Positions 1 through 64,000 of a DNA stretch of 64,000 nucleotides are shown here, piece by piece. Numbering within the stretch: position 1 is the stretch's first letter; each line of letters begins with the position of its first letter. This stretch comes from Macrostomum lignano. Lineage: Eukaryota. The DNA lies in the NCBI GenBank assembly GCA_002269645.1, contig NIVC01001760.1, positions 5,277-69,276 of the forward strand. Direction: 5' to 3'. The notes under the pieces were generated by a model. That model saw only the letters and a list, made by a program, of their open reading frames with translations. It was not told the DNA's origin and made no database searches. A program made the translations under genes and the position numbers.

Positions 1-204
1 GGAGAGGGGAGAGGGGAGAGGAGGGAGGAGAGGAGAGAGGAGAGGGGAGAGGAGAGAGGAGAGAGGAGAGGAGAGGGGAGACGAGAGGAGAGGGGATAGG
101 AGAGCTGAGAAGAGACCTTGAGCGGGCCGGGTTGCTATTCCAAAGTTTCAAAGGACCGAGGGCCGGATAGAGAGGCTTGGCGAGCCGGAGTTTGCCGACC
201 CTAG
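1..204 (+). mobile_element. Right-hand part of a hAT-like MITE (same family as 3684-3907), GA-rich interior
   Basis: 100-204 (GAGCTGAGAAG..CCTTGAGCGGGCCGG..GCCGGATAGAGAGG..AGTTTGCCGACCCTAG) matches 3797-3907 and ends in a degenerate TIR. Confidence 0.6.
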
Positions 205-1129
205 CACTAAATGGACTGTATAACCTGCTGATTCTGGACTTTCGTATTCCGAAAAACTCTCCTTATTACTCGTGTAGCTACCCGATCCCTTTATCAATTT
301 AGCGTGTGACTTAGACATAGGTGAGAATGCGCTACTTGAAATGAACCGCAAGTCCGGCAGTTTCCACTCCAATTACTACTAGCTGGTAGTCCATGAGTCT
401 CGACTACATTAAAAATCTATTCTTTCCCACAAGCGGCTCTATAATGCCCGACCCCTCCAGCGGACCCCGGCAATAATTCAAGCGTCAAATGCATATTCAA
501 ACGCGGTGGCGGCGGCAGTGCATGCTGGTAGAGAAACGGCCCGTTTCCTTCTTGCCCGCCAGTCCCCTTTCAGACTTGATCCTGCTCATAAATATACTCT
601 TCCTTTCAAATTCACAAGCAAGCTGCTCAACCTCCACTCCAACTCTCTATTGTCCAGTCTCGGGCGGGTCTCTGCTTAGAAGAGATCTGCTCTTCTCCCC
701 CCTGTCTGGTAGTCTGGTAACTCCTCTCCCCTCCCCTTGCTCAGCCGTTTTGTTCCCAGGTTCCGAGGGTTGGACAGCCGGGTTTCCAGTTCCTTCAGTC
801 GGTTGGAGCTTTTCAATTGATATTGATACGGTTATGGGCAGGGCTAGACTATATATAATAATGCATAGGTCTCAGTTCATACATACTGTGTATTGTATAA
901 GGGAAAGCGGCGAAGTGTCATCCCGGCACCGGCATAGGCATTTAGTTCTACATCTATCTATTATCCTAGCCAGGGAGTAACGGGATATAAAAAGCTAAAC
1001 TATTAATATCATCACCGGCTTTCATAAACTGCTTTTTCACACCGAATGTGAATTTGGGGAGTGTGAATTTGAGGAGTGTGAATTGGGGGATGTGAAACAG
1101 CCTCCCTAAGCTTCATCACGACTCACGAC

Positions 1130-2232
1130 CCACTGAGGGTAGACACTCCACTGAGGGGGTAGACACTCCACTGAGGGGGTAGACACTCGACTGAGGGGGT
1201 AGACACTCGACTGAGGGTAGACACTCCACTGAGGGTGGACACTCCACTGAGGGTAGACACTCCACTGAGGGTAGACACTCCACTGAGGGTAGACACTCCA
1301 CTGAGGGTGGACACTCCACTGAGGGTGGACACTCCACTGAGGGTAGACACTCCACTGAGGGTAGACACTCCACTGAGGGTAGACACTCCACTGAGGGTGG
1401 ACACTCCACTGAGGGTAGACACTCCACTTAGGGTAGACACTCCACTGAAGGTAGACACTCCACTTAGGGTGGACACTCCACTTAGGGTGGACACTCCACT
1501 TAGGGTGGACACTCCACTGAAGGTAGACACTCCACTGAGGGGTAGACACTCCACTGAGGGGGTAGACACTCCACTGAGGGGGTAGACACTCGACTGAGGG
1601 TAGACACTCCACTGAGGGTAGACACTCCACTGAGGGTGGACACTCGACCGAGGGTGGACACTCCACAGAGGGTGGACACTCCACAGAGGGTGGACACTCC
1701 ACTGAGGGTAGACACTCCACAGAGGGTGGACACTCCACTGAGGGTAGACACTCCACTGAGGGTAGACACTCGACTGAGGGTAGACACTCCACTGAGGGTA
1801 GACACTCGACTGAGGGTAGACACTCGACTGAGGGTAGACACTCCACTGAGGGTAGACACTCGACTGAGGGTAGACACTCCACTGAGGGTAGACACTCCAC
1901 TGAGGGGGTAGACACTCCACTTAGGGTGGACACTCCACTTAGGGTGGACACTCCACTGAAGGTAGACACTCCACTGAGGGTAGACACTCCACAGAGGGTG
2001 ACACTCCACTGAGGGTAGACACTCCACTGAGGGTGGACACTCGACCGAGGGTGGACACTCCACTGAGGGTGGACACTCCACTGAGGGTAGACACTCGACT
2101 GAGGGTAGACACTCCACTGAGGGTAGACACTCCACTGAGGGTAGACACTCCACTGAGGGTAGACACTCCACTGAGGGTAGACACTCCACTGAAGGTGGAC
2201 AGGACACTCCACTGAGGGTAGACTCCACTGAG
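1130..2232. repeat. 18-bp minisatellite (CACTGAGGGTAGACACTC)n
   Basis: Direct tandem units; explains the spurious VDTPLR/SVECLP ORFs. Confidence 0.97.
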
Positions 2233-3683
2233 GATAGAGACTCCACCGAAGGAAGAGACAGCAGAGGAAGGCAGAGATTCTTCCAATGGTTATAGGTAGA
2301 GACCACCTGACATTGTCTAGTTGCCTAGGGCAAAAAGCTGTTTTGATAGTACTCTGGGAAGATCTAGACTCTAGAGTGGGCTGTTGATGGCGGCGCCGGC
2401 TCGAGGCTGCGAAATCCAAGAGTAGAGCAGAGATCATTAGGAAGCGCGGCGTCGTTGAAACTTGGAAAACTCGAGCTGAGAGGAATCTTGAAAAAAGGTA
2501 TAATGGGAGAGCAATCTCTATGGTCTCATTGGCTTGGCTAATTTGTTCGCTCGCGCAGCGCACGATTGCCAAGGCCTGGAAATCCGGGTCTATGGTCTAC
2601 TTTTTGTCGCCAACCTCTTCTTATGCTCTCGGACCTCTTGAGAAGCCGGCCGACCACGAGCTCATCCACCAATTTATCCATCCATTGCACCTCACATTCG
2701 AGTGGCGCCTGCCTTGGTGGGGTGTCACACGGCCGAACACCTTTTTACTCGAGTCTATGAAACTGTTCCAGCCTAATTAGGCCTCAAGCTACCGCATCGA
2801 GCCGGCTCGCAGACACTTGGCCAAGTAAAATGATCATTGAACTCTTCAAAAGTATTAGTTAGACTCCAACTTGTGTGTCGCCGTGGAACTGCAACGAATG
2901 AGGGAATTTCCTGGCGTAAACGAAGTGGAAAACAACCCTAGACAATTTTTTTCTGTAAAAGCTTATTTGATCCTTCAATCCTATAGTTGCCAAGAAGGGC
3001 TGCTCAATGTGCTCAAGCCCAGTGGATGGCGTTTTAATTGGCATGATGGCGGGTGGGTGCCGAGGGTCTGTGATTTTTCAGCTATACCGGCTTGGAGATT
3101 GTGTTGGAGTTTATGAAGCCAAGTGACTAGGAGAACTATGAAAATTTCTACATCAAACAGGTTTGTTATTGTGCAAAAAACGTACTTTTATGTACTTTCT
3201 AAGTTTACAAAGAAGAAAAACACCTGCAGCCTGACTGGGCAGACATGAAGATTTCCCAGAGTCCAGTAAGTGCTATCATGTTCACGTAAATAACTTCGTT
3301 CATTTATAAGGCCACTCGGTTCGGTTGGGCAGAAAAACAGTTCCGCCAGTAAGTTTACCGCCTTGATTGCTCTTCATCAGTGACATCTATTTTTCCATTC
3401 GGAGCCGAAGAGAATTGCTTTCTCAAGCAGGCCGGTTGTATATCAAGCTCTTTTCTTACTTTCTTTTATCTGTACCAAGAATCTTAGCAGCTCCGAAGAT
3501 CTTCTATTTTCCTCCAGTGGCTTTGCTTTCCTTGACGCAAAGAAGATACCCCCCCCCCGTCCTCCATTTTCCCGAATCCCCAAACGTCTGCTAGGATGCA
3601 ATAACAACCTTTGTATCATATAAAACAGTGCATTACTTAGAGATTTCTTGCTTTTTGAATGCTCAGGCTCAGATACAATATAT

Positions 3684-3907
3684 CAGGGGTTGGCAGATCT
3701 ATCCCCATGACTGCGGGCCAAATGAGGGGAGAGAGGAGATGGAATAGAAAAGAGAGGAGAGGAGAGAAGAGATAGGAGAGAGGAGATTAGAGAAGAGAGC
3801 TGAGAAGCGACACAAACCTTGAGCGGGGCCGGATTGCTATTGTGAAGTTTCAGAGGACCCGAGTGCCGGATAGAGAGGCTCGGTGGGCCGCAGTTTGCCA
3901 ACCCCTG
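3684..3907 (+). mobile_element. hAT-like non-autonomous element (MITE), 224 bp
   Basis: Perfect 12-bp TIRs CAGGGGTTGGCA (3684-3695) / TGCCAACCCCTG (3896-3907); subterminal GCGGCCC/GGGCCGC typical of hAT MITEs; no 8-bp TSD visible. Confidence 0.7.
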
Positions 3908-4590
3908 CATAACAACGCGACCCTGAAATTCGGCTAGCAGGCCACTCATTTGACTGCCAACAAGTTTAGATTAGCGTTAGTGTTTTGGAGTTTAAGGCCA
4001 AGATTAAGATTAAGGCCGGCAGTCAAATGGCTTGATTGGCTGACAATCGTAGTGGCGCAGTCTCGGGGGTCATGGGGATCCCCCCTAAGATGGCCGACCA
4101 TTAATTAAAGTTTGGAATCCTAATTTTTAGGTTTAACACGACTTTAAAAGCAAAAAGTCTAAATGGCTGGAAGATAAATCTGGAATCCATATACTAAAAA
4201 TAAAATCTTGCTTGTTTATACTATAGGGCGACGCTCGCAGCATTCCCACAGATTTCTCGATTCTCTTCTAATATCTGTATGTACATTAACTGTATGTACA
4301 TCCTGATGCGTGAGGCGGCCGTGGGTGGGGGATGAGCAGGGGGGCCCGGCTTAAGGCAGCCGCCTCCTCCACTAGAAACACAATCAATGTACATTGGCGA
4401 CTAGTGTATGTACATTGCACGGCTAAAAATAAGATCTGCGGATTTCTGTTATCTTTTTGTCTCAAAATAAAACTAAGTAAGTAGATATAGTCTAGAGCTT
4501 GCACACCCCAGTTAGTGTGACTGTGAACGAACCTAACTCCCATAATACCTGAACCTGAAGACATTTGACTTCAGTTATTTACCGGTAATT

Positions 4591-4866
4591 CAGGTCTAGG
4601 CAAACTACGGCCCGCGAAGCCTCTCTACCTCTATCCGGCTCTCGGGTGCGTGAAACTTCACAATAGCAATCCGGCCCGCTCAAGGTTTGTGTCTCTTCTC
4701 AGCTCTCTTCTCTTTTCTCCTCTCCTCACCTCTCCCCTCTCATCTCCCATCTCCCCTCTTCTCTATCATCTCCCCTCTCCTCTCTTATATATCCTTTCAT
4801 CTCTCATCTCTCTCATCTCTTATCTCTCCTTTCCTCTCACTGGCTCGCAGTCATGCGCTAGATTTT
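4591..4866 (-). mobile_element. Degenerate inverted copy of the hAT-like MITE
   Basis: Starts CAGGTCTAGGCAAACTACGGCCCGC; 4625-4710 is the reverse complement of 3797-3880; CT-rich interior; ends GGCTCGCAGTCATGCGCTAGAT. Confidence 0.6.
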
Positions 4867-5816
4867 AGATCATGTATTTTGTACTTTGTTCTCAAAATTT
4901 TACGAGTACAAGTAATTAACCCCGAGGGCTAAGTGGCCACCAGTAGATAGGAATTTTACAACCTAATCTAACAATAGCCATCGAGATCATATTTCACTGC
5001 GGGGCTGGCCTACTTGATTAGCACCGGAACAGAAAGTGACAATAATTCTCATTGTTCCCCATGAGACCGCAAGAGCCACTCGGGCGTGTAGACAAAAACT
5101 TCTTTTGCTCTCGCAAAAAATCGGGGTTAAGGGGAGGGACAAAAAACGTTGATCTATCTGTCTATCAATCGATCCTTTTAGAACTATAGAAATCCCCTCC
5201 CCCCACGGCTGATGGGTTCTGAAATTTTCAATTCGATTTCAACTGTGTGGATCTCAGCGGGGCTTTCTCAAATCTTATCTCATCGAGTGATCAGCCCATG
5301 GTCCATGGGGCGCATTATGATGATGTGGCAGACTTGAGCGCTCGGGTGAAAGGGCAAAAAAACTCCGCTTCGAAATTGAATGGGCAAAAACCTGTGTTAA
5401 GGGCGACCTTTGCTCTGCCTCTCTACCTGTCCATCGCCTGTCGCCTGCTCAACCAAAAAATGTTCCAAAAAGGCCTCCCAATCTAATCGATCTCCGTTGC
5501 GCTCGGCTGGGGAGCAGGTGTCTAAGAACTGGGATTCTGCATGGCATCTCGGGACAATACACTGCGGGACTGTGGGATGCAAGGGGGAACGGATGATTTA
5601 TAACAAAATCGGTTCCGCTTCAAGTGATGGATAGAAATTAAACCGTTTCTTTCAGTTCCGGATCAAAGATGGGACTTTCGAATTCCGATTTTGACAATGA
5701 CAGGGATGCTGGATAGGTGATGAAGAAGAGACTGGAAGAGAGATTGGGATAACTCTCGGGCTCACAAACATCGGGGCTCCGAAGTAGTTCTCATTTCGTC
5801 ATTACTTTAACATCCT

Positions 5817-6456
5817 TCTGTCTAACACCCTCTGTCTAACACCCTCTGTCTAACACCCTCTGTCTAACATCTGCACTCTCTGTCTAACACCCTCTGTCTA
5901 ACACCCTCTGTCTAACACCCTCTGTCTAACACCCTCTGTCTAACACCCTCTGTCTAACACCCTCTGTCTAACACCCTCTGTCTAACACCCTCTGTCTAAC
6001 ACCCTCTGTCTAACACCCTCTGTCTAACACCCTCTGTCTAACACCCTCTGTCTAACACCCTCTGTCTAACACCCTCTGTCTAACACCCTCTGTCTAACAC
6101 CCTCTGTCTAACACCCTCTGTCTAACACCCTCTGTCTAACACCCTCTGTCTAACACCCTCTGTCTAACACCCTCTGTCTAACACCCTCTGTCTAACACCC
6201 TCTGTCTAACACCCTCTGTCTAACACCCTCTGTCTAACACCCTCTGTCTAACACCCTCTGTCTAACACCCTCTGTCTAACACCCTCTGTCTAACACCCTC
6301 TGTCTAACACCCTCTGTCTAACACCCTCTGTCTAACACCCTCTGTCTAACACCCTCTGTCTAACACCCTCTGTCTAACACCCTCTGTCTAAAACCCTCTG
6401 TCTAACACTCTCTGTCTAACACCCTCTGTCTAACACCCTCTGTCTAACACTCTCTG
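5817..6456. repeat. 14-bp minisatellite (TCTGTCTAACACCC)n
   Basis: About 45 near-perfect tandem units. Confidence 0.97.
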
Positions 6457-7509
6457 GGTTACCAGGGAGCAATTCTCACGCCAACTAGACTACTCAGCCA
6501 GTCTGCTCAAGCTGCTTAAACTTGATTGGATGGTCCTCTTTCTTTCTCGCTACGGTGGAAAGCAAAGCGAGAGTGAGCAAAGGCCGGGGCTCAGCGAGTC
6601 GCATTTGTGGGGAGGAGGGCTGCTCAAAACCGGGCCCAGCAAGAAAAGACCGTTTCACCGTTGAGCCAATGAGCTGTCAAACTCTCGCTTGGCGTCAGCC
6701 AATGAGTTTGAGACCGGGTGGCTGGGGCAGGGGGTGAAATCAGAATGGAAAGGGAAGCAAGATGAGGCACCGCCCGCCTCAACCCCCCAGCAAAGCCCCC
6801 TGTCTGCTGCTTTCACCCTCCCCAACCTCTCTCTCTCGACTCTCCCAAATATTTAGCTGGACACTTTCAAATCAAGCTAATATAGAATTACCTCCGCCTC
6901 CGCCCCATCACAAAACCAAGGACACCGGTTAAACAACACCGCAGTGAAAGCAAGAAACTTAACAAAAAGCCTAGACTGTAAAACACCTTCACCTTTACTC
7001 AGCTTTCTCTATAATATTGATTTGCAATGCTACTGAAAGACGGCAGCTCAGACTAGTAGCTGACAGGCAAACAGATTAAAAATCACTGTTCTACGGCTTA
7101 ACGCGATACACCCCAGCTCCGCCTATAAATGGTGGTTGGCTCCTACTTTCTTGGTAAGTGAAATAAATACACAGGTATATATATACCTTCAGCCATGCTA
7201 TTCGGTAGGCCCACCTGATTCAAATGTTTGCTTTTCTTCAACTTTTCTTCTCAAAGGAGATCTGCTGCCACCTAACACCCGAAGCACCTGCCATTGCTTG
7301 CTTTTTTCGTTCCTGCTTTAAAGTAACTATGTCATGGGACATGGCCCCTACCATTTTTGCCAGGTGGGGCGGGGGGCAAATCCCCAATTGCAGTTGAGCA
7401 ATAATCTCAACGTCAGGGGCAGCTCCCCCTCCCGCCCCCAACCTTAATTCCGCGGTGCTAAACTGCTTAAGATGATGCTTCATCAACTCAACTCAAACTG
7501 ATTCCGCAG

Positions 7510-7911
7510 CCTCCCAGCAATCGGGTCCAGCTGTGTTGGCGAGTGCCCTGCAGCAGCAGCAGCAACAGCATCAGCAGCATCAGCAGCAGCAGCAGCATCT
7601 TCTCCCAGTCAACAACCTCTCTGCCCGATAGCAGTCCCAGCAACTCCACTCCGCCGCCTCCGCCGGCCTCGCAGCAGCAGCAGCCGAAAGCGGAGCCGCA
7701 TTCGCCAACATCGGCGTCCTCCATTTTTTCATCGTCGTCCTCACCATCAGTGCGCCGTCAGCAGTCGCAGCAGGTGACGCCGACCACCGGGGAAGAGCTG
7801 GAGCGGGCGACCACCTACATTGTGCCCAATCGGCCCGCCTCCCCGGCATCCACCGCTGTCGGACTGCCGAGGAATCTGACAGTGCGCCATTGCTCAGTTG
7901 ACGGTCGGCAG
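7510..7911 (+). CDS. PRDM1: PRDM1/Blimp-1 5' coding exon (zinc-knuckle-like pre-PR region and start of PR domain); 5' boundary uncertain
   Basis: Encodes EELERATTYIVPNRP...GLPRNL, matching PRDM1 EFEEKCTYIVNDHP...SLPRNL; donor CAG|GTAAGA at 7911/7912, phase 0, in frame with the 14491 exon; candidate acceptor TTCCGCAG at 7509. Confidence 0.8.
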
Positions 7912-10900
7912 GTAAGACTACATTTATTAGGTGGCGAGTCTAAATGCGTCATAGTTACTCCCGCCGTTTACCAAAAACTCCTGCTATGCCCTTATCGGAT
8001 TGGAAATAGTTTCCCTGGAGTTAGTTTAACCAAGTTCACAATGTCACGGAGCACTTTGAATTCGCTAACAAAAACAAAGCATGTGATGTCAAGTGACTCT
8101 ATCGTGAGGTAAAGCTTGTTGATTCCATGACCACGTGAGTAACAGGCGGCTTCCTGCCCCGTTTATCCAATCAATTAACCCACCGGTCAGCAAGGCATTG
8201 TGTGTTGACGCAACGGTTCATCCCAGGACTCTGGCAACAATGCCTGGGATTTTTTATGCTAGGGGGGGGGAGTTGGGGACTTAGTGAGACGCTGCCGGGC
8301 GGCACCCGAGAGATCTCATCGCGGCGGCTCTCTCTCTCTCTCTCTCACCCCGCTGGCTCCTGAGCAATGCTGTTGCCCAGGGCTCTAACGGAGAGTTCAG
8401 GTGGGTGTGGGTAGGGGGAAATGAAACCTACCGTCCCCTCAGAAAAGTTATCCCACAGCTTATCGCTATTCTGACCCGTCACGGCATTGAGGCAGCCCTG
8501 CTGCTCTGCCCGCCTGATTGAGAATCAATTTTGCATTCTATAGGGTGGCCGCATGGTTGAATGGTGCATCTCTTTATCATAACTTGAGCTGCTCCAGTGA
8601 GTCAGCCAGGTCCAGCTCTTTCACCTCACTTTGCCGCCAAAGAGGGGGGGTGAATGTACGCTGTTGGCCTCATCATGCATAACAACAGCTTCCTTATTTT
8701 TTCTCGAGACTTTCCTTTCGGTTGAAGATGCCCTGAAGGTTCATACTGTAGTGTACCGGGACTCGGCATTTATGGTCCCTCGGTAGGGGTTCGTGAGCCA
8801 GCTCGCATACAGCCTATCCAACATGAGTGCGTAGTCTTGGCTTCAAACTCATTTATCTTCTGTCTTACTTCTCTCCGCACGCTTAACTTGTTAAACAAAA
8901 AGAGCAAGGTGTGCAGAATTCCAATTTATTTAATTTTGAGAATGCGAGTAGCTGTTCCACAGACAGTATGCAGCTGGGCGCCTCTCGCACACCAAGCCCC
9001 AGCATTTGACACCCTGCCGCTGTGTATCTGGGCGTGTAAAACCGAAACGCTTCTTCTCTAAATCTATTCTTCAATTTGGTAAAGAAATTGTTTAAGATGA
9101 AAAATAGTTGAAAGAGATTGGAACATAGGGGGGTGGGGGCGAACTCAATCGAGGGGGGCGGCGCGGTGCTGCAGGGTGTCAGAGGCCGGTAATTCTCTTT
9201 TCTCTTTACGCTTCTCTCATATTCTGTTTTTTTGAGCCTTTCGGTGGGGGCATGCGACAACAAGCAAGACCACAATGCCCAGCGGTTGGATTTCCACTGG
9301 CGAAAGAGCATCCACTGTAGGCTGCAGCATAATTCAGTTGCAAGGGGGTCGGTCGGTCTGAAGTGGAAGTGAAATAGAAATTGTTCGCCTGCTTTTGCCC
9401 ACTCAGTGGGGGGGGGGCAACGCTCCGTAACAATGGTAGTGCTAGTGATGCGAGTTTGAGTCGAGTAAAATTCTTTTCTCTCTGGGGTACTTTCTTGGTA
9501 ATTACTCTATGCCGTCACGTTGGTTGTCACAACAAGCCTCCAAATTAATGCGGAATCGAACCTATGGTGTCCTTTGGTGCAGTTATACTTTGCTGCTCAC
9601 ATGCAGGCAGTCAGGGAGGCGGCACCAGGTAGGGGTTAATCGGTTAACGATAACGCAGACTGACAATGCTGTACGATCGGAATTGACAAGTGAAGCGTTA
9701 GGTTTTGCAACACAGCTTATTATTAAAAACGTTGCATTGAAAACTGGGTCAAGCTCATAGGCCATAGCACATTGAGCCTCTGTCTTAAAGATGCTCAACT
9801 ACTGATAACACCTGAGCTAGCTAAGCTGAGCAGGATATTATAAATTGCATAATCCTGGCCTACTACAACTGCATAGCTGAGCTCAGAGAGTTGCATCACA
9901 AATTTTCTAGCTAAATATAATTGCACAGGTCTCTGCGCGGGGGAACTGGAATGCCGGTCTATCGCCATCCCACGCATACACTCTCTCCTCTACTGTCCAA
10001 TTCTCCTCTGCTCAGCCCAGAATGCTATATAACTTTCCATCACCTGCCGCCCCAGCAGCAGTTTGTTTCAAAATAGCGCGGCAAGTGGGGGCGATGCAAA
10101 CAGTGAAGTGAAGTGAAATGCCAACCAGCAGCGGAGCTGAGAACCTACCGTCGCAGCCAAATGGACCGACCCGCCAGCAACTGCCGGAGTGAAAGTTCTT
10201 CGTAAATTATTCCGATTGTCTCTGTTGCAGCCAGGGGCGCCGGCCGGCTCCGTGGGTGTGCCAGCAACTAGCAGAGTGAGAGAGGGAGAGGGACGGAGAG
10301 AAAGAGAGAGAGAGAGAGAGAGAGTAGGTCAGGAAGCACAGCGGGACGCCACTCTCCCTGGGGCACCGCAGCGGCGTCCGCCGGCCTAGCAGGTCAGGTC
10401 TCCCGTTGCCCGCCTGCCGAGTGAAAGCTCTCTCTATCGCTATCTCTACCTATCTCTTTTGTTCAAGTTCACTCTCCATTTTCTGCCATTGCGCTGCCAA
10501 CTCTAAAGCTGGTCTCGCTGAATAGTAGTGGGGGCAGGTCACTAGCTCCACTTTCCAATGTTGCATCTGCTGGCTGCCTGACACGGGCTGCTCGCGATGC
10601 AAAGGCCTCTTAAACTGCTTAAAAATTGCGTTGAGGATTGAAGGGAAAAAGTGTGAACAGACACGCTTCAGTTGAACTGTGCGGAACGTTTGAAAGGGAG
10701 AAACTGGAAGCTTTGAGTGGTCTGCTTGCCACGGCTTTTGAGCTGCGTAGTGAAATCTTCAAGTCGCTCTGCTTCTCTGCTTCAGTGAGAGTCTCTGGCA
10801 GCGGGGAGGGAGAAAGTCCTCAAGCTGTTGTGCCGGCCTTTCCCTGCCTGCCCGGGCAGTCTGCAGTTTCTCCCGGCCAGTTCACACATCTGCGGCTGCC

Positions 10901-13695
10901 CTGCTTGCCGTCTGACAAAACTCAGGGACTTCCGACAGGGCAGGCACTCAGCAGCAGCAGCAGCAGCAGCCAGTCCAGTCGCGTCCTGAGCAGGGCGAGA
11001 TGGGGTTGCGATGAGTCTATTGGTTTGATGCAGCCGGCAGAAATCCCAAACTAAGCCGACAATGCCGCCCGAAGGGGATCGCTGATAGACTCTGTCCTGC
11101 AGAGCCGGGAGAAACAACTGCGTGTTGTTGAGAGACATCGGCGGTTGGAAAGGGGCGATGGCTGAAGTGGCGGCCCTGACTGACAATGCCGCTGAGACAA
11201 AGGGCTGCTCCTCCACTCCGCAGCTCTTCTCTGCTCCACACTGCGCGCCTCCCATCAAAAAGAGCCGGACCACGGGAGGGATTCTGTCTCGTCTCTTCCC
11301 ACCTCATCCTCTGTGTTCCGAGTTCGTTCAGCATGAGCCTCATAGCCGAAATCTTAGTTTGGAAAGATTTTTTTGGCCAGTTCTTGACACTCGATAGCTG
11401 GCTTGGCACCGGGAAATCGGGGGATTTTTGAGGAAAAAAATGAGAAATGATTTCAATTCAAAACCATTTGAAAGTTGATCGTCCCGTCGCCTTTGTTTAC
11501 AGTGCAAGCCTGGGCCAAATCGCCTCAAACTTACAGTTTTTAGGCAGCAGCGTCTTTCATTACGACAAGTGGCAGGCCAAGTTGTCACAATGCCATTATT
11601 GCATTCAGGGGGCCATCTTTTGTCACCATCAAATTCCTTGTTAGCGAGGTGAAAGAGTTCAACGCCGGATTTCATGATGAGAGAATGGAAACTAAGAAGG
11701 CTAGTCATCTCCAAGCTTTTGGTGCGACTTCAACCCTCTCAGTTTTCCGTCTGCATCAAAATCTGTGCCCAGCACAGCTGCTGTGTGACTCCAACAAAAC
11801 ACACTGAGTCAATTTTTACTCTCTTTTCATTGTCGATGTGTCAGTCAGCCGGTGAAGAGATGAAGCAAACACGCACAATTTCGCCACTGTACCAATGCCT
11901 ACTGCTTAGCGCCTACTGTCAGGTCAGGTTAGATCAGATACTGCGGCTAATTTCCTAGACCAAATTTGTCCAAGACACTTTAGTCTGAGCCTCAGCCAGT
12001 TAGCAGCGCATATTTGCCTTCTTTTTGTTACTCATTCAGTATTTATTATTGACAGAAAGCTCCGAAATGGCCTATTGTGTGTCAGAGAGGGAGAGAGAGT
12101 GTCTGCATTTCTGGATGCAGCCCGCCGGTGCACAGGGGGCCCGCGAGTTTTCACTTGACCGAACTGGAGTGGCTCTCTAATAATAGCAAATTATAGGGCT
12201 CAGCGACAGCAGCAGCTCAGCTCTCAGCATCTCAACTGGCTGAGTGAAGAATCAAAAACAGTGGCTGGAGAGAGTTGGCAGAATAAACAGTTGGGGGGCT
12301 GAGAAGTGGCGCCTGTTTGCTCTGCTCCCTGCCGCACCATCTCCAGTCATGTTTGACTTGGTCACCGGCTCTACTAACTAACAGTTTGAAAATCTGTGTC
12401 GATCTTTGTTGTTGTTAAAATCAATTCGGTTCCCATATGCCTGCGCAGTTGGATTAAATGAAAACAATGGACTCTCTCGCGCAACACACCTGGTGGAAAT
12501 CGGGGTGGTTTATTTTTATTGGCCCCAATCTGAATCACCCTACCCTACATGGACTTGTTGAGCTCGAGGGCAGCAAGTGACCGGCACCCTTGCCTGTGGG
12601 AGACAGTCCACCAGTCAGTGCGAAATTCGAATTGCACAACAACCCGCCCGACCATTCGGCACTTTACCCGCTGCGCCTGCCGTCGAATTGTTGTTTGTTT
12701 TTGCGAAATTCAACGCGTTTTTTATGACTTTTCCTAGAAAATTAAGTAGCTAAAAATTGCCGTAGGGCTCAAACGACTCCCCCCCTCCGCCAACGCCGTT
12801 TCGTGACGCAAACTGAGCACACGATTGGAGGCTGAATGCGGGCTCAGAAAGGGGTGACAGGGTGATGCAGTGAGACTAATTCCGCGCACTTAACTTTCAT
12901 ATACGGGTAGTTGGGAGGCGAAAGCGTTAGAATTTATTGCGAATCCATTTATTTATATATTTTTTTCGGGCTGGAAACCCGTGAGCTGGGCTAGCGAAGA
13001 GGAAACAGGAAGCCGGGAAGTGAGGAGAACTGCTCGGGGGATGTGGGTGGCCACCACGCGGATGTCCTCCATCCGTGTGGGATCTGTGCTGCCATTGTGA
13101 TCCTCACTGTGCTTTCTCTCTCTCTCTCTCTATACTTTTTCATCGGGCTCAAATTATCCCACCATAACCTTTACCTCGTCCTAGATCCATATTTTTACCT
13201 TCTATCGAGTCGTGCACGTCTGCTCAGTCGGGGCTGACCCTGCGATTGGGGCTGTCACGCATTTTGCTGCCGTGAGCTGCAGCAGCAGCAGCAGAGCAGT
13301 GCTCACTTTGCTTCTTCCGGAAAACACGCAACGATGTGGGTGGGAGAAAAATTGGCGTGTTCCCCTGAGCTAATCAGCTTTGCGCCCACAGAATCCCGCA
13401 TAGCGACAATGGGATGATGAGGGAGCCGATGCTGGCGGGCGGGATTAAGAGGGGAAGAGCCTGATGAGGAATCAGTGCGACTCCTGCCTGTCCCCGTTCT
13501 CATCCGGCCATGTAAACTAAAGATTGATAGGAGTTGGATTAGCTGGGATGCGATCAATGGATTAAATATTGAAAGGGAAATTATGCGAGCTATCAATAAA
13601 TCAAAGATGAGCGCTGGCTTAAATGCTTGAAATTGAGATAAATTTAATCCAATGTTGCAGAATAAGTACAGGAACGGATTATTAGGTATGATAGC

Positions 13696-14398
13696 AGGTA
13701 CAAGAACCGGTAATTAGGTGCGGGAACAGGTACAAGAACCGGGTAATTAGGTGTGAGAACAGTTACAAGAACCGGTAATTAGGTGCAAGAACAGGTACAA
13801 TAATCAGTAATTAGGTGTGAGAACAGGTACAAGAACCGGGTAATTAGGTGCGGGAACAGGTACAAGAACCGGGTAATTAGATGCGGGAACAGGTACAAGA
13901 ACCGGGTAATTAGGTGCGGGAACAGGTACAAGAACCGGGTAATTAGGTGCGGGAACAGGTACAAGAACCGGGTAATTAGGTGCGGGAACAGGTACAAGAA
14001 CCGGGTAATTAGGTGCGGGAACAGGTACAAGAACCGGGTAATTAGGTGCGGGAACAGGTACAAGAACCGGGTAATTAGGTGCAAGAACAGGTACAAGAAC
14101 CGGGTAATTAGGTGCGGGAACAGGTACAAGAACCGGGTAATTAGGTGCGGGAACAGGTACAAGAACCGGGTAATTAGATGCGGGAACAGGTACAAGAACC
14201 GGGTAATTAGGTGCGGGAACAGGTACAAGAACCGGGTAATTAGGTGCGGGAACAGGTACAAGAACCGGGTAATTAGGTGCGGGAACAGGTACAAGAACCG
14301 GGTAATTAGGTGTGGGAGCAGGTACAAGAACCGGGTAATTAGGTGTGGGAGCAGGTACAAGAACCGGGTAATTAGGTGTGGGAGCAGGTACAAGAACC
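13696..14398. repeat. 33-bp minisatellite (GTACAAGAACCGGGTAATTAGGTGCGGGAACAG)n in PRDM1 intron
   Basis: About 21 tandem units. Confidence 0.96.
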
Positions 14399-14490
14399 AA
14401 GAACAAGTACAAGGTGTTGGCACAGAGATTTACGGGAACAAAGGCTTACACTATTAATAATTTTCTAATTTAAATTCTTTCAACCCGCAG

Positions 14491-14845
14491 GCGGCCACGG
14501 TGTGGAGTCGGGATGCCATTCCCAGGGGCACTCGATTCGGCCCGCTAAAAGCGCCCCTAGCAACGGTCGCCACGGACAGATGCTGGCGGGTTCCCAGATC
14601 CGCGTCCGGCCAGCTTCAGCCGGGGTCAGCTGAGGTCAGCTATTATGACGTGACCTCTCCCAGGCGCTGCAACTGGCTGGCTTGTCTGCGCCAGTCGGCC
14701 AGAGACTTCAACGTCGTTGCGGCGATGCGCGGCGATGAGTTGTACTTTTACACTGTCGAATCGGTGGGCTGCGACCGCGAGCTGGTGGCCTGGTACGGGG
14801 CGGACCTGCTGCGGCTGGCCTCGGCGCGGCCGAGGGATCGGCCAG
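14491..14845 (+). CDS. PRDM1: PRDM1/Blimp-1 PR/SET-domain exon
   Basis: Acceptor TTCTTTCAACCCGCAG|14491; AATVWSRDAIPRGTRFGPL...NWLACL...FNVVA...ELYFYTV...ELVAWYG matches PR domain; donor G|GTGAG at 14845/14846, phase 1. Confidence 0.9.
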
Positions 14846-14894
14846 GTGAGAATTAGGGGAATCGAAGTGGATTAGTAGGATTAGGATTTGAATT

Positions 14895-15280
14895 GAAATA
14901 TTGGGATTTAAATTGGGAGATTGGGATTCGAAGTGTGGGAGATTGGGATTCGAACTGTGGGAGATTGGGATTCAAAGTGTGGGAGATTGGGATTCAAAGT
15001 GTGGGAGATTGGGATTCGAACTGTGGGAGATTGGGATTCGAACTGTGGGAGATTGGGATTCGAACTGTGGGAGATTGGGATTCGAACTGTGGGAGATTGG
15101 GATTCGAAGTGTGGGAGATTGGGATTCGTGTGGGAGATTGAGATTCAAGTGTGGGAGATTGGGATTCGAACTGTGGGAGATTGGGATTCGAAAGTGTGGG
15201 AGATTGGGATTCAAGTGTGGGAGATTGGGATTCAAGTGTGGGAGATGGATTCAATGATTGGGATTCGAACTGGAAGATTG
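14895..15280. repeat. ~22-bp minisatellite (TGTGGGAGATTGGGATTCGAAC)n
   Basis: Tandem units with length variants, starting ~50 bp after the exon donor. Confidence 0.93.
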
Positions 15281-15688
15281 GGAGTAAAAGAATTAGAAAA
15301 CAACTGAGTTTTCATAGTAATGCCCAGCAATGGCAGCATATTATATAGCAATCATAAATGATAATAAAGGCCAAATAATGTAGCTCTCAGTACAAAACTT
15401 AAATTTGAGCTGCAAAGCCCAGTGAGCCTTCATTCGTATTCCTTGTCGCAAGAGGAAGAGACACTGGCAATAAAACTCCCCACAATACTGGGCAGACTGG
15501 CTGCATCAGATAACGATGGGAAACGGTGGCCAGGTGATGCCCGGCCGAGATAAACTCAGCTGGGAGTCTTATTGGGGAACAATGGCAGTGGCATGGGAAA
15601 ACGGAGAATGCATTAGCAAATGTTACAAAACAGCTCTGGCAATATTTGATACATGCGCACAGAAATATTTTCTCAATTCAATTGGCAG

Positions 15689-16790
15689 AATCTTCGGCCG
15701 AGTCGCACCAGTCTCCGGCAAAAAAGACAAAGCAACACCACCACCAGCAGCACCAGCAGCCGGCGTTGCCATTCTCCATCGAGAGGCTGACTGGCGACCC
15801 GGAGCTCGCGTCGGCAATGCAGCGGCAGTCGGCTGCGCTCTCCTTTCCCAGGCCGCCGCCTCCGCCGCACCTGCCGCACCTGCCGCACCTGCCGCCGCCG
15901 CCACCGCCGAAAGCCGGCCTGCACTGGCCGTACAACTCGGAGCTGCACAGCCAGCAGCACTCGCCAATGTTCGCCGCAGCCTCGGCGGCCGAGCAGCGCT
16001 GCCGAGAATTCGGCCACCCGCCCGTCCTGCCGCCGCCTGTGCCGCCGATTCCGCCGGCGCACTTCAACGACCAAGCGGCCGCGGCGGCGGCGGCGGCAGC
16101 GGCGGCGGCATCACTGTTTCCCTGCGGCCGGCCGCCCATCCTGCCGCTGCCGCTGCTCACCCAGCTGTACGCCAGCAGCATGGGCCTCCTCAACCTGCCG
16201 CTGTGGCCGCAACCGCCGCCGCGCCGCCGTCTCATTCAGTGGCGCCACCGCTGCCGGCTGTTCCATCGGCTTCGCCGAGGTCAAGCCAGCAGGCGCCGCA
16301 CCAGCTGCCGCCGCCGCCGTCGATGCCGCCGCAGCCTCTGCCGGCACATAACAGCGGTCAGCATCGCCGTGCCGCTGCCATGGCGAGCCCGACTGGCCCC
16401 GCGGCCGCAGCGGCGTTGGCGGCGGCGGCTGCTGCTGCAGCCTCCACTTCGTCTGGAGCTTCGCTGTCAAGCAGCCTCCGCTGATTGCAGCACGCGCAGC
16501 TGCGGCGCCGGCGGCCGCTGTCGAGTCCCCGTCGAGCGGTCGACCTCGGCACAATCGGCGTCGCGACGCTGGCGCCTCGCCGTCGAACGCGAGCAGCGAG
16601 GACGCACCGGTGCAGCACTGGCCTTCAGGCCCAGGGCGAACACGATCCGTCGGTCTTGCAGCAGTGGTCGGACAACGGGACATTCTAGACGCAGGCAACG
16701 TACGCGAGTTCGGCCGCTGCCACGAAGGTGACGCGGACGCACACGGGCGAGCGGCCTTTGCGACCTGATTGCGCGACGGCTCACGGGGGA
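15689..16790 (+). pseudogene. PRDM1: Truncated, indel-bearing second copy of the PRDM1 last exon (duplicated block 15345-~16620 matches 23689-~24960)
   Basis: Near-identical to 24045 onward with the same phase-1 acceptor; frameshift near 16210; sequence decays into scrambled remnants of ZF1-2 at 16620-16790. Probably an alternative haplotype or assembly artefact. Confidence 0.75.
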
Positions 16791-17668
16791 GACACCCTGG
16801 ACCGTGTCGGCCGGTCGTACTTGCTCGGGGTCGACACCCGTTAACTCTTCGGTCGCCAAGTCGCGCTGGGCCGTCAGCGGAGTCTGCGAAAGGTGCGGCC
16901 CGTCACTCCCCTCCTCCGGGCGCCGCGCGAGGCCAGGATCCACTAAGAGAGACAGACCCCGGAGCCTCCCCAACAAGGGACCCCCCAACTCACACAGCTC
17001 AAAACCCCGCACAGCCAACAACACGCACTCAAACGCCGCCTGCAGCACCGAAGGCGGGACCCTCCGACACCTCCCGGAACCACCACCAGAACCTCTCTTC
17101 CGCCCATACTGATTGCACAGAAACGACACAGACACTGCTAAGAATCTAGACAACTGCTCAGGCACACTCACACCAGCCCCATCAAGAAACCTCGCCACCT
17201 CCTGAACCACCAGGCAAGCTCCTTCACTATCCCCAGCCCTCAACCGCGCCAGCAGCGCACCCCTCAGCCGCCTACACTCAGCAAGCGCAGCCGGAGCCAA
17301 TAACTCGGCTGGGATCTCCGCGTGAACTGGAGCTTCCCCTGCGGCGCTTCCCTTAAGACTAGCCAAAGCTAACCTGACCTGCTCGGGCAACTCAACGTCA
17401 GGGGGAGGATTGAAAAAGTAGGCGTACTTTAACACCCCTTGACACGCTGCCTCCCAACCCGATCGTATACTTCCCGAAACACTGGGTCAGATAAAACGCA
17501 CATCGCCATCACGTCTCGCTGAGACTCCGGAGACTCTACCTCGGCAGGACAGACGCGGGGCCGCTTTGAGTACAGACGACTACACGCTGCCTCAATCTCC
17601 GCAGAGTTAGCAGTCCGACCCACGCCTAACACGCCATACAAATCAGTCGGTGTCGTTGGCGACGACAT
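16790..17668 (-). CDS. E1 ORF3: HPD-less J-like domain plus uncharacterised helical domain (1-nt frameshift at G-run 17435-17438; true 3' end lost)
   Basis: ATG 17668; DLYGVLGVGRTANSAEIEAACSRL...MCVLSDPVFREVYDRVG has J-domain helix I/II/IV signatures; continues in ORF 16467-17435 if one G is added; C-terminal part aligns with E2 ORF3. Confidence 0.75.
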
Positions 17669-18005
17669 GGTCCTCCTGCAATGATGACATTTAAACCCAA
17701 TCACTACCTATGCCTTGCGGACTAGCAACTGTGACCCTGACCTGACCCATCCTATGACATGTTTATTTTACAATACGATTGAGAACGCTTCTTGCCTAGC
17801 ATACTTTGTAATTTTAATACATTTAATGTTTTTTACGTGCTTTCCATGCGTTCCATTTTATGATTTTTTTGTGCTTTGGGGTTGTATCATTTTTTTCATT
17901 TTAGGTTATTTTAGGCTTTCTACCATAGACAACAGCGTGGAGGCATTAATACAAGTGCATATTAAAAATCAATTTATGACGACCGCCTTGTGAGCCCACT
18001 GCGAA

Positions 18006-21000
18006 TTAACGATACAATACCGGATTCCCGTAATACGCTGGGGGCACACCCCGACGCTCGCGCAGTCTGCGCGGAGACACGGCTGGCGCCGCTGGAGCCA
18101 CCGGTGCGCATGGCGCAACTGGCGTTCCCGGCCCTACTATCCCATGCCGAGGCCCAACGGCAACTGGTGGCACCACATACGAGTAAAACTCCTCCTCCTC
18201 CTCAAGTTCCGGCTCTTTAGTCGCCGGCCCCGCGGGCTCCTGTCTGCACCCTGCCGGCTCAGGCGGATGCGCCGACCGGCGCTGCACTGCCGTATGCCTA
18301 TTCATCAACCTGAACTGCTCAGGCCGCTCGGGTACTTTTCGCAAATTATTATAATGCACTATTTTGCTCTTTCCCCTATTGGCGTGCTTTACCCGGTAAT
18401 TCAAATCGGATATCTTCTCTAACACCTTCGCCGGCCCCTTCCAATTGCAATGGAACTTGGCTGCCTCCCCTGCCTGCAGCGCAGGCGAGTATTCTAGGAC
18501 GGCATCCCCAACTTCTATGGCCGGGCCTCGCACCCTTGAGTCGTACAGCACTTTCTGTTTCCTCTGGTACTGCTGCAGGTTGGTCCGCACCTGCGAATGA
18601 GCCTCAGCCAGACTATTACCTAATGACTGAACATACGCCGGAGCACTGGCAGGAATGGACTCAGGCAAGGTTCCAATGTCCACTGGAAGCCGCATCTCCC
18701 TGGCGTACAGCATGTAGTACGGGGTGTACCCCGTGCCTCTGTGAACGCTGCTACGGTACGCCATGAGAGACGGGTGGATCAGATCCTCCCAGTCTCCTTC
18801 GCCCACCGACTCACTCATCCTGCACTTGATCATTGACTTCAACGTCTTATTGAAACTCTCAGCCTGACCATCAGCCATCGGGTGATAGGAGGACGTTCTG
18901 CATTTCTTAACGGCAAGCAACCGACACAACTGCTTCATCAAAGCCGACTCAAAATTGGTGCCCTTATCGGTGACTAGAAATTCAGGACAACCAAAGTGCG
19001 CAATCCAGTGATCAAAAATCGCTCGCGCCACCGTCGGGGCTCGCTGATTCGACAAGGGCACCGCCACCGGCCACTTAGTAAAAGAATCCTGGATTGTCAG
19101 CACGAATCGATTGCCACCTCTGGACTTGGGCAACGGCCCGACAATGTCACTCATGATCCTCTGGAAAGCTCCTTCCGAGCAGATTGGCTGCAAAGGCGCC
19201 CGGTTGCTGCGCCCAGGCTTCGCCTTCGCACAGTGGACACAGCTCCGGCAATACTCTTCCACGGAACGACTCAGCCCCGGCCACCAGTATCTCGCCTTCA
19301 CTTTCTCTTGTGTCTTCCTAACCCCAAGGTGCCCTCCTGCAACCCCATCATGAAGCTCACTGAGCACTTTCGGCAGCAAAGCCGGCGGCAGCAAGATCTT
19401 TTTCTGGCACCCACTCCCGGGACTCTGAAAATACAACAGATCAGACTCTACTCTTATCAGCTGCCGTTGTGCCCACAGCACACGCTCCTCCCACGACATC
19501 ACTCTAGGCGCACTGGGGTTCGAACCCGGGTCCAGGGCATAGGAGCGGACAGCTGCAAGCTTCTTCTCGGCCACTTGCGCCTGCTGGACTTCCTTCGAAG
19601 ACAGCCCACTGCCAAACACCGCGTTCACTACTGGCACATTCTCGCTAAACTGGCAGCTAGGGCAGCTCTCATGGCCAGCGTGTTTTCGGTACTTGCGAGA
19701 CAGCGAATCAGCGTTGCCGTGCTCCTTGCCTGGCCTGTGAATGATCTCAAAGTCGAAGTTCTGGAGCGACTCAAGCCACCTTGCGCACTGACCCTCTACG
19801 TCCTTCAGACTGGCTAGCCACTGCAAAGCTTTGTGGTCTGAACGAACAGTGAACTTTCTACCTAACAAATAGTACCTATACTTTTTGACGAAGTGCACGA
19901 CGGCAAGCAACTCTAACCTGGTGGTGCAATAATTTTTCTCCGCCGCATGAATCATCCTAGACCCGTAAGCGATCACCTTCTCACGGCCATCTGCTTGACG
20001 CTGTGACAGGACGGCTCCCAGCCCGACGCGCGAACTGGCGTCCGTGTCGAGGATGAACTCCCCGGCACCAGGCGAAAAATCCGGGAATGCCATCACATTC
20101 GGTGAACACAAAGCGTCTTTCAGCCTGCAAAACGAGCTCTCCTCTTCACTACCCCACTCAAACTTCACTCCGTCTGCGGTTAACCTATACAGCGGCGCTG
20201 CAATCTCTGAAAACTGCGGGATAAATGACTGATAGTAGGCGCACGTACCCAGGAATGCCTGCACCTTCTTGGCGCTACATGGCCTCGGCCAATTCTGGAT
20301 CTCCTCGCACTTGCTCGGATCCGTTGCGATCCCCTCCTGAGAGACGATGTGGCCCAGAAACTTCACCCGCTCTGCGAGGAACACACACTTGGCGGGCTTC
20401 AGCTTGACATTGGCATCCCTCAGGCACTGGAAAACATGCTTCAATCGCTCGAGATGCTGACCCACCGACTTGGCGAACACGACTATATCGTCAAAGTACA
20501 CCAGGCACTCCTTCCAGTTAACCTCAGACAGGGCCATAGACATTAGCCTGGCGAACGTAGCGGGAGCATTGCGCAAGCCAAAACTCATGCACTTCCAGGC
20601 GAACTGACCCCTGTTGGGTACCACGAACGCCGTTTTCAACTGGTCCTTCGGCTCAATCGGGCACTGATGATAGCCGGAGGCCAGATCCATCGTCGAGAAA
20701 ACACAGTTCCCTCCTAGCGCATCAAGCGTCTCGTCCATCCGCGGCGGTGGGTAAGGATCTGGCACTGTGACCTCGTTAAGGCGCCGATAGTCTAGACACA
20801 ACCTCAAGCTACCGTCGGCCTTTTTAACCGGCACGATCGGGCTCGCCCACGGAGAGTAGCAGGGATAGATGCGATCCTGCTGCAACAACTCATCAACCTG
20901 CTTATCAATTTCCTCCTTCCAGCGCGGTGGAATCCTACGCGCGGGCTGACTTACTGGCTTGGCGTTGCCGGTGTCAATCTCATGCGCCATCAAGTGTGAC

Positions 21001-21942
21001 TGTCCCAACTCCGAGCTATCCCTGGCAAAGACATCACGATTCCGAGCCATCAGGCGCTCAAACTCGTGCTTCTCATCGCCCGTCAGGCCACATCCTCCCC
21101 ACTCCTTGACATCGCTGAGGGGGTTCCAGTCGTCTCGGACACTCTCCACCGAGTTCACCTGCCACCCAGCTGGCTGCTGGGCCGCCACTGGGGAGAACCA
21201 ACCAATTCGGCTTCCCTTCCTTAATGACAGACTGCATCCTGACGTGTTCAACACCCTGACAGCCAAGCGACCGTCCCCGTCAGGCATCTGTACCGATCTG
21301 GCCACCATCTGCTCGTTACTCACTCTCCTCTCAGACTCCACAATGCCTAGGAACTGAACCCCAGAGGGAACCCTTCTCTGCAACCTGACGTGCACCACCT
21401 TCTCTTGACCTGCATTGAACTGCTCAGGCTGACTCAGCACCAGACGGCAAAGACGCGGCTTATCTGCTGATAAGCGAAACGGATACACACAGGATGCAGT
21501 CTGCAAGCAATTCCTAGCAAAGTCAATCGCCATCCGTGTCTCACGAAAAAGTCAGTGCCCAGAATACATGCCACAGCCAGTTCCTCGACCACAGCGAACT
21601 CGTGCAAAAACTCGGTGTCCCCAACAGAAAACTTCATCGTCACCATTCCATGTACAGCAATCGGTTCCCCATTGGCAGCGAAAACGGAAAAATTCGGCAA
21701 ATTCGGCAATAAGTCAATGTCGGCTTTTTTAGACTTCAGGAAACGGTTGCTTAACAACGACACGGTGGCCCCGCTGTCAAGCAGACATGCAATCGGGGGC
21801 CCAAACCTAAACTGTGCATCCACATAGCCCAGTCCCTGCCGACTCAGCACACTCTGGGACAAGGCCGCGGCCCCCGATGCACCCGGATTCACTGACGCTG
21901 GGGCCCGGACGGGTGCCCCGGCCGAGCCCCAATCCGTTTCCC
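18006..21942 (-). CDS. E1 pol (protease, RT, RNase H, integrase) with two apparent 1-nt deletions
   Basis: LLDSGATVS protease (ORF 21434-22066); RT YFDD, RH LDTDAS/TRLELLAVV/SDH, INT HHCC, DDE and GPY/F-like NWKGP (ORF 18006-21533); frame breaks upstream of the protease and near 21533. Confidence 0.95.
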
Positions 21943-22868
21943 GAACCCGACTGGTCCCACCGACGATAGCAGCGGTTGCGCATGTGCCCTGACTGGCCAC
22001 ACTCCCGGCAGACCACTGCATTACGGCACCGAGCCGTAGTATGCCCTGTCTGCAGGCACCGACCACACTGCCTCTGCTGCTGACTCTGCTCAGGGGCTCG
22101 ATGCTGCAAGCTCACTTTTGGCTGCTCAGACCTTGCTGTCGCCATCGGCGCAGTGGGCGCTGCAGCACTTGCTTTTAGCTGAGCCACTTCCGCTTTCAGA
22201 GCTGCTATCTCGGCGGCTGCCCTGGACTCCTGGCTGTTGCCAGCCGCTGCGGCCTGACCCCCCACCATGTGCACAGCTCGCTTGCCCTCGGGCTCCATCA
22301 GAGCCAACGATGCCCTCACTTGACGCACCCGCCTAATAGCGTCCTGGAGCGTCTCTGGCGCTTGCAGCAGCACGCTCTCCAGCACCCGGGCTGGCACCCG
22401 AATCCCCTTCAAAAACCTGTCTTTCACCAACTCTTCTCGCTGGGCCGCTGGCAGCATTGGGTACGATTTTCTCATAAGCTCCTTGAGCACGTCTGCATAT
22501 TCTTCAATGGGCTCGCCATCTTTCTGATTCCTACTCTGGAACTCGGTCTTGTAATCTTGAGCAGTCCTATTCTCATCAAACCTAGCCTCTAGCTGCTCAA
22601 CAAACTCATCATACGGCAAATCATCGGCCAACTCAAGATTCGCAACAGCCTTAAAAGCAGTATTAAAGTCAAGCAGACTGAGCAGCGCCTGCTTGCGCTG
22701 ATCCCCTAGAATATGAGCCGCCTCACAATACCCTGTGAATTGTTGCATCCAAAGGGCAAAGTCCTGTGTGGGCACGTACTTATTTGGCCTCGGCACCCGC
22801 TGTGCCACATTAAGTTCGTTTTGCAGACGCGCCGTCAGGGCGTCAATCAGATCGTCTAAATTGGCCAT
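21807..22868 (-). CDS. E1 gag
   Basis: MANLDDL start (ATG 22868); retrotransposon capsid-like FALWMQQFTGY..; knuckles CGRCLQTGHTTARC and CRECGQSGHMRNRC. Confidence 0.92.
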   Translation of the reverse strand: MANLDDLIDALTARLQNELNVAQRVPRPNKYVPTQDFALWMQQFTGYCEAAHILGDQRKQALLSLLDFNTAFKAVANLELADDLPYDEFVEQLEARFDENRTAQDYKTEFQSRNQKDGEPIEEYADVLKELMRKSYPMLPAAQREELVKDRFLKGIRVPARVLESVLLQAPETLQDAIRRVRQVRASLALMEPEGKRAVHMVGGQAAAAGNSQESRAAAEIAALKAEVAQLKASAAAPTAPMATARSEQPKVSLQHRAPEQSQQQRQCGRCLQTGHTTARCRNAVVCRECGQSGHMRNRCYRRWDQSGSGNGLGLGRGTRPGPSVSESGCIGGRGLVPECAESAGTGLCGCTV

Positions 22869-22972
22869 GGCTACAAAAACACAGAGACAACCGAAGCAAA
22901 CAACACACAAATAAACTAGGCAACACACACAACCCTAAACACACGGCAGGACAGCAGGGGAGAGGACCGCTG

Positions 22973-22990
22973 ATCCTGGTCACGGCACCA
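22973..22990 (-). promoter_or_regulatory. E1 primer-binding site, tRNA-His
   Basis: TGGTGCCGTGACCAGGAT, 2 nt after the LTR end, complementary to the invertebrate tRNA-His 3' end (ATCCTGGTCACGGCA-CCA). Confidence 0.85.
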
Positions 22991-22992
22991 CT

Positions 22993-23688
22993 TGTTGTGT
23001 CTCGGCCTAATGGCCGCTGGACGGGTCAAGGTTCGGGCCCTCCCCGCCTGAGACACCCCGGTCCCAGCCCTCACCCCGGCTATTCCTACCCTGTCTCGCT
23101 CGGTTCGGCGAGAGTTCGCCTGACCGAACACCCTGGGATCGGCGAGAGTTCACCGTTCCCAGGTCCCTGCAGATCCCGGCCCCACGCGGCAACCCAGAAG
23201 AACGAAAGCTCGAGCTCACCTCCTCTTGATATATCGAGTTACTAACGAAGCGTTTATTGGCCCGAAGCAGTTATTGGCACGCGAAGGCAGAGGTACGCCG
23301 ATGAACGCAAAAACAGTAAGAACGAAGCGGACACCAATAGAGAGCAAACGTGGAGCGCAGCCCGCTCAGGGCTAGCATTTAAATAATACACAAAAAAGGG
23401 GGAGGGGTGGGGCAGAATGGAGACGGCGAGCCAAACCCTGGGCCCAGCCGGCTTATCAGCCAGCCAGCCAATACGAGCAGCCCAGGGTGAGGCGGGCAAC
23501 GAGGGAGGGGGGCACCCAGATTGGACAGAGATTGGGCCGGGGGCTGGGTGCAAAGGGCTAGGCCAGGGTTGAGACTTACGCCTCTCACAAACCCTGGCCC
23601 GGGCGCGAGACGGGGGACGGGGCGGGGTGGCATGAAAACTGAAAACAAAAGTACGAGTACATACACACTGGAAGGGCGCAGCCCAACA
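22993..23688 (-). repeat. E1 5' LTR (696 bp)
   Basis: TGTTG...CAACA termini; TATTTAAA (~23377-23384), AATAAA (23253-23258) and splice-donor-like AG|GTGAGC (GT 23219-23218) on -; host sequence resumes at 23689. Confidence 0.85.
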
Positions 23689-24044
23689 ATAGCAATCATA
23701 AATGATAATAAAGGCCAAATAGTGTAGCTCTCAGTACAAAACTTAAATTTGAGCTGCAAAGCCCAGTGAGCCTTCATTCGTAAATCGTAGTTCCTTGTCG
23801 CAAGAGGAAGAGACACTGGCAATAAAACTCCCCACAATACCTGGGCAGACTGGCTGCATCAGATAACGATGGGAAACGGTGGCCAGGTGATGCCCGGCCG
23901 AGATAAAACTCAGCTGGGAGTCTTATTGGGGAACAATGGCAGTGGCATGGGAAAAACGGAGAATGCATTAGCAAATGTTACAAAACAGCTCTGGCAATAT
24001 TTGATACATGCGCACAGAAATATTTTCTCAATTCAACTTGGCAG

Positions 24045-25729
24045 AATCTTCGGCCGAGTCGCACCAGTCTCCGGCAAAAAAGACAAAGCAACACCACCAC
24101 CAGCAGCACCAGCAGCCGGCGTTGCCATTCTCCATCGAGAGGCTGACTGGCGACCCGGAGCTCGCGTCGGCAATGCAGCGGCAGTCGGCTGCGCTCTCCT
24201 TTCCCAGGCCGCCGCCTCCGCCGCACCTGCCGCACCTGCCGCACCTGCCGCCGCCGCCACCGCCGAAAGCCGGCCTGCACTGGCCGTACAACTCGGAGCT
24301 GCACAGCCAGCAGCACTCGCCAATGTTCGCCGCAGCCTCGGCGGCCGAGCAGCGCTGCCGAGAGTTCGGCCACCCGCCCGTCCTGCCGCCGCCTGTGCCG
24401 CCGATTCCGCCGGCGCACTTCAACGACCAAGCGGCCGCGGCGGCGGCGGCGGCAGCGGCGGCGGCATCACTGTTTCCCTGCGGCCGGCCGCCCATCCTGC
24501 CGCTGCCGCTGCTCACCCAGCTGTACGCCAGCAGCATGGGCCTCCTCAACCTGCCGCTGTGGCCGCAACCGCCGCCGCCGCCGTCTCATTCAGTGGCGCC
24601 ACCGCTGCCGGCTGTTCCATCGGCTTCGCCGAGGTCAAGCCAGCAGGCGCCGCACCAGCTGCCGCCGCCGCCGTCGATGCCGCCGCAGCCTCTGCCGGCA
24701 CATAACAGCGGTCAGCATCGCCGCGCCGCTGCCATGGCGAGCCCGACTGGCCCCGCGGCCGCAGCGGCGTTGGCGGCGGCGGCTGCTGCTGCAGCCTCCA
24801 CTTCATCTGGAGCTTCGCTGTCTCAGCCTCCGCTGATTGCAGCACCCGCAGCAGCGGCGCCGGCGGCCGCTGTCGAGTCCCCGTCGAGCGGTCGACCTCG
24901 GCACAATCGGCGTCGCGACGCTGGCGCCTCGCCGTCGAACGCGAGCAGCGAGGACGCACCGGCTGGCGGAGGCGGCGGCCGCGGGAGCCACGCGCTGCCG
25001 TACCCGCTGCGCAAGAAGGACGGCAAGATGCACTACGAGTGCAACGTCTGCCTCAAGAGCTTCGGCCAGCTGTCCAACCTGAAGGTGCACCTGCGGACGC
25101 ACACGGGCGAGCGGCCGTTCAAATGCGACCTGTGCGACAAAGGCTTCACCCAGCTGGCGCACCTGCAGAAGCACAACCTGGTGCACACCGGGGAGAAGCC
25201 GCACGCCTGCTACGTCTGCCACAAGCGGTTCAGCAGCACCAGCAACCTGAAGACGCACATGCGGCTGCACAGCGGCGAAAAGCCGTTCAGCTGCAAACTG
25301 TGCCCAGCCAAGTTCACCCAGTTTGTGCACCTCAAGCTGCACAAGCGGCTGCACACCAACGAGCGACCGTTCGAGTGCCCGAAGTGCTGCAAAAAGTACA
25401 TCAGCGCCAGCGGCCTGAAAACGCATTGGCGCTCCGGTCCCTGCTTTGGCAGCGAGTTGGCCACGGATTTGAATTCCATTCTGAACTCGATTGTCACGGA
25501 CAGCAGCCTGGACAGCAGGGACAGCATCGAGTTCCGCTGCGAGGAACAGTACACCGAGGATGAGGCGGCTGCGGCGGCGGAGGCTGCGGCGGACGAAGTC
25601 GAAGACGATGAGGAGGCCGAAGCGGATGCTGATGAGGCCTACGTTGAGGTTGAGGAAGTTGAGGATTCTGCGGCAGGCGATGAAGCTGACTCGGTGATGG
25701 AGCAGCGGTTGGAAACTGCGAACGCTTGA
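24045..25729 (+). CDS. PRDM1: PRDM1/Blimp-1 last exon: Pro/Ala-rich region and five C2H2 zinc fingers
   Basis: Acceptor TTGGCAG|24045, phase 1; [34 protein letters not shown]...[10 protein letters not shown]...[10 protein letters not shown]...[17 protein letters not shown] is the diagnostic Blimp-1 finger array; TGA at 25727-25729. Confidence 0.96.
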
Positions 25730-25818
25730 AGCAGCCTTGACAGTTACTTTGATCCGAGCTTTATAGAATTCATTCTATACTAATCGAATACGGCCTTAGT
25801 CAGAGTTGTACGAAAGAG

Positions 25819-25824
25819 AATAAA
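25819..25824 (+). promoter_or_regulatory. Candidate polyadenylation signal of PRDM1
   Basis: AATAAA 90 nt after the stop codon. Confidence 0.45.
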
Positions 25825-27452
25825 GAACCCCCCCCCCCAAGAAGTTGCCCAATTATTTACTGATAGCGCGATCGTGTGCATTTCTTTCTGTTACAAAATT
25901 TGCATAAAAAACTGTGCATTGTGCCATTGCGAATGCAGCTTCACTCCCTCAGCCTTGCCTGACCCCCCCAGACAGCCCAAACTTCCCAAGCTTGTTGTCA
26001 ATTTCCCAATGAACACATTTGCCTATATTTATAATATATATCTTTTCAAACAAAATACAGTTGCAATTGTTGGAACATTTTATATTTTAGCAATTTTGTT
26101 ATAACGATAATTATTTGTTTGAATTAAAAAAAACACGAAATATCGCACAGCCTGAAAACCTGTTTTTTGCAGCTTGTCCTTAATATTGTTGTTATTATTA
26201 TTATTATTTATTAATACGATTGTCTAGAAGATTTTACGAACCGGGAGGAATGAAATAATCCCGGGGATTTGTTACTTTTAATCTGCCTTGCGTTTGAACC
26301 CTTAATATGTTTTCGTTGCTGGTCAAAACTGTTTATAAATGTGTGACAATTTGAGAATAAACATGAATTCGCTAGCAAATGCGACTTGGCCCAGAGATGT
26401 ACAGCTGCTTTATGCTCGGCGCTATATTTGAGAATCAAATTTTTCCTGTGTTTTGCTTCATTTTTTTATATTGATGTCCCCCATTTAGGTGCCGGATGTA
26501 GATTCCATATACGGGGATGATTTTTTTCGATGATTGCAGCGCACCTGCATTAATTATCTACAAACTCTAAATCTTTTAATAACTCCCACTGGCTCAGTAC
26601 GATCTCAATTCCCAAATCGGACTCCCCATTCCTAATGAAAAAAGGAGAGTTGGAGACAACTCGAACTGGAAAATGGCGCGGATTAGCGGAGGATTAAGAC
26701 AGACAAAAGATCCCTAAACCGTTTCAAAGGCCACTTGCTTCCAGCTCCATGGAGAGGGAATTTAACTCTGTCATTTTTTTCCTTTCTTCCCCCAGTCCAG
26801 CTGTTGAACGGGGATTATTGTAACTCCGTCTGGGAAGGTGCAGCAAAATAATATTTTATTTCCCTTTTTCTTCTCCTCCCAGTCTGTTTCTAAGAATGCT
26901 GTTGTGCAGTTTGAGGAAGCCTTCATATTAACTACACATAGTCTCCCAACCCCCATGGAAGACGCAGAAACCGCGGGACAAAAAAGAGAGAAGGGAAAGG
27001 AGGCCCCCCCTCCCTGCCCCGAGTCCTTCTCACTTTTCCGCTCGCACTGGCTGGCTGGTGGTGGGGCGCGCGGCGCTCTGTCAAGCCATATATATTAATA
27101 TGCTCTTTCTGTCGGACTTGAAATCCAGCCAGTGCGTGTCACCTGTCAGCAGATCCCTCCTACTAGACTCTCCTCTCCAATATTTCTCCTGTCTTTTTAT
27201 TTTTGTTGCAAAATAAGTGACTCCCGTCGCTTATGGCTGGGGGGGAATGGCTTAAGCCGCTCCGCCAAGCCCTCACGATCCCCAACTCTACCGCACACAC
27301 ACATGAAAGATTAAATCCCGCCTCAGATAGAGAGAGAGAGAGAGAGAACAAATAACTATAAAAGGCAATTCCTCCGGGAGCTCTGACAGAGACTAATTGA
27401 TCCTGTTGCTTTGAGAAACTCACCATAGCTGTCTCCCCGCTGCTGCCGCCGC

Positions 27453-27503
<51 letters not shown>

Positions 27504-27744
27504 GTCTCCCTTGCTTTGCGGCGCCAGCTTGCAGGCCTTTTGCCTGTTGTTGCCTTTCTAACTTCCCGTGAAGCTCGCGAGTAGGGAACCAGCCCGCATA
27601 CGGATCTATCAGCAATGCTTTATGGCCCATTGATCGAAAAACTTTATCCAAGCAGGGGTTGGCGGCTGGTGCTGTTGGTTAAGCAGAAATTGAAACGGTC
27701 TTTAGAATTTGAAATTCGTTATGCGGCTCTGCTTCCTGACAAGG

Positions 27745-28056
27745 TGTGTCTCACTGTGCCTCAGTGTGTCTCTACTCAGCCTCAATGTGTCTCACTGTGC
27801 CTCAGTGTGTCTCTACTCAGCCTCAATGTGTCTCACTGTGCCTCAGTGTGTCTCTACTCAGCCTCAATGTGTCTCACTGTGCCTCAGTGTGTCTCTACTC
27901 AGCCTCAATGTGTCTCACTGTGCCTCAGTGTGTCTCTACTCAGCCTCAATGTGTCTCACTGTGCCTCAGTGTGTCTCTACTCAGCCTCAATGTGTCTCAC
28001 TGTGCCTCAGTGTGTCTCTACTCAGCCTCGATGTGTCTCACTGTGCCTCAGTGTGT
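27745..28056. repeat. 41-bp minisatellite
   Basis: Unit TGTGTCTCACTGTGCCTCAGTGTGTCTCTACTCAGCCTCAA, about 7.5 copies. Confidence 0.95.
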
Positions 28057-28455
28057 GTAATGCCCCTCAAACTGTCTGTAATGCCCCTCAAACTGTCTAT
28101 AATGCCCCTCAAACTGTCTATAATGCCCCTCAAACTGTCTGTAATGCCCCTCAAACTGTCTGTAATGCCCCTCAAACAGTCTGTAATGCCCCTCAAACTG
28201 TCTGTAATGCCCCTCAAACTGTCTGTAATGCCCCTCAAACAGTCTGTAATGCCCCTCAAACTGTCTGTAATGGCCCTCAAACTGTCTGTAATGCCCCTCA
28301 AACTGTCTGTAATGCCACTCAAACTGTCCGTAATGCCCCTCAAACTGTCTGTAATGCCCATCAAACTGTCCGTAATGCCCCTCAAACTGTCTGTAATGCC
28401 ACTCAAACTGTCCGTAATGCCCCTCAAACTGTCTGTAATGCCCATCAAACTGTCT
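28056..28455. repeat. 21-bp minisatellite (TGTAATGCCCCTCAAACTGTC)n
   Basis: About 19 units directly abutting the 41-bp array. Confidence 0.95.
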
Positions 28456-29579
28456 ATTACATGTAGAGCCTTCAAAACACACCATAAAACCAACAAAATG
28501 AATGTTTCGAAACTCCAGTCCTTAGAATCCCCAATCCCCGTGTTCTCACTGAAGTTGCTACCCTACTTTATCTCCCTATTTAAGTTGGCTGTTGTGGCTC
28601 AGCCTTCTCCTTCATCTTCGTGACACCTCCCAAAAATCTGAGCACGATGACGCCGAGAGGATGCCAGCCAAACAAAAATTCATTGTTAAAAAATTATGCT
28701 TCAATAGAAAGTCAGCGCCTCGCGCAACCCCTCAAGCATTGTCGGCTTCAGTTGGGGAGAAGCAGCTTATTCCGCATTGGCCCATAGAAAACTGGCGCTG
28801 AGCTCCTCAGCTTGTTCTGATCAGCGAGGACAGCAACGGCATGGCAAAAGGCAGCGCATCCGCCACGGATCTCTTCTCTCTAACCCTAACATGTCTTCTT
28901 CTTCTAGTTCCCATTGTATTCCTCTACACCGTTTGCTTTCTTTTGGACCCTGCATCCTTGTTATACAATGAAGATTATTATGTTAGACCTGAACAAAAAT
29001 TAGCAAGTAAAATACCTGCACACACACACCTGGCTCCTTTGTCCGCCAGCCAAGTCTGCTCCACCCACCGGTCTCCGCTTCTGATTCAGACAGCCATATT
29101 CAGCAGACTTGTGTGTTTACTCTTGCCACCGGAACTGCTGCCGCAGGCGGCACCGCGGAATGGGGAGGGGGTTGCCAGCGGAAGACCATCGAGGGGATCC
29201 GGGACGCATCCTCCCAGCTCCGCCCCTGTCGCCAAGGAGGATGGATGGAGCAATCAGACAAGAAATAGTCGAGAGCAGCTTCTGGGTCGGGTCTGTGGCT
29301 GGCTGTGTCGCTTCCGTGGTGTTTTTTTCCCTGCCGCAATTTCTTATTGTTGAGGTCCTAATAACCTGGAGGCAATGGGGACCACGATAACTGCTCCCAA
29401 GAGAGCGCCAGAAGCTCAAATTCAAGTTTTTATTCCGTTTTTTCAACGCTTCTTTTCGTTTTCTTTTCATTTTTTTTAATTTTCAAGCGAAGTGCAGTTG
29501 CTGATTGTTTCTGTTGATGGACAGGTGGAGTTCCCAGCAAAGGTCTCAGCAATGGTAGGGTCTGTCAAACAGGAAGCAA

Positions 29580-29930
29580 TAAGAGATTAAGAGATAGAGA
29601 GGAGAGATGAAGTGAGAGAGGAGAGATTAAGAGAGCGGAGAGATGGAGGGAGAAGGGAGAGGAGAGATTAAGGGAGAGGAGAGATTAAGGGAGAGGAGAG
29701 ATTAAGGGAGAGGAGAGAAGAAAGGAGAGGAAAGAAGAAAGGAGAGGAGAGATTAAGGTAGAGGTGAAATGAAGGGAGAGGAGAGATTAAGGGAGAGGTG
29801 AAATGAAGGGAGAGGAGAGATTAAGGGAGAGGAGAGATTAAGGGAGATGGGGGAGAGTTGATAGGGAGGGAGATGAGAGAAGGGAGTGAGGAGAGATAGA
29901 AGAGAGATTACAGAGCAAGAAAAGAGTGAA
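29580..29930. repeat. GA-rich low-complexity tract (GAGGAGAGATTAAGGGA-type units)
   Basis: Degenerate purine-rich repeats. Confidence 0.8.
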
Positions 29931-31881
29931 TGGAGTTCAGAGACAGCTGACTCAAATCAAGAGCAAAGCAGTCTTTAAATTCCTTAACGATAAAGAAGAG
30001 GATTTGCAGCAATATAATTTAATCTCAGGCCCCAATCTTGTGTTCAGATAGGGGATGACGAAATTCTTGGCAAGCCCGTGTCAAATCCATTGCGCACGTG
30101 CCAGCAGAAAAGAGACTGCGAGATGAATAAAGGAGAGCGGCATCAGATAGAATAAGTTATGCTTCTTCCTCGGGCAAGGAAACTTGCAAAACAAACGGAT
30201 TTCCTGGCAAAACCAGAGAAGCAAATCCTTTGTGCGAGTCGCCCCATTGTTCTTGCAAAATTTATTATTATACAGAATTCAAGTGCTTCTGTCTTCTTCT
30301 TCTTTCTGTATACAGTCTCTTTCCCGTCTTTCGAATTGAGCTCCGACTCAAGAGAGCCGCTTTGCCACCGGCGGTCGGCTCCTCTGGAGCGCAACAAAAA
30401 TAGCAATCAGTACCGCCTTGAAGCAACTTTGCGGGAAATCTTCTCTGCGACAAAGCAAGACAGAAGAATACTCAATGCCATTGTCCCCCCCCAAGGGCAA
30501 AGTTGAGGCACAAAACTGCTCCATTCGTTCTCAAACAGGGCCAAGTGTCTTTTGTTTGATGAAGCAGAACTGCATCTCGCACCACTGTCGCAATCTAATC
30601 AAGATCTACCAACTAATTGTGTTGCAGAAACTGTTCCTGATTGCTTGACAAATTGTATACAGTATGGCCAAACCGTAGTTGAGTTGCCATTATTTTTAGT
30701 TCAACAATCAAAATCCACCCCAACTTTCCCAAGACCCATCATCGCGGACCATGGGGCTCATCGTTGAATGCAAATTAGCCGGCTTAGTGCGCGCAACCGT
30801 TTCCCTCGTCTCATTTCTTGACAGGTGCCAACCGACGAATCAATTTCAGTCCATATTAAACAAAGCCAGAGAGTTTTGGTCAATTATAATCAAATTTAGC
30901 GACAATGGGTGAAGCGGCCGGTCAGTCTCACGGTCAGAAGGGAACTCTGTGAGTAGGCCCAGCAGAGACAGCAGAGACTCCAGTAGCTGTCCGAGTCAAC
31001 TCAACTGGAAAATTGCCCACCCCCCATGGTGCAGCCCCCCCCCCAGATCTGCCGGGCAAGTTCGGATCTCACTCGGAAGGAGACGTCAAAACCCAGGGTT
31101 CCTCAGGGGGGACTCAGTGAGCCCGGGGGTTTAGGGACCAGCCGCAAGAGTCTTCTTACTCAAGCTCAAACTCAGAAATCGAGCGAGAGGATATTGAGCT
31201 CGCGTATATTTTTTGGAGTCCAGCTGACTGCGAGACCCTCGCAGCAACATGCACGCACGCCATAGTGAAAGGACAGGGCAAGTCTCAATGAAAGTCAAGC
31301 CTTGAGGAGGCCACTGAGCGACATTATTTTCCTTTCTAGAACTATGAACACGCACCCGATGAAGGCTGGGAAGTATTGGGCAGGAAGCTGACTCCATCAT
31401 CCCTTGCTTATTATATTTTTATAAACAGTCTTATTATAACGGTATGCGTAATAAACTGAATGTAAACCATTTCAACAGGATTAGGTTGATCCGCACCTGA
31501 GCTATAGGTCGCTTGATTAACTAAAGCGAGGACGCGGACTCCTCTGCCTGGTTGCTGGACAGAGGCAGCTGTGACCTAGCGGATTGCGCCTTTATAGTTG
31601 AGCAATTTTTTATTATTTGCTACGCTTCTTGGCCTCGAATTCCTACCTCCCTTGTCCGCTGAGTGCTAGGAGGATCTGCAATTTAATGCAGGTGATTGCC
31701 AACCTTGATTTCACAGTCATTTCAAACGGAAGTCATTCGGGTCTTTGAGAGATCAAAGTTAGAGAGGAGTTGGAGTTGGATTCCATGCCAGTTTGATGCG
31801 GGTTGAGAGCAGAAGGAAACAAGTTCACGCAATTCTACTGTTCACGGGCTGTGATCATGTGAACAGCTGGAGATTCAGAGA

Positions 31882-32481
31882 CTAGATCATCACTTAGACT
31901 AGCTCATCACTGAGACTAGCTGATCACTGAGACTAGATCATCACTGAGACTAGATCATCACTGAGACCAGATCATCACTGAGACTAGATCATCACTGAGA
32001 CTAGATCATCACTGAGACCAGATCATCACTGAGACTAGATCATCACTGAGACTAGATCATCACTGAGACTAGATCATCACTGAGACCAGATCATCACTGA
32101 GACTAGATCATCACTGAGACTAGATCATCACTGAGACTAGATCATCACTGAGACTAGATCATCACTGAGACTAGATCATCACTGAGACTAGATCATCACT
32201 GAGACTAGATCATCACTGAGACTAGATCATCACTGAGACTAGATCATCACTGAGACTAGATCATCACTGAGACTAGATCATCACTGAGACTAGATCATCA
32301 CTGAGACTAGATCATCACTGAGACTAGATCATCACTGAGACTAGATCATCACTGAGACTAGATCATCACTGAGACTAGATCATCACTGAGACTAGATCAT
32401 CACTGAGACTAGATCATCACTGAGACTAGATCATCACTGAGACTAGATCATCACTGAGACTAGATCATCACTGAGACCAGA
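31882..32481. repeat. 17-bp minisatellite (CTAGATCATCACTGAGA)n
   Basis: About 35 tandem units. Confidence 0.97.
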
Positions 32482-33531
32482 TACTAATAAAAACAACTTA
32501 TACCTTACTTATCAAACAATGCAAAAGCGATCTTCTAATCCCGTCTCCTTGCAAGCTCAAAACCCACGGGGTTCCGCCCGGACCCCCTGTTGAGCTGAAC
32601 TGAGCGGCCCAGGTACGCACACCGCTTCGGCAGCTAAACGCATGTTCGCAGCTCCTTATGGTTTCAACCGGGGCTGCGAGAGTTGCCGATGAGCCGTGGA
32701 TAATGGTTACCCGACACTCGAATCCCAAACACCCCGCGGAGGCGAACAGGAGCGGCCAACCCCCACAGAGTTAAATAGCCCCTGCTTGGGACAAAACAAA
32801 ACATAATTCCATGTGTCTCCAGTTTCCTTGCACGCCGCGGTAAGCAGGCGCGGCTGTCTCAGACGGCTAGGCAAGACCAGAGAGATGCACTGTGAAGTCA
32901 AGCGGGTGCAAATGGCGGGCTTGGTACAATTTTCAAGCCTCACACCTGACCAAGTCTAGCCTGGGGGGCTGTTGGTGTCTGTTGTTAGCTAACAGCCTGG
33001 GTTGGCAACTCTGTCTGCGCGCACCGGGTCCGGAACGCCAGCAAAATTATCATAGTATGCAAATATGATAGAGAATAACCACTATAAATTAAAGTTTTTT
33101 TTATACTATACAATAATCTTTTTTATTTCGACGCGAACTCCCCCACCCACAAACCCGAGTCTTCGGAGGCAACCTGGGCCATAGATATATGATTAATAAA
33201 TCAATAGGTGCCTTACACAGGCTTGCCAACTGTCGCGTTCGACTCCACTGTTCTGTTTTTGTTAGTCAGTTTGTTGCGAAGTGTCAGTGCGATCGGGCTT
33301 TTTGCCGCCTGCCACTGGTGCGACCGGGAATTATTCATGGGCTGGTGGGGATAATAAATGACGGGCACCGTTCGCGGAGGTGAGACCTGGCTTTGACTTT
33401 GACGTTAGGATAAGAATGTGAAGAATGAATTGAATTTGTTTTCACCGAGCTTAATTAAACCGGATATTCCAGGTGGCGTCTGAGCTTAAAGACATTCGCG
33501 AGAATGGGAGATATGGCGTGTCATATCGGAA

Positions 33532-34094
<563 letters not shown>

Positions 34095-34989
34095 GAATGC
34101 AGCTGGGCAGCGTGAAAGAGGTGAAATGAAATGATTTATATTTATGCGCCCAAGCGTTTTCTGCACTGCTCGAGCAGCTTATTGTCTCTTTTTTATCTCT
34201 CATTTCTTTTCCGAGCTGCAGAGTCACAGATGAAATGGCTGAGCAACCCTCGGAGGCTGAGACCTAAGCGCGGAGGGAAAGTGTCTCCTGGGAGGGAGGG
34301 CGTTGCTGCCAGAACAAGACTCGAGGGTCCGACGGCCTTCATACGGCCGAGAGAGCAGCAGAGAGGCTGTCAGTCCCCATTGTCCGTCTCTCCATCTCTG
34401 CTTTCCATTTTCTATTTCAATTTTCCATCGCTTCGTCTCTCATTTAACAGCGCTGAGCAAGCAGCATCTCAGCGGCATCATTGTCCGCAGCTATCAAAGC
34501 GTGCAAAGTGCTGCCTGAGAATTCGATATCACCTGGAGAAGTGTTGGGCCTCTTTAGCGAAACTGGCCTTTAACGATCCTCGGTTACAATGCGGCTCAGG
34601 TTGTTTCTGCTGTGTGAGAAACTTGCAGGTGAATCGAGTGAGAAGGTGGAGCCTCAATTCAATTCTTCACAGTGTCGATGTTTGTGAGAGCTCTCGAGTA
34701 CAATAGAAGTTTTATTTAATGAAATTGTCACTTTTATTTACCACTTTTAGCTGAGAGAAAATGGGCAATGGCGGGCCGGGCCAGCCAATTTAAAATAATA
34801 AGATTGATGGAGTGAGCTGTGACACTGGAGAGAACTGCGGCGTGCAAGGGGCAATAGACAGGCTTAGCCAGGGAAAGAGAAATGTAGGGTAGTCAGCAGC
34901 GGGAGAGTTGCGATAGAAACAGGAAAGGTCAGACCGGGATGGGAATTGACAGAAATGGGAAGAGCAAGATGACAGAAAGTGAAAAAGGC

Positions 34990-35174
34990 TAAGAGAGTGA
35001 GACAGAGAGTGAGAGTGAGTGAGAGAGTGAGAGAGCGAGCGGGTGAGAGAGAGGGTGAGAGAGAGAGAGAGAGAGAGAGAAAGAGTGAGTGATAGAATGA
35101 GAGAGTGCGAGAGAGTGATAGAGTGATAGAGTGATAGAGTGAGAGAGTGAGAGAGAGTGGGAAAGTGAGAGAGA

Positions 35175-35216
<42 letters not shown>

Positions 35217-35359
35217 GGCGCCTCCTATCTCGGGCACTGACACGGTAGAAAGTCAGAAAGGACTGAAAAAAGTCAATTTAAATTGAGTAGCCGATATTTC
35301 CGATAGTGAGAAAGTGAGAGAGAGGGTGAGAGAGTGAGAGAGTGAGATAGTGAAAGAGA

Positions 35360-35395
<36 letters not shown>

Positions 35396-35960
35396 GAGAG
35401 AGGGTGAGAGAGAGAGTGAGAGAGAGAAAGAGAGAGAGAGTGGGAGAGTAGGAGAGTGAGAGAGTGAGAGAGTGAGAGAGTGAGAGAGTGAGAGAGTGAG
35501 AGAGTGAGAGAGTGAGAGAGTGAGAGAGTGAGAGAGTGAGAGAGTGAGAGAGAGAGAGTGAGAGAGTGAGAGAGAGAGAGAGAGAGAGGTGAGAGTGAGA
35601 GAGTGAGAGAGTGAGAGAGTGAGAGAGTGAGAGAGTGAGAGAGTGAGAGTGAGAGAGTGAGAGAGTGTGAGAGTGAGAGAGTGAGAGTGAGAGAGTGAAA
35701 GAGAGAGAGAGAAGAAGGAGAGTGAGAGAGGAGAGAGTGAGAGAGTGAGAGAGTGAGAGAGTGAGAGAGTGAGACAGGTCAGAGATGAGAGAGTGAGAGA
35801 GTGAGAGAGTGAGAGAGTGAGAGAGTGAGAGAGAGAGAGTAGAGATCGAGAGAAGAAGAAATGAATTAGAACAGAGTGAGAGAGTGAGAGAGTGAGAGAG
35901 TGAGAGAGTGAGAGACACTGAGAGAGAGCCTGAGAGTGTGAGAGTGAGAGAGTGAGAGTG
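34990..35960. repeat. (GAGA/GAGT)n microsatellite block
   Basis: Degenerate AG and GAGAGTGA repeats. Confidence 0.92.
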
Positions 35961-36369
35961 AGCCAGAGTGACACACGAGACATCATCAAAAACAATCCAA
36001 TGCAGGAAAGTCTGCTAAAAGAAATAAAAACTCTGACAATGGCAGACAGGTCATATCTATCCACAATGAGAGCTCGCCACTTCCCCACCGCATGCTGCGA
36101 TCGAGAACCGAAATTTCTGAATTAGAACCCCGGCCCAATGACAATTGAGAGACAGAGAGAGAGCCTGCAAGCTGACAGGGCTCGACAAGTACGGCCTAGA
36201 AGAGGCTGCGAATACTCGAACTGGGGCCGGGATTTGCCTAATTACTCATATCGTTAAACTATGGAGTGCAGTTGAGTACTGAGAGACAGCCGGCTGCCGT
36301 GTGTCTCGGCGTGCTGGCTTCAGCTTTGCTGTAACTCTGCCCGTCACCTGCTGTCATGGCTGTCGTGAA

Positions 36370-37200
36370 GGGAGATGGAATAGAGAGTGAAGGGAGAGTG
36401 AAGGGAGAGTGAAGGGAGAGTGCATGGAGAGTGAAAGAGAGTGAAAGGAGAGTGAAGGGAGAGTGAATGGAGAGTGAAGGGAGAGTGAAGGGACTGTGAA
36501 GGGACTGTGAAGGGACTGTGAAGGGATTGTGAAGGGACTGTGAAAGGACTGTAAAAGGAATTTGAATGGAGAATGAAGGAAGAGTGAGAATAGAGAGTGA
36601 AGGGAGAGTGAATAGAGAGTGAAAGGAGAGTGAAGGGAGAGTGAAAGGAGAGTGAATAGAGAGTGAAGGGAGAGTGAATAGAGAGTGAAAGGAGAGTGAA
36701 GGGAGAGTGAAAGGAGAGTGAATAGAGAGTGAAGGGAGAGTGAAAGGAGAGTGAAGGGAGAGTGAATAGAGAGTGAAGGGAGAGTGAATAGAGAGTGAAT
36801 AGAGAGTGAAGGGAGAGTGAATAGGGAGTGAAAGGAGAGTGAAAGGAGAGTGAAGGGAGAGTGAATAGAGAGTGAAGGGAGAGTGAAAGGAGAGTGAAGG
36901 GAGAGTGAATAGAGAGTGAAAGGAGAGTGAAAGGAGAGTGAAGGGAGAGTGAAGGGAGAGTGAATAGAGAGTGAAGGGAGAGTGAAGGGAGAGTGAAGAG
37001 AGAGTGTGAAGAGAGTGAATGGAGAGTGAATAGAGAGTGAAGGGGAGTGAAGGGAGAGTGAAGGGACTGTGAAGGGACTGTGAAGGGACTGTGAAGGGAC
37101 TGTAAAAGGAGTTTGAATGGAGAATGAAGGAAGAGTGAGAATAGAGAGTGGAGGGAGAGTGAAGGGAGAGTGAACAGAGTGAAGAGAGAGTGAAATGAAA
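36370..37200. repeat. ~11-bp purine-rich minisatellite (GAGAGTGAAGG/GAGAGTGAATA)n
   Basis: Tandem variant units. Confidence 0.92.
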
Positions 37201-37854
37201 AGAAGGGTGATGAGCAGGTATCTCAGCAGGGCCCCATAGAATGCAATGAATTGAAGCAACCTGAAAGTTATTAAACGAGAGCTGCTATGCCGAGCTGAAG
37301 AGGGGATACCGGATCCAGTTAGAAAAACTATTGGAAATAATAAACTGAACAAATAAGTCAGTGACTGAGCTGGCTGTGATAAATGAGAATGCAGTGCATG
37401 ACGCTGGTTGAGTCACGAGCCGACACCAACAAAAAACAGAATCACCAGAATCCGGCGATGTAGCGAATTGAGATTCACTTAGAGAAGTTTGTCTTGTCAT
37501 CTTCTGCCTCCCTGTCTGTCTTGACACGCGAGAAAATAAAAAAGCCGCTGCATCCCCCGGTACCTGGCTAAGCTGGAAGTGAATAGAAGAGGATTCTGCC
37601 TTCCAGCCTCCCACACGATGTCGCGCCCCGCACTGCTTAAGAGTGAAAAAAGTGACGGAGAAGCGCAGAAGAGACAAAGTGAGCTCCGCGTGGCGCCCCA
37701 GAAGAAGAAGAAAAACACGGCAGAGAAAAAGCACCCCGTTGGAGCCGGGAAAGTCTGCTGTTATAAAAAATGAGCAACTACTTCTCAAATTCTTCAAACC
37801 AACAAACCCTTACGTTGCATCTGGGGCCCTGATTTTTGAGACACAAATCCTGCG

Positions 37855-38836
37855 CGTGGCGCTAAAATGAGTCTGTGGCGCCAAAATCTGTTCTGTGGCG
37901 CTAAAGTCTAGTCTGTGGCGCTAAAATGAGTCTGTGGCGCCAAAATCTGCTCTGTGGTGCCAAAGTCTAGTCTGTGGCGCTAAAATGAGTCTGTGGCGCC
38001 AAAATCTGTTCTGTGGCGCTAAAGTCTAGTCTGTAGCGTTAAAATTTAGTCTGTGGCGCCAAAATCTAGTCTGTGGCGCTAAAATTCAGTCTGTGGTGCC
38101 AAAATCAAGTCTGTGGCGCTAAAATCTATTCTGAGGCGCTAAAATCTAGTCTGTGGCGCTAAAATCTATTCTGTGGCGTTAAAATCTAGTCTGTGGCGCT
38201 TAAGTTCAGTCTGTGGCGCTAAAATCTAGTCTGTGGCGCTAAAATCTAGTCTGTGGCGCTTAAGTTCAGTCTGTGGCGCTAAAATCTAGTCTGTGGCGCT
38301 AAAATCTAGTCTGTGGCGCTAAAATCTAGTCTGTGGCGCTAAAATCTAGTCTGTGGCGCTAAAATCTAGTCTGTGGCGCTAAAATCTAGTCTGTGGCGCT
38401 AAAATCTAGTCTGTGGTGCTAAAATCAGTCTGTGGCGCTTAAGTTCAGTCTGTGGCGCTAAAATCTAGTCTGTGGCGCTAAAATCTAGTCTGTGGCGCAA
38501 AAATTCAGTCTGTGGCGCTAAAATCTAGTCTGTGGAGCTAAAGTCTGCGGCGCTATGGTCTAGTCTAAGACGCTTAAATCAAGTCTGCGTGGCGCTAACA
38601 TCTAGTCTGGCACTAAAATCTAGTCTGTGGCGCTAAAATTCAGTCTGTGGCGCTAAAATTCAGTCTGTGGCGCTAAAATTCAGTCTGTGGCGCTAAAATT
38701 CAGTCTGTGGCGCTAAAATTCAGTCTGTGGCGCTTAAATTCAGTCTTTGGCGCCAAAATCTAGTCTGAGGCGCTAAAATCTAGTATGTGGCGCTATAGTC
38801 TAGTCTGTGGCGCTAAAGTTTAGGCTGTGGCGCTAA
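37855..38836. repeat. 20-bp minisatellite (AAAATCTAGTCTGTGGCGCT)n
   Basis: About 48 units, homogeneous in the centre and divergent at the edges. Confidence 0.96.
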
Positions 38837-39549
38837 ATTTCATGCCAGAGTCTTAGGGAGCTAGTTTTTAGCTATCCATGTAGCTTGGGATTTTTTGGAG
38901 ACATGCGACTGGAGTGTAGCTGGGATTTTGCGCGTAAAGACAGTTGATGATGAGGAGGAAGGCTTCATCATCAGCATCAGCATCATAATAAACCATTGGG
39001 GACCCGGCAGCCCTGACTTGTGCCGGCTGGTTGGTGAAGCTTTGAATATTATTGAGACTGGGAAGCGGGCAGCGGCTTGCTTGGGAATTTTTGTTAGAGA
39101 GCGGCTGAGGATTTGGGAAGAAGTTTGGGAAGAGAGGATTTTCAAGCTTTTTTAGCTGAAGAGTGAGGAGGCGGGGCGGGGTGCAGCGTGCTGGGTTCGG
39201 GGGGGGGGTTAGCGAAATTAATTCCTCACTTTTTTCTCCTCTTGTTCCACAAATCCCACCAGAGTTTTCCCATGATGCGGGACCAGACTCATCTCGGTGA
39301 GTGGGCTGGGGCGGGCGGGGTCCCTAATCAATAAGTAATACACTGACAAAGACCTGAGCTGCTCAGCTTTGAAGGGGCCTGGCAGTTGTTGAGGTGAGGC
39401 ATTGCTCAGTTTGGGTTTCACTCGGCACTTCTGGTTTCAATATTGGTTTGATGCGGTTAGGGCCAGTTTTAGATTCTGGATTATTTCGGATCTTGAACCT
39501 AACTTTTTCAGACATTTGGAGATGCTTTGATTCGTGTTGTGAATATCTG

Positions 39550-40045
39550 TGAATATGTGAATATTCTAGTGTTTGTGAATATTCTAGTGTTTGTGAATAT
39601 CCGTATTGTGAATATCTAGTGTTTGTGAATATCCGTATTGTGAATATCTAGTGTTTGTGAATATCCGTATTGTGAATATCTAGTGTTTGTGAATATCCGT
39701 ATTGTGAATATTCTAGTGTTTGTGAATATCCGTATTGTGAATATCTAGTGTTTGTGAATATCCGTATTGTGAATATCTAGTGTTTGTGAATATCCGTATT
39801 GTGAATATCTAGTGTTTGTGAATATCTGTATTGTGAATAATCTAGTGTTTGTGAATATCCAGTGTTTGTGAATAAATCTAGTGTTTGTGAATATCCGTAT
39901 TGAGAAAATCTAGTGTTTGTGAATATCCGTATTGAGAAAATCTAGTGTTTGTGAATATCCGTATTGTGAAAATCTAGTGTTTGTGAATATCCGTATTGTG
40001 AATAATCTAGTGTTTGTGAATATCTGTATTGTGAATAATCTAGTG
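39550..40045. repeat. 32-bp minisatellite (GTTTGTGAATATCCGTATTGTGAATATCTAGT)n
   Basis: Tandem units built from two TGTGAATAT subunits. Confidence 0.93.
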
Positions 40046-40600
40046 TTTGAGAGTATTCTAGTGCGGTGAATATCTGGTGTTGTGAATAATTATTGTTGGT
40101 GAATATCTTAGTGGTGAATATCTAGTATTCATAAAATAGTCACAGACCCAGTTTGCTGTTCCTGTCAGCAGTTGTGCCGTATGAGGAATGAAAGCGATGA
40201 CGGAATGAGGAAATGAAATAATAAGAGCCGGCCTGTTGGAGAGCAGCTGAGCGGAGCAGTGGAATAACATTTTCTCTTCCGGTTTTTTTCTTATTTTCTC
40301 TTAGCTCTCACTCAAACTCGTTATGGCACACGAGTGGAAGGGAAGGGAAAAAAGTGCATTAACAATAACAAAATGGTTGGAAAGACTGAAGGAGAAAATC
40401 GAGCACCTGCCTTTGAAGTGGCCAGTCGGAGAGTTTTGCTTTCTAGCTTGCTTTTCAAAGAGAGGAGGTGGCTGTCTGGGGGGCGCGGGGGGCATGGAGG
40501 TCTGGACAGGGGATCTGGTTCTAGCCGCGATAGTTAGGGTTCCCTCAGATTGCTCAGAAAAATTGAATGTTGTATGTAAAGAAGAAATGAAACATTTTCT

Positions 40601-42245
40601 GGATGTCTACATCTGCATGTCCACATCTGCGTGTCTACATCTGCATGTCTACATCTGCGTGTCTACATCTGCATGTCTACATCTGCATATCTACATCTGC
40701 ATGTCCACATCTGCGTGTCTACATCTGCATGTCTACATCTGCATGTCTACATCTGCATGTCTACATCTGCATATCTACATCTGCATGTCTACATCTGCAT
40801 GTCTACTACATCTGCATGTCTACATCTGCATGTCTACATCTGCATGTCTACTACATCTGCATGTCTACATCTGCATGTCTACTACATCTGCATGTCTACA
40901 TCTGCATGTCTACTACATCTGCATGTCTACATCTGCATGTCTACTACATCTGCATGTCTACATCTGCATGTCTACTACATCTGCATGTCTACTACATCTG
41001 CATGTCTACATCTGCATGTCTACATCTGCATGTCTACATCTGCATGTCTACTACATCTGCATGTCTACATCTGCATGTCTACTACATCTGCATGTCTACT
41101 ACATCTGCATATCTACATCTGCATGTCTACTACATCTGCATGTCTACTACATCTGCATGTCTACATCTGCATGTCTACATCTGCATGTCTACTACATCTG
41201 CATGTCTACATCTGCATGTCTACATCTGCATGTCTACATCTGCATGTCTACATCTGCATGTCTACATCTGCATGTCTACTACATCTGCATGTCTACTACA
41301 TCTGCATGTCTACTACATCTGCATGTCTACATCTGCATGTCTACATCTGCATGTCTACATCTGCATGTCTACATCTGCATGTCTACATCTGCATGTCTAC
41401 TACATCTGCATGTCTACTACATCTGCATGTCTACTACATCTGCATGTCTACTACATCTGCATGTCTACTACATCTGCATGTCTACTACATCTGCATGTCT
41501 ACTACATCTGCATGTCTACTACATCTGCATGTCTACTACATCTGCATGTCTACATCTGCATGTCTACTACATCTGCATGTCTACTACATCTGCATGTCTA
41601 CATCTGCATGTCTACTACATCTGCATGTCTACTACATCTGCATATCTACATCTGCATGTCTACATCTGCATGTCTACATCTGCATGTCTACATCTGCATG
41701 TCTACATCTGCATGTCTACTACATCTGCATGTCTACTACATCTGCATGTCTACTACATCTGCATGTCTACATCTGCATGTCTACATCTGCATGTCTACAT
41801 CTGCATGTCTACATCTGCATGTCTACATCTGCATGTCTACTACATCTGCATGTCTACTACATCTGCATGTCTACTACATCTGCATGTCTACATCTGCATG
41901 TCTACTACATCTGCATGTCTACTACATCTGCATGTCTACATCTGCATGTCTACTACATCTGCATGTCTACATCTGCATGTCTACATCTGCATGTCTACAT
42001 CTGCATGTCTACTACATCTGCATGTCTACATCTGCATGTCTACATCTGCATGTCTACTACATCTGCATGTCTACTACATCTGCATGTCTACATCTGCATG
42101 TCTACTACATCTGCATGTCTACTACATCTGCATGTCTACTACATCTGCATGTCTACTACATCTGCATGTCTACTACATCTGCATGTCTACATCTGCATGT
42201 CTACATCTGCATGTCTACTACATCTGCATGTCTACATCTGCATGT
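40601..42245. repeat. 14/17-bp two-variant minisatellite (CTACATCTGCATGT / CTACTACATCTGCATGT)
   Basis: About 1.65 kb of interspersed units; source of the spurious ICMSTSACLHLHVY ORFs. Confidence 0.97.
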
Positions 42246-43059
42246 TTAAAGCAACATTTTTAAAAACTTTGATCCGGAGAATTTAGTTTTAACTGGTTAA
42301 AAATAGCCAAATCCAGATTCCTAGTTTGTAAAAGTGGTCCTTGGCGCGGGCCGCTGCACTGCGGGAAAAAGGTTTGGTTTTTGGTGGCGGGCGGCATTGG
42401 GAAGCGCTTGGAATGGGTTGGTGCTGGTTGGTCTGTTATTCTAGGAGGAAGTGGTTAGAAGCCTTCTCTTGTCTGAATTGAAAGTTGCCTGGTGGAGCTG
42501 GCCTCTCCAGAACTCAGAACTCAATTCCCGGCATGCCACTCCGAGAGGAGCAGGAGGCGGGAGAGAGAGGGAGAGGTGACAGAATGGCATTCACCGCGGT
42601 GAAGGGCCCGCAGTGGTGCATTTCACTGTCAATTAATAAGGGAAGGTAGGGGCCGGCAGCCACAAGGCTAGCGGAAGCTCTAAGCCCCCTCTTCAATGAG
42701 AATCCCCCCCCTCAATTTGGGGAAATAGCGCCCTGGCGGCAGTCTGGCTGACCACCTCCCATCATAAACTAGACCCGAGACCCAGACTCAGCTCTCCCCA
42801 TCTCTGCTTATCCTACTCGTGTCAGCCAGCGCAATTCCGACACAATTGACAATCCCAATTATTTTGCAGCGTTGCAGCCCTGGAAAAGAGTGGGGGAGCG
42901 CTTTTTGTTGCTGCTGTCAGACCGGCTCAGGGCGGAGAGGCGTTTAGCTGGCTTAGCTTGCACCTGACCAGTGAACGGTTGGGGGATTCTCTAAATTGAT
43001 ACCCGCTCATTCGGGGTGTTTAGTTGTTTGGTTTGAGGTATCTTAGTTGGCTGGTTCGG

Positions 43060-43350
43060 GGTGTCTTTGGTGGCTGATTAGGGTTGTCTTTGGTGGCTGA
43101 TTAGGGGTGTCTTTGGTGGCTGATTAAGGGTGTCTTTGGTGGCTGATTAGGGGTGTCTTTGGAGGCTGATTCGGGAATTTCGGGGTGTCTTTGGTGGCTG
43201 ATTTGGGGTGTCTTTTGTGACTGATTAGGGGTGTCTTTGGCGGCTGATTTGGGGTGTCTTTGGCGGCTGATTCAGGGTGTCTTTGGCGGCTGATTCAGGG
43301 TGTCTTTGATGGATGATTTGATGTCTCTGGTGAGTGATTTGGGGTGTCTT
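43060..43350. repeat. ~22-bp minisatellite (GGGGTGTCTTTGGTGGCTGATT)n
   Basis: About 11-12 degenerate units. Confidence 0.88.
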
Positions 43351-44029
43351 TTGGTTACCGATTTTAGCTAAAACAATTAGCTAACTTGAGATCTAATAAC
43401 ATTCATTCAGTTAGCCCCAGCATCACTAATAGTCATCAATAAGAGTCGGAGGGTGTGTACAGTAGTTGAAATCATCATTCTAAAAATATGAATTAATGGC
43501 ATTATTCAGCTAGGATAATGGCAATCAGTGACGCCATTTTAGACGCGCAGCAATTGAAATGGTTACATGAGTATAATTGTGGCTAGTAGAATTTCACCTG
43601 TGCGCCAGGCTCACTGCAGCTGCCCCACCCAACCGAATAAGCCTTCGGGGCACGCTGGGCCTTCATCTCGGTATCCGGGCAGCCCCGTTTCCCCCAGCAT
43701 TCCGGAACCACCAGACAGACAGCTCCCGCCTCCCATTTGAGTCCCGCCTTCTCCCCAACAGAATCCCTTGGGGGCTGATGACGGGAAATGGCTTCATTTT
43801 CTACACCGGCATTCTTCCGTAAGAAGGCCGTTTGACTCCTTTTCCAGAGCCCGAGCTGGGGGTCGGCCTCCGCCCGGAGACAAGCGCTGAGGATTCCGAG
43901 AGAAAAAATTAAGAAAAAAAGAATTGAGACACAGGAAAAAAACCTATTATCGAACCAGGGACTACTGAAGGGTGCGTCCTGGTCTTCACAGAGCTGCCCT
44001 GGATTGGAAGACGGAAGCGATGGCTCTCC

Positions 44030-44189
44030 CATCTCTTCTCTCTGCTCTCTCTTCTCTCTCCTCTCCTCTCTCTTATCTCTGCTCTCTCTCCTCTCTTCTC
44101 TCGCATCTCTTCTCTCTGCTCTCTCTCCCTTCTCCCCTCTCTTCTATCCTCTCCATTCTGTTCTCTCCCCTCTTCTCTCTCCCCTCTCC

Positions 44190-44259
<70 letters not shown>

Positions 44260-44380
44260 TCTCTCCCCTCGTCTCTCCACTCTTGTTCTCTCTCCTCTCT
44301 TCTCTCTCTCTCCTCTCTTCTCTCCCCTCTTCTCTTCTCTTCTCTTCTTTCTTATCTCTTCTCCCATCTCATCTCTCAGC
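44030..44380. repeat. CT-rich low-complexity tract
   Basis: Polypyrimidine repeats. Confidence 0.85.
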
Positions 44381-45189
44381 CTCAATTCATGTGGATTCTT
44401 CATCTGGCCTTAGAGATAGAAACGTTTGCCAATCCTTGGCCTAAAAGTTTAATGCAGCCACTTTCATAACGCCTAGAATTCAGCATTTTTGATGAAAATC
44501 TCTTTTCGGCGATGCAAAGTCCCTGGCTGGCAACAAAGACCCCGGAGCAGGAAGGAAACCATCTGGGTTATTGAAAACACGGACACGGTCTGCAAGGCTA
44601 CATTGAGACGGTTACAAACCGAGCTCTACTCGGGTCAGCAGGTGCGCGGGTCAAGTGAGGCGGCGGAAGGCCTTCCCGGTCCGCGTGCCGCCAGCCACTC
44701 GGCTGCTCTTCTTTGAGACCGATTTACCGATTTTCTGTTTTTGACTTTTGGCTTCCCCGCTTCTTCCGCCTCGTTTCCGCGGCCCAATTTGTCCGACCGG
44801 CTGCGGCCTTGGCAACCAAAAGGGAGCCCAGCTCAGACTCAGAGCTCCGATCCCTAAGGGATTGCGGGCCGCCGTTTATAATTCGCTATTTTAAACAGTC
44901 AATATGCTAATTTGGCACCTGGAGTCCCGCTTTTTAAAAGAAGTCAAATGCTTCTTTAAGAGATAACTTCTATGGGGGTTGAACGCAGATTAATTGGGAA
45001 TCCGTGGAAGATATGCAAAAAAGACTTGACAACTGGCCTGGAATCTTCCCGGGCATCATCCTGCACCCTGGTATCTAGCGGAACTTGACGTCACAATTTA
45101 TCAATTTGCTTTTTTCTCACCCATCCTGTCTCAATGCTTTTTCCTTCTGCCCATCCTCTTGTTTCATATCTTTCTCCCATTTTATCCAC

Positions 45190-45790
45190 CTCTCTACCTT
45201 TCTCTACACCTCTCTACCTCTCTCTACACCGCTCTACCTTTCTCTACACCCCTTTACCCTTCTCTACACCTCACTACCTTTCTCTACACCCCTCTCCGTT
45301 TCTCTACACCTCTCTACCTTTCTCTACACCCCTCTCCATTTCTCTACACCTCTCTACCTTTCTCTACACCCCTCTCCGTTTCTCTACACCTCTCTACCTC
45401 TCTCTACACCTCTCTACCTTTCTCTACACCTCTCTACCTCTCTCTACACCTCTCTACCTTTCTCTACACCTCTCTACCTCTCTCTACACCTCTCTACCTC
45501 CCTCTACACCTCTCTACCTTTCTCTACACCTCTCTACCTCTCTCTACCTCTCTCTACACCTCTCTACCTTTCTCTACACCTCTCTACCTCTCTCTACACC
45601 TCTCTACCTTTCTCTACACCTCTCTACCTCTCTCTACACCGCTCTACCTCTCTCTACACCTCTCTACCTTTCTCTACACCTCTCTACCTTTCTCTACACC
45701 TCTCTACCTCTCTCTACACCGCTCTACCTTTCTCTACACCCCTTTACCCTTCTCTACACCTCACTACCTTTCTCTACACCTCTCTCCGTT
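45190..45790. repeat. 20-bp minisatellite (CTCTACCTTTCTCTACACCT)n
   Basis: Tandem variant units. Confidence 0.92.
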
Positions 45791-46427
45791 TCTTGTTCAC
45801 TTGCAATAATTACACAAACCTAGTTTGCAAGTTAATAACTGAACAAAGTTATTTAAACTGAATTATATATTTTTTTCGATCCAGTCATTAGGCCTTACAG
45901 CTAGCTAGTCTAAACACTGAATTGGAAGAGACAGACTGTAAGTGAATGGAAGGAGACACAGAGAGAGATGATATACTTGCAGTTTTGGCTCCACCCCTGG
46001 GGGCAAACTTTGGCCAGACTACTTGAAAACAAACTTGCACAGTCCCGGGGCCGATCACTGAGCTGGTGCTTCAGCTCCTTGCGGTCTTGCACAACTGCAG
46101 TAGTATAAGTAGTAGTATATAGTTGAATATATCGCTGTTACTTAGCACCGGTTCCTTCCTGCATGTAGGCTAACTGCCGCCTTAAACCCCTGAGGCGAAT
46201 TCCCTGTGAGCAGGGCTGCAGAGTAAAGGGATGAGAACAGCTGAGGATGCATTGTTCCCTTCGATCCCACTATTTCCGGTTCTCCCAAAGACGCGCTTTC
46301 CCGAACCTGGGTAGAGAATTAAAAATTAAGGCCTTAGATATTTTCTCTGTTTTAAACTTTAAATACTTACTCTTCTCAGTTGCAGAGCCTGGTTCCTTTT
46401 TAGCCTGTTTGACTTGCGTTTTATGCG

Positions 46428-47078
46428 GGCTACCAGGGGTGACAGGAGTAACAGGGGTGACAGGAGTACCAGGGGTGACAGGGCTACCAGGGGTGACAGG
46501 AGTACCAGGGGTGACAGGGCTACCAGGGGTGACAGGAGTAACAGGGGTGACAGGAGTACCAGGGGTGACAGGAGTACCAGGGGTGACAGGAGTACCAGGG
46601 GTGACAGGGCTACCAGGGGTGACAGGAGTACCAGGGGTGACAGGGCTACCAGGGGTGACAGGGCTACCAGGGGTGACAGGAGTACCAGGGGTGACAGGAG
46701 TACCAGGGGTGACAGGAGTACCAGGGGTGACAGGGCTACCAGGGGTGACAGGAGTACCAGGGGTGACAGGGCTACCAGGGGTGACAGGGCTACCAGGGGT
46801 GACAGGAGTAACAGGGGTGACAGGAGTACCAGGGGTGACAGGAGTACCAGGGGTGACAGGAGTACCAGGGGTGACAGGGCTACCAGGGGTGACAGGGCTA
46901 CCAGGGGTGACAGGAGTACCAGGGGTGACAGGGCTACCAGGGGTGACAGGAGTACCAGGGGTGACAGGGCTACCAGGGGTGACAGGAGTAACAGGGGTGA
47001 CAGGAGTACCAGGGGTGACAGGAGTACCAGGGGTGACAGGAGTACCAGGGGTGACAGGGCTACCAGGGGTGACAGGAG
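46428..47078. repeat. 18-bp minisatellite (GGAGTACCAGGGGTGACA)n, left part, interrupted by E2
   Basis: About 36 units; continues at 55734. Confidence 0.96.
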
Positions 47079-47911
47079 TGTCATGAATGTGTTATTATGA
47101 CTGTGTGTACTTTGCTACTTTGCTACGCCGGGCCAGTCGGCCGTCCTCTCCCCCCTCCTTAGATATTTTCTGACTCACCCACCTGCACTTCTGCGCGTGC
47201 GTACCCCTCCCCTCCCTGCCTAGACCTTTTCTGTTGAGTCAAACCCCCCCCATGCTCTGCGTGCGACCCCCCCCTGTGCGACCCCGCCCCATTATTTTGT
47301 TAGCTTTGCTGCCCCGCCCCTGTTTGTGATTGGCTGCCAGTCCCAGTCTGCCGTGCTGCGCCCCGGCGATTGGCTGGTACAGCTCATGCGTTGCCTTGGC
47401 TGATGTCTAAGCCCCCTTTTCTGCCTTTATCCCGCGCCCTCGACCCCCAGTTTGCTGCCTATTTATTCGGCCCCCTTGAGACCCCATTCTCGTCGTCTTC
47501 GTGGCTCCTCGGCGATTGTGCCAGCGTTGGTTGCTGAATTGCTATTCCTCGCAGAATTGCTAGACAAATATATAAGTAAAGAATATCGAGATCACCACTG
47601 CTCTGACGGCGCTGTTTCTTGTACGACTGAAATCGCGGCTGGTAAGCCTTCCAATTTGTACGTCATTTGGGTCTGCATCTGTACTAGGCACCTTAGAGGG
47701 ATTAAGTGCGTCGTACGCCGGTCCCACCCCAAGCAGCTCTGCGTCGTACGCGAGTCTGTAGGCTGTCGTGCGTCGTACGCTCGAGCAGCCTAGTCCCGAC
47801 GGACACCGCGTCGTACGCGTGTCAGTGGAGGACCGCAGCCAGGGTCAGTACACGAACCCGGGTCTGGGAAAGGGGCACGAAAGGACCGAGCCCTTGAGCC
47901 CCATCATCACA
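47079..47911 (+). repeat. E2 5' LTR (833 bp)
   Basis: Matches 54898-55733 by eye except two poly-C lengths; two ATTGG (CCAAT) boxes, GC boxes, TATTTAT ~47460, donor-like G|GTAAGC (GT 47642-47643). Confidence 0.97.
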
Positions 47912-47914
47912 AAT

Positions 47915-47932
47915 TGGCATCCTTGGTGGGAC
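47915..47932 (+). promoter_or_regulatory. E2 primer-binding site (cognate tRNA not identified with certainty, possibly Arg)
   Basis: TGGCATCCTTGGTGGGAC 3 nt after the LTR; reads as the complement of CCA, discriminator G, acceptor stem and T-stem CCCAC. Confidence 0.75.
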
Positions 47933-48019
47933 CCTGCGCTGTGGAAGACTAAGCAAGGAAGAAAGCTCGAGGCGCGGAATATTGTGAGAAATTAAGGTTA
48001 GAAACTGTGACGCCGTGGT

Positions 48020-49096
48020 ATGGATGCTGGAGGTGCTGCTGGAGGTGCTGCTGGAGGTGCGGCTGGAGGTGCGGCTGGAGGTGCGGCTGGAGGTGCGGCT
48101 GGAGGTGCTGCTGGAGGTGCTGCTGGAGCCTTTGGTGTTAATGATCTGGTCGCCGCCTTGACTGCCCAGATTCAGCAGAACATGCAGCAAGCGGGTGCCC
48201 TCAGGATTCAGAGGCCGGTGAAGTATGCTCCAGGAATGAATTTCGTGAAGTGGTTGAGGCTCTTCGTAGCTTATTGCGATGCCATGCAGATTCCGATGCA
48301 GAATCGGCGCGCTCAGTTGCTCAGCAACCTAGACTTCAGCACCTTCCAAGTTGTTGACAACATGAACCTTGGGGACGACTTGCAGTTCGAAGAATTTACC
48401 CAGGCCTTGAGGGATAGGTTCACTATGCACCGTACCGTCGTCGACTACCGCACAGAACTGAGCAATAGAGAGCAGAGTGAGAAGGAGTCGGTAGAAGATT
48501 TCTCTGAAGCTGTGATTGAGTTGGTCGCAAACGCCTTTCCTGATGCGCCTGCCGATGTGCGCGATGATCTTGCGAAAGAGCGATTTATGCGAGGCGTCCG
48601 TGCGGGGGTGGCTGTGCGGGAGCGACTGTACATGAGCCAGCCGGAGACGTTAGCGGACGCAATGCGTCTGGTGCATCAGCTGGAAGCGGCGGTTAGGGCA
48701 AGTCATGGTCCACCAGGTCAGGTATCGAAAAGAACCGTTTGTGCTGTTACGACCGAGACCAGAAAGGAGGCTTCCGAAAGCAGTGAGGTCGAGATGCTTC
48801 GAAAACAGCTGGCGGCCATGGAGATGCGAATGAAAGAGATGGAGGAGCGGAGGTCTGAAGAAGCGGCAGAGCCGACCCCGGCGAGTCGGAAGGCTGTGCA
48901 GTGTTTTTCGTGTCGAGAGTGGGGCCATATCTCATCAAAGTGTCCGAAGAAGACCAGTCAGAAGAGTGAAAACGGGAAATCGCCAGTACGATGTCACAAG
49001 TGCAACGGTGAAGGCCACCTATCCTTCAAGTGTCCGAAGTCGGGAAACGGGCCGAGGGGACCGACCGGGGAGAGTCGGGACCCTGCCAGGAAGTGA
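48020..49096 (+). CDS. E2 gag (358 aa)
   Basis: ATG 48020; capsid-like FVKWLRLFVAY..; knuckles CFSCREWGHISSKC and CHKCNGEGHLSFKC; homologous to E1 gag. Confidence 0.95.
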   Translation: MDAGGAAGGAAGGAAGGAAGGAAGGAAGGAAGGAAGAFGVNDLVAALTAQIQQNMQQAGALRIQRPVKYAPGMNFVKWLRLFVAYCDAMQIPMQNRRAQLLSNLDFSTFQVVDNMNLGDDLQFEEFTQALRDRFTMHRTVVDYRTELSNREQSEKESVEDFSEAVIELVANAFPDAPADVRDDLAKERFMRGVRAGVAVRERLYMSQPETLADAMRLVHQLEAAVRASHGPPGQVSKRTVCAVTTETRKEASESSEVEMLRKQLAAMEMRMKEMEERRSEEAAEPTPASRKAVQCFSCREWGHISSKCPKKTSQKSENGKSPVRCHKCNGEGHLSFKCPKSGNGPRGPTGESRDPARK

Positions 49097-52000
49097 AGTC
49101 TCCCAGGAGCGAGGAACCGGGGTTGCTCACTAACTCTGTAAATAAATCCAAGTGCGTCTCTGGTGATGGGAATTCAAAGAGCAACCTGGTTCATGAGGCG
49201 TGTTCGTCGGTATCAACGGAGCCTCTGACAGTTTTTATTTCCGGTGCGGTTTCCGGCAAGCCAGTGGCTCTGCTGTTAGACAGTGGTGCGAGTGTGTCAG
49301 TGCTGAGCTGTGATGTTTTCCTGAGGCTGCCGCAAGAGGTGAGGGAGAGACTGACTGCAATGGACGGTTCCCTTTCAACGGCCAATGGAGGTGCGATGAG
49401 GATGAGAGGCTGCATTGTGCTGGACGTGGAGATTGGCGGCGAGCGGTGGTCAGCGAATTTCTTCGTAGTGGACGGATTACGTTATGATGTCATTCTCGGG
49501 TCCGAATTTTTCAAACAGCATCGTTGCGTCATCAACTATTCAGAGTTTGTCTTTCGAGTGGGCGATGTTAGAGTTCCGATACGGCAGAAAGGCGAGCTGC
49601 CCGTGGTGTGTCGAATCAAAGCCGAGACAACGGTATTTCTGGAACCGGCGCAAGAAGTGATCATGCCAGCCAGGGTAGAGAAAAAGGGCGCAAGAAACTG
49701 CGGATCGGTCGGCATAACGGAAGAAAAGCCGGTGAAGGCCGCTGAGAAGGATTTGGCGCTGGCTCGAGCTCTGGTAGCGCCCGGCGTGGATGGACGGCTG
49801 CCGATGAGATTGCTGAATACGTCCAGTTGTAGGAAGAGGGTCAAGAAAGGAGAGACGATTGGCTGGTTTATTCCTTTGGAACCGAACGGAGGTATCAACG
49901 TGGTGCGCTTGGACGACGACGTAGAGGCCAAGAATGAAGCGGAGGCATGGGACCCGATCGAAGAATTCCGCGAGTGGGGTTCGTGTGGCCTGTCGGAGGA
50001 GGAGGAAGCCGACTTCAGGGAGCTGATTTCCCAACATCGGGCTGTCTTTGCTAAGGACTCCAAGGATCTCGGCGGTACGACGGTGATGAAGCACGAGATC
50101 GACACTGGAGATGCCAGGCCTGTGAAAGAGGCGGCGAGGCGGATTCCCCCTTACCTGCGGCAGGAAGTGGACAAGGAGTTGGATGACTTGCTGGAAGCTG
50201 GGAGAATCAGCGAGGTTCAGTCCCCATGGTGCTCTCCGGTGGTGTGCGTGAAAAAGAAGGACGGTTCCCTGAGGTTCTGTTGTGACTACCGGAAACTGAA
50301 TGAAGTGACCAAGAAGGATGCAGTGCCGTTGCCCAGGACAGATGACCTGTTGGAGAGCCTAGGCGGTGCCAAGATTTTTTCGACCATGGACATGCAGTCG
50401 GGATACTGGCAGATGGCGGTGGAACCCAGCGACAGACTGAAGACGGCCTTTGGCGTTTCACACCGGGTACAGCAGTACGCCTGGAACGTTATGCCATTTG
50501 GATTGACAAATGCACCGGCTTCATTCAGCCGGCTAATGAATGTGGTGTTGGGGAAGTTGTGCTGGAAGACGTGTTTGGTGTATCTGGACGACCTGCTAGT
50601 GTGGTCACGAACGGTAGAAGAGCACCTGGAACGGTTGCAAACGGTTTTTCGACGGTTGCGAGCAGCGAACATCAAACTGAAGCCGAAGAAGTGCGCATTC
50701 CTGCTGAAGTCAGTGACCTTCCTGGGACACGTAGTGTCAGCTGATGGGATCGCCACGAGTCCAGAAAAGATTGCCGAAATTCGTGACTGGCCAACTCCGA
50801 GGAATGTGAAGGAAGTAAGGTCATTCCTGGGACTGTGCGGGTATTACCGGCAATTCATCGCAGATTTTTCCCGCATTGCTGAGCCGATGCTGCGACGGAC
50901 CCGACATGATTGCCCGTGGAGCTGGGATGAGGAGTGTCAAGCCGCATTCGAGGCCCTGAAGGAAAGGTTGCAGGGATCTGAGGTCATGGCGTTTCCAAAC
51001 TTTGCGGAGGACGCTGGAGAATTCGTTTTAGACACAGACGGTAGCACAAAAGAAGGAATTGGCGCTGTGCTTTCGCAGGTGCAGAAAGATGGGAGTGAGA
51101 AGGTAATAGCTTACGGAAGCAGGACGTTGTCGCGAGAAGAACGGAATTACTGCACGACACGAGTCGAGTTGCTGGCCGTGGTGTTTTTCGTACAGAAGTT
51201 TCGTTATTACCTGATGGGGCGAGAGTTTCTAGTGCGCACCGATCACAGCAGCTTGAAGTGGCTGCATTCGCTGCGGGACGTAGAAGGACAACTGGCCAGA
51301 TGGCTGGAACTCTTGGCTCCGTACAGGTATCGCATCGAACATCGTCCGGGAGTGAAACATCAACACGCGGACGCTCTCTCCAGGAAGCCACGTCGGCGCC
51401 ATCAAGGAAGCGAGAGTTGTCCTGGATGTGCACAAGAGCAGATCGGCGTGAACGCGTTGGGATTGCAGAAGTGGACCTCGGAGGAGATCAGAGAGAGCCA
51501 GAAGATGGACAGCGACATTCGTCAGGCGATGGAGCTGCTGGCTCACAGCGACGGAGAGATAACCGAAGAGCATTTGCGGCGCATATCACCGACGGCAAGG
51601 AGGATTGTCGAAAGACGTCGTGACCTTGAGGTGTCGGACAGTGAGGTGTTGCTGTGTCATACGGCCAGTAGACGTCAGCCGCAAGTGGTGTTGCCACGGA
51701 ATATGCTGAGAGCGGTGCTGGAAGAAGCTCATGGTGGACGGAGTGGAGGGCACGTTGGGATTTTCAAGACCAAGGAGAAGGTGCGGCAATCGTTTTGGTG
51801 GCCGGGACTTGGCCGCGAGGTCGAAGAGCACGTAAAAGCCTGTTTGGACTGCACCAAGGCCAAAGCTGGCAAGAAACCAATTGCACCGATGGAGCCGATT
51901 CCGAGTTCAAGCCCATTCGATATCGTGATGACGGACGTCATCGGGCCGCTGCCACGGAGCAAGAAAGGAAACTTCTACATCCTCACGGTGCAAGATGCGT

Positions 52001-53238
52001 TCTCAAAGTGGCCTGACGCTTATGCCATCCGGAACCAGAAGTCGGCAACGATCGCAAGGGTGCTATTCGAACGCTGGATTGCCAATCACGGGTGCCCCCG
52101 GGTACTTCACTCAGACCAAGGAAGGAACTTTGAGTCGGGGATCGTCAGGAAGCTGTGCGAGCTGTTGGGTGTGAAGAAGACCAGGACGAGCGCCTACCAC
52201 CCGAGTGGCAACGGACAGGTGGAACGATTTAACGGGTTCCTGAAGAACAGTTTGCGCACGTATCTGGTACAGAAGGGTCAGAACGCCTGGGAGGAGTACC
52301 TGCCAAGTGCCTTGATGGCTTATCGATCGACGGTCCAGGCGTCCACCGGTTACACGCCCTACTACATGCTGCATGGTCAGGAGATGCCGCTGGGATTCGA
52401 ACCAGAGGACCTTAGGCGAAAGACGGACAGCTATCCCTTGTTTGTGCAAGAGATCCAGCAGAACCTGCTTCATGCCCATGAACGCATTCGAGAAGGACGC
52501 GAGACGGTTCAGCGACGGCAGAAAATGAATTACGATCGGAAAGTAAAGGGCAAAGCGATTCAGAAGGGCGACTCTGTCTTGCTGTACTATCCGTGCTTGG
52601 AGATGGGAGAGAAAAGCAAGTTCCATATCAACTGGCGCGGCCCAGTGAAGGTCCTGGAGAAGCTGTCAGATGCGTTGTACCGAGTGCAGGATCCGACACA
52701 GCCGCAGAAGACCAAGGTGGTGCACTTCAACAATCTCCGGCCGGTTCAGGGCCAGACGGAGGCGGCAGACGGTCAAGAGACTAGAGAGGAAATTGGGAGG
52801 GCCAGTTCGGGAAAAACCAGGCCGCGACGTGATAATTCCACTGCTGGACGAAGCCGAAGGCAGAGAGTGCAACGGGGCGAGACCCAGAGGTGGACCGCAG
52901 CGCGAGGGCCGCAGGACCAGGAATCCGAGCAGGAAGATGAAGAGTTTGAAGATCTTCAGCTGCGGTTTCAAGATCCAAGAGATCACGCTCCACCGGACAC
53001 CCGAAATCTGGCCGAAGACTGTGAGCCCGGACCTGAGCGTCGAGAAGCAGACGATGACGAAGAAGAGCACGACGATGAGTCGCGGTACGACGAGGAGCAG
53101 GACGAAGAGGATGAGGCAGAGCCGAACGACGCCAACGTACCCGAGCAGGAAGTGAGGACGGCACAGGAGGAAGCAGGGCGACCAAGACGTCTGCGGCGAC
53201 CGCCAGATCGGTTTGGGGTCCCGGTGTACTACTACTGA
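49030..53238 (+). CDS. E2 pol (PR-RT-RH-INT), -1 frame relative to gag
   Basis: LLDSGAS protease; RT YLDD; RH LDTDGS/TRVELLAVV/TDH; INT HHCC, DVIGP, SDQG, ERFN and NWRGP; uninterrupted 1402-codon ORF. Confidence 0.98.
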   Translation: MSEVGKRAEGTDRGESGPCQEVKSPRSEEPGLLTNSVNKSKCVSGDGNSKSNLVHEACSSVSTEPLTVFISGAVSGKPVALLLDSGASVSVLSCDVFLRLPQEVRERLTAMDGSLSTANGGAMRMRGCIVLDVEIGGERWSANFFVVDGLRYDVILGSEFFKQHRCVINYSEFVFRVGDVRVPIRQKGELPVVCRIKAETTVFLEPAQEVIMPARVEKKGARNCGSVGITEEKPVKAAEKDLALARALVAPGVDGRLPMRLLNTSSCRKRVKKGETIGWFIPLEPNGGINVVRLDDDVEAKNEAEAWDPIEEFREWGSCGLSEEEEADFRELISQHRAVFAKDSKDLGGTTVMKHEIDTGDARPVKEAARRIPPYLRQEVDKELDDLLEAGRISEVQSPWCSPVVCVKKKDGSLRFCCDYRKLNEVTKKDAVPLPRTDDLLESLGGAKIFSTMDMQSGYWQMAVEPSDRLKTAFGVSHRVQQYAWNVMPFGLTNAPASFSRLMNVVLGKLCWKTCLVYLDDLLVWSRTVEEHLERLQTVFRRLRAANIKLKPKKCAFLLKSVTFLGHVVSADGIATSPEKIAEIRDWPTPRNVKEVRSFLGLCGYYRQFIADFSRIAEPMLRRTRHDCPWSWDEECQAAFEALKERLQGSEVMAFPNFAEDAGEFVLDTDGSTKEGIGAVLSQVQKDGSEKVIAYGSRTLSREERNYCTTRVELLAVVFFVQKFRYYLMGREFLVRTDHSSLKWLHSLRDVEGQLARWLELLAPYRYRIEHRPGVKHQHADALSRKPRRRHQGSESCPGCAQEQIGVNALGLQKWTSEEIRESQKMDSDIRQAMELLAHSDGEITEEHLRRISPTARRIVERRRDLEVSDSEVLLCHTASRRQPQVVLPRNMLRAVLEEAHGGRSGGHVGIFKTKEKVRQSFWWPGLGREVEEHVKACLDCTKAKAGKKPIAPMEPIPSSSPFDIVMTDVIGPLPRSKKGNFYILTVQDAFSKWPDAYAIRNQKSATIARVLFERWIANHGCPRVLHSDQGRNFESGIVRKLCELLGVKKTRTSAYHPSGNGQVERFNGFLKNSLRTYLVQKGQNAWEEYLPSALMAYRSTVQASTGYTPYYMLHGQEMPLGFEPEDLRRKTDSYPLFVQEIQQNLLHAHERIREGRETVQRRQKMNYDRKVKGKAIQKGDSVLLYYPCLEMGEKSKFHINWRGPVKVLEKLSDALYRVQDPTQPQKTKVVHFNNLRPVQGQTEAADGQETREEIGRASSGKTRPRRDNSTAGRSRRQRVQRGETQRWTAARGPQDQESEQEDEEFEDLQLRFQDPRDHAPPDTRNLAEDCEPGPERREADDDEEEHDDESRYDEEQDEEDEAEPNDANVPEQEVRTAQEEAGRPRRLRRPPDRFGVPVYYY
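49042..49048 (+). promoter_or_regulatory. Putative -1 ribosomal frameshift heptamer G GGA AAC
   Basis: X XXY YYZ in gag frame at the start of the gag/pol overlap, followed by a possible hairpin (CCGAC..GTCGG); same heptamer in E1 at 21942-21936 (-). Confidence 0.75.
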
Positions 53239-53337
53239 AGAAGGGTCCGGTGTACGGCGCTTGGATAGCCAAAGGGGAAGGGAGGTACATGTCGTGCGTG
53301 TCTCATTGCTCATCGGAGTTAGGCCGGACTGTTACAG

Positions 53338-54323
53338 ATGGCGGACCTCTACGAGTGTCTTGGAGTGCAGCTGTGGGCGTCTGCGGCACAGATTCGGAAA
53401 GCGTTCTACGGTCGAGCACGCGAACTGCACCCTGACAAGAGCGCAACAGAGGAGACGCGAAGAGATTCCAGGAGTGCGAAGAGGCGTACCGAATACTGTC
53501 GTGTCCGTTCCTTAGAAAGCTGTACGATATCTTTGGAAATGCTGTTCGTGACCGGGATGAGATGCTTCGGCTCGCAGAAGGGATGTTAGAGGATGAAGAC
53601 ATGCCCGACGATCTCCGAGAAGAGATAGAAAGACTACAAGAGAGCGACCGATTAGCTGAGGAGGCGTACGAGAGAGAACAGGCGAGGAGGGATGAGGAGC
53701 ACGTCAAGATGGAGGCAAGTGAGGAGGCCTCAGACGATGAGCAGGACGAAGAGATGAACGAGGCGAGTGAGACACTGCCGGAGGAGTACGAGGTCGAGAA
53801 GGTCTTAGGAGTACGAGTCACGGAGCGAGGAGCGGAGTATCTGCTGCAGTGGGCCGGTGTAGAGGAGCTTGAGACGTCATGGGAAGCGGAGGAAGATTGT
53901 GCCGGATGTAGAAACCTGATTGAAGAATATCTGCAGAGAGCGTACCGGCTTCAGACAAGACCGTGCCGACCAGTGACCGTCGCGGAACTGGAGAACGTAG
54001 GACCCAGTCGGAAGAAACTGCACCAGGCAATGCGGAAGGGCGACCCGTGGGGCATCTTTGAGGTGCTGCTAGCCCTGAAGGGGAAGTGCGCCACTGCCTT
54101 GGTGGATTTCAAGGAATTCGGTCCGGAGTTGATGCTGCAAATCCTGGGCTACTTGGAGCGAGACGGTCGCAAGTATCCGGGGCACGGAGTTCGTCGGTGG
54201 AGTCGCCAAGCGTGTCAAGCTGTCTACATGTCGGTGATGGTGGTGTTCCCGCTGTTCGACCTGCGACGCCAGGGTTTGGTCCTGGGTGCCCTCCGTAGGC
54301 TGTGGGATTCGTGCTCTGACTGA
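53338..54323 (+). CDS. E2 ORF3: J-domain (HPD), acidic linker, chromodomain and uncharacterised helical domain; ~328 aa if a 1-nt deletion near 53457 is corrected
   Basis: MADLYECLGVQLWASAAQIRKAFYGRARELHPDKSATEET[A]KRFQECEEAYRILSCPFLRKLYDIFG; EEYEVEKVLGVRVTERGAEYLLQWAGVEELETSWEAEEDCAGCRNLIEEYL (53781-53937); joins track ORFs 53338-53589 and 53562-54323. Confidence 0.88.
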
Positions 54324-54885
54324 GGCTATGTCTTCCTAGGGACTTTGGGGCTAGGGACTTTGCAGTGCAGACCCAGGGACAGCGGAGCGGAGGTGGACCG
54401 GCCTTAACGGGTGCTGACGGAGCGACGCGGCTGTGCAGCAACCGCAGGACTCGACGACCAGCGCAGAGCGACCAGAGCAACCGGCGACAGTAGCGACAGG
54501 GAGACGAGGCACCAGAGCGACGGCCGTACTCGGCGGGATGCAGGGAAGCAGTGCTAGTATTACTTGTGAGGGTAAATGTTTGACGGTTTCATTTTTTTGT
54601 TTTTTGTGAACATTTAGCGTTTTTTTCGAACTTCAGCGTTTTTGTTAAAGTGAGTTTTTCCCAAAATTTGCGTATTGCTTCCCAATGATGCGTACTCACT
54701 ATCCTATGTTTGAAGGTTTCTTCGTCATTTTTAAACGGTATAATCACTGCGGTTTTGTTTTTTGTTCGAACTAGTTGCCATGCGAGTCCAAAATATTTTT
54801 CAAATGCGGTTTGTTCCTCTGTTCAATTTTTTTGTTATAGTAGCATCATTTCAATATTCGACTTTTCGAACTCGAACTTTTGTCT

Positions 54886-54897
54886 AGGGGACGGGAG
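54886..54897 (+). promoter_or_regulatory. E2 polypurine tract
   Basis: AGGGGACGGGAG immediately before the 3' LTR. Confidence 0.85.
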
Positions 54898-55733
54898 TGT
54901 CATGAATGTGTTATTATGACTGTGTGTACTTTGCTACTTTGCTACGCCGGGCCAGTCGGCCGTCCTCTCCCCCCTCCTTAGATATTTTCTGACTCACCCA
55001 CCTGCACTTCTGCGCGTGCGTACCCCTCCCCTCCCTGCCTAGACCTTTTCTGTTGAGTCAAACCCCCCCCCCATGCTCTGCGTGCGACCCCCCCCCTGTG
55101 CGACCCCGCCCCATTATTTTGTTAGCTTTGCTGCCCCGCCCCTGTTTGTGATTGGCTGCCAGTCCCAGTCTGCCGTGCTGCGCCCCGGCGATTGGCTGGT
55201 ACAGCTCATGCGTTGCCTTGGCTGATGTCTAAGCCCCCTTTTCTGCCTTTATCCCGCGCCCTCGACCCCCAGTTTGCTGCCTATTTATTCGGCCCCCTTG
55301 AGACCCCATTCTCGTCGTCTTCGTGGCTCCTCGGCGATTGTGCCAGCGTTGGTTGCTGAATTGCTATTCCTCGCAGAATTGCTAGACAAATATATAAGTA
55401 AAGAATATCGAGATCACCACTGCTCTGACGGCGCTGTTTCTTGTACGACTGAAATCGCGGCTGGTAAGCCTTCCAATTTGTACGTCATTTGGGTCTGCAT
55501 CTGTACTAGGCACCTTAGAGGGATTAAGTGCGTCGTACGCCGGTCCCACCCCAAGCAGCTCTGCGTCGTACGCGAGTCTGTAGGCTGTCGTGCGTCGTAC
55601 GCTCGAGCAGCCTAGTCCCGACGGACACCGCGTCGTACGCGTGTCAGTGGAGGACCGCAGCCAGGGTCAGTACACGAACCCGGGTCTGGGAAAGGGGCAC
55701 GAAAGGACCGAGCCCTTGAGCCCCATCATCACA
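54898..55733 (+). repeat. E2 3' LTR (836 bp)
   Basis: Copy of 47079-47911. Confidence 0.97.
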
Positions 55734-55855
55734 GGAGTACCAGGGGTGACAGGGCTACCAGGGGTGACAGGAGTACCAGGGGTGACAGGAGTAACAGGGG
55801 TGACAGGAGTACCAGGGGTGACAGGAGTACCAGGGATGACAGGGCTACCAGAGGT
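55734..55855. repeat. 18-bp minisatellite, right part
   Basis: Same unit as 46428-47078, resuming in phase after the TSD. Confidence 0.95.
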
Positions 55856-56429
55856 GTCAATGGCGTCGGGACTGTCGGATCAAAAAAAGGAAGAAATCCC
55901 AATTAAACTCGATCTTTGAAAGCTGACTCCACTACTGTCTCAATTGTACTGTGCCGACTGGGCCATGGTAGCGAAAGGTGACGCCCTCTGGGCTCTATTG
56001 GTCGTGCAACTTCATGTTTACACTTAAAGACAATGCTAATATTCAAACGCGCCGCCTCTGCCGCCTCCGTCGCCGCCACCGAGTCGCCGCGAAGAAACAG
56101 GGAAAAAAGAAACTTAAAAAAAGAGACTTTGAGTGAAAACGATCTATACTGAACCAATTTGACACCTTCCAAGTCTTCAGTTGCGCAAAGGTTTTTGTCT
56201 TGTCGAAACGCACTCGGTTAACACCTCACTGCTGACCAGTTCTGTGTGCAATGTGTATGCAAATTGATCATTAGAAGTGGATTGAGTATCAGAAGTAGCG
56301 AGAGCATGCAAGGTGATGATTGCAAGCACGACATGTCGGAGCCATGATTTTTTATTGAAGCAGTCGCGAGCGCTATAGGAGAGGGGAAGAGTGGGGTGCC
56401 AGCAGAAGATGTCAGACAAGGTACCGTAA

Positions 56430-56885
56430 AGGAGGCACCAGCAAGGATGTCAGAGGGGGCACCAGCTAGCATGTCAGAGGAGACACCAGCAAGGATGTCA
56501 GAGGAGGCACCAGCAAGGATGTCAGAGGAGGCACCAGCTAGGATCTCAGAGGAGGCGCTAGCTAGGATGTCAGAGGAGGCGCTAGCTAGGATCTCAGAGG
56601 GAGCGCTAGCTAGAATGTCAGAGGGAGCGCTAGCTAGGATGTCAGAGGAGGCACCAGCTAGCATGTCAGAGGGAGCGCTAGCTAGGATGTCAGAGGAGGC
56701 ACCAGCTAGGATGTCAGAGGGAGCGCTAGCTAGGATGTCAGAGGAGGCACCAGCTAGCATGTCAGAGGGAGCGCTAGCTAGGATGTCAGAGGGAGCGCTA
56801 GCTAGGATGTCAGAGGGAGCGCTAGCTAGCATGTCAGAGGAGGCGCTAGCTAGGATGTCAGAGGAGGCGCCAGCTAGCATGTCAG
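56430..56885. repeat. 24-bp minisatellite (GCTAGGATGTCAGAGGAGGCACCA-type)
   Basis: About 19 variant units. Confidence 0.92.
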
Positions 56886-57989
56886 AGAAATCTCCATTAG
56901 AGACGGCCACTGCGTCAAAGCATCGAGTCCGATTGCTAACTGTTTTGCCTGCTATTTTCAAGCAGAAATTCAAAGCAACAACAGTCAAAAGAGAGGCAGC
57001 CGCCCCGCATCAATAAAACATTGATTAGCTTAGCTTAGCATCTGAGAAGACTCAACAAACAGAATAATTCTTGTCCCTACTAGTTTTTGCGCGGCTCTTT
57101 TTTGAGGAGAAGCGGGCCGCGGAGACAGCGCGCAGCAGTTCCCGTCGGCGTCGCAGTGGGGGAAAGCGGGCGGGCGGTGGGAGCGGCTGCCACATGCGCC
57201 CCCCCCGCTCCCCCAATGAGACTCGCCCCGCGCAGCAATGCAGGCAGGCAAAGCAGGAAAAAAGTGAAGACTGAAGGAGAGATTTTGAAAGAAATTTTCC
57301 AGACTTCTCTGGAGAGAATTATTTCTTGAGCAGTTTTCTCTCTCCTAATATTAGTCATTTCCCGCCAATTCTCATTTTCGTGGCTTTCGCGATTGCTTAG
57401 AAGAGCTGCCTGCAGCACTCAGTCTTCCCTTCTCAAGCTGGGGAAAGAAATAAAAACTGTTGAGTTAATTTCTTTCAGCAACACACATCCCAGATCCCCA
57501 CCTGCAATTTCCTGCGCCCCGTGGCAGTGGCAACAGAGTAATGCAGGCTGCTGCAGCGCTCTCTCAGCTCAGGCTATCAAAATTCTCGCAATCCCGAAAA
57601 CCGGGAAAAGCAATGAAAAACACTAGCGGAGTGCAGCGATGGTGTTTGGGGAGATTTTTCCCCAAATTGGCAATTCTCCCAGGGCTCTCCTATAGCCCTG
57701 CCAGAGCACTCAGCTGTCAGGCAGCCGCAGTTCTGCCCACAGATCAAAGAGGAGTTAAAAAACCCGGCAGAATGCATCCAATTAACCTGCTCCCTCTTAT
57801 ACCACAAAATGCCCATGCCGCATATTTGACAAGCGGGGCAATGCAGTCTACACTGTTTGAGTCTAATTGCATGGAAAGACTGTGGAGGGTGCCAAAAACG
57901 AATGAAATATTTCCCAATTAAGCTGTGAAGCAGTTATTTTGCAGAGGAGTAACTGCTAAATAACCTGCATAAACTCATCAAGGCTCAGC

Positions 57990-58470
57990 TTCTACTAACA
58001 GCTTCACAGGCTCTACCAACAGCTTCACAGGCTCTACCAACAGATTTACAGGCTTTACCAACAGATTTACAGGCTCTACCAACAGCTTTACAGGCTTTAC
58101 CAACAGCTTTACAGGCTCTACCAACAGCTTTACAGGCTTTACCAACAGCTTTACAGGCTTTACCAACAGATTTACAGGCTCTACCAACAGCTTTACAGGC
58201 TTTACCAACAGCTTTACAGGCTCTACCAACAGCTTTACAGGCTTTACCAACAGCTTTACAGGCTTTACCAACAGATTTACAGGCTTTACCAACAGATTTA
58301 CAGGCTTTACCAACAGATTTACAGGCTTTACCGACAGATTTACAGGCTTTACCGACAGATTTACAGGCTTTACCAACAGATTCACAGGCTCTACCAAAAG
58401 CTTCACAGGCTCTACCAACAGCTTTACAGGCTCTACCAACAGATTCACAGGCTCTACCAACAGCTTCACA
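57990..58470. repeat. 21-bp minisatellite (ACAGGCTTTACCAACAGCTTT)n
   Basis: About 22 variant units. Confidence 0.93.
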
Positions 58471-59637
58471 TCCTCCACCACAGAAGCTTAAACAAAAAGC
58501 CAAAAAGGCCTCAGAAGACAAAAAGCAAGCCGGTACCAGCAAGACAGAGTCAGTCAGTCCCGTATATATCAGGTGAACTAGCTTGCAGTGAAACAAAGCA
58601 AATTACTGTGCAATGGAGGGGGAGGGGAGGCATTGACTGGCAAACGCATGATTGAACTTGAAACCGCGGCAGACAAAAATTGCGTCACACACACAGCGCA
58701 ACACAATTGGGCCCAATCTATTTGAAGTTTTCAACCCCCAAAGACCAGAATAAAGGTTGAATAGGAGCTGAAATTGCCCAGAGGGCGAATTGCTAAAAAG
58801 CTATAAGCCAGCAGATACAGTTGCATTGAAACACACAATCCAGTACAGTTGCCAGCCCAGCAAGTGTTCGCGCCGCTCTCTCATTTCTCGGGTGTCAGCC
58901 TGCGAACCTCTTAGAGCGTGCAAAACCTGCCACCCTCCCCTCAGGCACAGGGGGATGCCCACCTGCACACACACACACACACCTGTAAGGCAGGCCATCA
59001 GGGCTCCATGGCTGCGGACTGACAGGACAGAGAAAAGCATAATTTTAGCTTTATGATGAGGCGCCGCCTGTCAAAAAGTCATTTATTATTTTTTTATTCT
59101 GAGCAGCCAGTTAGCTAGCAGGTGGAGAGTCTCTTAATTGGATAGAAATATTGATAATTAATTAACTTCCCAAGTTGTCATTGCTTATTTTATAATTCAC
59201 CATTATAAAGCATATCAGATAGCAAACAATGGAGACAATTATATTTCTTATTTATTTAACCCGATCATTTTTGTTTTAATAAGCCACGCTAATTGTTGTT
59301 TTTTAAATATTATCTAAACATATCGGTAGGGTCGATTCATTCTAAAGTCGTATTTTTGGGTAGAAAAAATCCAAAAAACCTGCAGTATAAAAAATCAATT
59401 TGCGATTTGATACAGACATTAGGAAAGCAAACTGAACTGTCAGTAATATACAATACTTATAATAATAAGTATTTAGCCAATAGGTAATAACACATATTTA
59501 CATGACTATAGCACTGATTATACAGTAACAAATATAACATATCGCGCTAACAGGTTTACCGTGTGTGTGCATGTTATGATTCGGGGGAAAAGCAGACTGA
59601 TTGCTAGGCTGGGCTGACACAGGCAATAAAGCAATAA

Positions 59638-60250
59638 TAAGGTCGGCAAAGCTGTGGCCCTCGGGTCCTTTGAAACTTCACAAATAGCGATCTGGCCAGA
59701 TAAAGGCTTGTGTCTCTTCTCGGCTCTCTTCTCACCTTTTATCAACTTATCTATCCTTGCAGCTCCTCTCTCCTCTCATCTTCTCTTACCCTTTTCACCC
59801 CTCTCATCCTCTCATCTCACTGCTTATCTATTCTCTAATCTGATCTCCCCTCTCTCATCTCTGAACTCATCTATTCTCTAATCTCATCTCTCCCTGTCTC
59901 ATCTTCCAACTTATATATTCTCTAATATCCACATTACTCCTCTCTCACAGCTCATCTATTCTCTAAGCTCTTCTCTCCTCTCTCATCTCACAGCTCATCT
60001 ATTCTCTAAGCTCTTCTCTCCTCTCTTATCTCACAGCTCATCTATTCTCTAAGCTCTTCTCTCCTCTCTCATCTCACAGCTCATCTATTCTCTAAGCTCT
60101 TCTCTCCTCTCTCATCTCACAGCTCATCTATTCTCTAAGTTCTTCTCTCCTCTCTCATCTCACAGCTCATCTATTCTCTAATCTCATCTCTCCCTCTCTC
60201 ATTTCCTCCTCTCATCTGACCAGCAGCCATGCTCTAGATTGTTCATCCCG
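59638..60250 (-). mobile_element. Degenerate hAT-like MITE copy with expanded CT-rich interior (includes a ~43-bp tandem repeat at 59930-60200)
   Basis: GGTCGGCAAAGCTGTGGCCCTCGGGTCCTTTGAAACTTCAC..TTGTGTCTCTTCTC matches 4591-4710; far end CAGCAGCCATGCTCTAGATT resembles 4845-4865. Confidence 0.55.
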
Positions 60251-60825
60251 AGGTTACCAAAGCATGCCGACCCCAACTAGAATGCACAAAGATGCAAAAA
60301 AACTCGGAAGATCGGAAACTGTTGATTATAACTATTATAGCCAGTGGTATCCGCTGACAAGATTTCATATAATCGCGGGAACAAACTGCATTTTGCACTA
60401 CTTAAACTAAGAACAGCCCAAGTAGTATAATAAGAAAATTAGCACAAGCATATTAGCAAAAGTTAAAATACGAGAACTAACTCGGCGGCTAGGCTAAAAT
60501 AGAAACCAGCATGTAAAAATTCAAATCACAATAAGCAGCAGGAAGGACCCTTAAAATTCTAATTTTTAGGCATTGTACAACATTTTGCCAGCTAGCTTAC
60601 AGAAAACTATGTATAACAGAATTTACTGACAAAAATCGAAGCGGTCCAATCAATAAAATCCGACAGACTAATAAAGTGAATGAACTGCGATGCGGCTTAT
60701 GAGAAGAATGAGCGGATGAAAAGTACAAATGACTAAATCCTGGCATGCACTGCAGGATCATAGATTGTGTGAGGCCGGGTGCGTTTAGCTGGCATTGCGC
60801 GAACACAGGGTAGCTATTGGCGAGG

Positions 60826-61444
60826 GACAGACAGACAGACAGACAGAAAGACTTAAGACAGAGACAGACAGACAGAAAGACAGACAGACAGCCAGACAGA
60901 CAGACAGACAGACACTAAGACAGACAGACACTATGACAGACAGACACTAAGACACTAAGACAGACAGACACTAAGACACTAAGACAGACAGATACTAAGA
61001 CAGACAGACACTATGACAGACAGACACTAAGACACTAAGACACTAAGACAGACAGACACTAAGACACTAAGACAGACAGATACTAAGACAGACAGACACT
61101 ATGACAGACAGACACTGAGACAGACAGACACTAAGACAGACAGACACTAAGACACTAAGACAGACAGACACTATGACAGACAGACACTAAGACACTAAGA
61201 CAGACAGACACTAAGACACTAAGACAGACAGACACTAAGACACTAAGACAGACAGACAGACAGACACTAAGACAGACAGACACTATGACAGACAGACACT
61301 AAGACACTAAGACAGACAGACACTATGACAGACAGACACTAAGACAGACAGACACTATGACAGACAGACACTAAGACACTAAGACAGACAGGCAGACAAA
61401 CAGAAAGACAGACAGACAGACAAACACTAAGACAGACAGACAGG

Positions 61445-61479
<35 letters not shown>

Positions 61480-61525
61480 AAAGACAGACAGACAGACACT
61501 AAGACAGACAGACAGACAGACAAAC
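60826..61525. repeat. (GACA)n / CTAAGACA compound microsatellite
   Basis: Tetranucleotide-based repeats. Confidence 0.93.
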
Positions 61526-62044
61526 AACCAATATGCACACTTTAAGTGCCATAAATACAGAGAACTCAACCAGAACATGCTGTAGAATATTGCAAAGCGT
61601 ATATTCAATATATGAATATGAGCATACCGTTAAAACAAAAATCAAGACCCAGTCACGAGTGCGATGCGCAAATATTATTGAAAACTGCGTTGAAAAACTA
61701 ATACAAAAATATTATACACGTAGGCAAGGCAAAAAAGTTACATGTAAAAGATACAACTGAAGGTCAATGTGGACTGTTAGTTTATAAAAAATCCATGAAA
61801 TTTTCAACATGTCAAACACAAATTTTCAATCAGAACAGTTTTTACGCCGAAATTGACATGGCTAAGACAAGAGCTGACGACCAATTGTTTGGCTTGATTT
61901 TATAAGCGAATAACAGCGGGCATATCAAAGCAAAGGGAAATCGTCATACATTTACTTATAGTACTTATAGTACTTATAGTAGCATTGACAGTAATTAGTG
62001 TAATTTTCAAAAATTTGAAAACTTTAACTGATGTTTAGGGGAAA

Positions 62045-62735
62045 TTGAGGTCATTAGCATCGGGAATTCGGGTCATTAGTATCGGGGAATTGGGGTCATT
62101 ACTATCGGGGAATTCGGGTCATTACCATCGGGGAATCGGGGTCATTACTATCGGGGAATTCGGGTCATTACCATCGGGGAATTCGGGTCATTGCCATCGG
62201 GGAATTGGGGTCATTACTATCGGGGAATTCGGGTCATTACCATCGGGGAATTCGGGTCATTACCATCGGGGAATTGGGGTCATTACTATCGGGGAATTCG
62301 GGTCATTACCATCGGGGAATTGGGTCATTACTATCGGGAATTGGGGTCATTACTATCGGGGAATTCGGGTCATTACCATCGGGGAATTGGGGTCATTACT
62401 ATCGGGGAATTCGGGTTATTACCATCGGGGAATTGGGGTCATTAGCATCGGGAATTCGGGTCATTACCATCGGGGTCATTAATAGCGGGAAAGTGGGGTC
62501 ATTACTATCGGGGAATTCGGGTCATTACTAGCGGGGAATTGGGGTAATTACTATCGGGGAATTCGGGTCATTACCATCGGGGAATTTCGGGTCATTACTA
62601 TCGGGGAATTGGGGTCATTACTATCGGGGAATTCGGGTCATTACCATCGGGGAATTGGGGTCATTAGCATCGGGGTCATTAATAGCGGGAAATTGGGGTC
62701 ATTACTATCGGGGAATTCGGGTCATTACTATCGAT
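62045..62735. repeat. 23-bp minisatellite (GGGGAATTCGGGTCATTACCATC)n
   Basis: About 30 variant units. Confidence 0.94.
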
Positions 62736-62991
62736 GAATTCGGGTCATAAATATGGGGGAATTGTGGTTATTATTCGGATAATCTCTATAAGTAAATTGG
62801 GGCCATTGTTGCATGCCAAACATGGGTTCAATATAAAAATCAAATCCATGGATTTCGAATCTACCCAGCGACCTGTCCTGTGTACATCCACGCACGCATA
62901 AAAATCATCCCATTGATCAAGAGATTCCTCAAAGCTATTTTCAAATCTAATAGCGATTAGTTTCAGAACTCATGCTCACAATATCCTTGGC

Positions 62992-63265
62992 CTACACGGC
63001 TGCAGCAGCCTCCTGCATCTGGTGTCTGCCCTGCTTTCTCTGGTTGAACTTCTTCGACTGCTTGGCGTGCTCCTGCTCGAAGTCTTTAGTCGACAGTTCG
63101 AGTAGGAGAGCGGCCGGCAGCAGGCTGGAGGCTTCAGTCACCGAGGCGGGCAGGTTGCGCAGGCAGTCCAGCGTGTCTCGAATGACTTCAGATGCCGGCG
63201 CTGCTGAGAAGAGCCGAGTATGCCGTTGAGCAGGGCTATCGCTACTCGGAAGATGATCTTGACGC
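62992..63265 (-). CDS. TBC1D10: Last coding exon of a TBC1D10 (EPI64)-like Rab-GAP, with one apparent 1-nt deletion near 63177
   Basis: Acceptor CCCGCAG| then (G)VKIIFRVAIALLNGILGS...[shift]TLDCLRNLP...KDFEQEHAKQ, which parallels TBC1D10 GVKIIFRVGLVLLKHALGS...ETIERLRSL...QIEREHLIQ; TAG at 62994-62992; upstream exons lie beyond the window. Confidence 0.7.
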
Positions 63266-63339
63266 CTGCGGGTGTTTGTATCAAGGTGGCATGAGCTTGC
63301 CGCTTGATGAAGCTGTGGGATCTTGGGATTCCTATTGGG

Positions 63340-64000
63340 ATTTCTAGTATTGTGATATTGGGATTCCTAGCATTGGGATATTGGGATCCAAGCATTGGGA
63401 TATTGTGATCCAAAATTTGGGATATTGGGTTTCAAGTATTGGGGTATTGGGATATTGGGTTCAAGCATTGGAATATTGGGATTCAAGTATTGGGGTATTG
63501 GGATATTGGGGTTCAAGCATTGGAATATTGGATTTAAGCATTGGGGTATTGGGAAATAGGGATCCAAGCATTGGGGTATTGGGATATTGGGATTCAAGCA
63601 TTGGAATATCGGGATTCAAGTATTGGGGTATTGGGGTATTGGAATATTGGGATTCAAGTATTGTGGGTATTGGGATATTGGGGTTCAAGTATTGGGGTAT
63701 TGGGATATTGGGGTTCAAGCATTGGAATATTGGGATTCAAGCATTGGGGTATTGGGGAAATAGGGATTCAAGCATTGGGTATTGGGATATTGGGATTCAA
63801 GCATTGGAATATTGGGATTCAAGTATTGGGGTATTGGGATATGGGGTTTCAAGCATTGGAATATTGGGATTCAAGTATTGGGTATTGGGATATTGGGATC
63901 CAAGCATTGGGTATTGGACATTGGGATTCAAGCATTGGAATATTGGATTCAAGTATTGGGTATTGGGATATTGGGGTTCAAGCATTGGAATATTCGGATT
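63340..64000. repeat. TATTGGGA/TTCAAG-based minisatellite (intronic)
   Basis: Degenerate tandem units running to the window end. Confidence 0.92.

Follow-up and report, generated by a model that had tools for sequence, protein, structure and literature searches.

The window analysed here, 64,000 nucleotides (64 kb) of the Macrostomum lignano genome, contains two Ty3/Mdg4 (gypsy) retrotransposons, one on the minus strand (E1) and one on the plus strand (E2), each with an additional gene, ORF3, downstream of pol. A sequence-only reading of this DNA had proposed that the last ~100 residues of the two ORF3 proteins form a common, unrecognised domain, kept across deep divergence as the core effector or substrate-binding module of a family-wide accessory protein, to which a chromodomain was added in E2. 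The question raised by the locus is whether these C-terminal tails are indeed one domain and, if so, what kind of protein carries them and what they would do in it.

The two gypsy elements of the window

In both elements, gag is followed by protease, reverse transcriptase, RNase H and integrase (PR-RT-RNase H-IN), as identified with Pfam. E1 and E2 are 45% identical in pol and 32% identical in gag, and none of 120 database relatives is nearer than ~43% to either of them, so that the two are, by sequence comparison, sister lineages within a local clade. The E2 pol is 99% identical to two M. lignano proteins. The GC content of the region is 61%, with long open reading frames in several frames. 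The gypsy clades listed for M. lignano are Mag, CsRN1 and Gmr1/Osvaldo (PMC12801592). A heat shock response is known for LTR elements of this species (PMC12801592); no canonical heat-shock elements were found in the window, so no link is drawn to those heat-inducible families.

E2 is a complete element. Its 5' LTR (47079-47911, plus strand; TGT...ACA) is followed by the PBS-like sequence TGGCATCC, and its 3' LTR (54898-55733, plus strand) is preceded by the purine tract GGGGACGGGAG. The LTRs share the TGT..ACA ends, are 99.4% identical to each other, and are accompanied by a 4-bp target-site duplication, GGAG. Both gag (48020-49096, plus strand) and pol (49030-53238, plus strand; PR-RT-RH-IN) are intact. 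Two further copies of E2, referred to as L001 and L002, were taken from the same assembly (GCA_002269645.1), and a diverged relative of the E2 lineage was obtained from a Logan locus (L006, run SRR24204725), which encodes the protein P0121. In L001, pol was recovered by tblastn in three pieces, and its longest pol ORF (9782-12853, 1023 aa, GTG start) covers part of the gene; in L002, both pol and ORF3 are in three pieces.

E1 lies on the minus strand throughout. Its gag (21807-22928) encodes two CCHC knuckles, and its pol (18006-21533) encodes reverse transcriptase, RNase H and an integrase with a GPY/F module. The protease is encoded by an ORF in another frame (21434-22066), which amounts to one frame change relative to the contiguous pol of E2; the gag and RT-IN ORFs are intact. 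A PBS-like 19-mer (TGG..., 22972-22990), unique in the window, is located 2 nt past an ...ACA end and ~45 nt upstream of gag. The probable true 5' LTR of E1 (22993-23688, ~696 nt) starts with TGTTGG and ends with ACA; no further copy of this inner LTR was detected when it was searched for, the 3' side included.

The element is bracketed instead by two 1.27-kb direct repeats with no strand assigned, R1 on the left (15345-16610) and R2 on the right (23689-24962), which are 98.2% identical and have no TG..CA ends. R2 is in frame with a five-finger C2H2 ORF on the plus strand (24008-25729), and that frame is lost in R1. A PDB search with the C2H2 ORF returned only generic C2H2 arrays; its fingers may resemble those of Blimp-1/PRDM1. 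Exact database look-ups of the zinc-finger ORF and of the window ORF3 returned no record. R1 and R2 are probably duplicated host sequence and not LTRs. With one LTR-like end and a PBS, no 3' LTR, and repeats that lack TG..CA ends, E1 has the appearance of an element truncated at its 3' end and flanked on either side by a copy of one host segment. The full set of two LTRs, PBS, polypurine tract and target-site duplication was found in E2 and not in E1. The two elements had been described as having different LTRs and PBS. Since the repeats that bracket E1 are not LTR-like, the first half of that statement compares unlike things, and the second half is correct in that the two PBS-like sequences differ. 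No tRNA gene was detected by ARAGORN in L001, L002 or the window itself, and hence neither PBS was matched to a tRNA.

A J domain at the start of ORF3

When every frame of the stretch downstream of pol was read as far as the 3' end, ORF3 proved to start upstream of the frame originally described, with a J domain, in both elements. In E2, the whole gene spans 53338-54323 (plus strand) and encodes a J domain with the HPD tripeptide, an acidic linker, an HP1-like chromodomain and a helical C-terminal domain. The window copy is broken by one frameshift located inside the J domain, which is why only a 253-codon ORF had been seen in the first place. The L001 copy (12953-13933) is an intact ORF of 326 codons with the same order of J domain with HPD, acidic linker, chromodomain and helical tail. 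It was used as the full-length protein, and the frames of broken ORF3 copies were never joined for searches or models.

The E2 J domain (53338-53540, plus strand) exceeds the curated cut-off of the Pfam DnaJ family (PF00226, 27.8 bits), as the N-terminal part of the window copy alone scores 37 bits (3.8e-9). The P0121 protein (287 residues), likewise an uninterrupted ORF of this layout, scores 56.2 bits (3.7e-15) and also matches Pfam Chromo (7e-13). In PDB, the L001 J domain is closest to yeast Ydj1 (7e-12), with DnaJ and DNAJB9 also near; by these matches, the E2 lineage has an ordinary cellular J domain of class A/B. The HPD tripeptide is kept in window E2, L001 and L006.

The E1 gene spans 16467-17668 (minus strand) and consists of a J-like domain, a short linker, the helical domain and a tail whose frame stays open into repeat R1. 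The J-like domain (17462-17644, minus strand) matches the DnaJ profile from end to end (E=4.7e-5) at 23.8 bits, a score under the cut-off, so that E1 is termed J-like and not a certified family member. It is 30% identical to the J domain of the E2 lineage over 69 aa (tblastn, E=0.001), and its best PDB match by phmmer is DNAJB13 (E=5e-6). J domains of the DNAJB13 type are degenerate and have no HPD; the tripeptide is likewise replaced in E1. The J-like and helical parts of E1 are in different frames, which implies at least one frameshift. As both ORF3 copies of the window are broken, they document the family and are not working genes.

Because a J or J-like domain is found at the same place downstream of pol in both elements, the ORF3 gene appears to be common to them and old. 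Judged from the sequences, the shared J domain is much stronger evidence for a common ORF3 than the alignment of the tails is. The earlier view that both elements inherited ORF3 as an accessory gene is thereby upheld, on the strength of a domain that it had overlooked.

The chromodomain of E2 (53787-53939, plus strand) scores 49.2 bits with Pfam Chromo (PF00385, cut-off 25.1), and its top PDB matches are Swi6 (1.7e-10) and HP1-beta (1e-9). In the alignment to Swi6 and HP1-beta, aromatic residues occupy two of the three positions of the aromatic cage, and Val occupies the third. In L001 this domain carries a two-residue deletion. The ORF3 of E1 has no Pfam match to a chromodomain, and tblastn with the E2 ORF3 matches none in E1, which agrees with the original description of a chromodomain present in E2 and absent from E1; gain in E2 or loss in E1 would account for this difference equally. 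The pol genes of both elements are also without a Pfam Chromo match. Chromoviruses carry a chromodomain at the C-terminal end of integrase, by which insertion is directed to heterochromatin. E2 resembles them as a gypsy element with an HP1-like chromodomain; unlike in chromoviruses, this domain is encoded in a separate ORF3, flanked by the J domain on one side and the helical tail on the other, and is missing from E1. A chromodomain fused to the C-terminus of integrase, the defining feature of a chromovirus, was found in neither element.

The start codon of ORF3 is immediately preceded, in the E2 lineage (L006 and window), by a run of pyrimidines that ends in AG; in E1, this run is 7 nt away from the start codon. 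Errantiviruses and other LTR retrotransposons carry extra ORFs such as an env-like ORF3. The present gene resembles the env-like ORF3 in its position downstream of pol and in the pyrimidine run and AG before its start, as for a spliced subgenomic mRNA; unlike the env-like gene, it has no envelope features and encodes a J domain, a chromodomain and a helical tail instead.

The distribution of ORF3 was assessed in outgroup elements fetched via pol (39-51% identical). In all seven (L003 from the trematode Paragonimus; L004, L005 and L007-L009 from metagenome assemblies; and L010 from Logan, which has almost no 3' flank), no J domain and no relative of ORF3 was found downstream of pol. The description of ORF3 as family-wide was thus too strong; in the sequence searches carried out to date, the gene appears confined to Macrostomum.

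The helical C-terminal domain

The aligned tails extend over 16953-17264 of E1 (minus strand) and 54009-54302 of E2 (plus strand), and the E1 interval agrees within ~30 bases with the 16980-17290 first given. The hhalign alignment of these intervals contains 104 columns with 29 identities (28%) and 6 gap positions, so that its description as almost without gaps was fair, and the listed motifs (R..L....R.GD..G, GRK, RR, QA and LG.LR.L) are present. In hhalign, this alignment receives P=0.068 and a probability below 1%, and BLASTP with composition adjustment does not report a tail alignment between the E1 and E2 ORF3. Shuffling, which had been suggested as a control, gave an answer that depended on the method, with p values from 0.0012 to 0.10. 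Smith-Waterman alignment of the full ORFs gave a score of 41 and a shuffle p of ~0.10. With unselected segments, namely residues 1-175 of E1 and the 127 residues that follow the chromodomain in E2, p was 0.025 with BLOSUM62, 0.01 with BLOSUM45, 0.09 with PAM250, 0.03 with phmmer and 0.0012 with a two-sequence HMM built from E2 and its one diverged relative. Taken alone, the resemblance of the two tails is marginal, seemingly weakly above chance.

Independent single-sequence AF2 models predict an all-alpha structure for each tail, in which five helices are present and a Gly/basic loop (GRK...RR) separates the third from the fourth. The pLDDT is 60.8 for the E2 tail and 61.5 for the E1 tail; such values (~61) are low, and all-alpha predictions agree easily. 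Helix and loop assignments of the two models agree at 80% of positions in the aligned register, compared to a mean of 53% when shifted, with the peak at shift 0. Codon usage was evaluated with tables trained for each element on its own gag and pol, and the claimed frame was the best of six in both tails. For the ~340 bases downstream of the E1 domain (16611-16952), codon usage singled out no frame.

Selection on ORF3 was estimated by comparing L001 with L006, which are 79% identical at the DNA level. By the Nei-Gojobori method, the J domain has a dN/dS of 0.13, the linker one of 0.29, the chromodomain one of 0.11 and the part after the chromodomain one of 0.17. For the first 62 codons of the helical domain, dN/dS was 0.11 (Fisher p ~1e-9). 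In the E2 lineage, purifying selection acts on the first 60% of the helical domain. This is the extent of the domain to which the result applies, as the similarity of L006 ends after the GRK loop, where a stop follows and helices 4 and 5 are absent. The earlier proposal that ORF3 is selected is borne out for the E2 lineage, including this first part of the tail, and for that lineage alone.

On the strength of selection in the E2 lineage, the modelled helices, the codon signal and synteny, the helical domains of E1 and E2 are considered probably homologous, a conclusion that rests on context more than on the alignment score. The strongest competing explanation, to which we assign a distinctly smaller but appreciable likelihood, is that the two ORF3 genes are homologous in the J domain only and that the downstream part of E1 was replaced or has decayed. 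The 28% match would then be a product of chance, at the same rather low likelihood, between Leu/Arg/Ala/Gly-rich, helical-looking stretches that arise from GC-rich DNA. The silence of BLASTP, shuffle p values as high as 0.09-0.10 and the hhalign P of 0.068 are as expected under chance resemblance, and so are the 61% GC of the region and its long ORFs in several frames. E1 also lacks ~130 residues of linker and chromodomain, a large difference in ORF3, and the E1 copy is broken, with a stretch downstream of its tail that has no coding signal. Chance does not readily account for a match that is collinear over the whole domain and that, in each of two sister elements, closes a J-protein gene located downstream of pol, for the two-sequence HMM result (p=0.0012), for codon usage that picks the claimed frame in E1, or for predicted helix/loop boundaries that coincide in the aligned register.

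No known family was found for either tail. A search of a word-indexed set of 5.8 billion proteins returned no relative of the E1 or E2 tail, and Pfam returned no family for either at E<=10. PDB searches with phmmer (E<=10) gave no match for the E2 tail and four noise matches for the E1 tail. An exhaustive scan with phmmer, which covered 1.84 billion representatives, identified one true relative, P0121 (encoded by a Logan contig, 77% identical). A second candidate, the 1158-aa tandem-repeat protein P0122, was rejected, its 14 weak stretches being a repeat artefact. Foldseek comparison of the two tail models gave best E values of 0.8 and 0.15 against PDB and 0.23 against BFVD, all to generic helical repeats and none below 0.1 in either database, with the proviso that models of such low confidence could have missed a fold match to the C-terminal domains of known J-proteins. 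The proposal that the domain belongs to no known host family thus agrees with the Pfam, PDB, Foldseek and 1.84-billion-protein searches, and by these comparisons the tail is an orphan domain.

Proposed role of ORF3 and comparison with known systems

The tail had been regarded as the core effector or substrate-binding module of the ORF3 protein. With a J domain upstream of it, the obvious effector is the J domain, through recruitment of Hsp70, and the helical tail is better read as a specificity or partner-binding module. In class C J-proteins, the J domain triggers Hsp70 and an extra specialised domain selects the client. Based on the combined analysis, we lean, with slightly better than even confidence, towards the interpretation that the tail is a private, C-terminal, all-alpha specificity module of ~100 residues in an element-encoded Hsp70 co-chaperone.

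Under this interpretation, ORF3 would be a class C (type III) J-domain protein of a small, Macrostomum-specific Ty3/Mdg4 clade. Its N-terminal J domain is followed by the helical domain, with an acidic linker and an HP1-like chromodomain lying between them in the E2 lineage. The helical tail may bind a partner, which could be an element protein (Gag or integrase) or a chromatin component, and the J domain would bring host Hsp70 to that partner. In E2, the chromodomain would tether the ORF3 protein to H3K9-methylated chromatin. The protein may be expressed from a spliced or trans-spliced subgenomic RNA, which the pyrimidine run and AG before the start codon would fit.

A homologous and functional tail could also serve self-association, as a dimer or oligomer, or stabilise the protein, with specificity supplied in E2 by the chromodomain, or else by the acidic linker; this arrangement is judged improbable. 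Many J-proteins dimerise via C-terminal helices, and the last helix of the ORF3 tail (LG.LR.L) is strongly amphipathic and rich in Leu and Arg. The tail models are predicted helical hairpins that resemble designed repeats, TPR and 14-3-3 proteins at noise level. Against a purely structural role, E1 contains no other candidate for a specificity module, so that any target of the E1 protein would need the tail.

The interpretation of the tail as a specificity module is in line with two host systems. HscB/Jac1 combines a J domain with a C-terminal helical bundle that binds IscU, and DNAJC9 combines a J domain with a helical domain that binds histones H3-H4. Like these proteins, ORF3 has an N-terminal J domain and then a small, predicted all-alpha C-terminal domain; unlike theirs, its tail gave no match to their C-terminal domains with Pfam (E<=10) or by sequence in PDB, and neither system is among the best 50 Foldseek matches listed for either model. 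ORF3 also differs from class C host J-proteins in being encoded by a retrotransposon, and its stimulation of Hsp70 is a prediction.

A J domain encoded by a mobile parasite has a counterpart in polyomaviruses, where the large and small T antigens carry a viral J domain that uses host Hsc70, together with private partner-binding regions. ORF3 differs from the T antigens in the type of genome that encodes it and in having no similarity to them outside the J domain. No polyomavirus protein is among the 47 PDB matches listed for the J domain, which are led by cellular DnaJ proteins of classes A and B.

It is very improbable that ORF3 is a passively carried fragment, recently captured from a host J-protein gene that already encoded a C-terminal domain of its own: the cellular class A/B type of the J domain, which points to an ultimate host origin, and the HP1-like character of the E2 chromodomain would fit capture, but the gene is present in lineages whose pol is 45% and whose J domains are ~30% identical, so that any capture would be old, purifying selection between element copies is strong (dN/dS, L001 vs L006), and no cellular protein with the tail occurs among the 1.84 billion representatives, though M. 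lignano proteins were included.

Retroviruses and retrotransposons depend on host Hsp70/Hsp40, and we know of none that encodes its own J-protein. In the literature searched, no LTR retrotransposon was found to be described as carrying a J-domain gene, and a survey from 2025 of the LTR elements of M. lignano (PMC12801592) makes no mention of DnaJ, a chromodomain or ORF3. In plants, MBD5/6 are found with the J-protein SILENZIO (Ichino et al. 2021, cited in PMC12918867). The resemblance to E2 lies in a J domain that would be brought to repressive chromatin at transposons, in ORF3 within one polypeptide; in contrast to that system, which consists of host silencing factors with a separate reader, E2 itself encodes both the reader and the J domain.

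A broader proposal is made tentatively, as one that may well prove wrong: a flatworm retrotransposon lineage would encode its own Hsp70 co-chaperone, the first retroelement-encoded J-protein, whose orphan helical tail would bind a partner from the element or from chromatin and which, in one sublineage, would be placed on H3K9-methylated chromatin by an HP1-like chromodomain. If this is true, the element turns host chaperones to its own ends, be it to target integration, to remodel its particles or to escape silencing. The combination of a J domain with a private helical domain, and in E2 with a heterochromatin reader, hints at a novel means by which a retroelement could direct a chaperone of its host to a chosen target, and the partner of the small helical domain could explain the strategy by which these elements target their insertions or escape silencing. 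For annotation, the ORF3 of these elements is longer than the open frames in broken copies suggest.

Pol C-terminus and the start of ORF3

The pol proteins of E1, a Ty3/Mdg4 element on the minus strand, and of its plus-strand sister E2 both carry a long low-complexity tail followed by a similar terminal motif, PRRLR...GVP..YY, and then the stop codon. The motif lies at 18006-18080 (minus strand) in E1 and at 53180-53238 (plus strand) in E2 and is a conserved C-terminal peptide. Between pol and ORF3, the accessory J-domain protein gene, E1 has an A-rich spacer (37% A) of 337 nt at 17669-18005 on the minus strand, and E2 has a G-rich spacer of 99 nt. A pyrimidine run and AG directly precede the ORF3 start codon in E2 (53338) and in its Logan relative L006 (position 19), and TTGCAG is located 7 nt upstream of the start codon in E1 (about 17668, minus strand). 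ORF3 may be expressed from a subgenomic mRNA that uses this site as its acceptor in splicing or trans-splicing.

The third gene in related elements

L006 was the only diverged relative of E2 ORF3 found. In this sequence (L006 861-1134, Logan run SRR24204725), similarity to E2 ORF3 ends abruptly past the GRK loop, the Gly/basic loop between predicted helices 3 and 4, and a stop codon is reached after that similarity is lost. Either a deletion or rearrangement or a naturally shorter form without helices 4-5 could account for this end. Two metagenome-derived pol relatives, L004 and L005, contain a long ORF of over 680 aa downstream of pol (12884-16024 and 12558-15203, respectively). No Pfam match is on record for these ORFs, which represent a third gene different from ORF3.

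Flanks and insertion sites of E1 and E2

E1 is flanked by direct repeats of 1.27 kb at 15345-16610 (left) and 23689-24962 (right) that are 98.2% identical. These repeats have no TG..CA ends, and a C2H2 zinc-finger ORF continues the reading frame of the right copy; they resemble host sequence that has been duplicated more than they resemble LTRs. The sole LTR-like end belonging to E1 is at about 22993-23688, with a PBS-like site at 22972-22990. The zinc-finger ORF (573 codons, 24008-25729, plus strand) encodes five C2H2 zinc fingers by Pfam after a Pro/Ala-rich N-terminal part and is probably an exon of a host transcription factor that abuts E1. Its PDB matches are generic, and its fingers may resemble those of Blimp-1/PRDM1.

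E2 was inserted into a 9/18-bp tandem array of the GGTGACAGG-type, which is found on both sides of the element (46287-47086 and from 55734 onward), with a 4-bp target duplication, GGAG. Many minisatellite arrays (periods of 33, 22, 41, 10/20 and 24 bp) and one CT-rich low-complexity tract surround the elements, at 13675-14530, 14870-15256, 27704-27990, 45029-45860, 56334-56957 and 44008-44363.

What the first reader, a model, noticed from the sequence alone, without database searches (positions are those of the whole stretch)
53338..54323. Ty3/Gypsy retrotransposon with a third ORF encoding a J-domain (Hsp40) + chromodomain protein instead of env
Seen: inside an intact, young element, between the pol stop (53238) and the PPT, two overlapping ORFs join into one ~328-aa protein if one G is added near 53457 (ACG-[G]CG). 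It has a full J-domain with HPD (DLYECLGV..ASAAQIRKAF..LHPDK..AKRFQECEEAYRILS.PFLRKLYDIFG), a very acidic linker, an HP1/Polycomb-type chromodomain and a helical C-terminal domain. No signal peptide or TM segment is evident, so it is not env. Established: J-domains recruit and activate Hsp70 via HPD; polyomavirus T antigens use one to dismantle Rb-E2F complexes. Chromodomains read methyl-lysine. In chromoviruses the chromodomain is fused to the integrase C-terminus, not placed in a separate ORF with a J-domain. I do not know of this architecture in LTR elements. Inference: an element-encoded factor that brings Hsp70 to methylated chromatin, either as an anti-silencing protein (conceptually like VANC of VANDAL transposons) or to aid particle assembly or integration targeting. 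The chromodomain keeps two of three aromatic-cage positions (Y of EEY, W of QWAG; the third is V).
Basis: partly seen in the sequence, partly recalled or inferred. Interest (0 to 1): 0.93.

Follow-up and report, generated by a model that had tools for sequence, protein, structure and literature searches.

The report
Retrotransposon-encoded Hsp40-like chromodomain protein
A young flatworm (Macrostomum lignano) Ty3/gypsy retrotransposon carries, where other elements carry env, a conserved third gene for a J-domain (Hsp70 co-chaperone) protein that in this lineage also has an HP1-like chromodomain; I found no description of such an accessory gene in retroelements.

Summary
Window 47079-55733 is a full-length Ty3/gypsy element of Macrostomum lignano with near-identical LTRs, a 4-bp target duplication and open gag and pol. 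Between pol and the polypurine tract lies ORF3 (53338-54323). It has a complete J domain with HPD, an acidic linker, an HP1-type chromodomain with 2 of 3 cage aromatics, and a basic five-helix C-terminal domain. It has no signal peptide or membrane segment. ORF3 has one frameshift in this copy. Two other independent insertions encode the intact 328-aa protein. It is not a one-off capture. A 74%-identical homologue gives dN/dS 0.18. Related gag-pol elements also carry a J-domain ORF3 with the same C-terminal domain just after pol, but without the chromodomain. These are a metagenome contig, a Logan contig and a second element in this window. A further M. lignano gene model joins integrase pieces to a J domain. 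The J domain plus C-terminal domain is therefore the conserved core, and the chromodomain is a lineage-specific insertion. A splice-acceptor motif lies at or within 7 nt of the start codon in every lineage, which suggests a spliced or SL trans-spliced subgenomic mRNA. Function is inferred: Hsp70 recruitment for the element's own complexes, chromatin-tethered in this lineage. No published description was found.

The parts
47075..47078 (+). 5' target-site duplication (GGAG)
   Evidence: The same 4 nt follow the 3' LTR at 55734-55737.
47079..47911 (+). 5' LTR (TG..CA)
   Evidence: Local alignment to the 3' LTR shows 1 substitution and small indels.
47915..47932 (+). Putative primer-binding site (starts TGG, 3 nt after the LTR)
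   Evidence: Read from the sequence. No tRNA gene in the window to match it against. Low confidence.
47984..47988 (+). Donor-like GTGAG in the leader, between the PBS and the gag ATG
   Evidence: L003 has an analogous GTGAG just after its PBS-like site. It matches the M. lignano cis-donor motif GT[G/A]AG (PMC8629364). Weak on its own.
48020..49096 (+). gag (358 aa, two CCHC knuckles; a 12-nt tandem repeat near its 5' end)
49030..53238 (+). pol (PR-RT-RNaseH-INT with H2C2, rve and p58_C domains; long acidic C-terminal tail; -1 frame relative to gag; no chromodomain)
53332..53337 (+). Acceptor-like TTACAG abutting the ORF3 ATG, 99 nt after the pol stop
   Evidence: It matches the SL trans-splice acceptor motif [T/C]TNCAG and the ~100-nt operon spacing of M. 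lignano (PMC8629364). YTNYAG lies 0-7 nt upstream of the ORF3 ATG in all five lineages.
53338..54323 (+). ORF3, J-domain/chromodomain protein gene. Broken in this copy by one frameshift and no stops. Intact copies encode 328 aa.
53344..53528 (+). J domain (PF00226, residues 3-64 of the intact protein; HPD present)
53541..53780 (+). Post-J helix and acidic linker (33 D+E in 80 residues)
53787..53939 (+). HP1-type chromodomain (PF00385; 2 of 3 cage aromatics)
53946..54320 (+). C-terminal domain: basic (pI 9.9) five-helix bundle, specific to this ORF3 family
54886..54897 (+). Polypurine tract (AGGGGACGGGAG), preceded by a T-rich stretch at about 54580-54880
54898..55733 (+). 3' LTR
55734..55737 (+). 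3' target-site duplication (GGAG)

Best explanation
ORF3 is a genuine accessory gene of a clade of Ty3/gypsy LTR retrotransposons found in Macrostomum lignano and in related environmental and Logan sequences. It encodes a soluble, acidic class-C J-domain protein. The parts are an N-terminal J domain with HPD, a conserved post-J helix, an acidic linker, and a basic five-helix C-terminal domain known only from this family. SHOWN: the domains; the gene's position between pol and the PPT inside LTR-bounded copies at three independent insertion sites; its presence after pol in divergent relatives; divergence in step with gag and pol; purifying selection. INFERRED: (1) The J domain docks on host Hsp70 and triggers its ATPase, as J domains with HPD do. 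(2) The C-terminal domain supplies the partner or client, most plausibly a component of the element's own nucleoprotein complex (Gag, or the very acidic integrase tail), so that Hsp70 helps assemble, remodel or uncoat it. (3) The protein is translated from a subgenomic mRNA. That mRNA would be made by splicing onto the acceptor that abuts its ATG, either by SL trans-splicing, which is common in this worm, or by cis-splicing from the leader donor. (4) In the window's lineage an HP1-like acidic patch plus chromodomain was inserted between linker and C-terminal domain. This would hold the co-chaperone, and whatever it binds, on methyl-lysine chromatin. It would be a trans-acting counterpart of the chromodomain that chromoviruses carry on their integrase, and would favour nuclear steps or integration in heterochromatin.
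For: Domains: DnaJ 59 bits and Chromo 48 bits on the intact protein. Nearest PDB relatives are the Ydj1 J domain and Swi6/HP1. Foldseek matches J domains with TM up to 0.8-0.9.
Three copies: the window, L001 (99.4% nt) and L085 (98.1% nt) have different 4-bp TSDs (GGAG, GCTT, CTTA) and all contain ORF3. Two further copies appear in M. lignano protein sets.
Selection: dN/dS is 0.18 against the 74%-identical homologue L002, and below 0.3 in every domain.
Synteny in relatives. L003 has gag, pol and then a 264-aa J-ORF3 82 nt after pol; its pol is 43% and its gag 39% identical to the window's. L084 has the INT C-terminus and then a 309-aa J-ORF3. In the window's second element, the only other family-HMM hits in all six frames of the window are the two ORF pieces directly after its pol. 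P0006 is an M. lignano gene model that joins integrase pieces and a J domain.
Congruent divergence: L003 and L084 are the closest pair both in INT (52.6%) and in ORF3 (39% over the full length).
Acceptor: YTNYAG ends 0-7 nt before the ATG in all five lineages; the chance estimate is 4e-7 for four independent lineages. The motif and the 99-nt spacing match M. lignano SL trans-splice sites (PMC8629364). ORF3s of LTR elements are typically expressed from spliced messages (PMC5408684).
Not env: no TM segment or signal peptide. The C-terminal domain is basic, whereas the pol tail is strongly acidic.
Against: There are no expression or protein data, so splicing is inferred from motifs only. YTNCAG occurs 15 times in the element against 14.7 expected, so only its position is informative.
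The chromodomain lacks the third cage aromatic (V here; L in L002), so methyl-lysine binding is uncertain.
The chromodomain is absent from three related lineages, so the chromatin role cannot be the core function.
The C-terminal domain has no detectable relative or structural match. Its partner is therefore a guess.
The second element's J-like domain scores below Pfam's cut-off and has lost HPD.
Insertion-site evidence for heterochromatin targeting is weak. Two of three copies lie in or beside tandem repeats, but the genome is repeat-rich.
The window's own copy is frameshifted.
Confidence: 0.55

Rival explanations
1. Anti-silencing factor. The chromodomain takes ORF3 to H3K9me- or H3K27me-marked copies of the element, and recruited Hsp70 dismantles HP1/Polycomb-type repressive complexes, reopening transcription.
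For: A mark-reader plus J-domain architecture is present. The acidic patch plus chromodomain resembles the N-terminal half of HP1 (alignment to Swi6) and could compete with HP1. A J-domain protein with HSP70 is known to act at chromatin marks in Arabidopsis (SILENZIO with MBD5/6; review PMC8616336), so Hsp70 action at marked chromatin has a precedent.
Against: In the Arabidopsis precedent the J-protein promotes silencing rather than relieving it. The conserved core of the family lacks any chromatin reader, so anti-silencing through a chromodomain cannot be the ancestral role. The aromatic cage is incomplete. No expression or chromatin data are available.
Confidence: 0.2
2. Purely cytoplasmic chaperone helper. 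ORF3 supplies a dedicated J-protein so that Hsp70 folds or activates Pol/RT or assembles Gag particles. The chromodomain of this lineage would be a neutral or degenerate add-on with no chromatin role.
For: The J domain plus C-terminal domain is the conserved core, and the chromodomain is lineage-specific with an incomplete cage. From established knowledge, hepadnaviral reverse transcriptase needs Hsp70/Hsp40 for activation, and several viruses depend on host J-proteins.
Against: The chromodomain is under purifying selection as strong as that on the J domain (dN/dS 0.12 against 0.13) and is kept at 74% protein divergence. A useless add-on would not be expected to show this.
Confidence: 0.15
3. 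Self-restraint or host mimicry. A reader-plus-J-domain protein analogous to the MBD5/6-SILENZIO module that promotes silencing. It would keep copy number tolerable, or it may be a host-derived repressor module carried along by the element.
For: There is an architectural analogy to a known silencing module (PMC8616336). The family has only modest copy numbers in the data seen here, at least five copies.
Against: An element gene that silences its carrier is hard to maintain under the strong purifying selection seen. The relatives lack the reader domain. There is no direct evidence.
Confidence: 0.05
4. Passenger or artefact. ORF3 would be a one-off captured host gene fragment, a neighbouring host gene, an env remnant, or an assembly artefact with no role for the element.
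For: The window copy is frameshifted. The proteins are annotated only as 'hypothetical' or 'J domain-containing protein'. A J-plus-chromodomain protein also exists in a cellular-looking gene context elsewhere (P0100/L086).
Against: ORF3 lies inside the LTRs and TSDs at three independent insertion sites. It is present after pol in elements whose pol is only 43-47% identical. dN/dS is 0.18. It has no TM segment or signal peptide. P0100 lacks the family's C-terminal domain.
Confidence: 0.03

Closest known systems
Chromoviruses (chromodomain-bearing Ty3/gypsy elements)
   Same: A Ty3/gypsy element that carries an HP1-like chromodomain. That domain is known to be able to direct integration to heterochromatin (established knowledge; distribution reviewed in PMC2864245 and PMC13524379).
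   Different: In chromoviruses the chromodomain is fused to the integrase C-terminus. Here pol has no chromodomain, and the domain sits in a separate ORF3 between a J domain and a novel C-terminal domain. Sister elements of the clade lack it altogether.
Non-env ORF3s of LTR retrotransposons (e.g. the GDSL esterase, DEDDy exonuclease, coiled-coil and TM ORF3s of bdelloid Juno/Vesta/TelKA; PMC5408684)
   Same: A family-specific third ORF downstream of pol. It was acquired by modular capture, is not a fusion glycoprotein, and is expected to be expressed from a spliced message.
   Different: None of the described ORF3 types is a J-domain co-chaperone or contains a chromodomain. This ORF3 co-diverges with gag and pol across lineages whose pol is about 43-47% identical.
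J domains of polyomavirus T antigens
   Same: A parasite-encoded N-terminal J domain with HPD that borrows host Hsc70 for the parasite's purposes (established knowledge).
   Different: The genetic element is unrelated (a DNA virus). The J domain there is fused to Rb-binding and helicase modules. No LxCxE motif is seen by eye in the protein read. There is no homology beyond the J fold.
Arabidopsis SILENZIO with MBD5/MBD6 (a J-domain protein recruited to a repressive chromatin mark, acting with HSP70)
   Same: The same logic: a reader of a heterochromatin mark combined with a J domain and Hsp70 (PMC8616336).
   Different: It is a host system. Reader and J-protein are separate polypeptides, the mark is methyl-CpG rather than methyl-lysine, and the outcome is silencing. 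There is no sequence relationship beyond the J domain.
Class C (type III) cellular J-domain proteins
   Same: A J domain with HPD and no G/F region, zinc-finger domain or DnaJ C-terminal domain; specificity comes from an unrelated partner-binding domain.
   Different: This one is encoded by a mobile element, and its partner-binding C-terminal domain has no detectable cellular homologue.

Membership tests
J-domain protein (Hsp40/DnaJ superfamily, PF00226) | J-domain sequence and fold (four helices) | tested here: met
   PF00226 scores 59.1 bits (cut-off 27.8) over profile positions 1-63/63 on the intact copy. phmmer to the Ydj1 J domain gives 1e-10. Foldseek target TM is 0.8-0.9 to solved J domains.
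J-domain protein (Hsp40/DnaJ superfamily, PF00226) | HPD tripeptide between helices II and III | tested here: met
   HPD is invariant in P0001, P0002, P0032 and P0034 (alignment) and present in P0006. It is not kept in the second element's copy.
J-domain protein (Hsp40/DnaJ superfamily, PF00226) | Stimulation of Hsp70 ATPase | not testable with these tools
   Biochemical property; inferred only.
Class C J-domain proteins | No G/F region, zinc-finger domain or DnaJ C-terminal domain | tested here: met
   Pfam finds only DnaJ and Chromo in P0001 and P0002, and only DnaJ in P0032 and P0034.
HP1/Polycomb-type chromodomain (PF00385) | Chromodomain sequence signature | tested here: met
   PF00385 scores 47.7-49.2 bits (cut-off 25.1) over the full profile. 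Best PDB matches are Swi6, CBX5, CBX1 and HP1.
HP1/Polycomb-type chromodomain (PF00385) | Complete three-residue aromatic cage | tested here: not met
   Alignment to Swi6 shows Y and W kept, with the third position V (L in P0002).
HP1/Polycomb-type chromodomain (PF00385) | Binding of methylated histone lysine | not testable with these tools
   The AF2 model of this region was unreliable (pLDDT about 30).
Ty3/gypsy (Metaviridae) LTR retrotransposon | LTRs with TG..CA, a short TSD, a PPT, gag with CCHC, and pol in the order PR-RT-RH-INT | tested here: met
Chromovirus clade of Ty3/gypsy | Chromodomain at the integrase C-terminus | tested here: not met
   No Chromo hit in the 1402-aa pol at E <= 1.
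Chromovirus clade of Ty3/gypsy | Placement within the chromovirus clade in an RT/INT phylogeny | not tested
   No reference set (GyDB, Repbase, Dfam) is available in these tools.
Errantivirus-like, env-bearing Ty3/gypsy | ORF3 encodes a membrane fusion glycoprotein (signal peptide, TM anchor) | tested here: not met
   Maximum KD(19) is 1.35 and the N-terminus is not hydrophobic. The protein is acidic and soluble-looking, and its Pfam content is DnaJ plus Chromo.
J-ORF3 family defined here (J domain + linker + five-helix C-terminal domain, downstream of pol) | Colinear J domain and family-specific C-terminal domain, with the gene located between pol and the PPT | tested here: met
   Alignments A1 and A2; synteny in L003, L084 and the window's second element; window copy.

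The most novel reading that the evidence does not exclude
A retroelement lineage has evolved its own chromatin-targeted Hsp70 recruiter. In this reading the chromodomain-J protein is an anti-silencing or heterochromatin-entry factor that uses the host chaperone to remodel HP1/Polycomb-type chromatin at or around the element. That would be the first transposon-encoded chaperone-based counter-defence in animals. The chromodomain-less J-ORF3s would represent an older, general 'bring your own Hsp40' strategy of a whole Ty3/gypsy clade.
Probability: 0.18. Interest if true: 0.9.

Novelty: new variant of a known kind. Interest (0 to 1): 0.68.

Why it matters
Retroviruses and retrotransposons are known to depend on host Hsp70/Hsp40, but I found no report of one that encodes its own J-protein. 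A conserved, selected J-domain gene that travels with a gag-pol clade shows that chaperone recruitment can be important enough to be built into a retroelement genome. It also offers a natural system in which the client of that recruitment can be looked for.

The lineage-specific insertion of an HP1-like chromodomain into a separate accessory protein, rather than onto the integrase, is a second and independent way for Ty3/gypsy elements to acquire a chromatin reader. It allows a clean comparison with chromodomain-less sister families in the same genome.

The acceptor motif at the start codon suggests that a retroelement may exploit the host's spliced-leader trans-splicing to make a subgenomic mRNA. 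That would be of interest in its own right.

Practically, these genes are annotated in M. lignano as ordinary 'J domain-containing' host proteins and should be flagged as transposon genes.

Tried and rejected
1. Metagenome-contig scan with the family alignment. The back-translated patterns were generic J-domain motifs, and all 80 loci were ordinary DnaJ-type J-domain matches. It was uninformative and used the only scan.

2. A third protein-database search with the C-terminal-domain alignment returned nothing, not even the query's own protein. I treat it as uninformative rather than as proof of absence.

3. The viral-contig scan, the PDB profile search and Foldseek of the C-terminal-domain model found no relative. 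The best Foldseek hits were generic or designed helical bundles at E >= 0.05.

4. The full-length AF2 model modelled the chromodomain poorly, at pLDDT about 30. I did not use it for cage geometry.

5. Twenty further J-domain hits from the representative search were read and are ordinary or repetitive J-proteins, not family members. P0003-P0005 are multi-J or multi-chromodomain repeat proteins.

6. P0100 (J domain plus chromodomain, 263 aa) was considered as a possible host donor or relative. It lies among cellular-looking genes and lacks the C-terminal domain, so it looks like an independent fusion or a gene-calling artefact.

7. The env reading was rejected, and so was chromovirus membership.

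8. The 1.27-kb direct repeats around the second element were tested as LTRs and rejected. They have no TG..CA ends and no PPT.

9. I asked whether ORF3 is preferentially preserved in decayed copies. L085 has 12 frameshifting indels in gag and pol and none in ORF3. By my arithmetic from the counts, that has about a 10% chance under a uniform rate, so it is not evidence.

10. Heterochromatin or tandem-repeat targeting judged from three insertion sites is inconclusive.

11. Literature searches for a J-domain or DnaJ ORF in LTR retrotransposons found none. Repbase, Dfam and GyDB could not be consulted.

12. The source organisms of L002 and L084 (Logan runs) could not be identified. L003 comes from a brackish microbial-mat metagenome co-assembly.
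Full report
WHAT IS THERE

The finding lies in a full-length LTR retrotransposon at window 47079-55733.
- The LTRs are 47079-47911 and 54898-55733. They begin TG and end CA, and differ by one substitution and a few small indels.
- The element is flanked by a GGAG target-site duplication and interrupts an 18-nt minisatellite.
- gag (48020-49096) has two CCHC knuckles.
- pol (49030-53238, -1 frame relative to gag) has protease, RT, RNase H and integrase domains and a long acidic tail, but no chromodomain.
- A polypurine tract (54886-54897) precedes the 3' LTR.

Protein searches identify the host as the flatworm Macrostomum lignano.

THE OBSERVATION

Between the pol stop and the PPT lies ORF3 (53338-54323).
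- Pfam finds a DnaJ domain, shared between two reading frames, and a Chromo domain (E 5e-13), both above the curated cut-offs.
- This copy therefore carries one frameshift and no premature stop.
- I used instead the natural intact paralogues returned by the database: P0001 (PAA78660.1) and P0207 (PAA83624.1), both 328 aa.
- On P0001 the J domain covers residues 3-64 (59 bits, whole profile) and the chromodomain covers 151-201 (48 bits).
- The nearest solved structures are the Ydj1 J domain and the Swi6/HP1/CBX5 chromodomains.
- HPD is present. The linker has 33 acidic residues in 80.
- The chromodomain keeps the Tyr and Trp of the cage but has Val at the third position.
- The last ~125 residues are basic (pI 9.9) and model as a five-helix bundle (pLDDT 78, pTM 0.70).
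- There is no membrane segment or signal-like N-terminus.

IS IT PART OF THE ELEMENT OR A ONE-OFF CAPTURE?

Three lines of evidence say it is part of the element.

First, two further full-length copies (L001, 99.4% identical; L085, 98.1%) sit at unrelated loci with different 4-bp duplications (GCTT, CTTA). These are independent insertions, and both contain ORF3 intact. Two more copies surface in M. lignano protein sets: an 80-aa fragment, and a 2698-aa gene model of an MSH6-like gene that has swallowed the element.

Break counts are as follows.

| Copy | gag | pol | ORF3 |
|---|---|---|---|
| window | open ORF | open ORF | 1 frameshift |
| L001 | 0 frameshifts | 2 frameshifts | 0 |
| L085 | 4 frameshifts | 8 frameshifts | 0 |

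There are no premature stops anywhere. A pattern of indels only fits long-read assembly error as well as it fits decay. The window's frameshift may therefore not be real.

Second, a 74%-identical homologue from an unrelated sequencing run (L002) gives dN/dS = 0.18 overall. By region the values are J domain 0.13, linker 0.30, chromodomain 0.12 and C-terminal domain 0.15.

Third, and most telling, divergent relatives of the gag-pol backbone carry a homologous ORF3 in the same place.
- L003 is a 7-kb contig from a brackish microbial-mat metagenome. It has gag (39% identical), pol (43%) and, 82 nt later, a 264-aa protein with the J domain, linker and the same C-terminal domain. The contig ends at a PPT and the first bases of an LTR.
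- L084 (another Logan run) has an integrase C-terminus (47%) followed by a 309-aa homologue.
- P0006, an M. lignano gene model, joins integrase pieces and a related J domain.
- The window itself holds a second element of the clade on the minus strand: gag 21807-22928 and pol 18006-21533, the latter 46% identical. When every six-frame ORF piece of the window is scanned with the family profile, the only hits besides the finding are the two pieces directly downstream of that pol. These are a J-like domain (17429-17704) and a C-terminal-domain match (within 16467-17435), and they are colinear.

Integrase and ORF3 identities rank the lineages the same way: L003 and L084 are the closest pair in both. 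ORF3 is thus an old, vertically co-inherited gene of this retroelement clade.

THE KEY CORRECTION

None of these relatives has a chromodomain. The conserved core is the J domain, post-J helix, linker and C-terminal domain. The acidic patch plus chromodomain resembles the N-terminal half of an HP1 protein. It was inserted in the lineage of the window's family and L002, and has since been kept under constraint.

HOW IT IS PROBABLY EXPRESSED

The ORF3 ATG lies 99 nt after the pol stop and is abutted by TTACAG. In all five lineages a YTNYAG motif ends 0-7 nt before the ORF3 ATG, although the upstream sequences are otherwise unalignable. From the motif's measured frequency, the chance of this is about 4e-7 for four independent lineages.

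In M. lignano, [T/C]TNCAG is the top motif at spliced-leader trans-splice acceptors, about 30% of genes are trans-spliced, and downstream genes of operons sit about 100 nt after the preceding gene (PMC8629364). A donor-like GTGAG also lies in the leader between the PBS and the gag ATG, both in the window and in L003. This is where retroviruses place the donor for env mRNA. ORF3s of LTR elements are generally expressed from spliced messages (PMC5408684).

I therefore infer a subgenomic mRNA made by trans- or cis-splicing. This is motif evidence only.

HOW IT MOST LIKELY WORKS

Shown: a complete J domain with HPD and without the G/F, zinc-finger or C-terminal domains of class A/B proteins. That makes it a class-C J-protein, whose specificity should lie in its other domains.

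Inferred:
- It recruits and activates host Hsp70 on a partner held by the family-specific, basic C-terminal domain.
- That partner is most plausibly part of the element's own complex (Gag, or the strikingly acidic integrase tail), so that Hsp70 helps assembly, remodelling or uncoating.
- In the window's lineage the chromodomain would tether this activity to methyl-lysine chromatin. It would be a trans-acting counterpart of the chromoviral integrase chromodomain.

I give this 0.55 overall. The 'genuine element-encoded J-protein' part is near certain, and the partner and chromatin steps are much less so.

Rivals:
- Anti-silencing factor (0.20).
- Purely cytoplasmic helper with an idle chromodomain (0.15). 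The constraint on the chromodomain argues against this.
- Self-restraint or silencing mimic, by analogy with Arabidopsis SILENZIO-MBD5/6, where a J-protein at a repressive mark promotes silencing (PMC8616336) (0.05).
- Passenger or artefact (0.03).

COMPARISON WITH WHAT IS KNOWN

- It is a Ty3/gypsy element by every structural criterion tested.
- It is not a chromovirus by the defining feature, because there is no chromodomain on the integrase.
- It is not env-bearing.
- Non-env ORF3s are known in LTR elements (GDSL esterase, DEDDy exonuclease and others in bdelloids; PMC5408684). Chromodomains in metazoan Ty3/gypsy elements are reported at the pol C-terminus (PMC13524379). Neither paper mentions a J-domain ORF.
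- Targeted literature searches found no J-domain ORF either.
- Virus-encoded J domains are known in polyomavirus T antigens (established knowledge), but they are unrelated in context.
- The proteins themselves are already in public databases, annotated automatically as 'hypothetical' or 'J domain-containing' host proteins.
- Repbase, Dfam and GyDB could not be consulted, so prior curation cannot be excluded.

VERDICT

- Novelty: a new variant of a known kind (an accessory ORF3 of an LTR retrotransposon) with an undescribed domain content.
- Interest: 0.68.
- The decisive functional test lies outside what this report may propose. Expression, census, insertion-distribution and structural data are the way forward.

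Noticed in passing
window 16467-22928 (minus strand): A second Ty3/gypsy element of the same clade (pol 46% identical). It has its own ORF3 homologue downstream of pol: a J-like domain (17429-17704; Pfam DnaJ 23 bits, below the cut-off; HPD not kept) and, in another frame, a C-terminal-domain match within 16467-17435. An acceptor-like TTGCAG lies 7 nt before its ATG. No LTRs were found for it.
   Followed up: yes
window 15345-16610 and 23689-24962: A 1.27-kb direct repeat (98.2% identical) brackets the second element. It lacks TG..CA ends and a PPT, so it is not an LTR. It overlaps the 5' part of an ORF that continues into C2H2 zinc fingers (24008-25729). An ORF at 14500-14856 looks like a PR/SET-type domain by eye, so the element may sit in a duplicated piece of a PRDM-like gene. 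Unexplained.
   Followed up: partly
window 46431-47079 and 55731-55856: The 18-nt minisatellite (unit TACCAGGGGTGACAGGAG; open in several frames, e.g. a GVTGVPG... repeat) is the insertion target of the element. The region carries many other tandem arrays (45187-45793, 56430-56887, 57988-58470).
   Followed up: partly
window 48025-48128; L001 4667-4793; L085 4721-4800: A 12-nt tandem repeat at the 5' end of gag (coding for an Ala/Gly repeat) varies in copy number between the three copies (8.7, 10.6 and 6.7 units).
   Followed up: no
L001 and L085 (M. lignano NIVC01000672.1 and NIVC01000412.1), and the window element: All gene breaks in the three copies are frameshifting indels (15 in total) and none is a premature stop. 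This suggests that many are long-read assembly errors rather than decay.
   Followed up: partly
L002 883-1134 (minus strand): The homologue from Logan run SRR24204725 loses similarity before the end of the C-terminal domain and runs into what looks, by eye, like a CCHC gag knuckle of another element in reverse orientation. This may be a nested insertion or a chimeric contig.
   Followed up: no
P0208 (UPI0007A16B00, 2698 aa): An older M. lignano gene model of an MSH6-like mismatch-repair gene includes gag, pol and ORF3 of this element as exons. The predictor spliced the pol C-terminus directly onto the ORF3 start, so it used the same acceptor-like site.
   Followed up: no
L086 794-1585 (ENA metagenome contig): P0100 is a 263-aa protein with a canonical J domain and a complete-cage HP1-like chromodomain. 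It lies among cellular-looking genes (NUP50, complex I 49 kDa). It is an independent J-plus-chromodomain combination without the retroelement family's C-terminal domain.
   Followed up: partly
L003 815-850 and 6900-7008: The metagenome relative has a clear PBS-like site (TGGCGCCCGAACAGGGAC) followed at once by GTGAG. Like the window element (about 54580-54880), it also has a T-rich tract just before the PPT.
   Followed up: no
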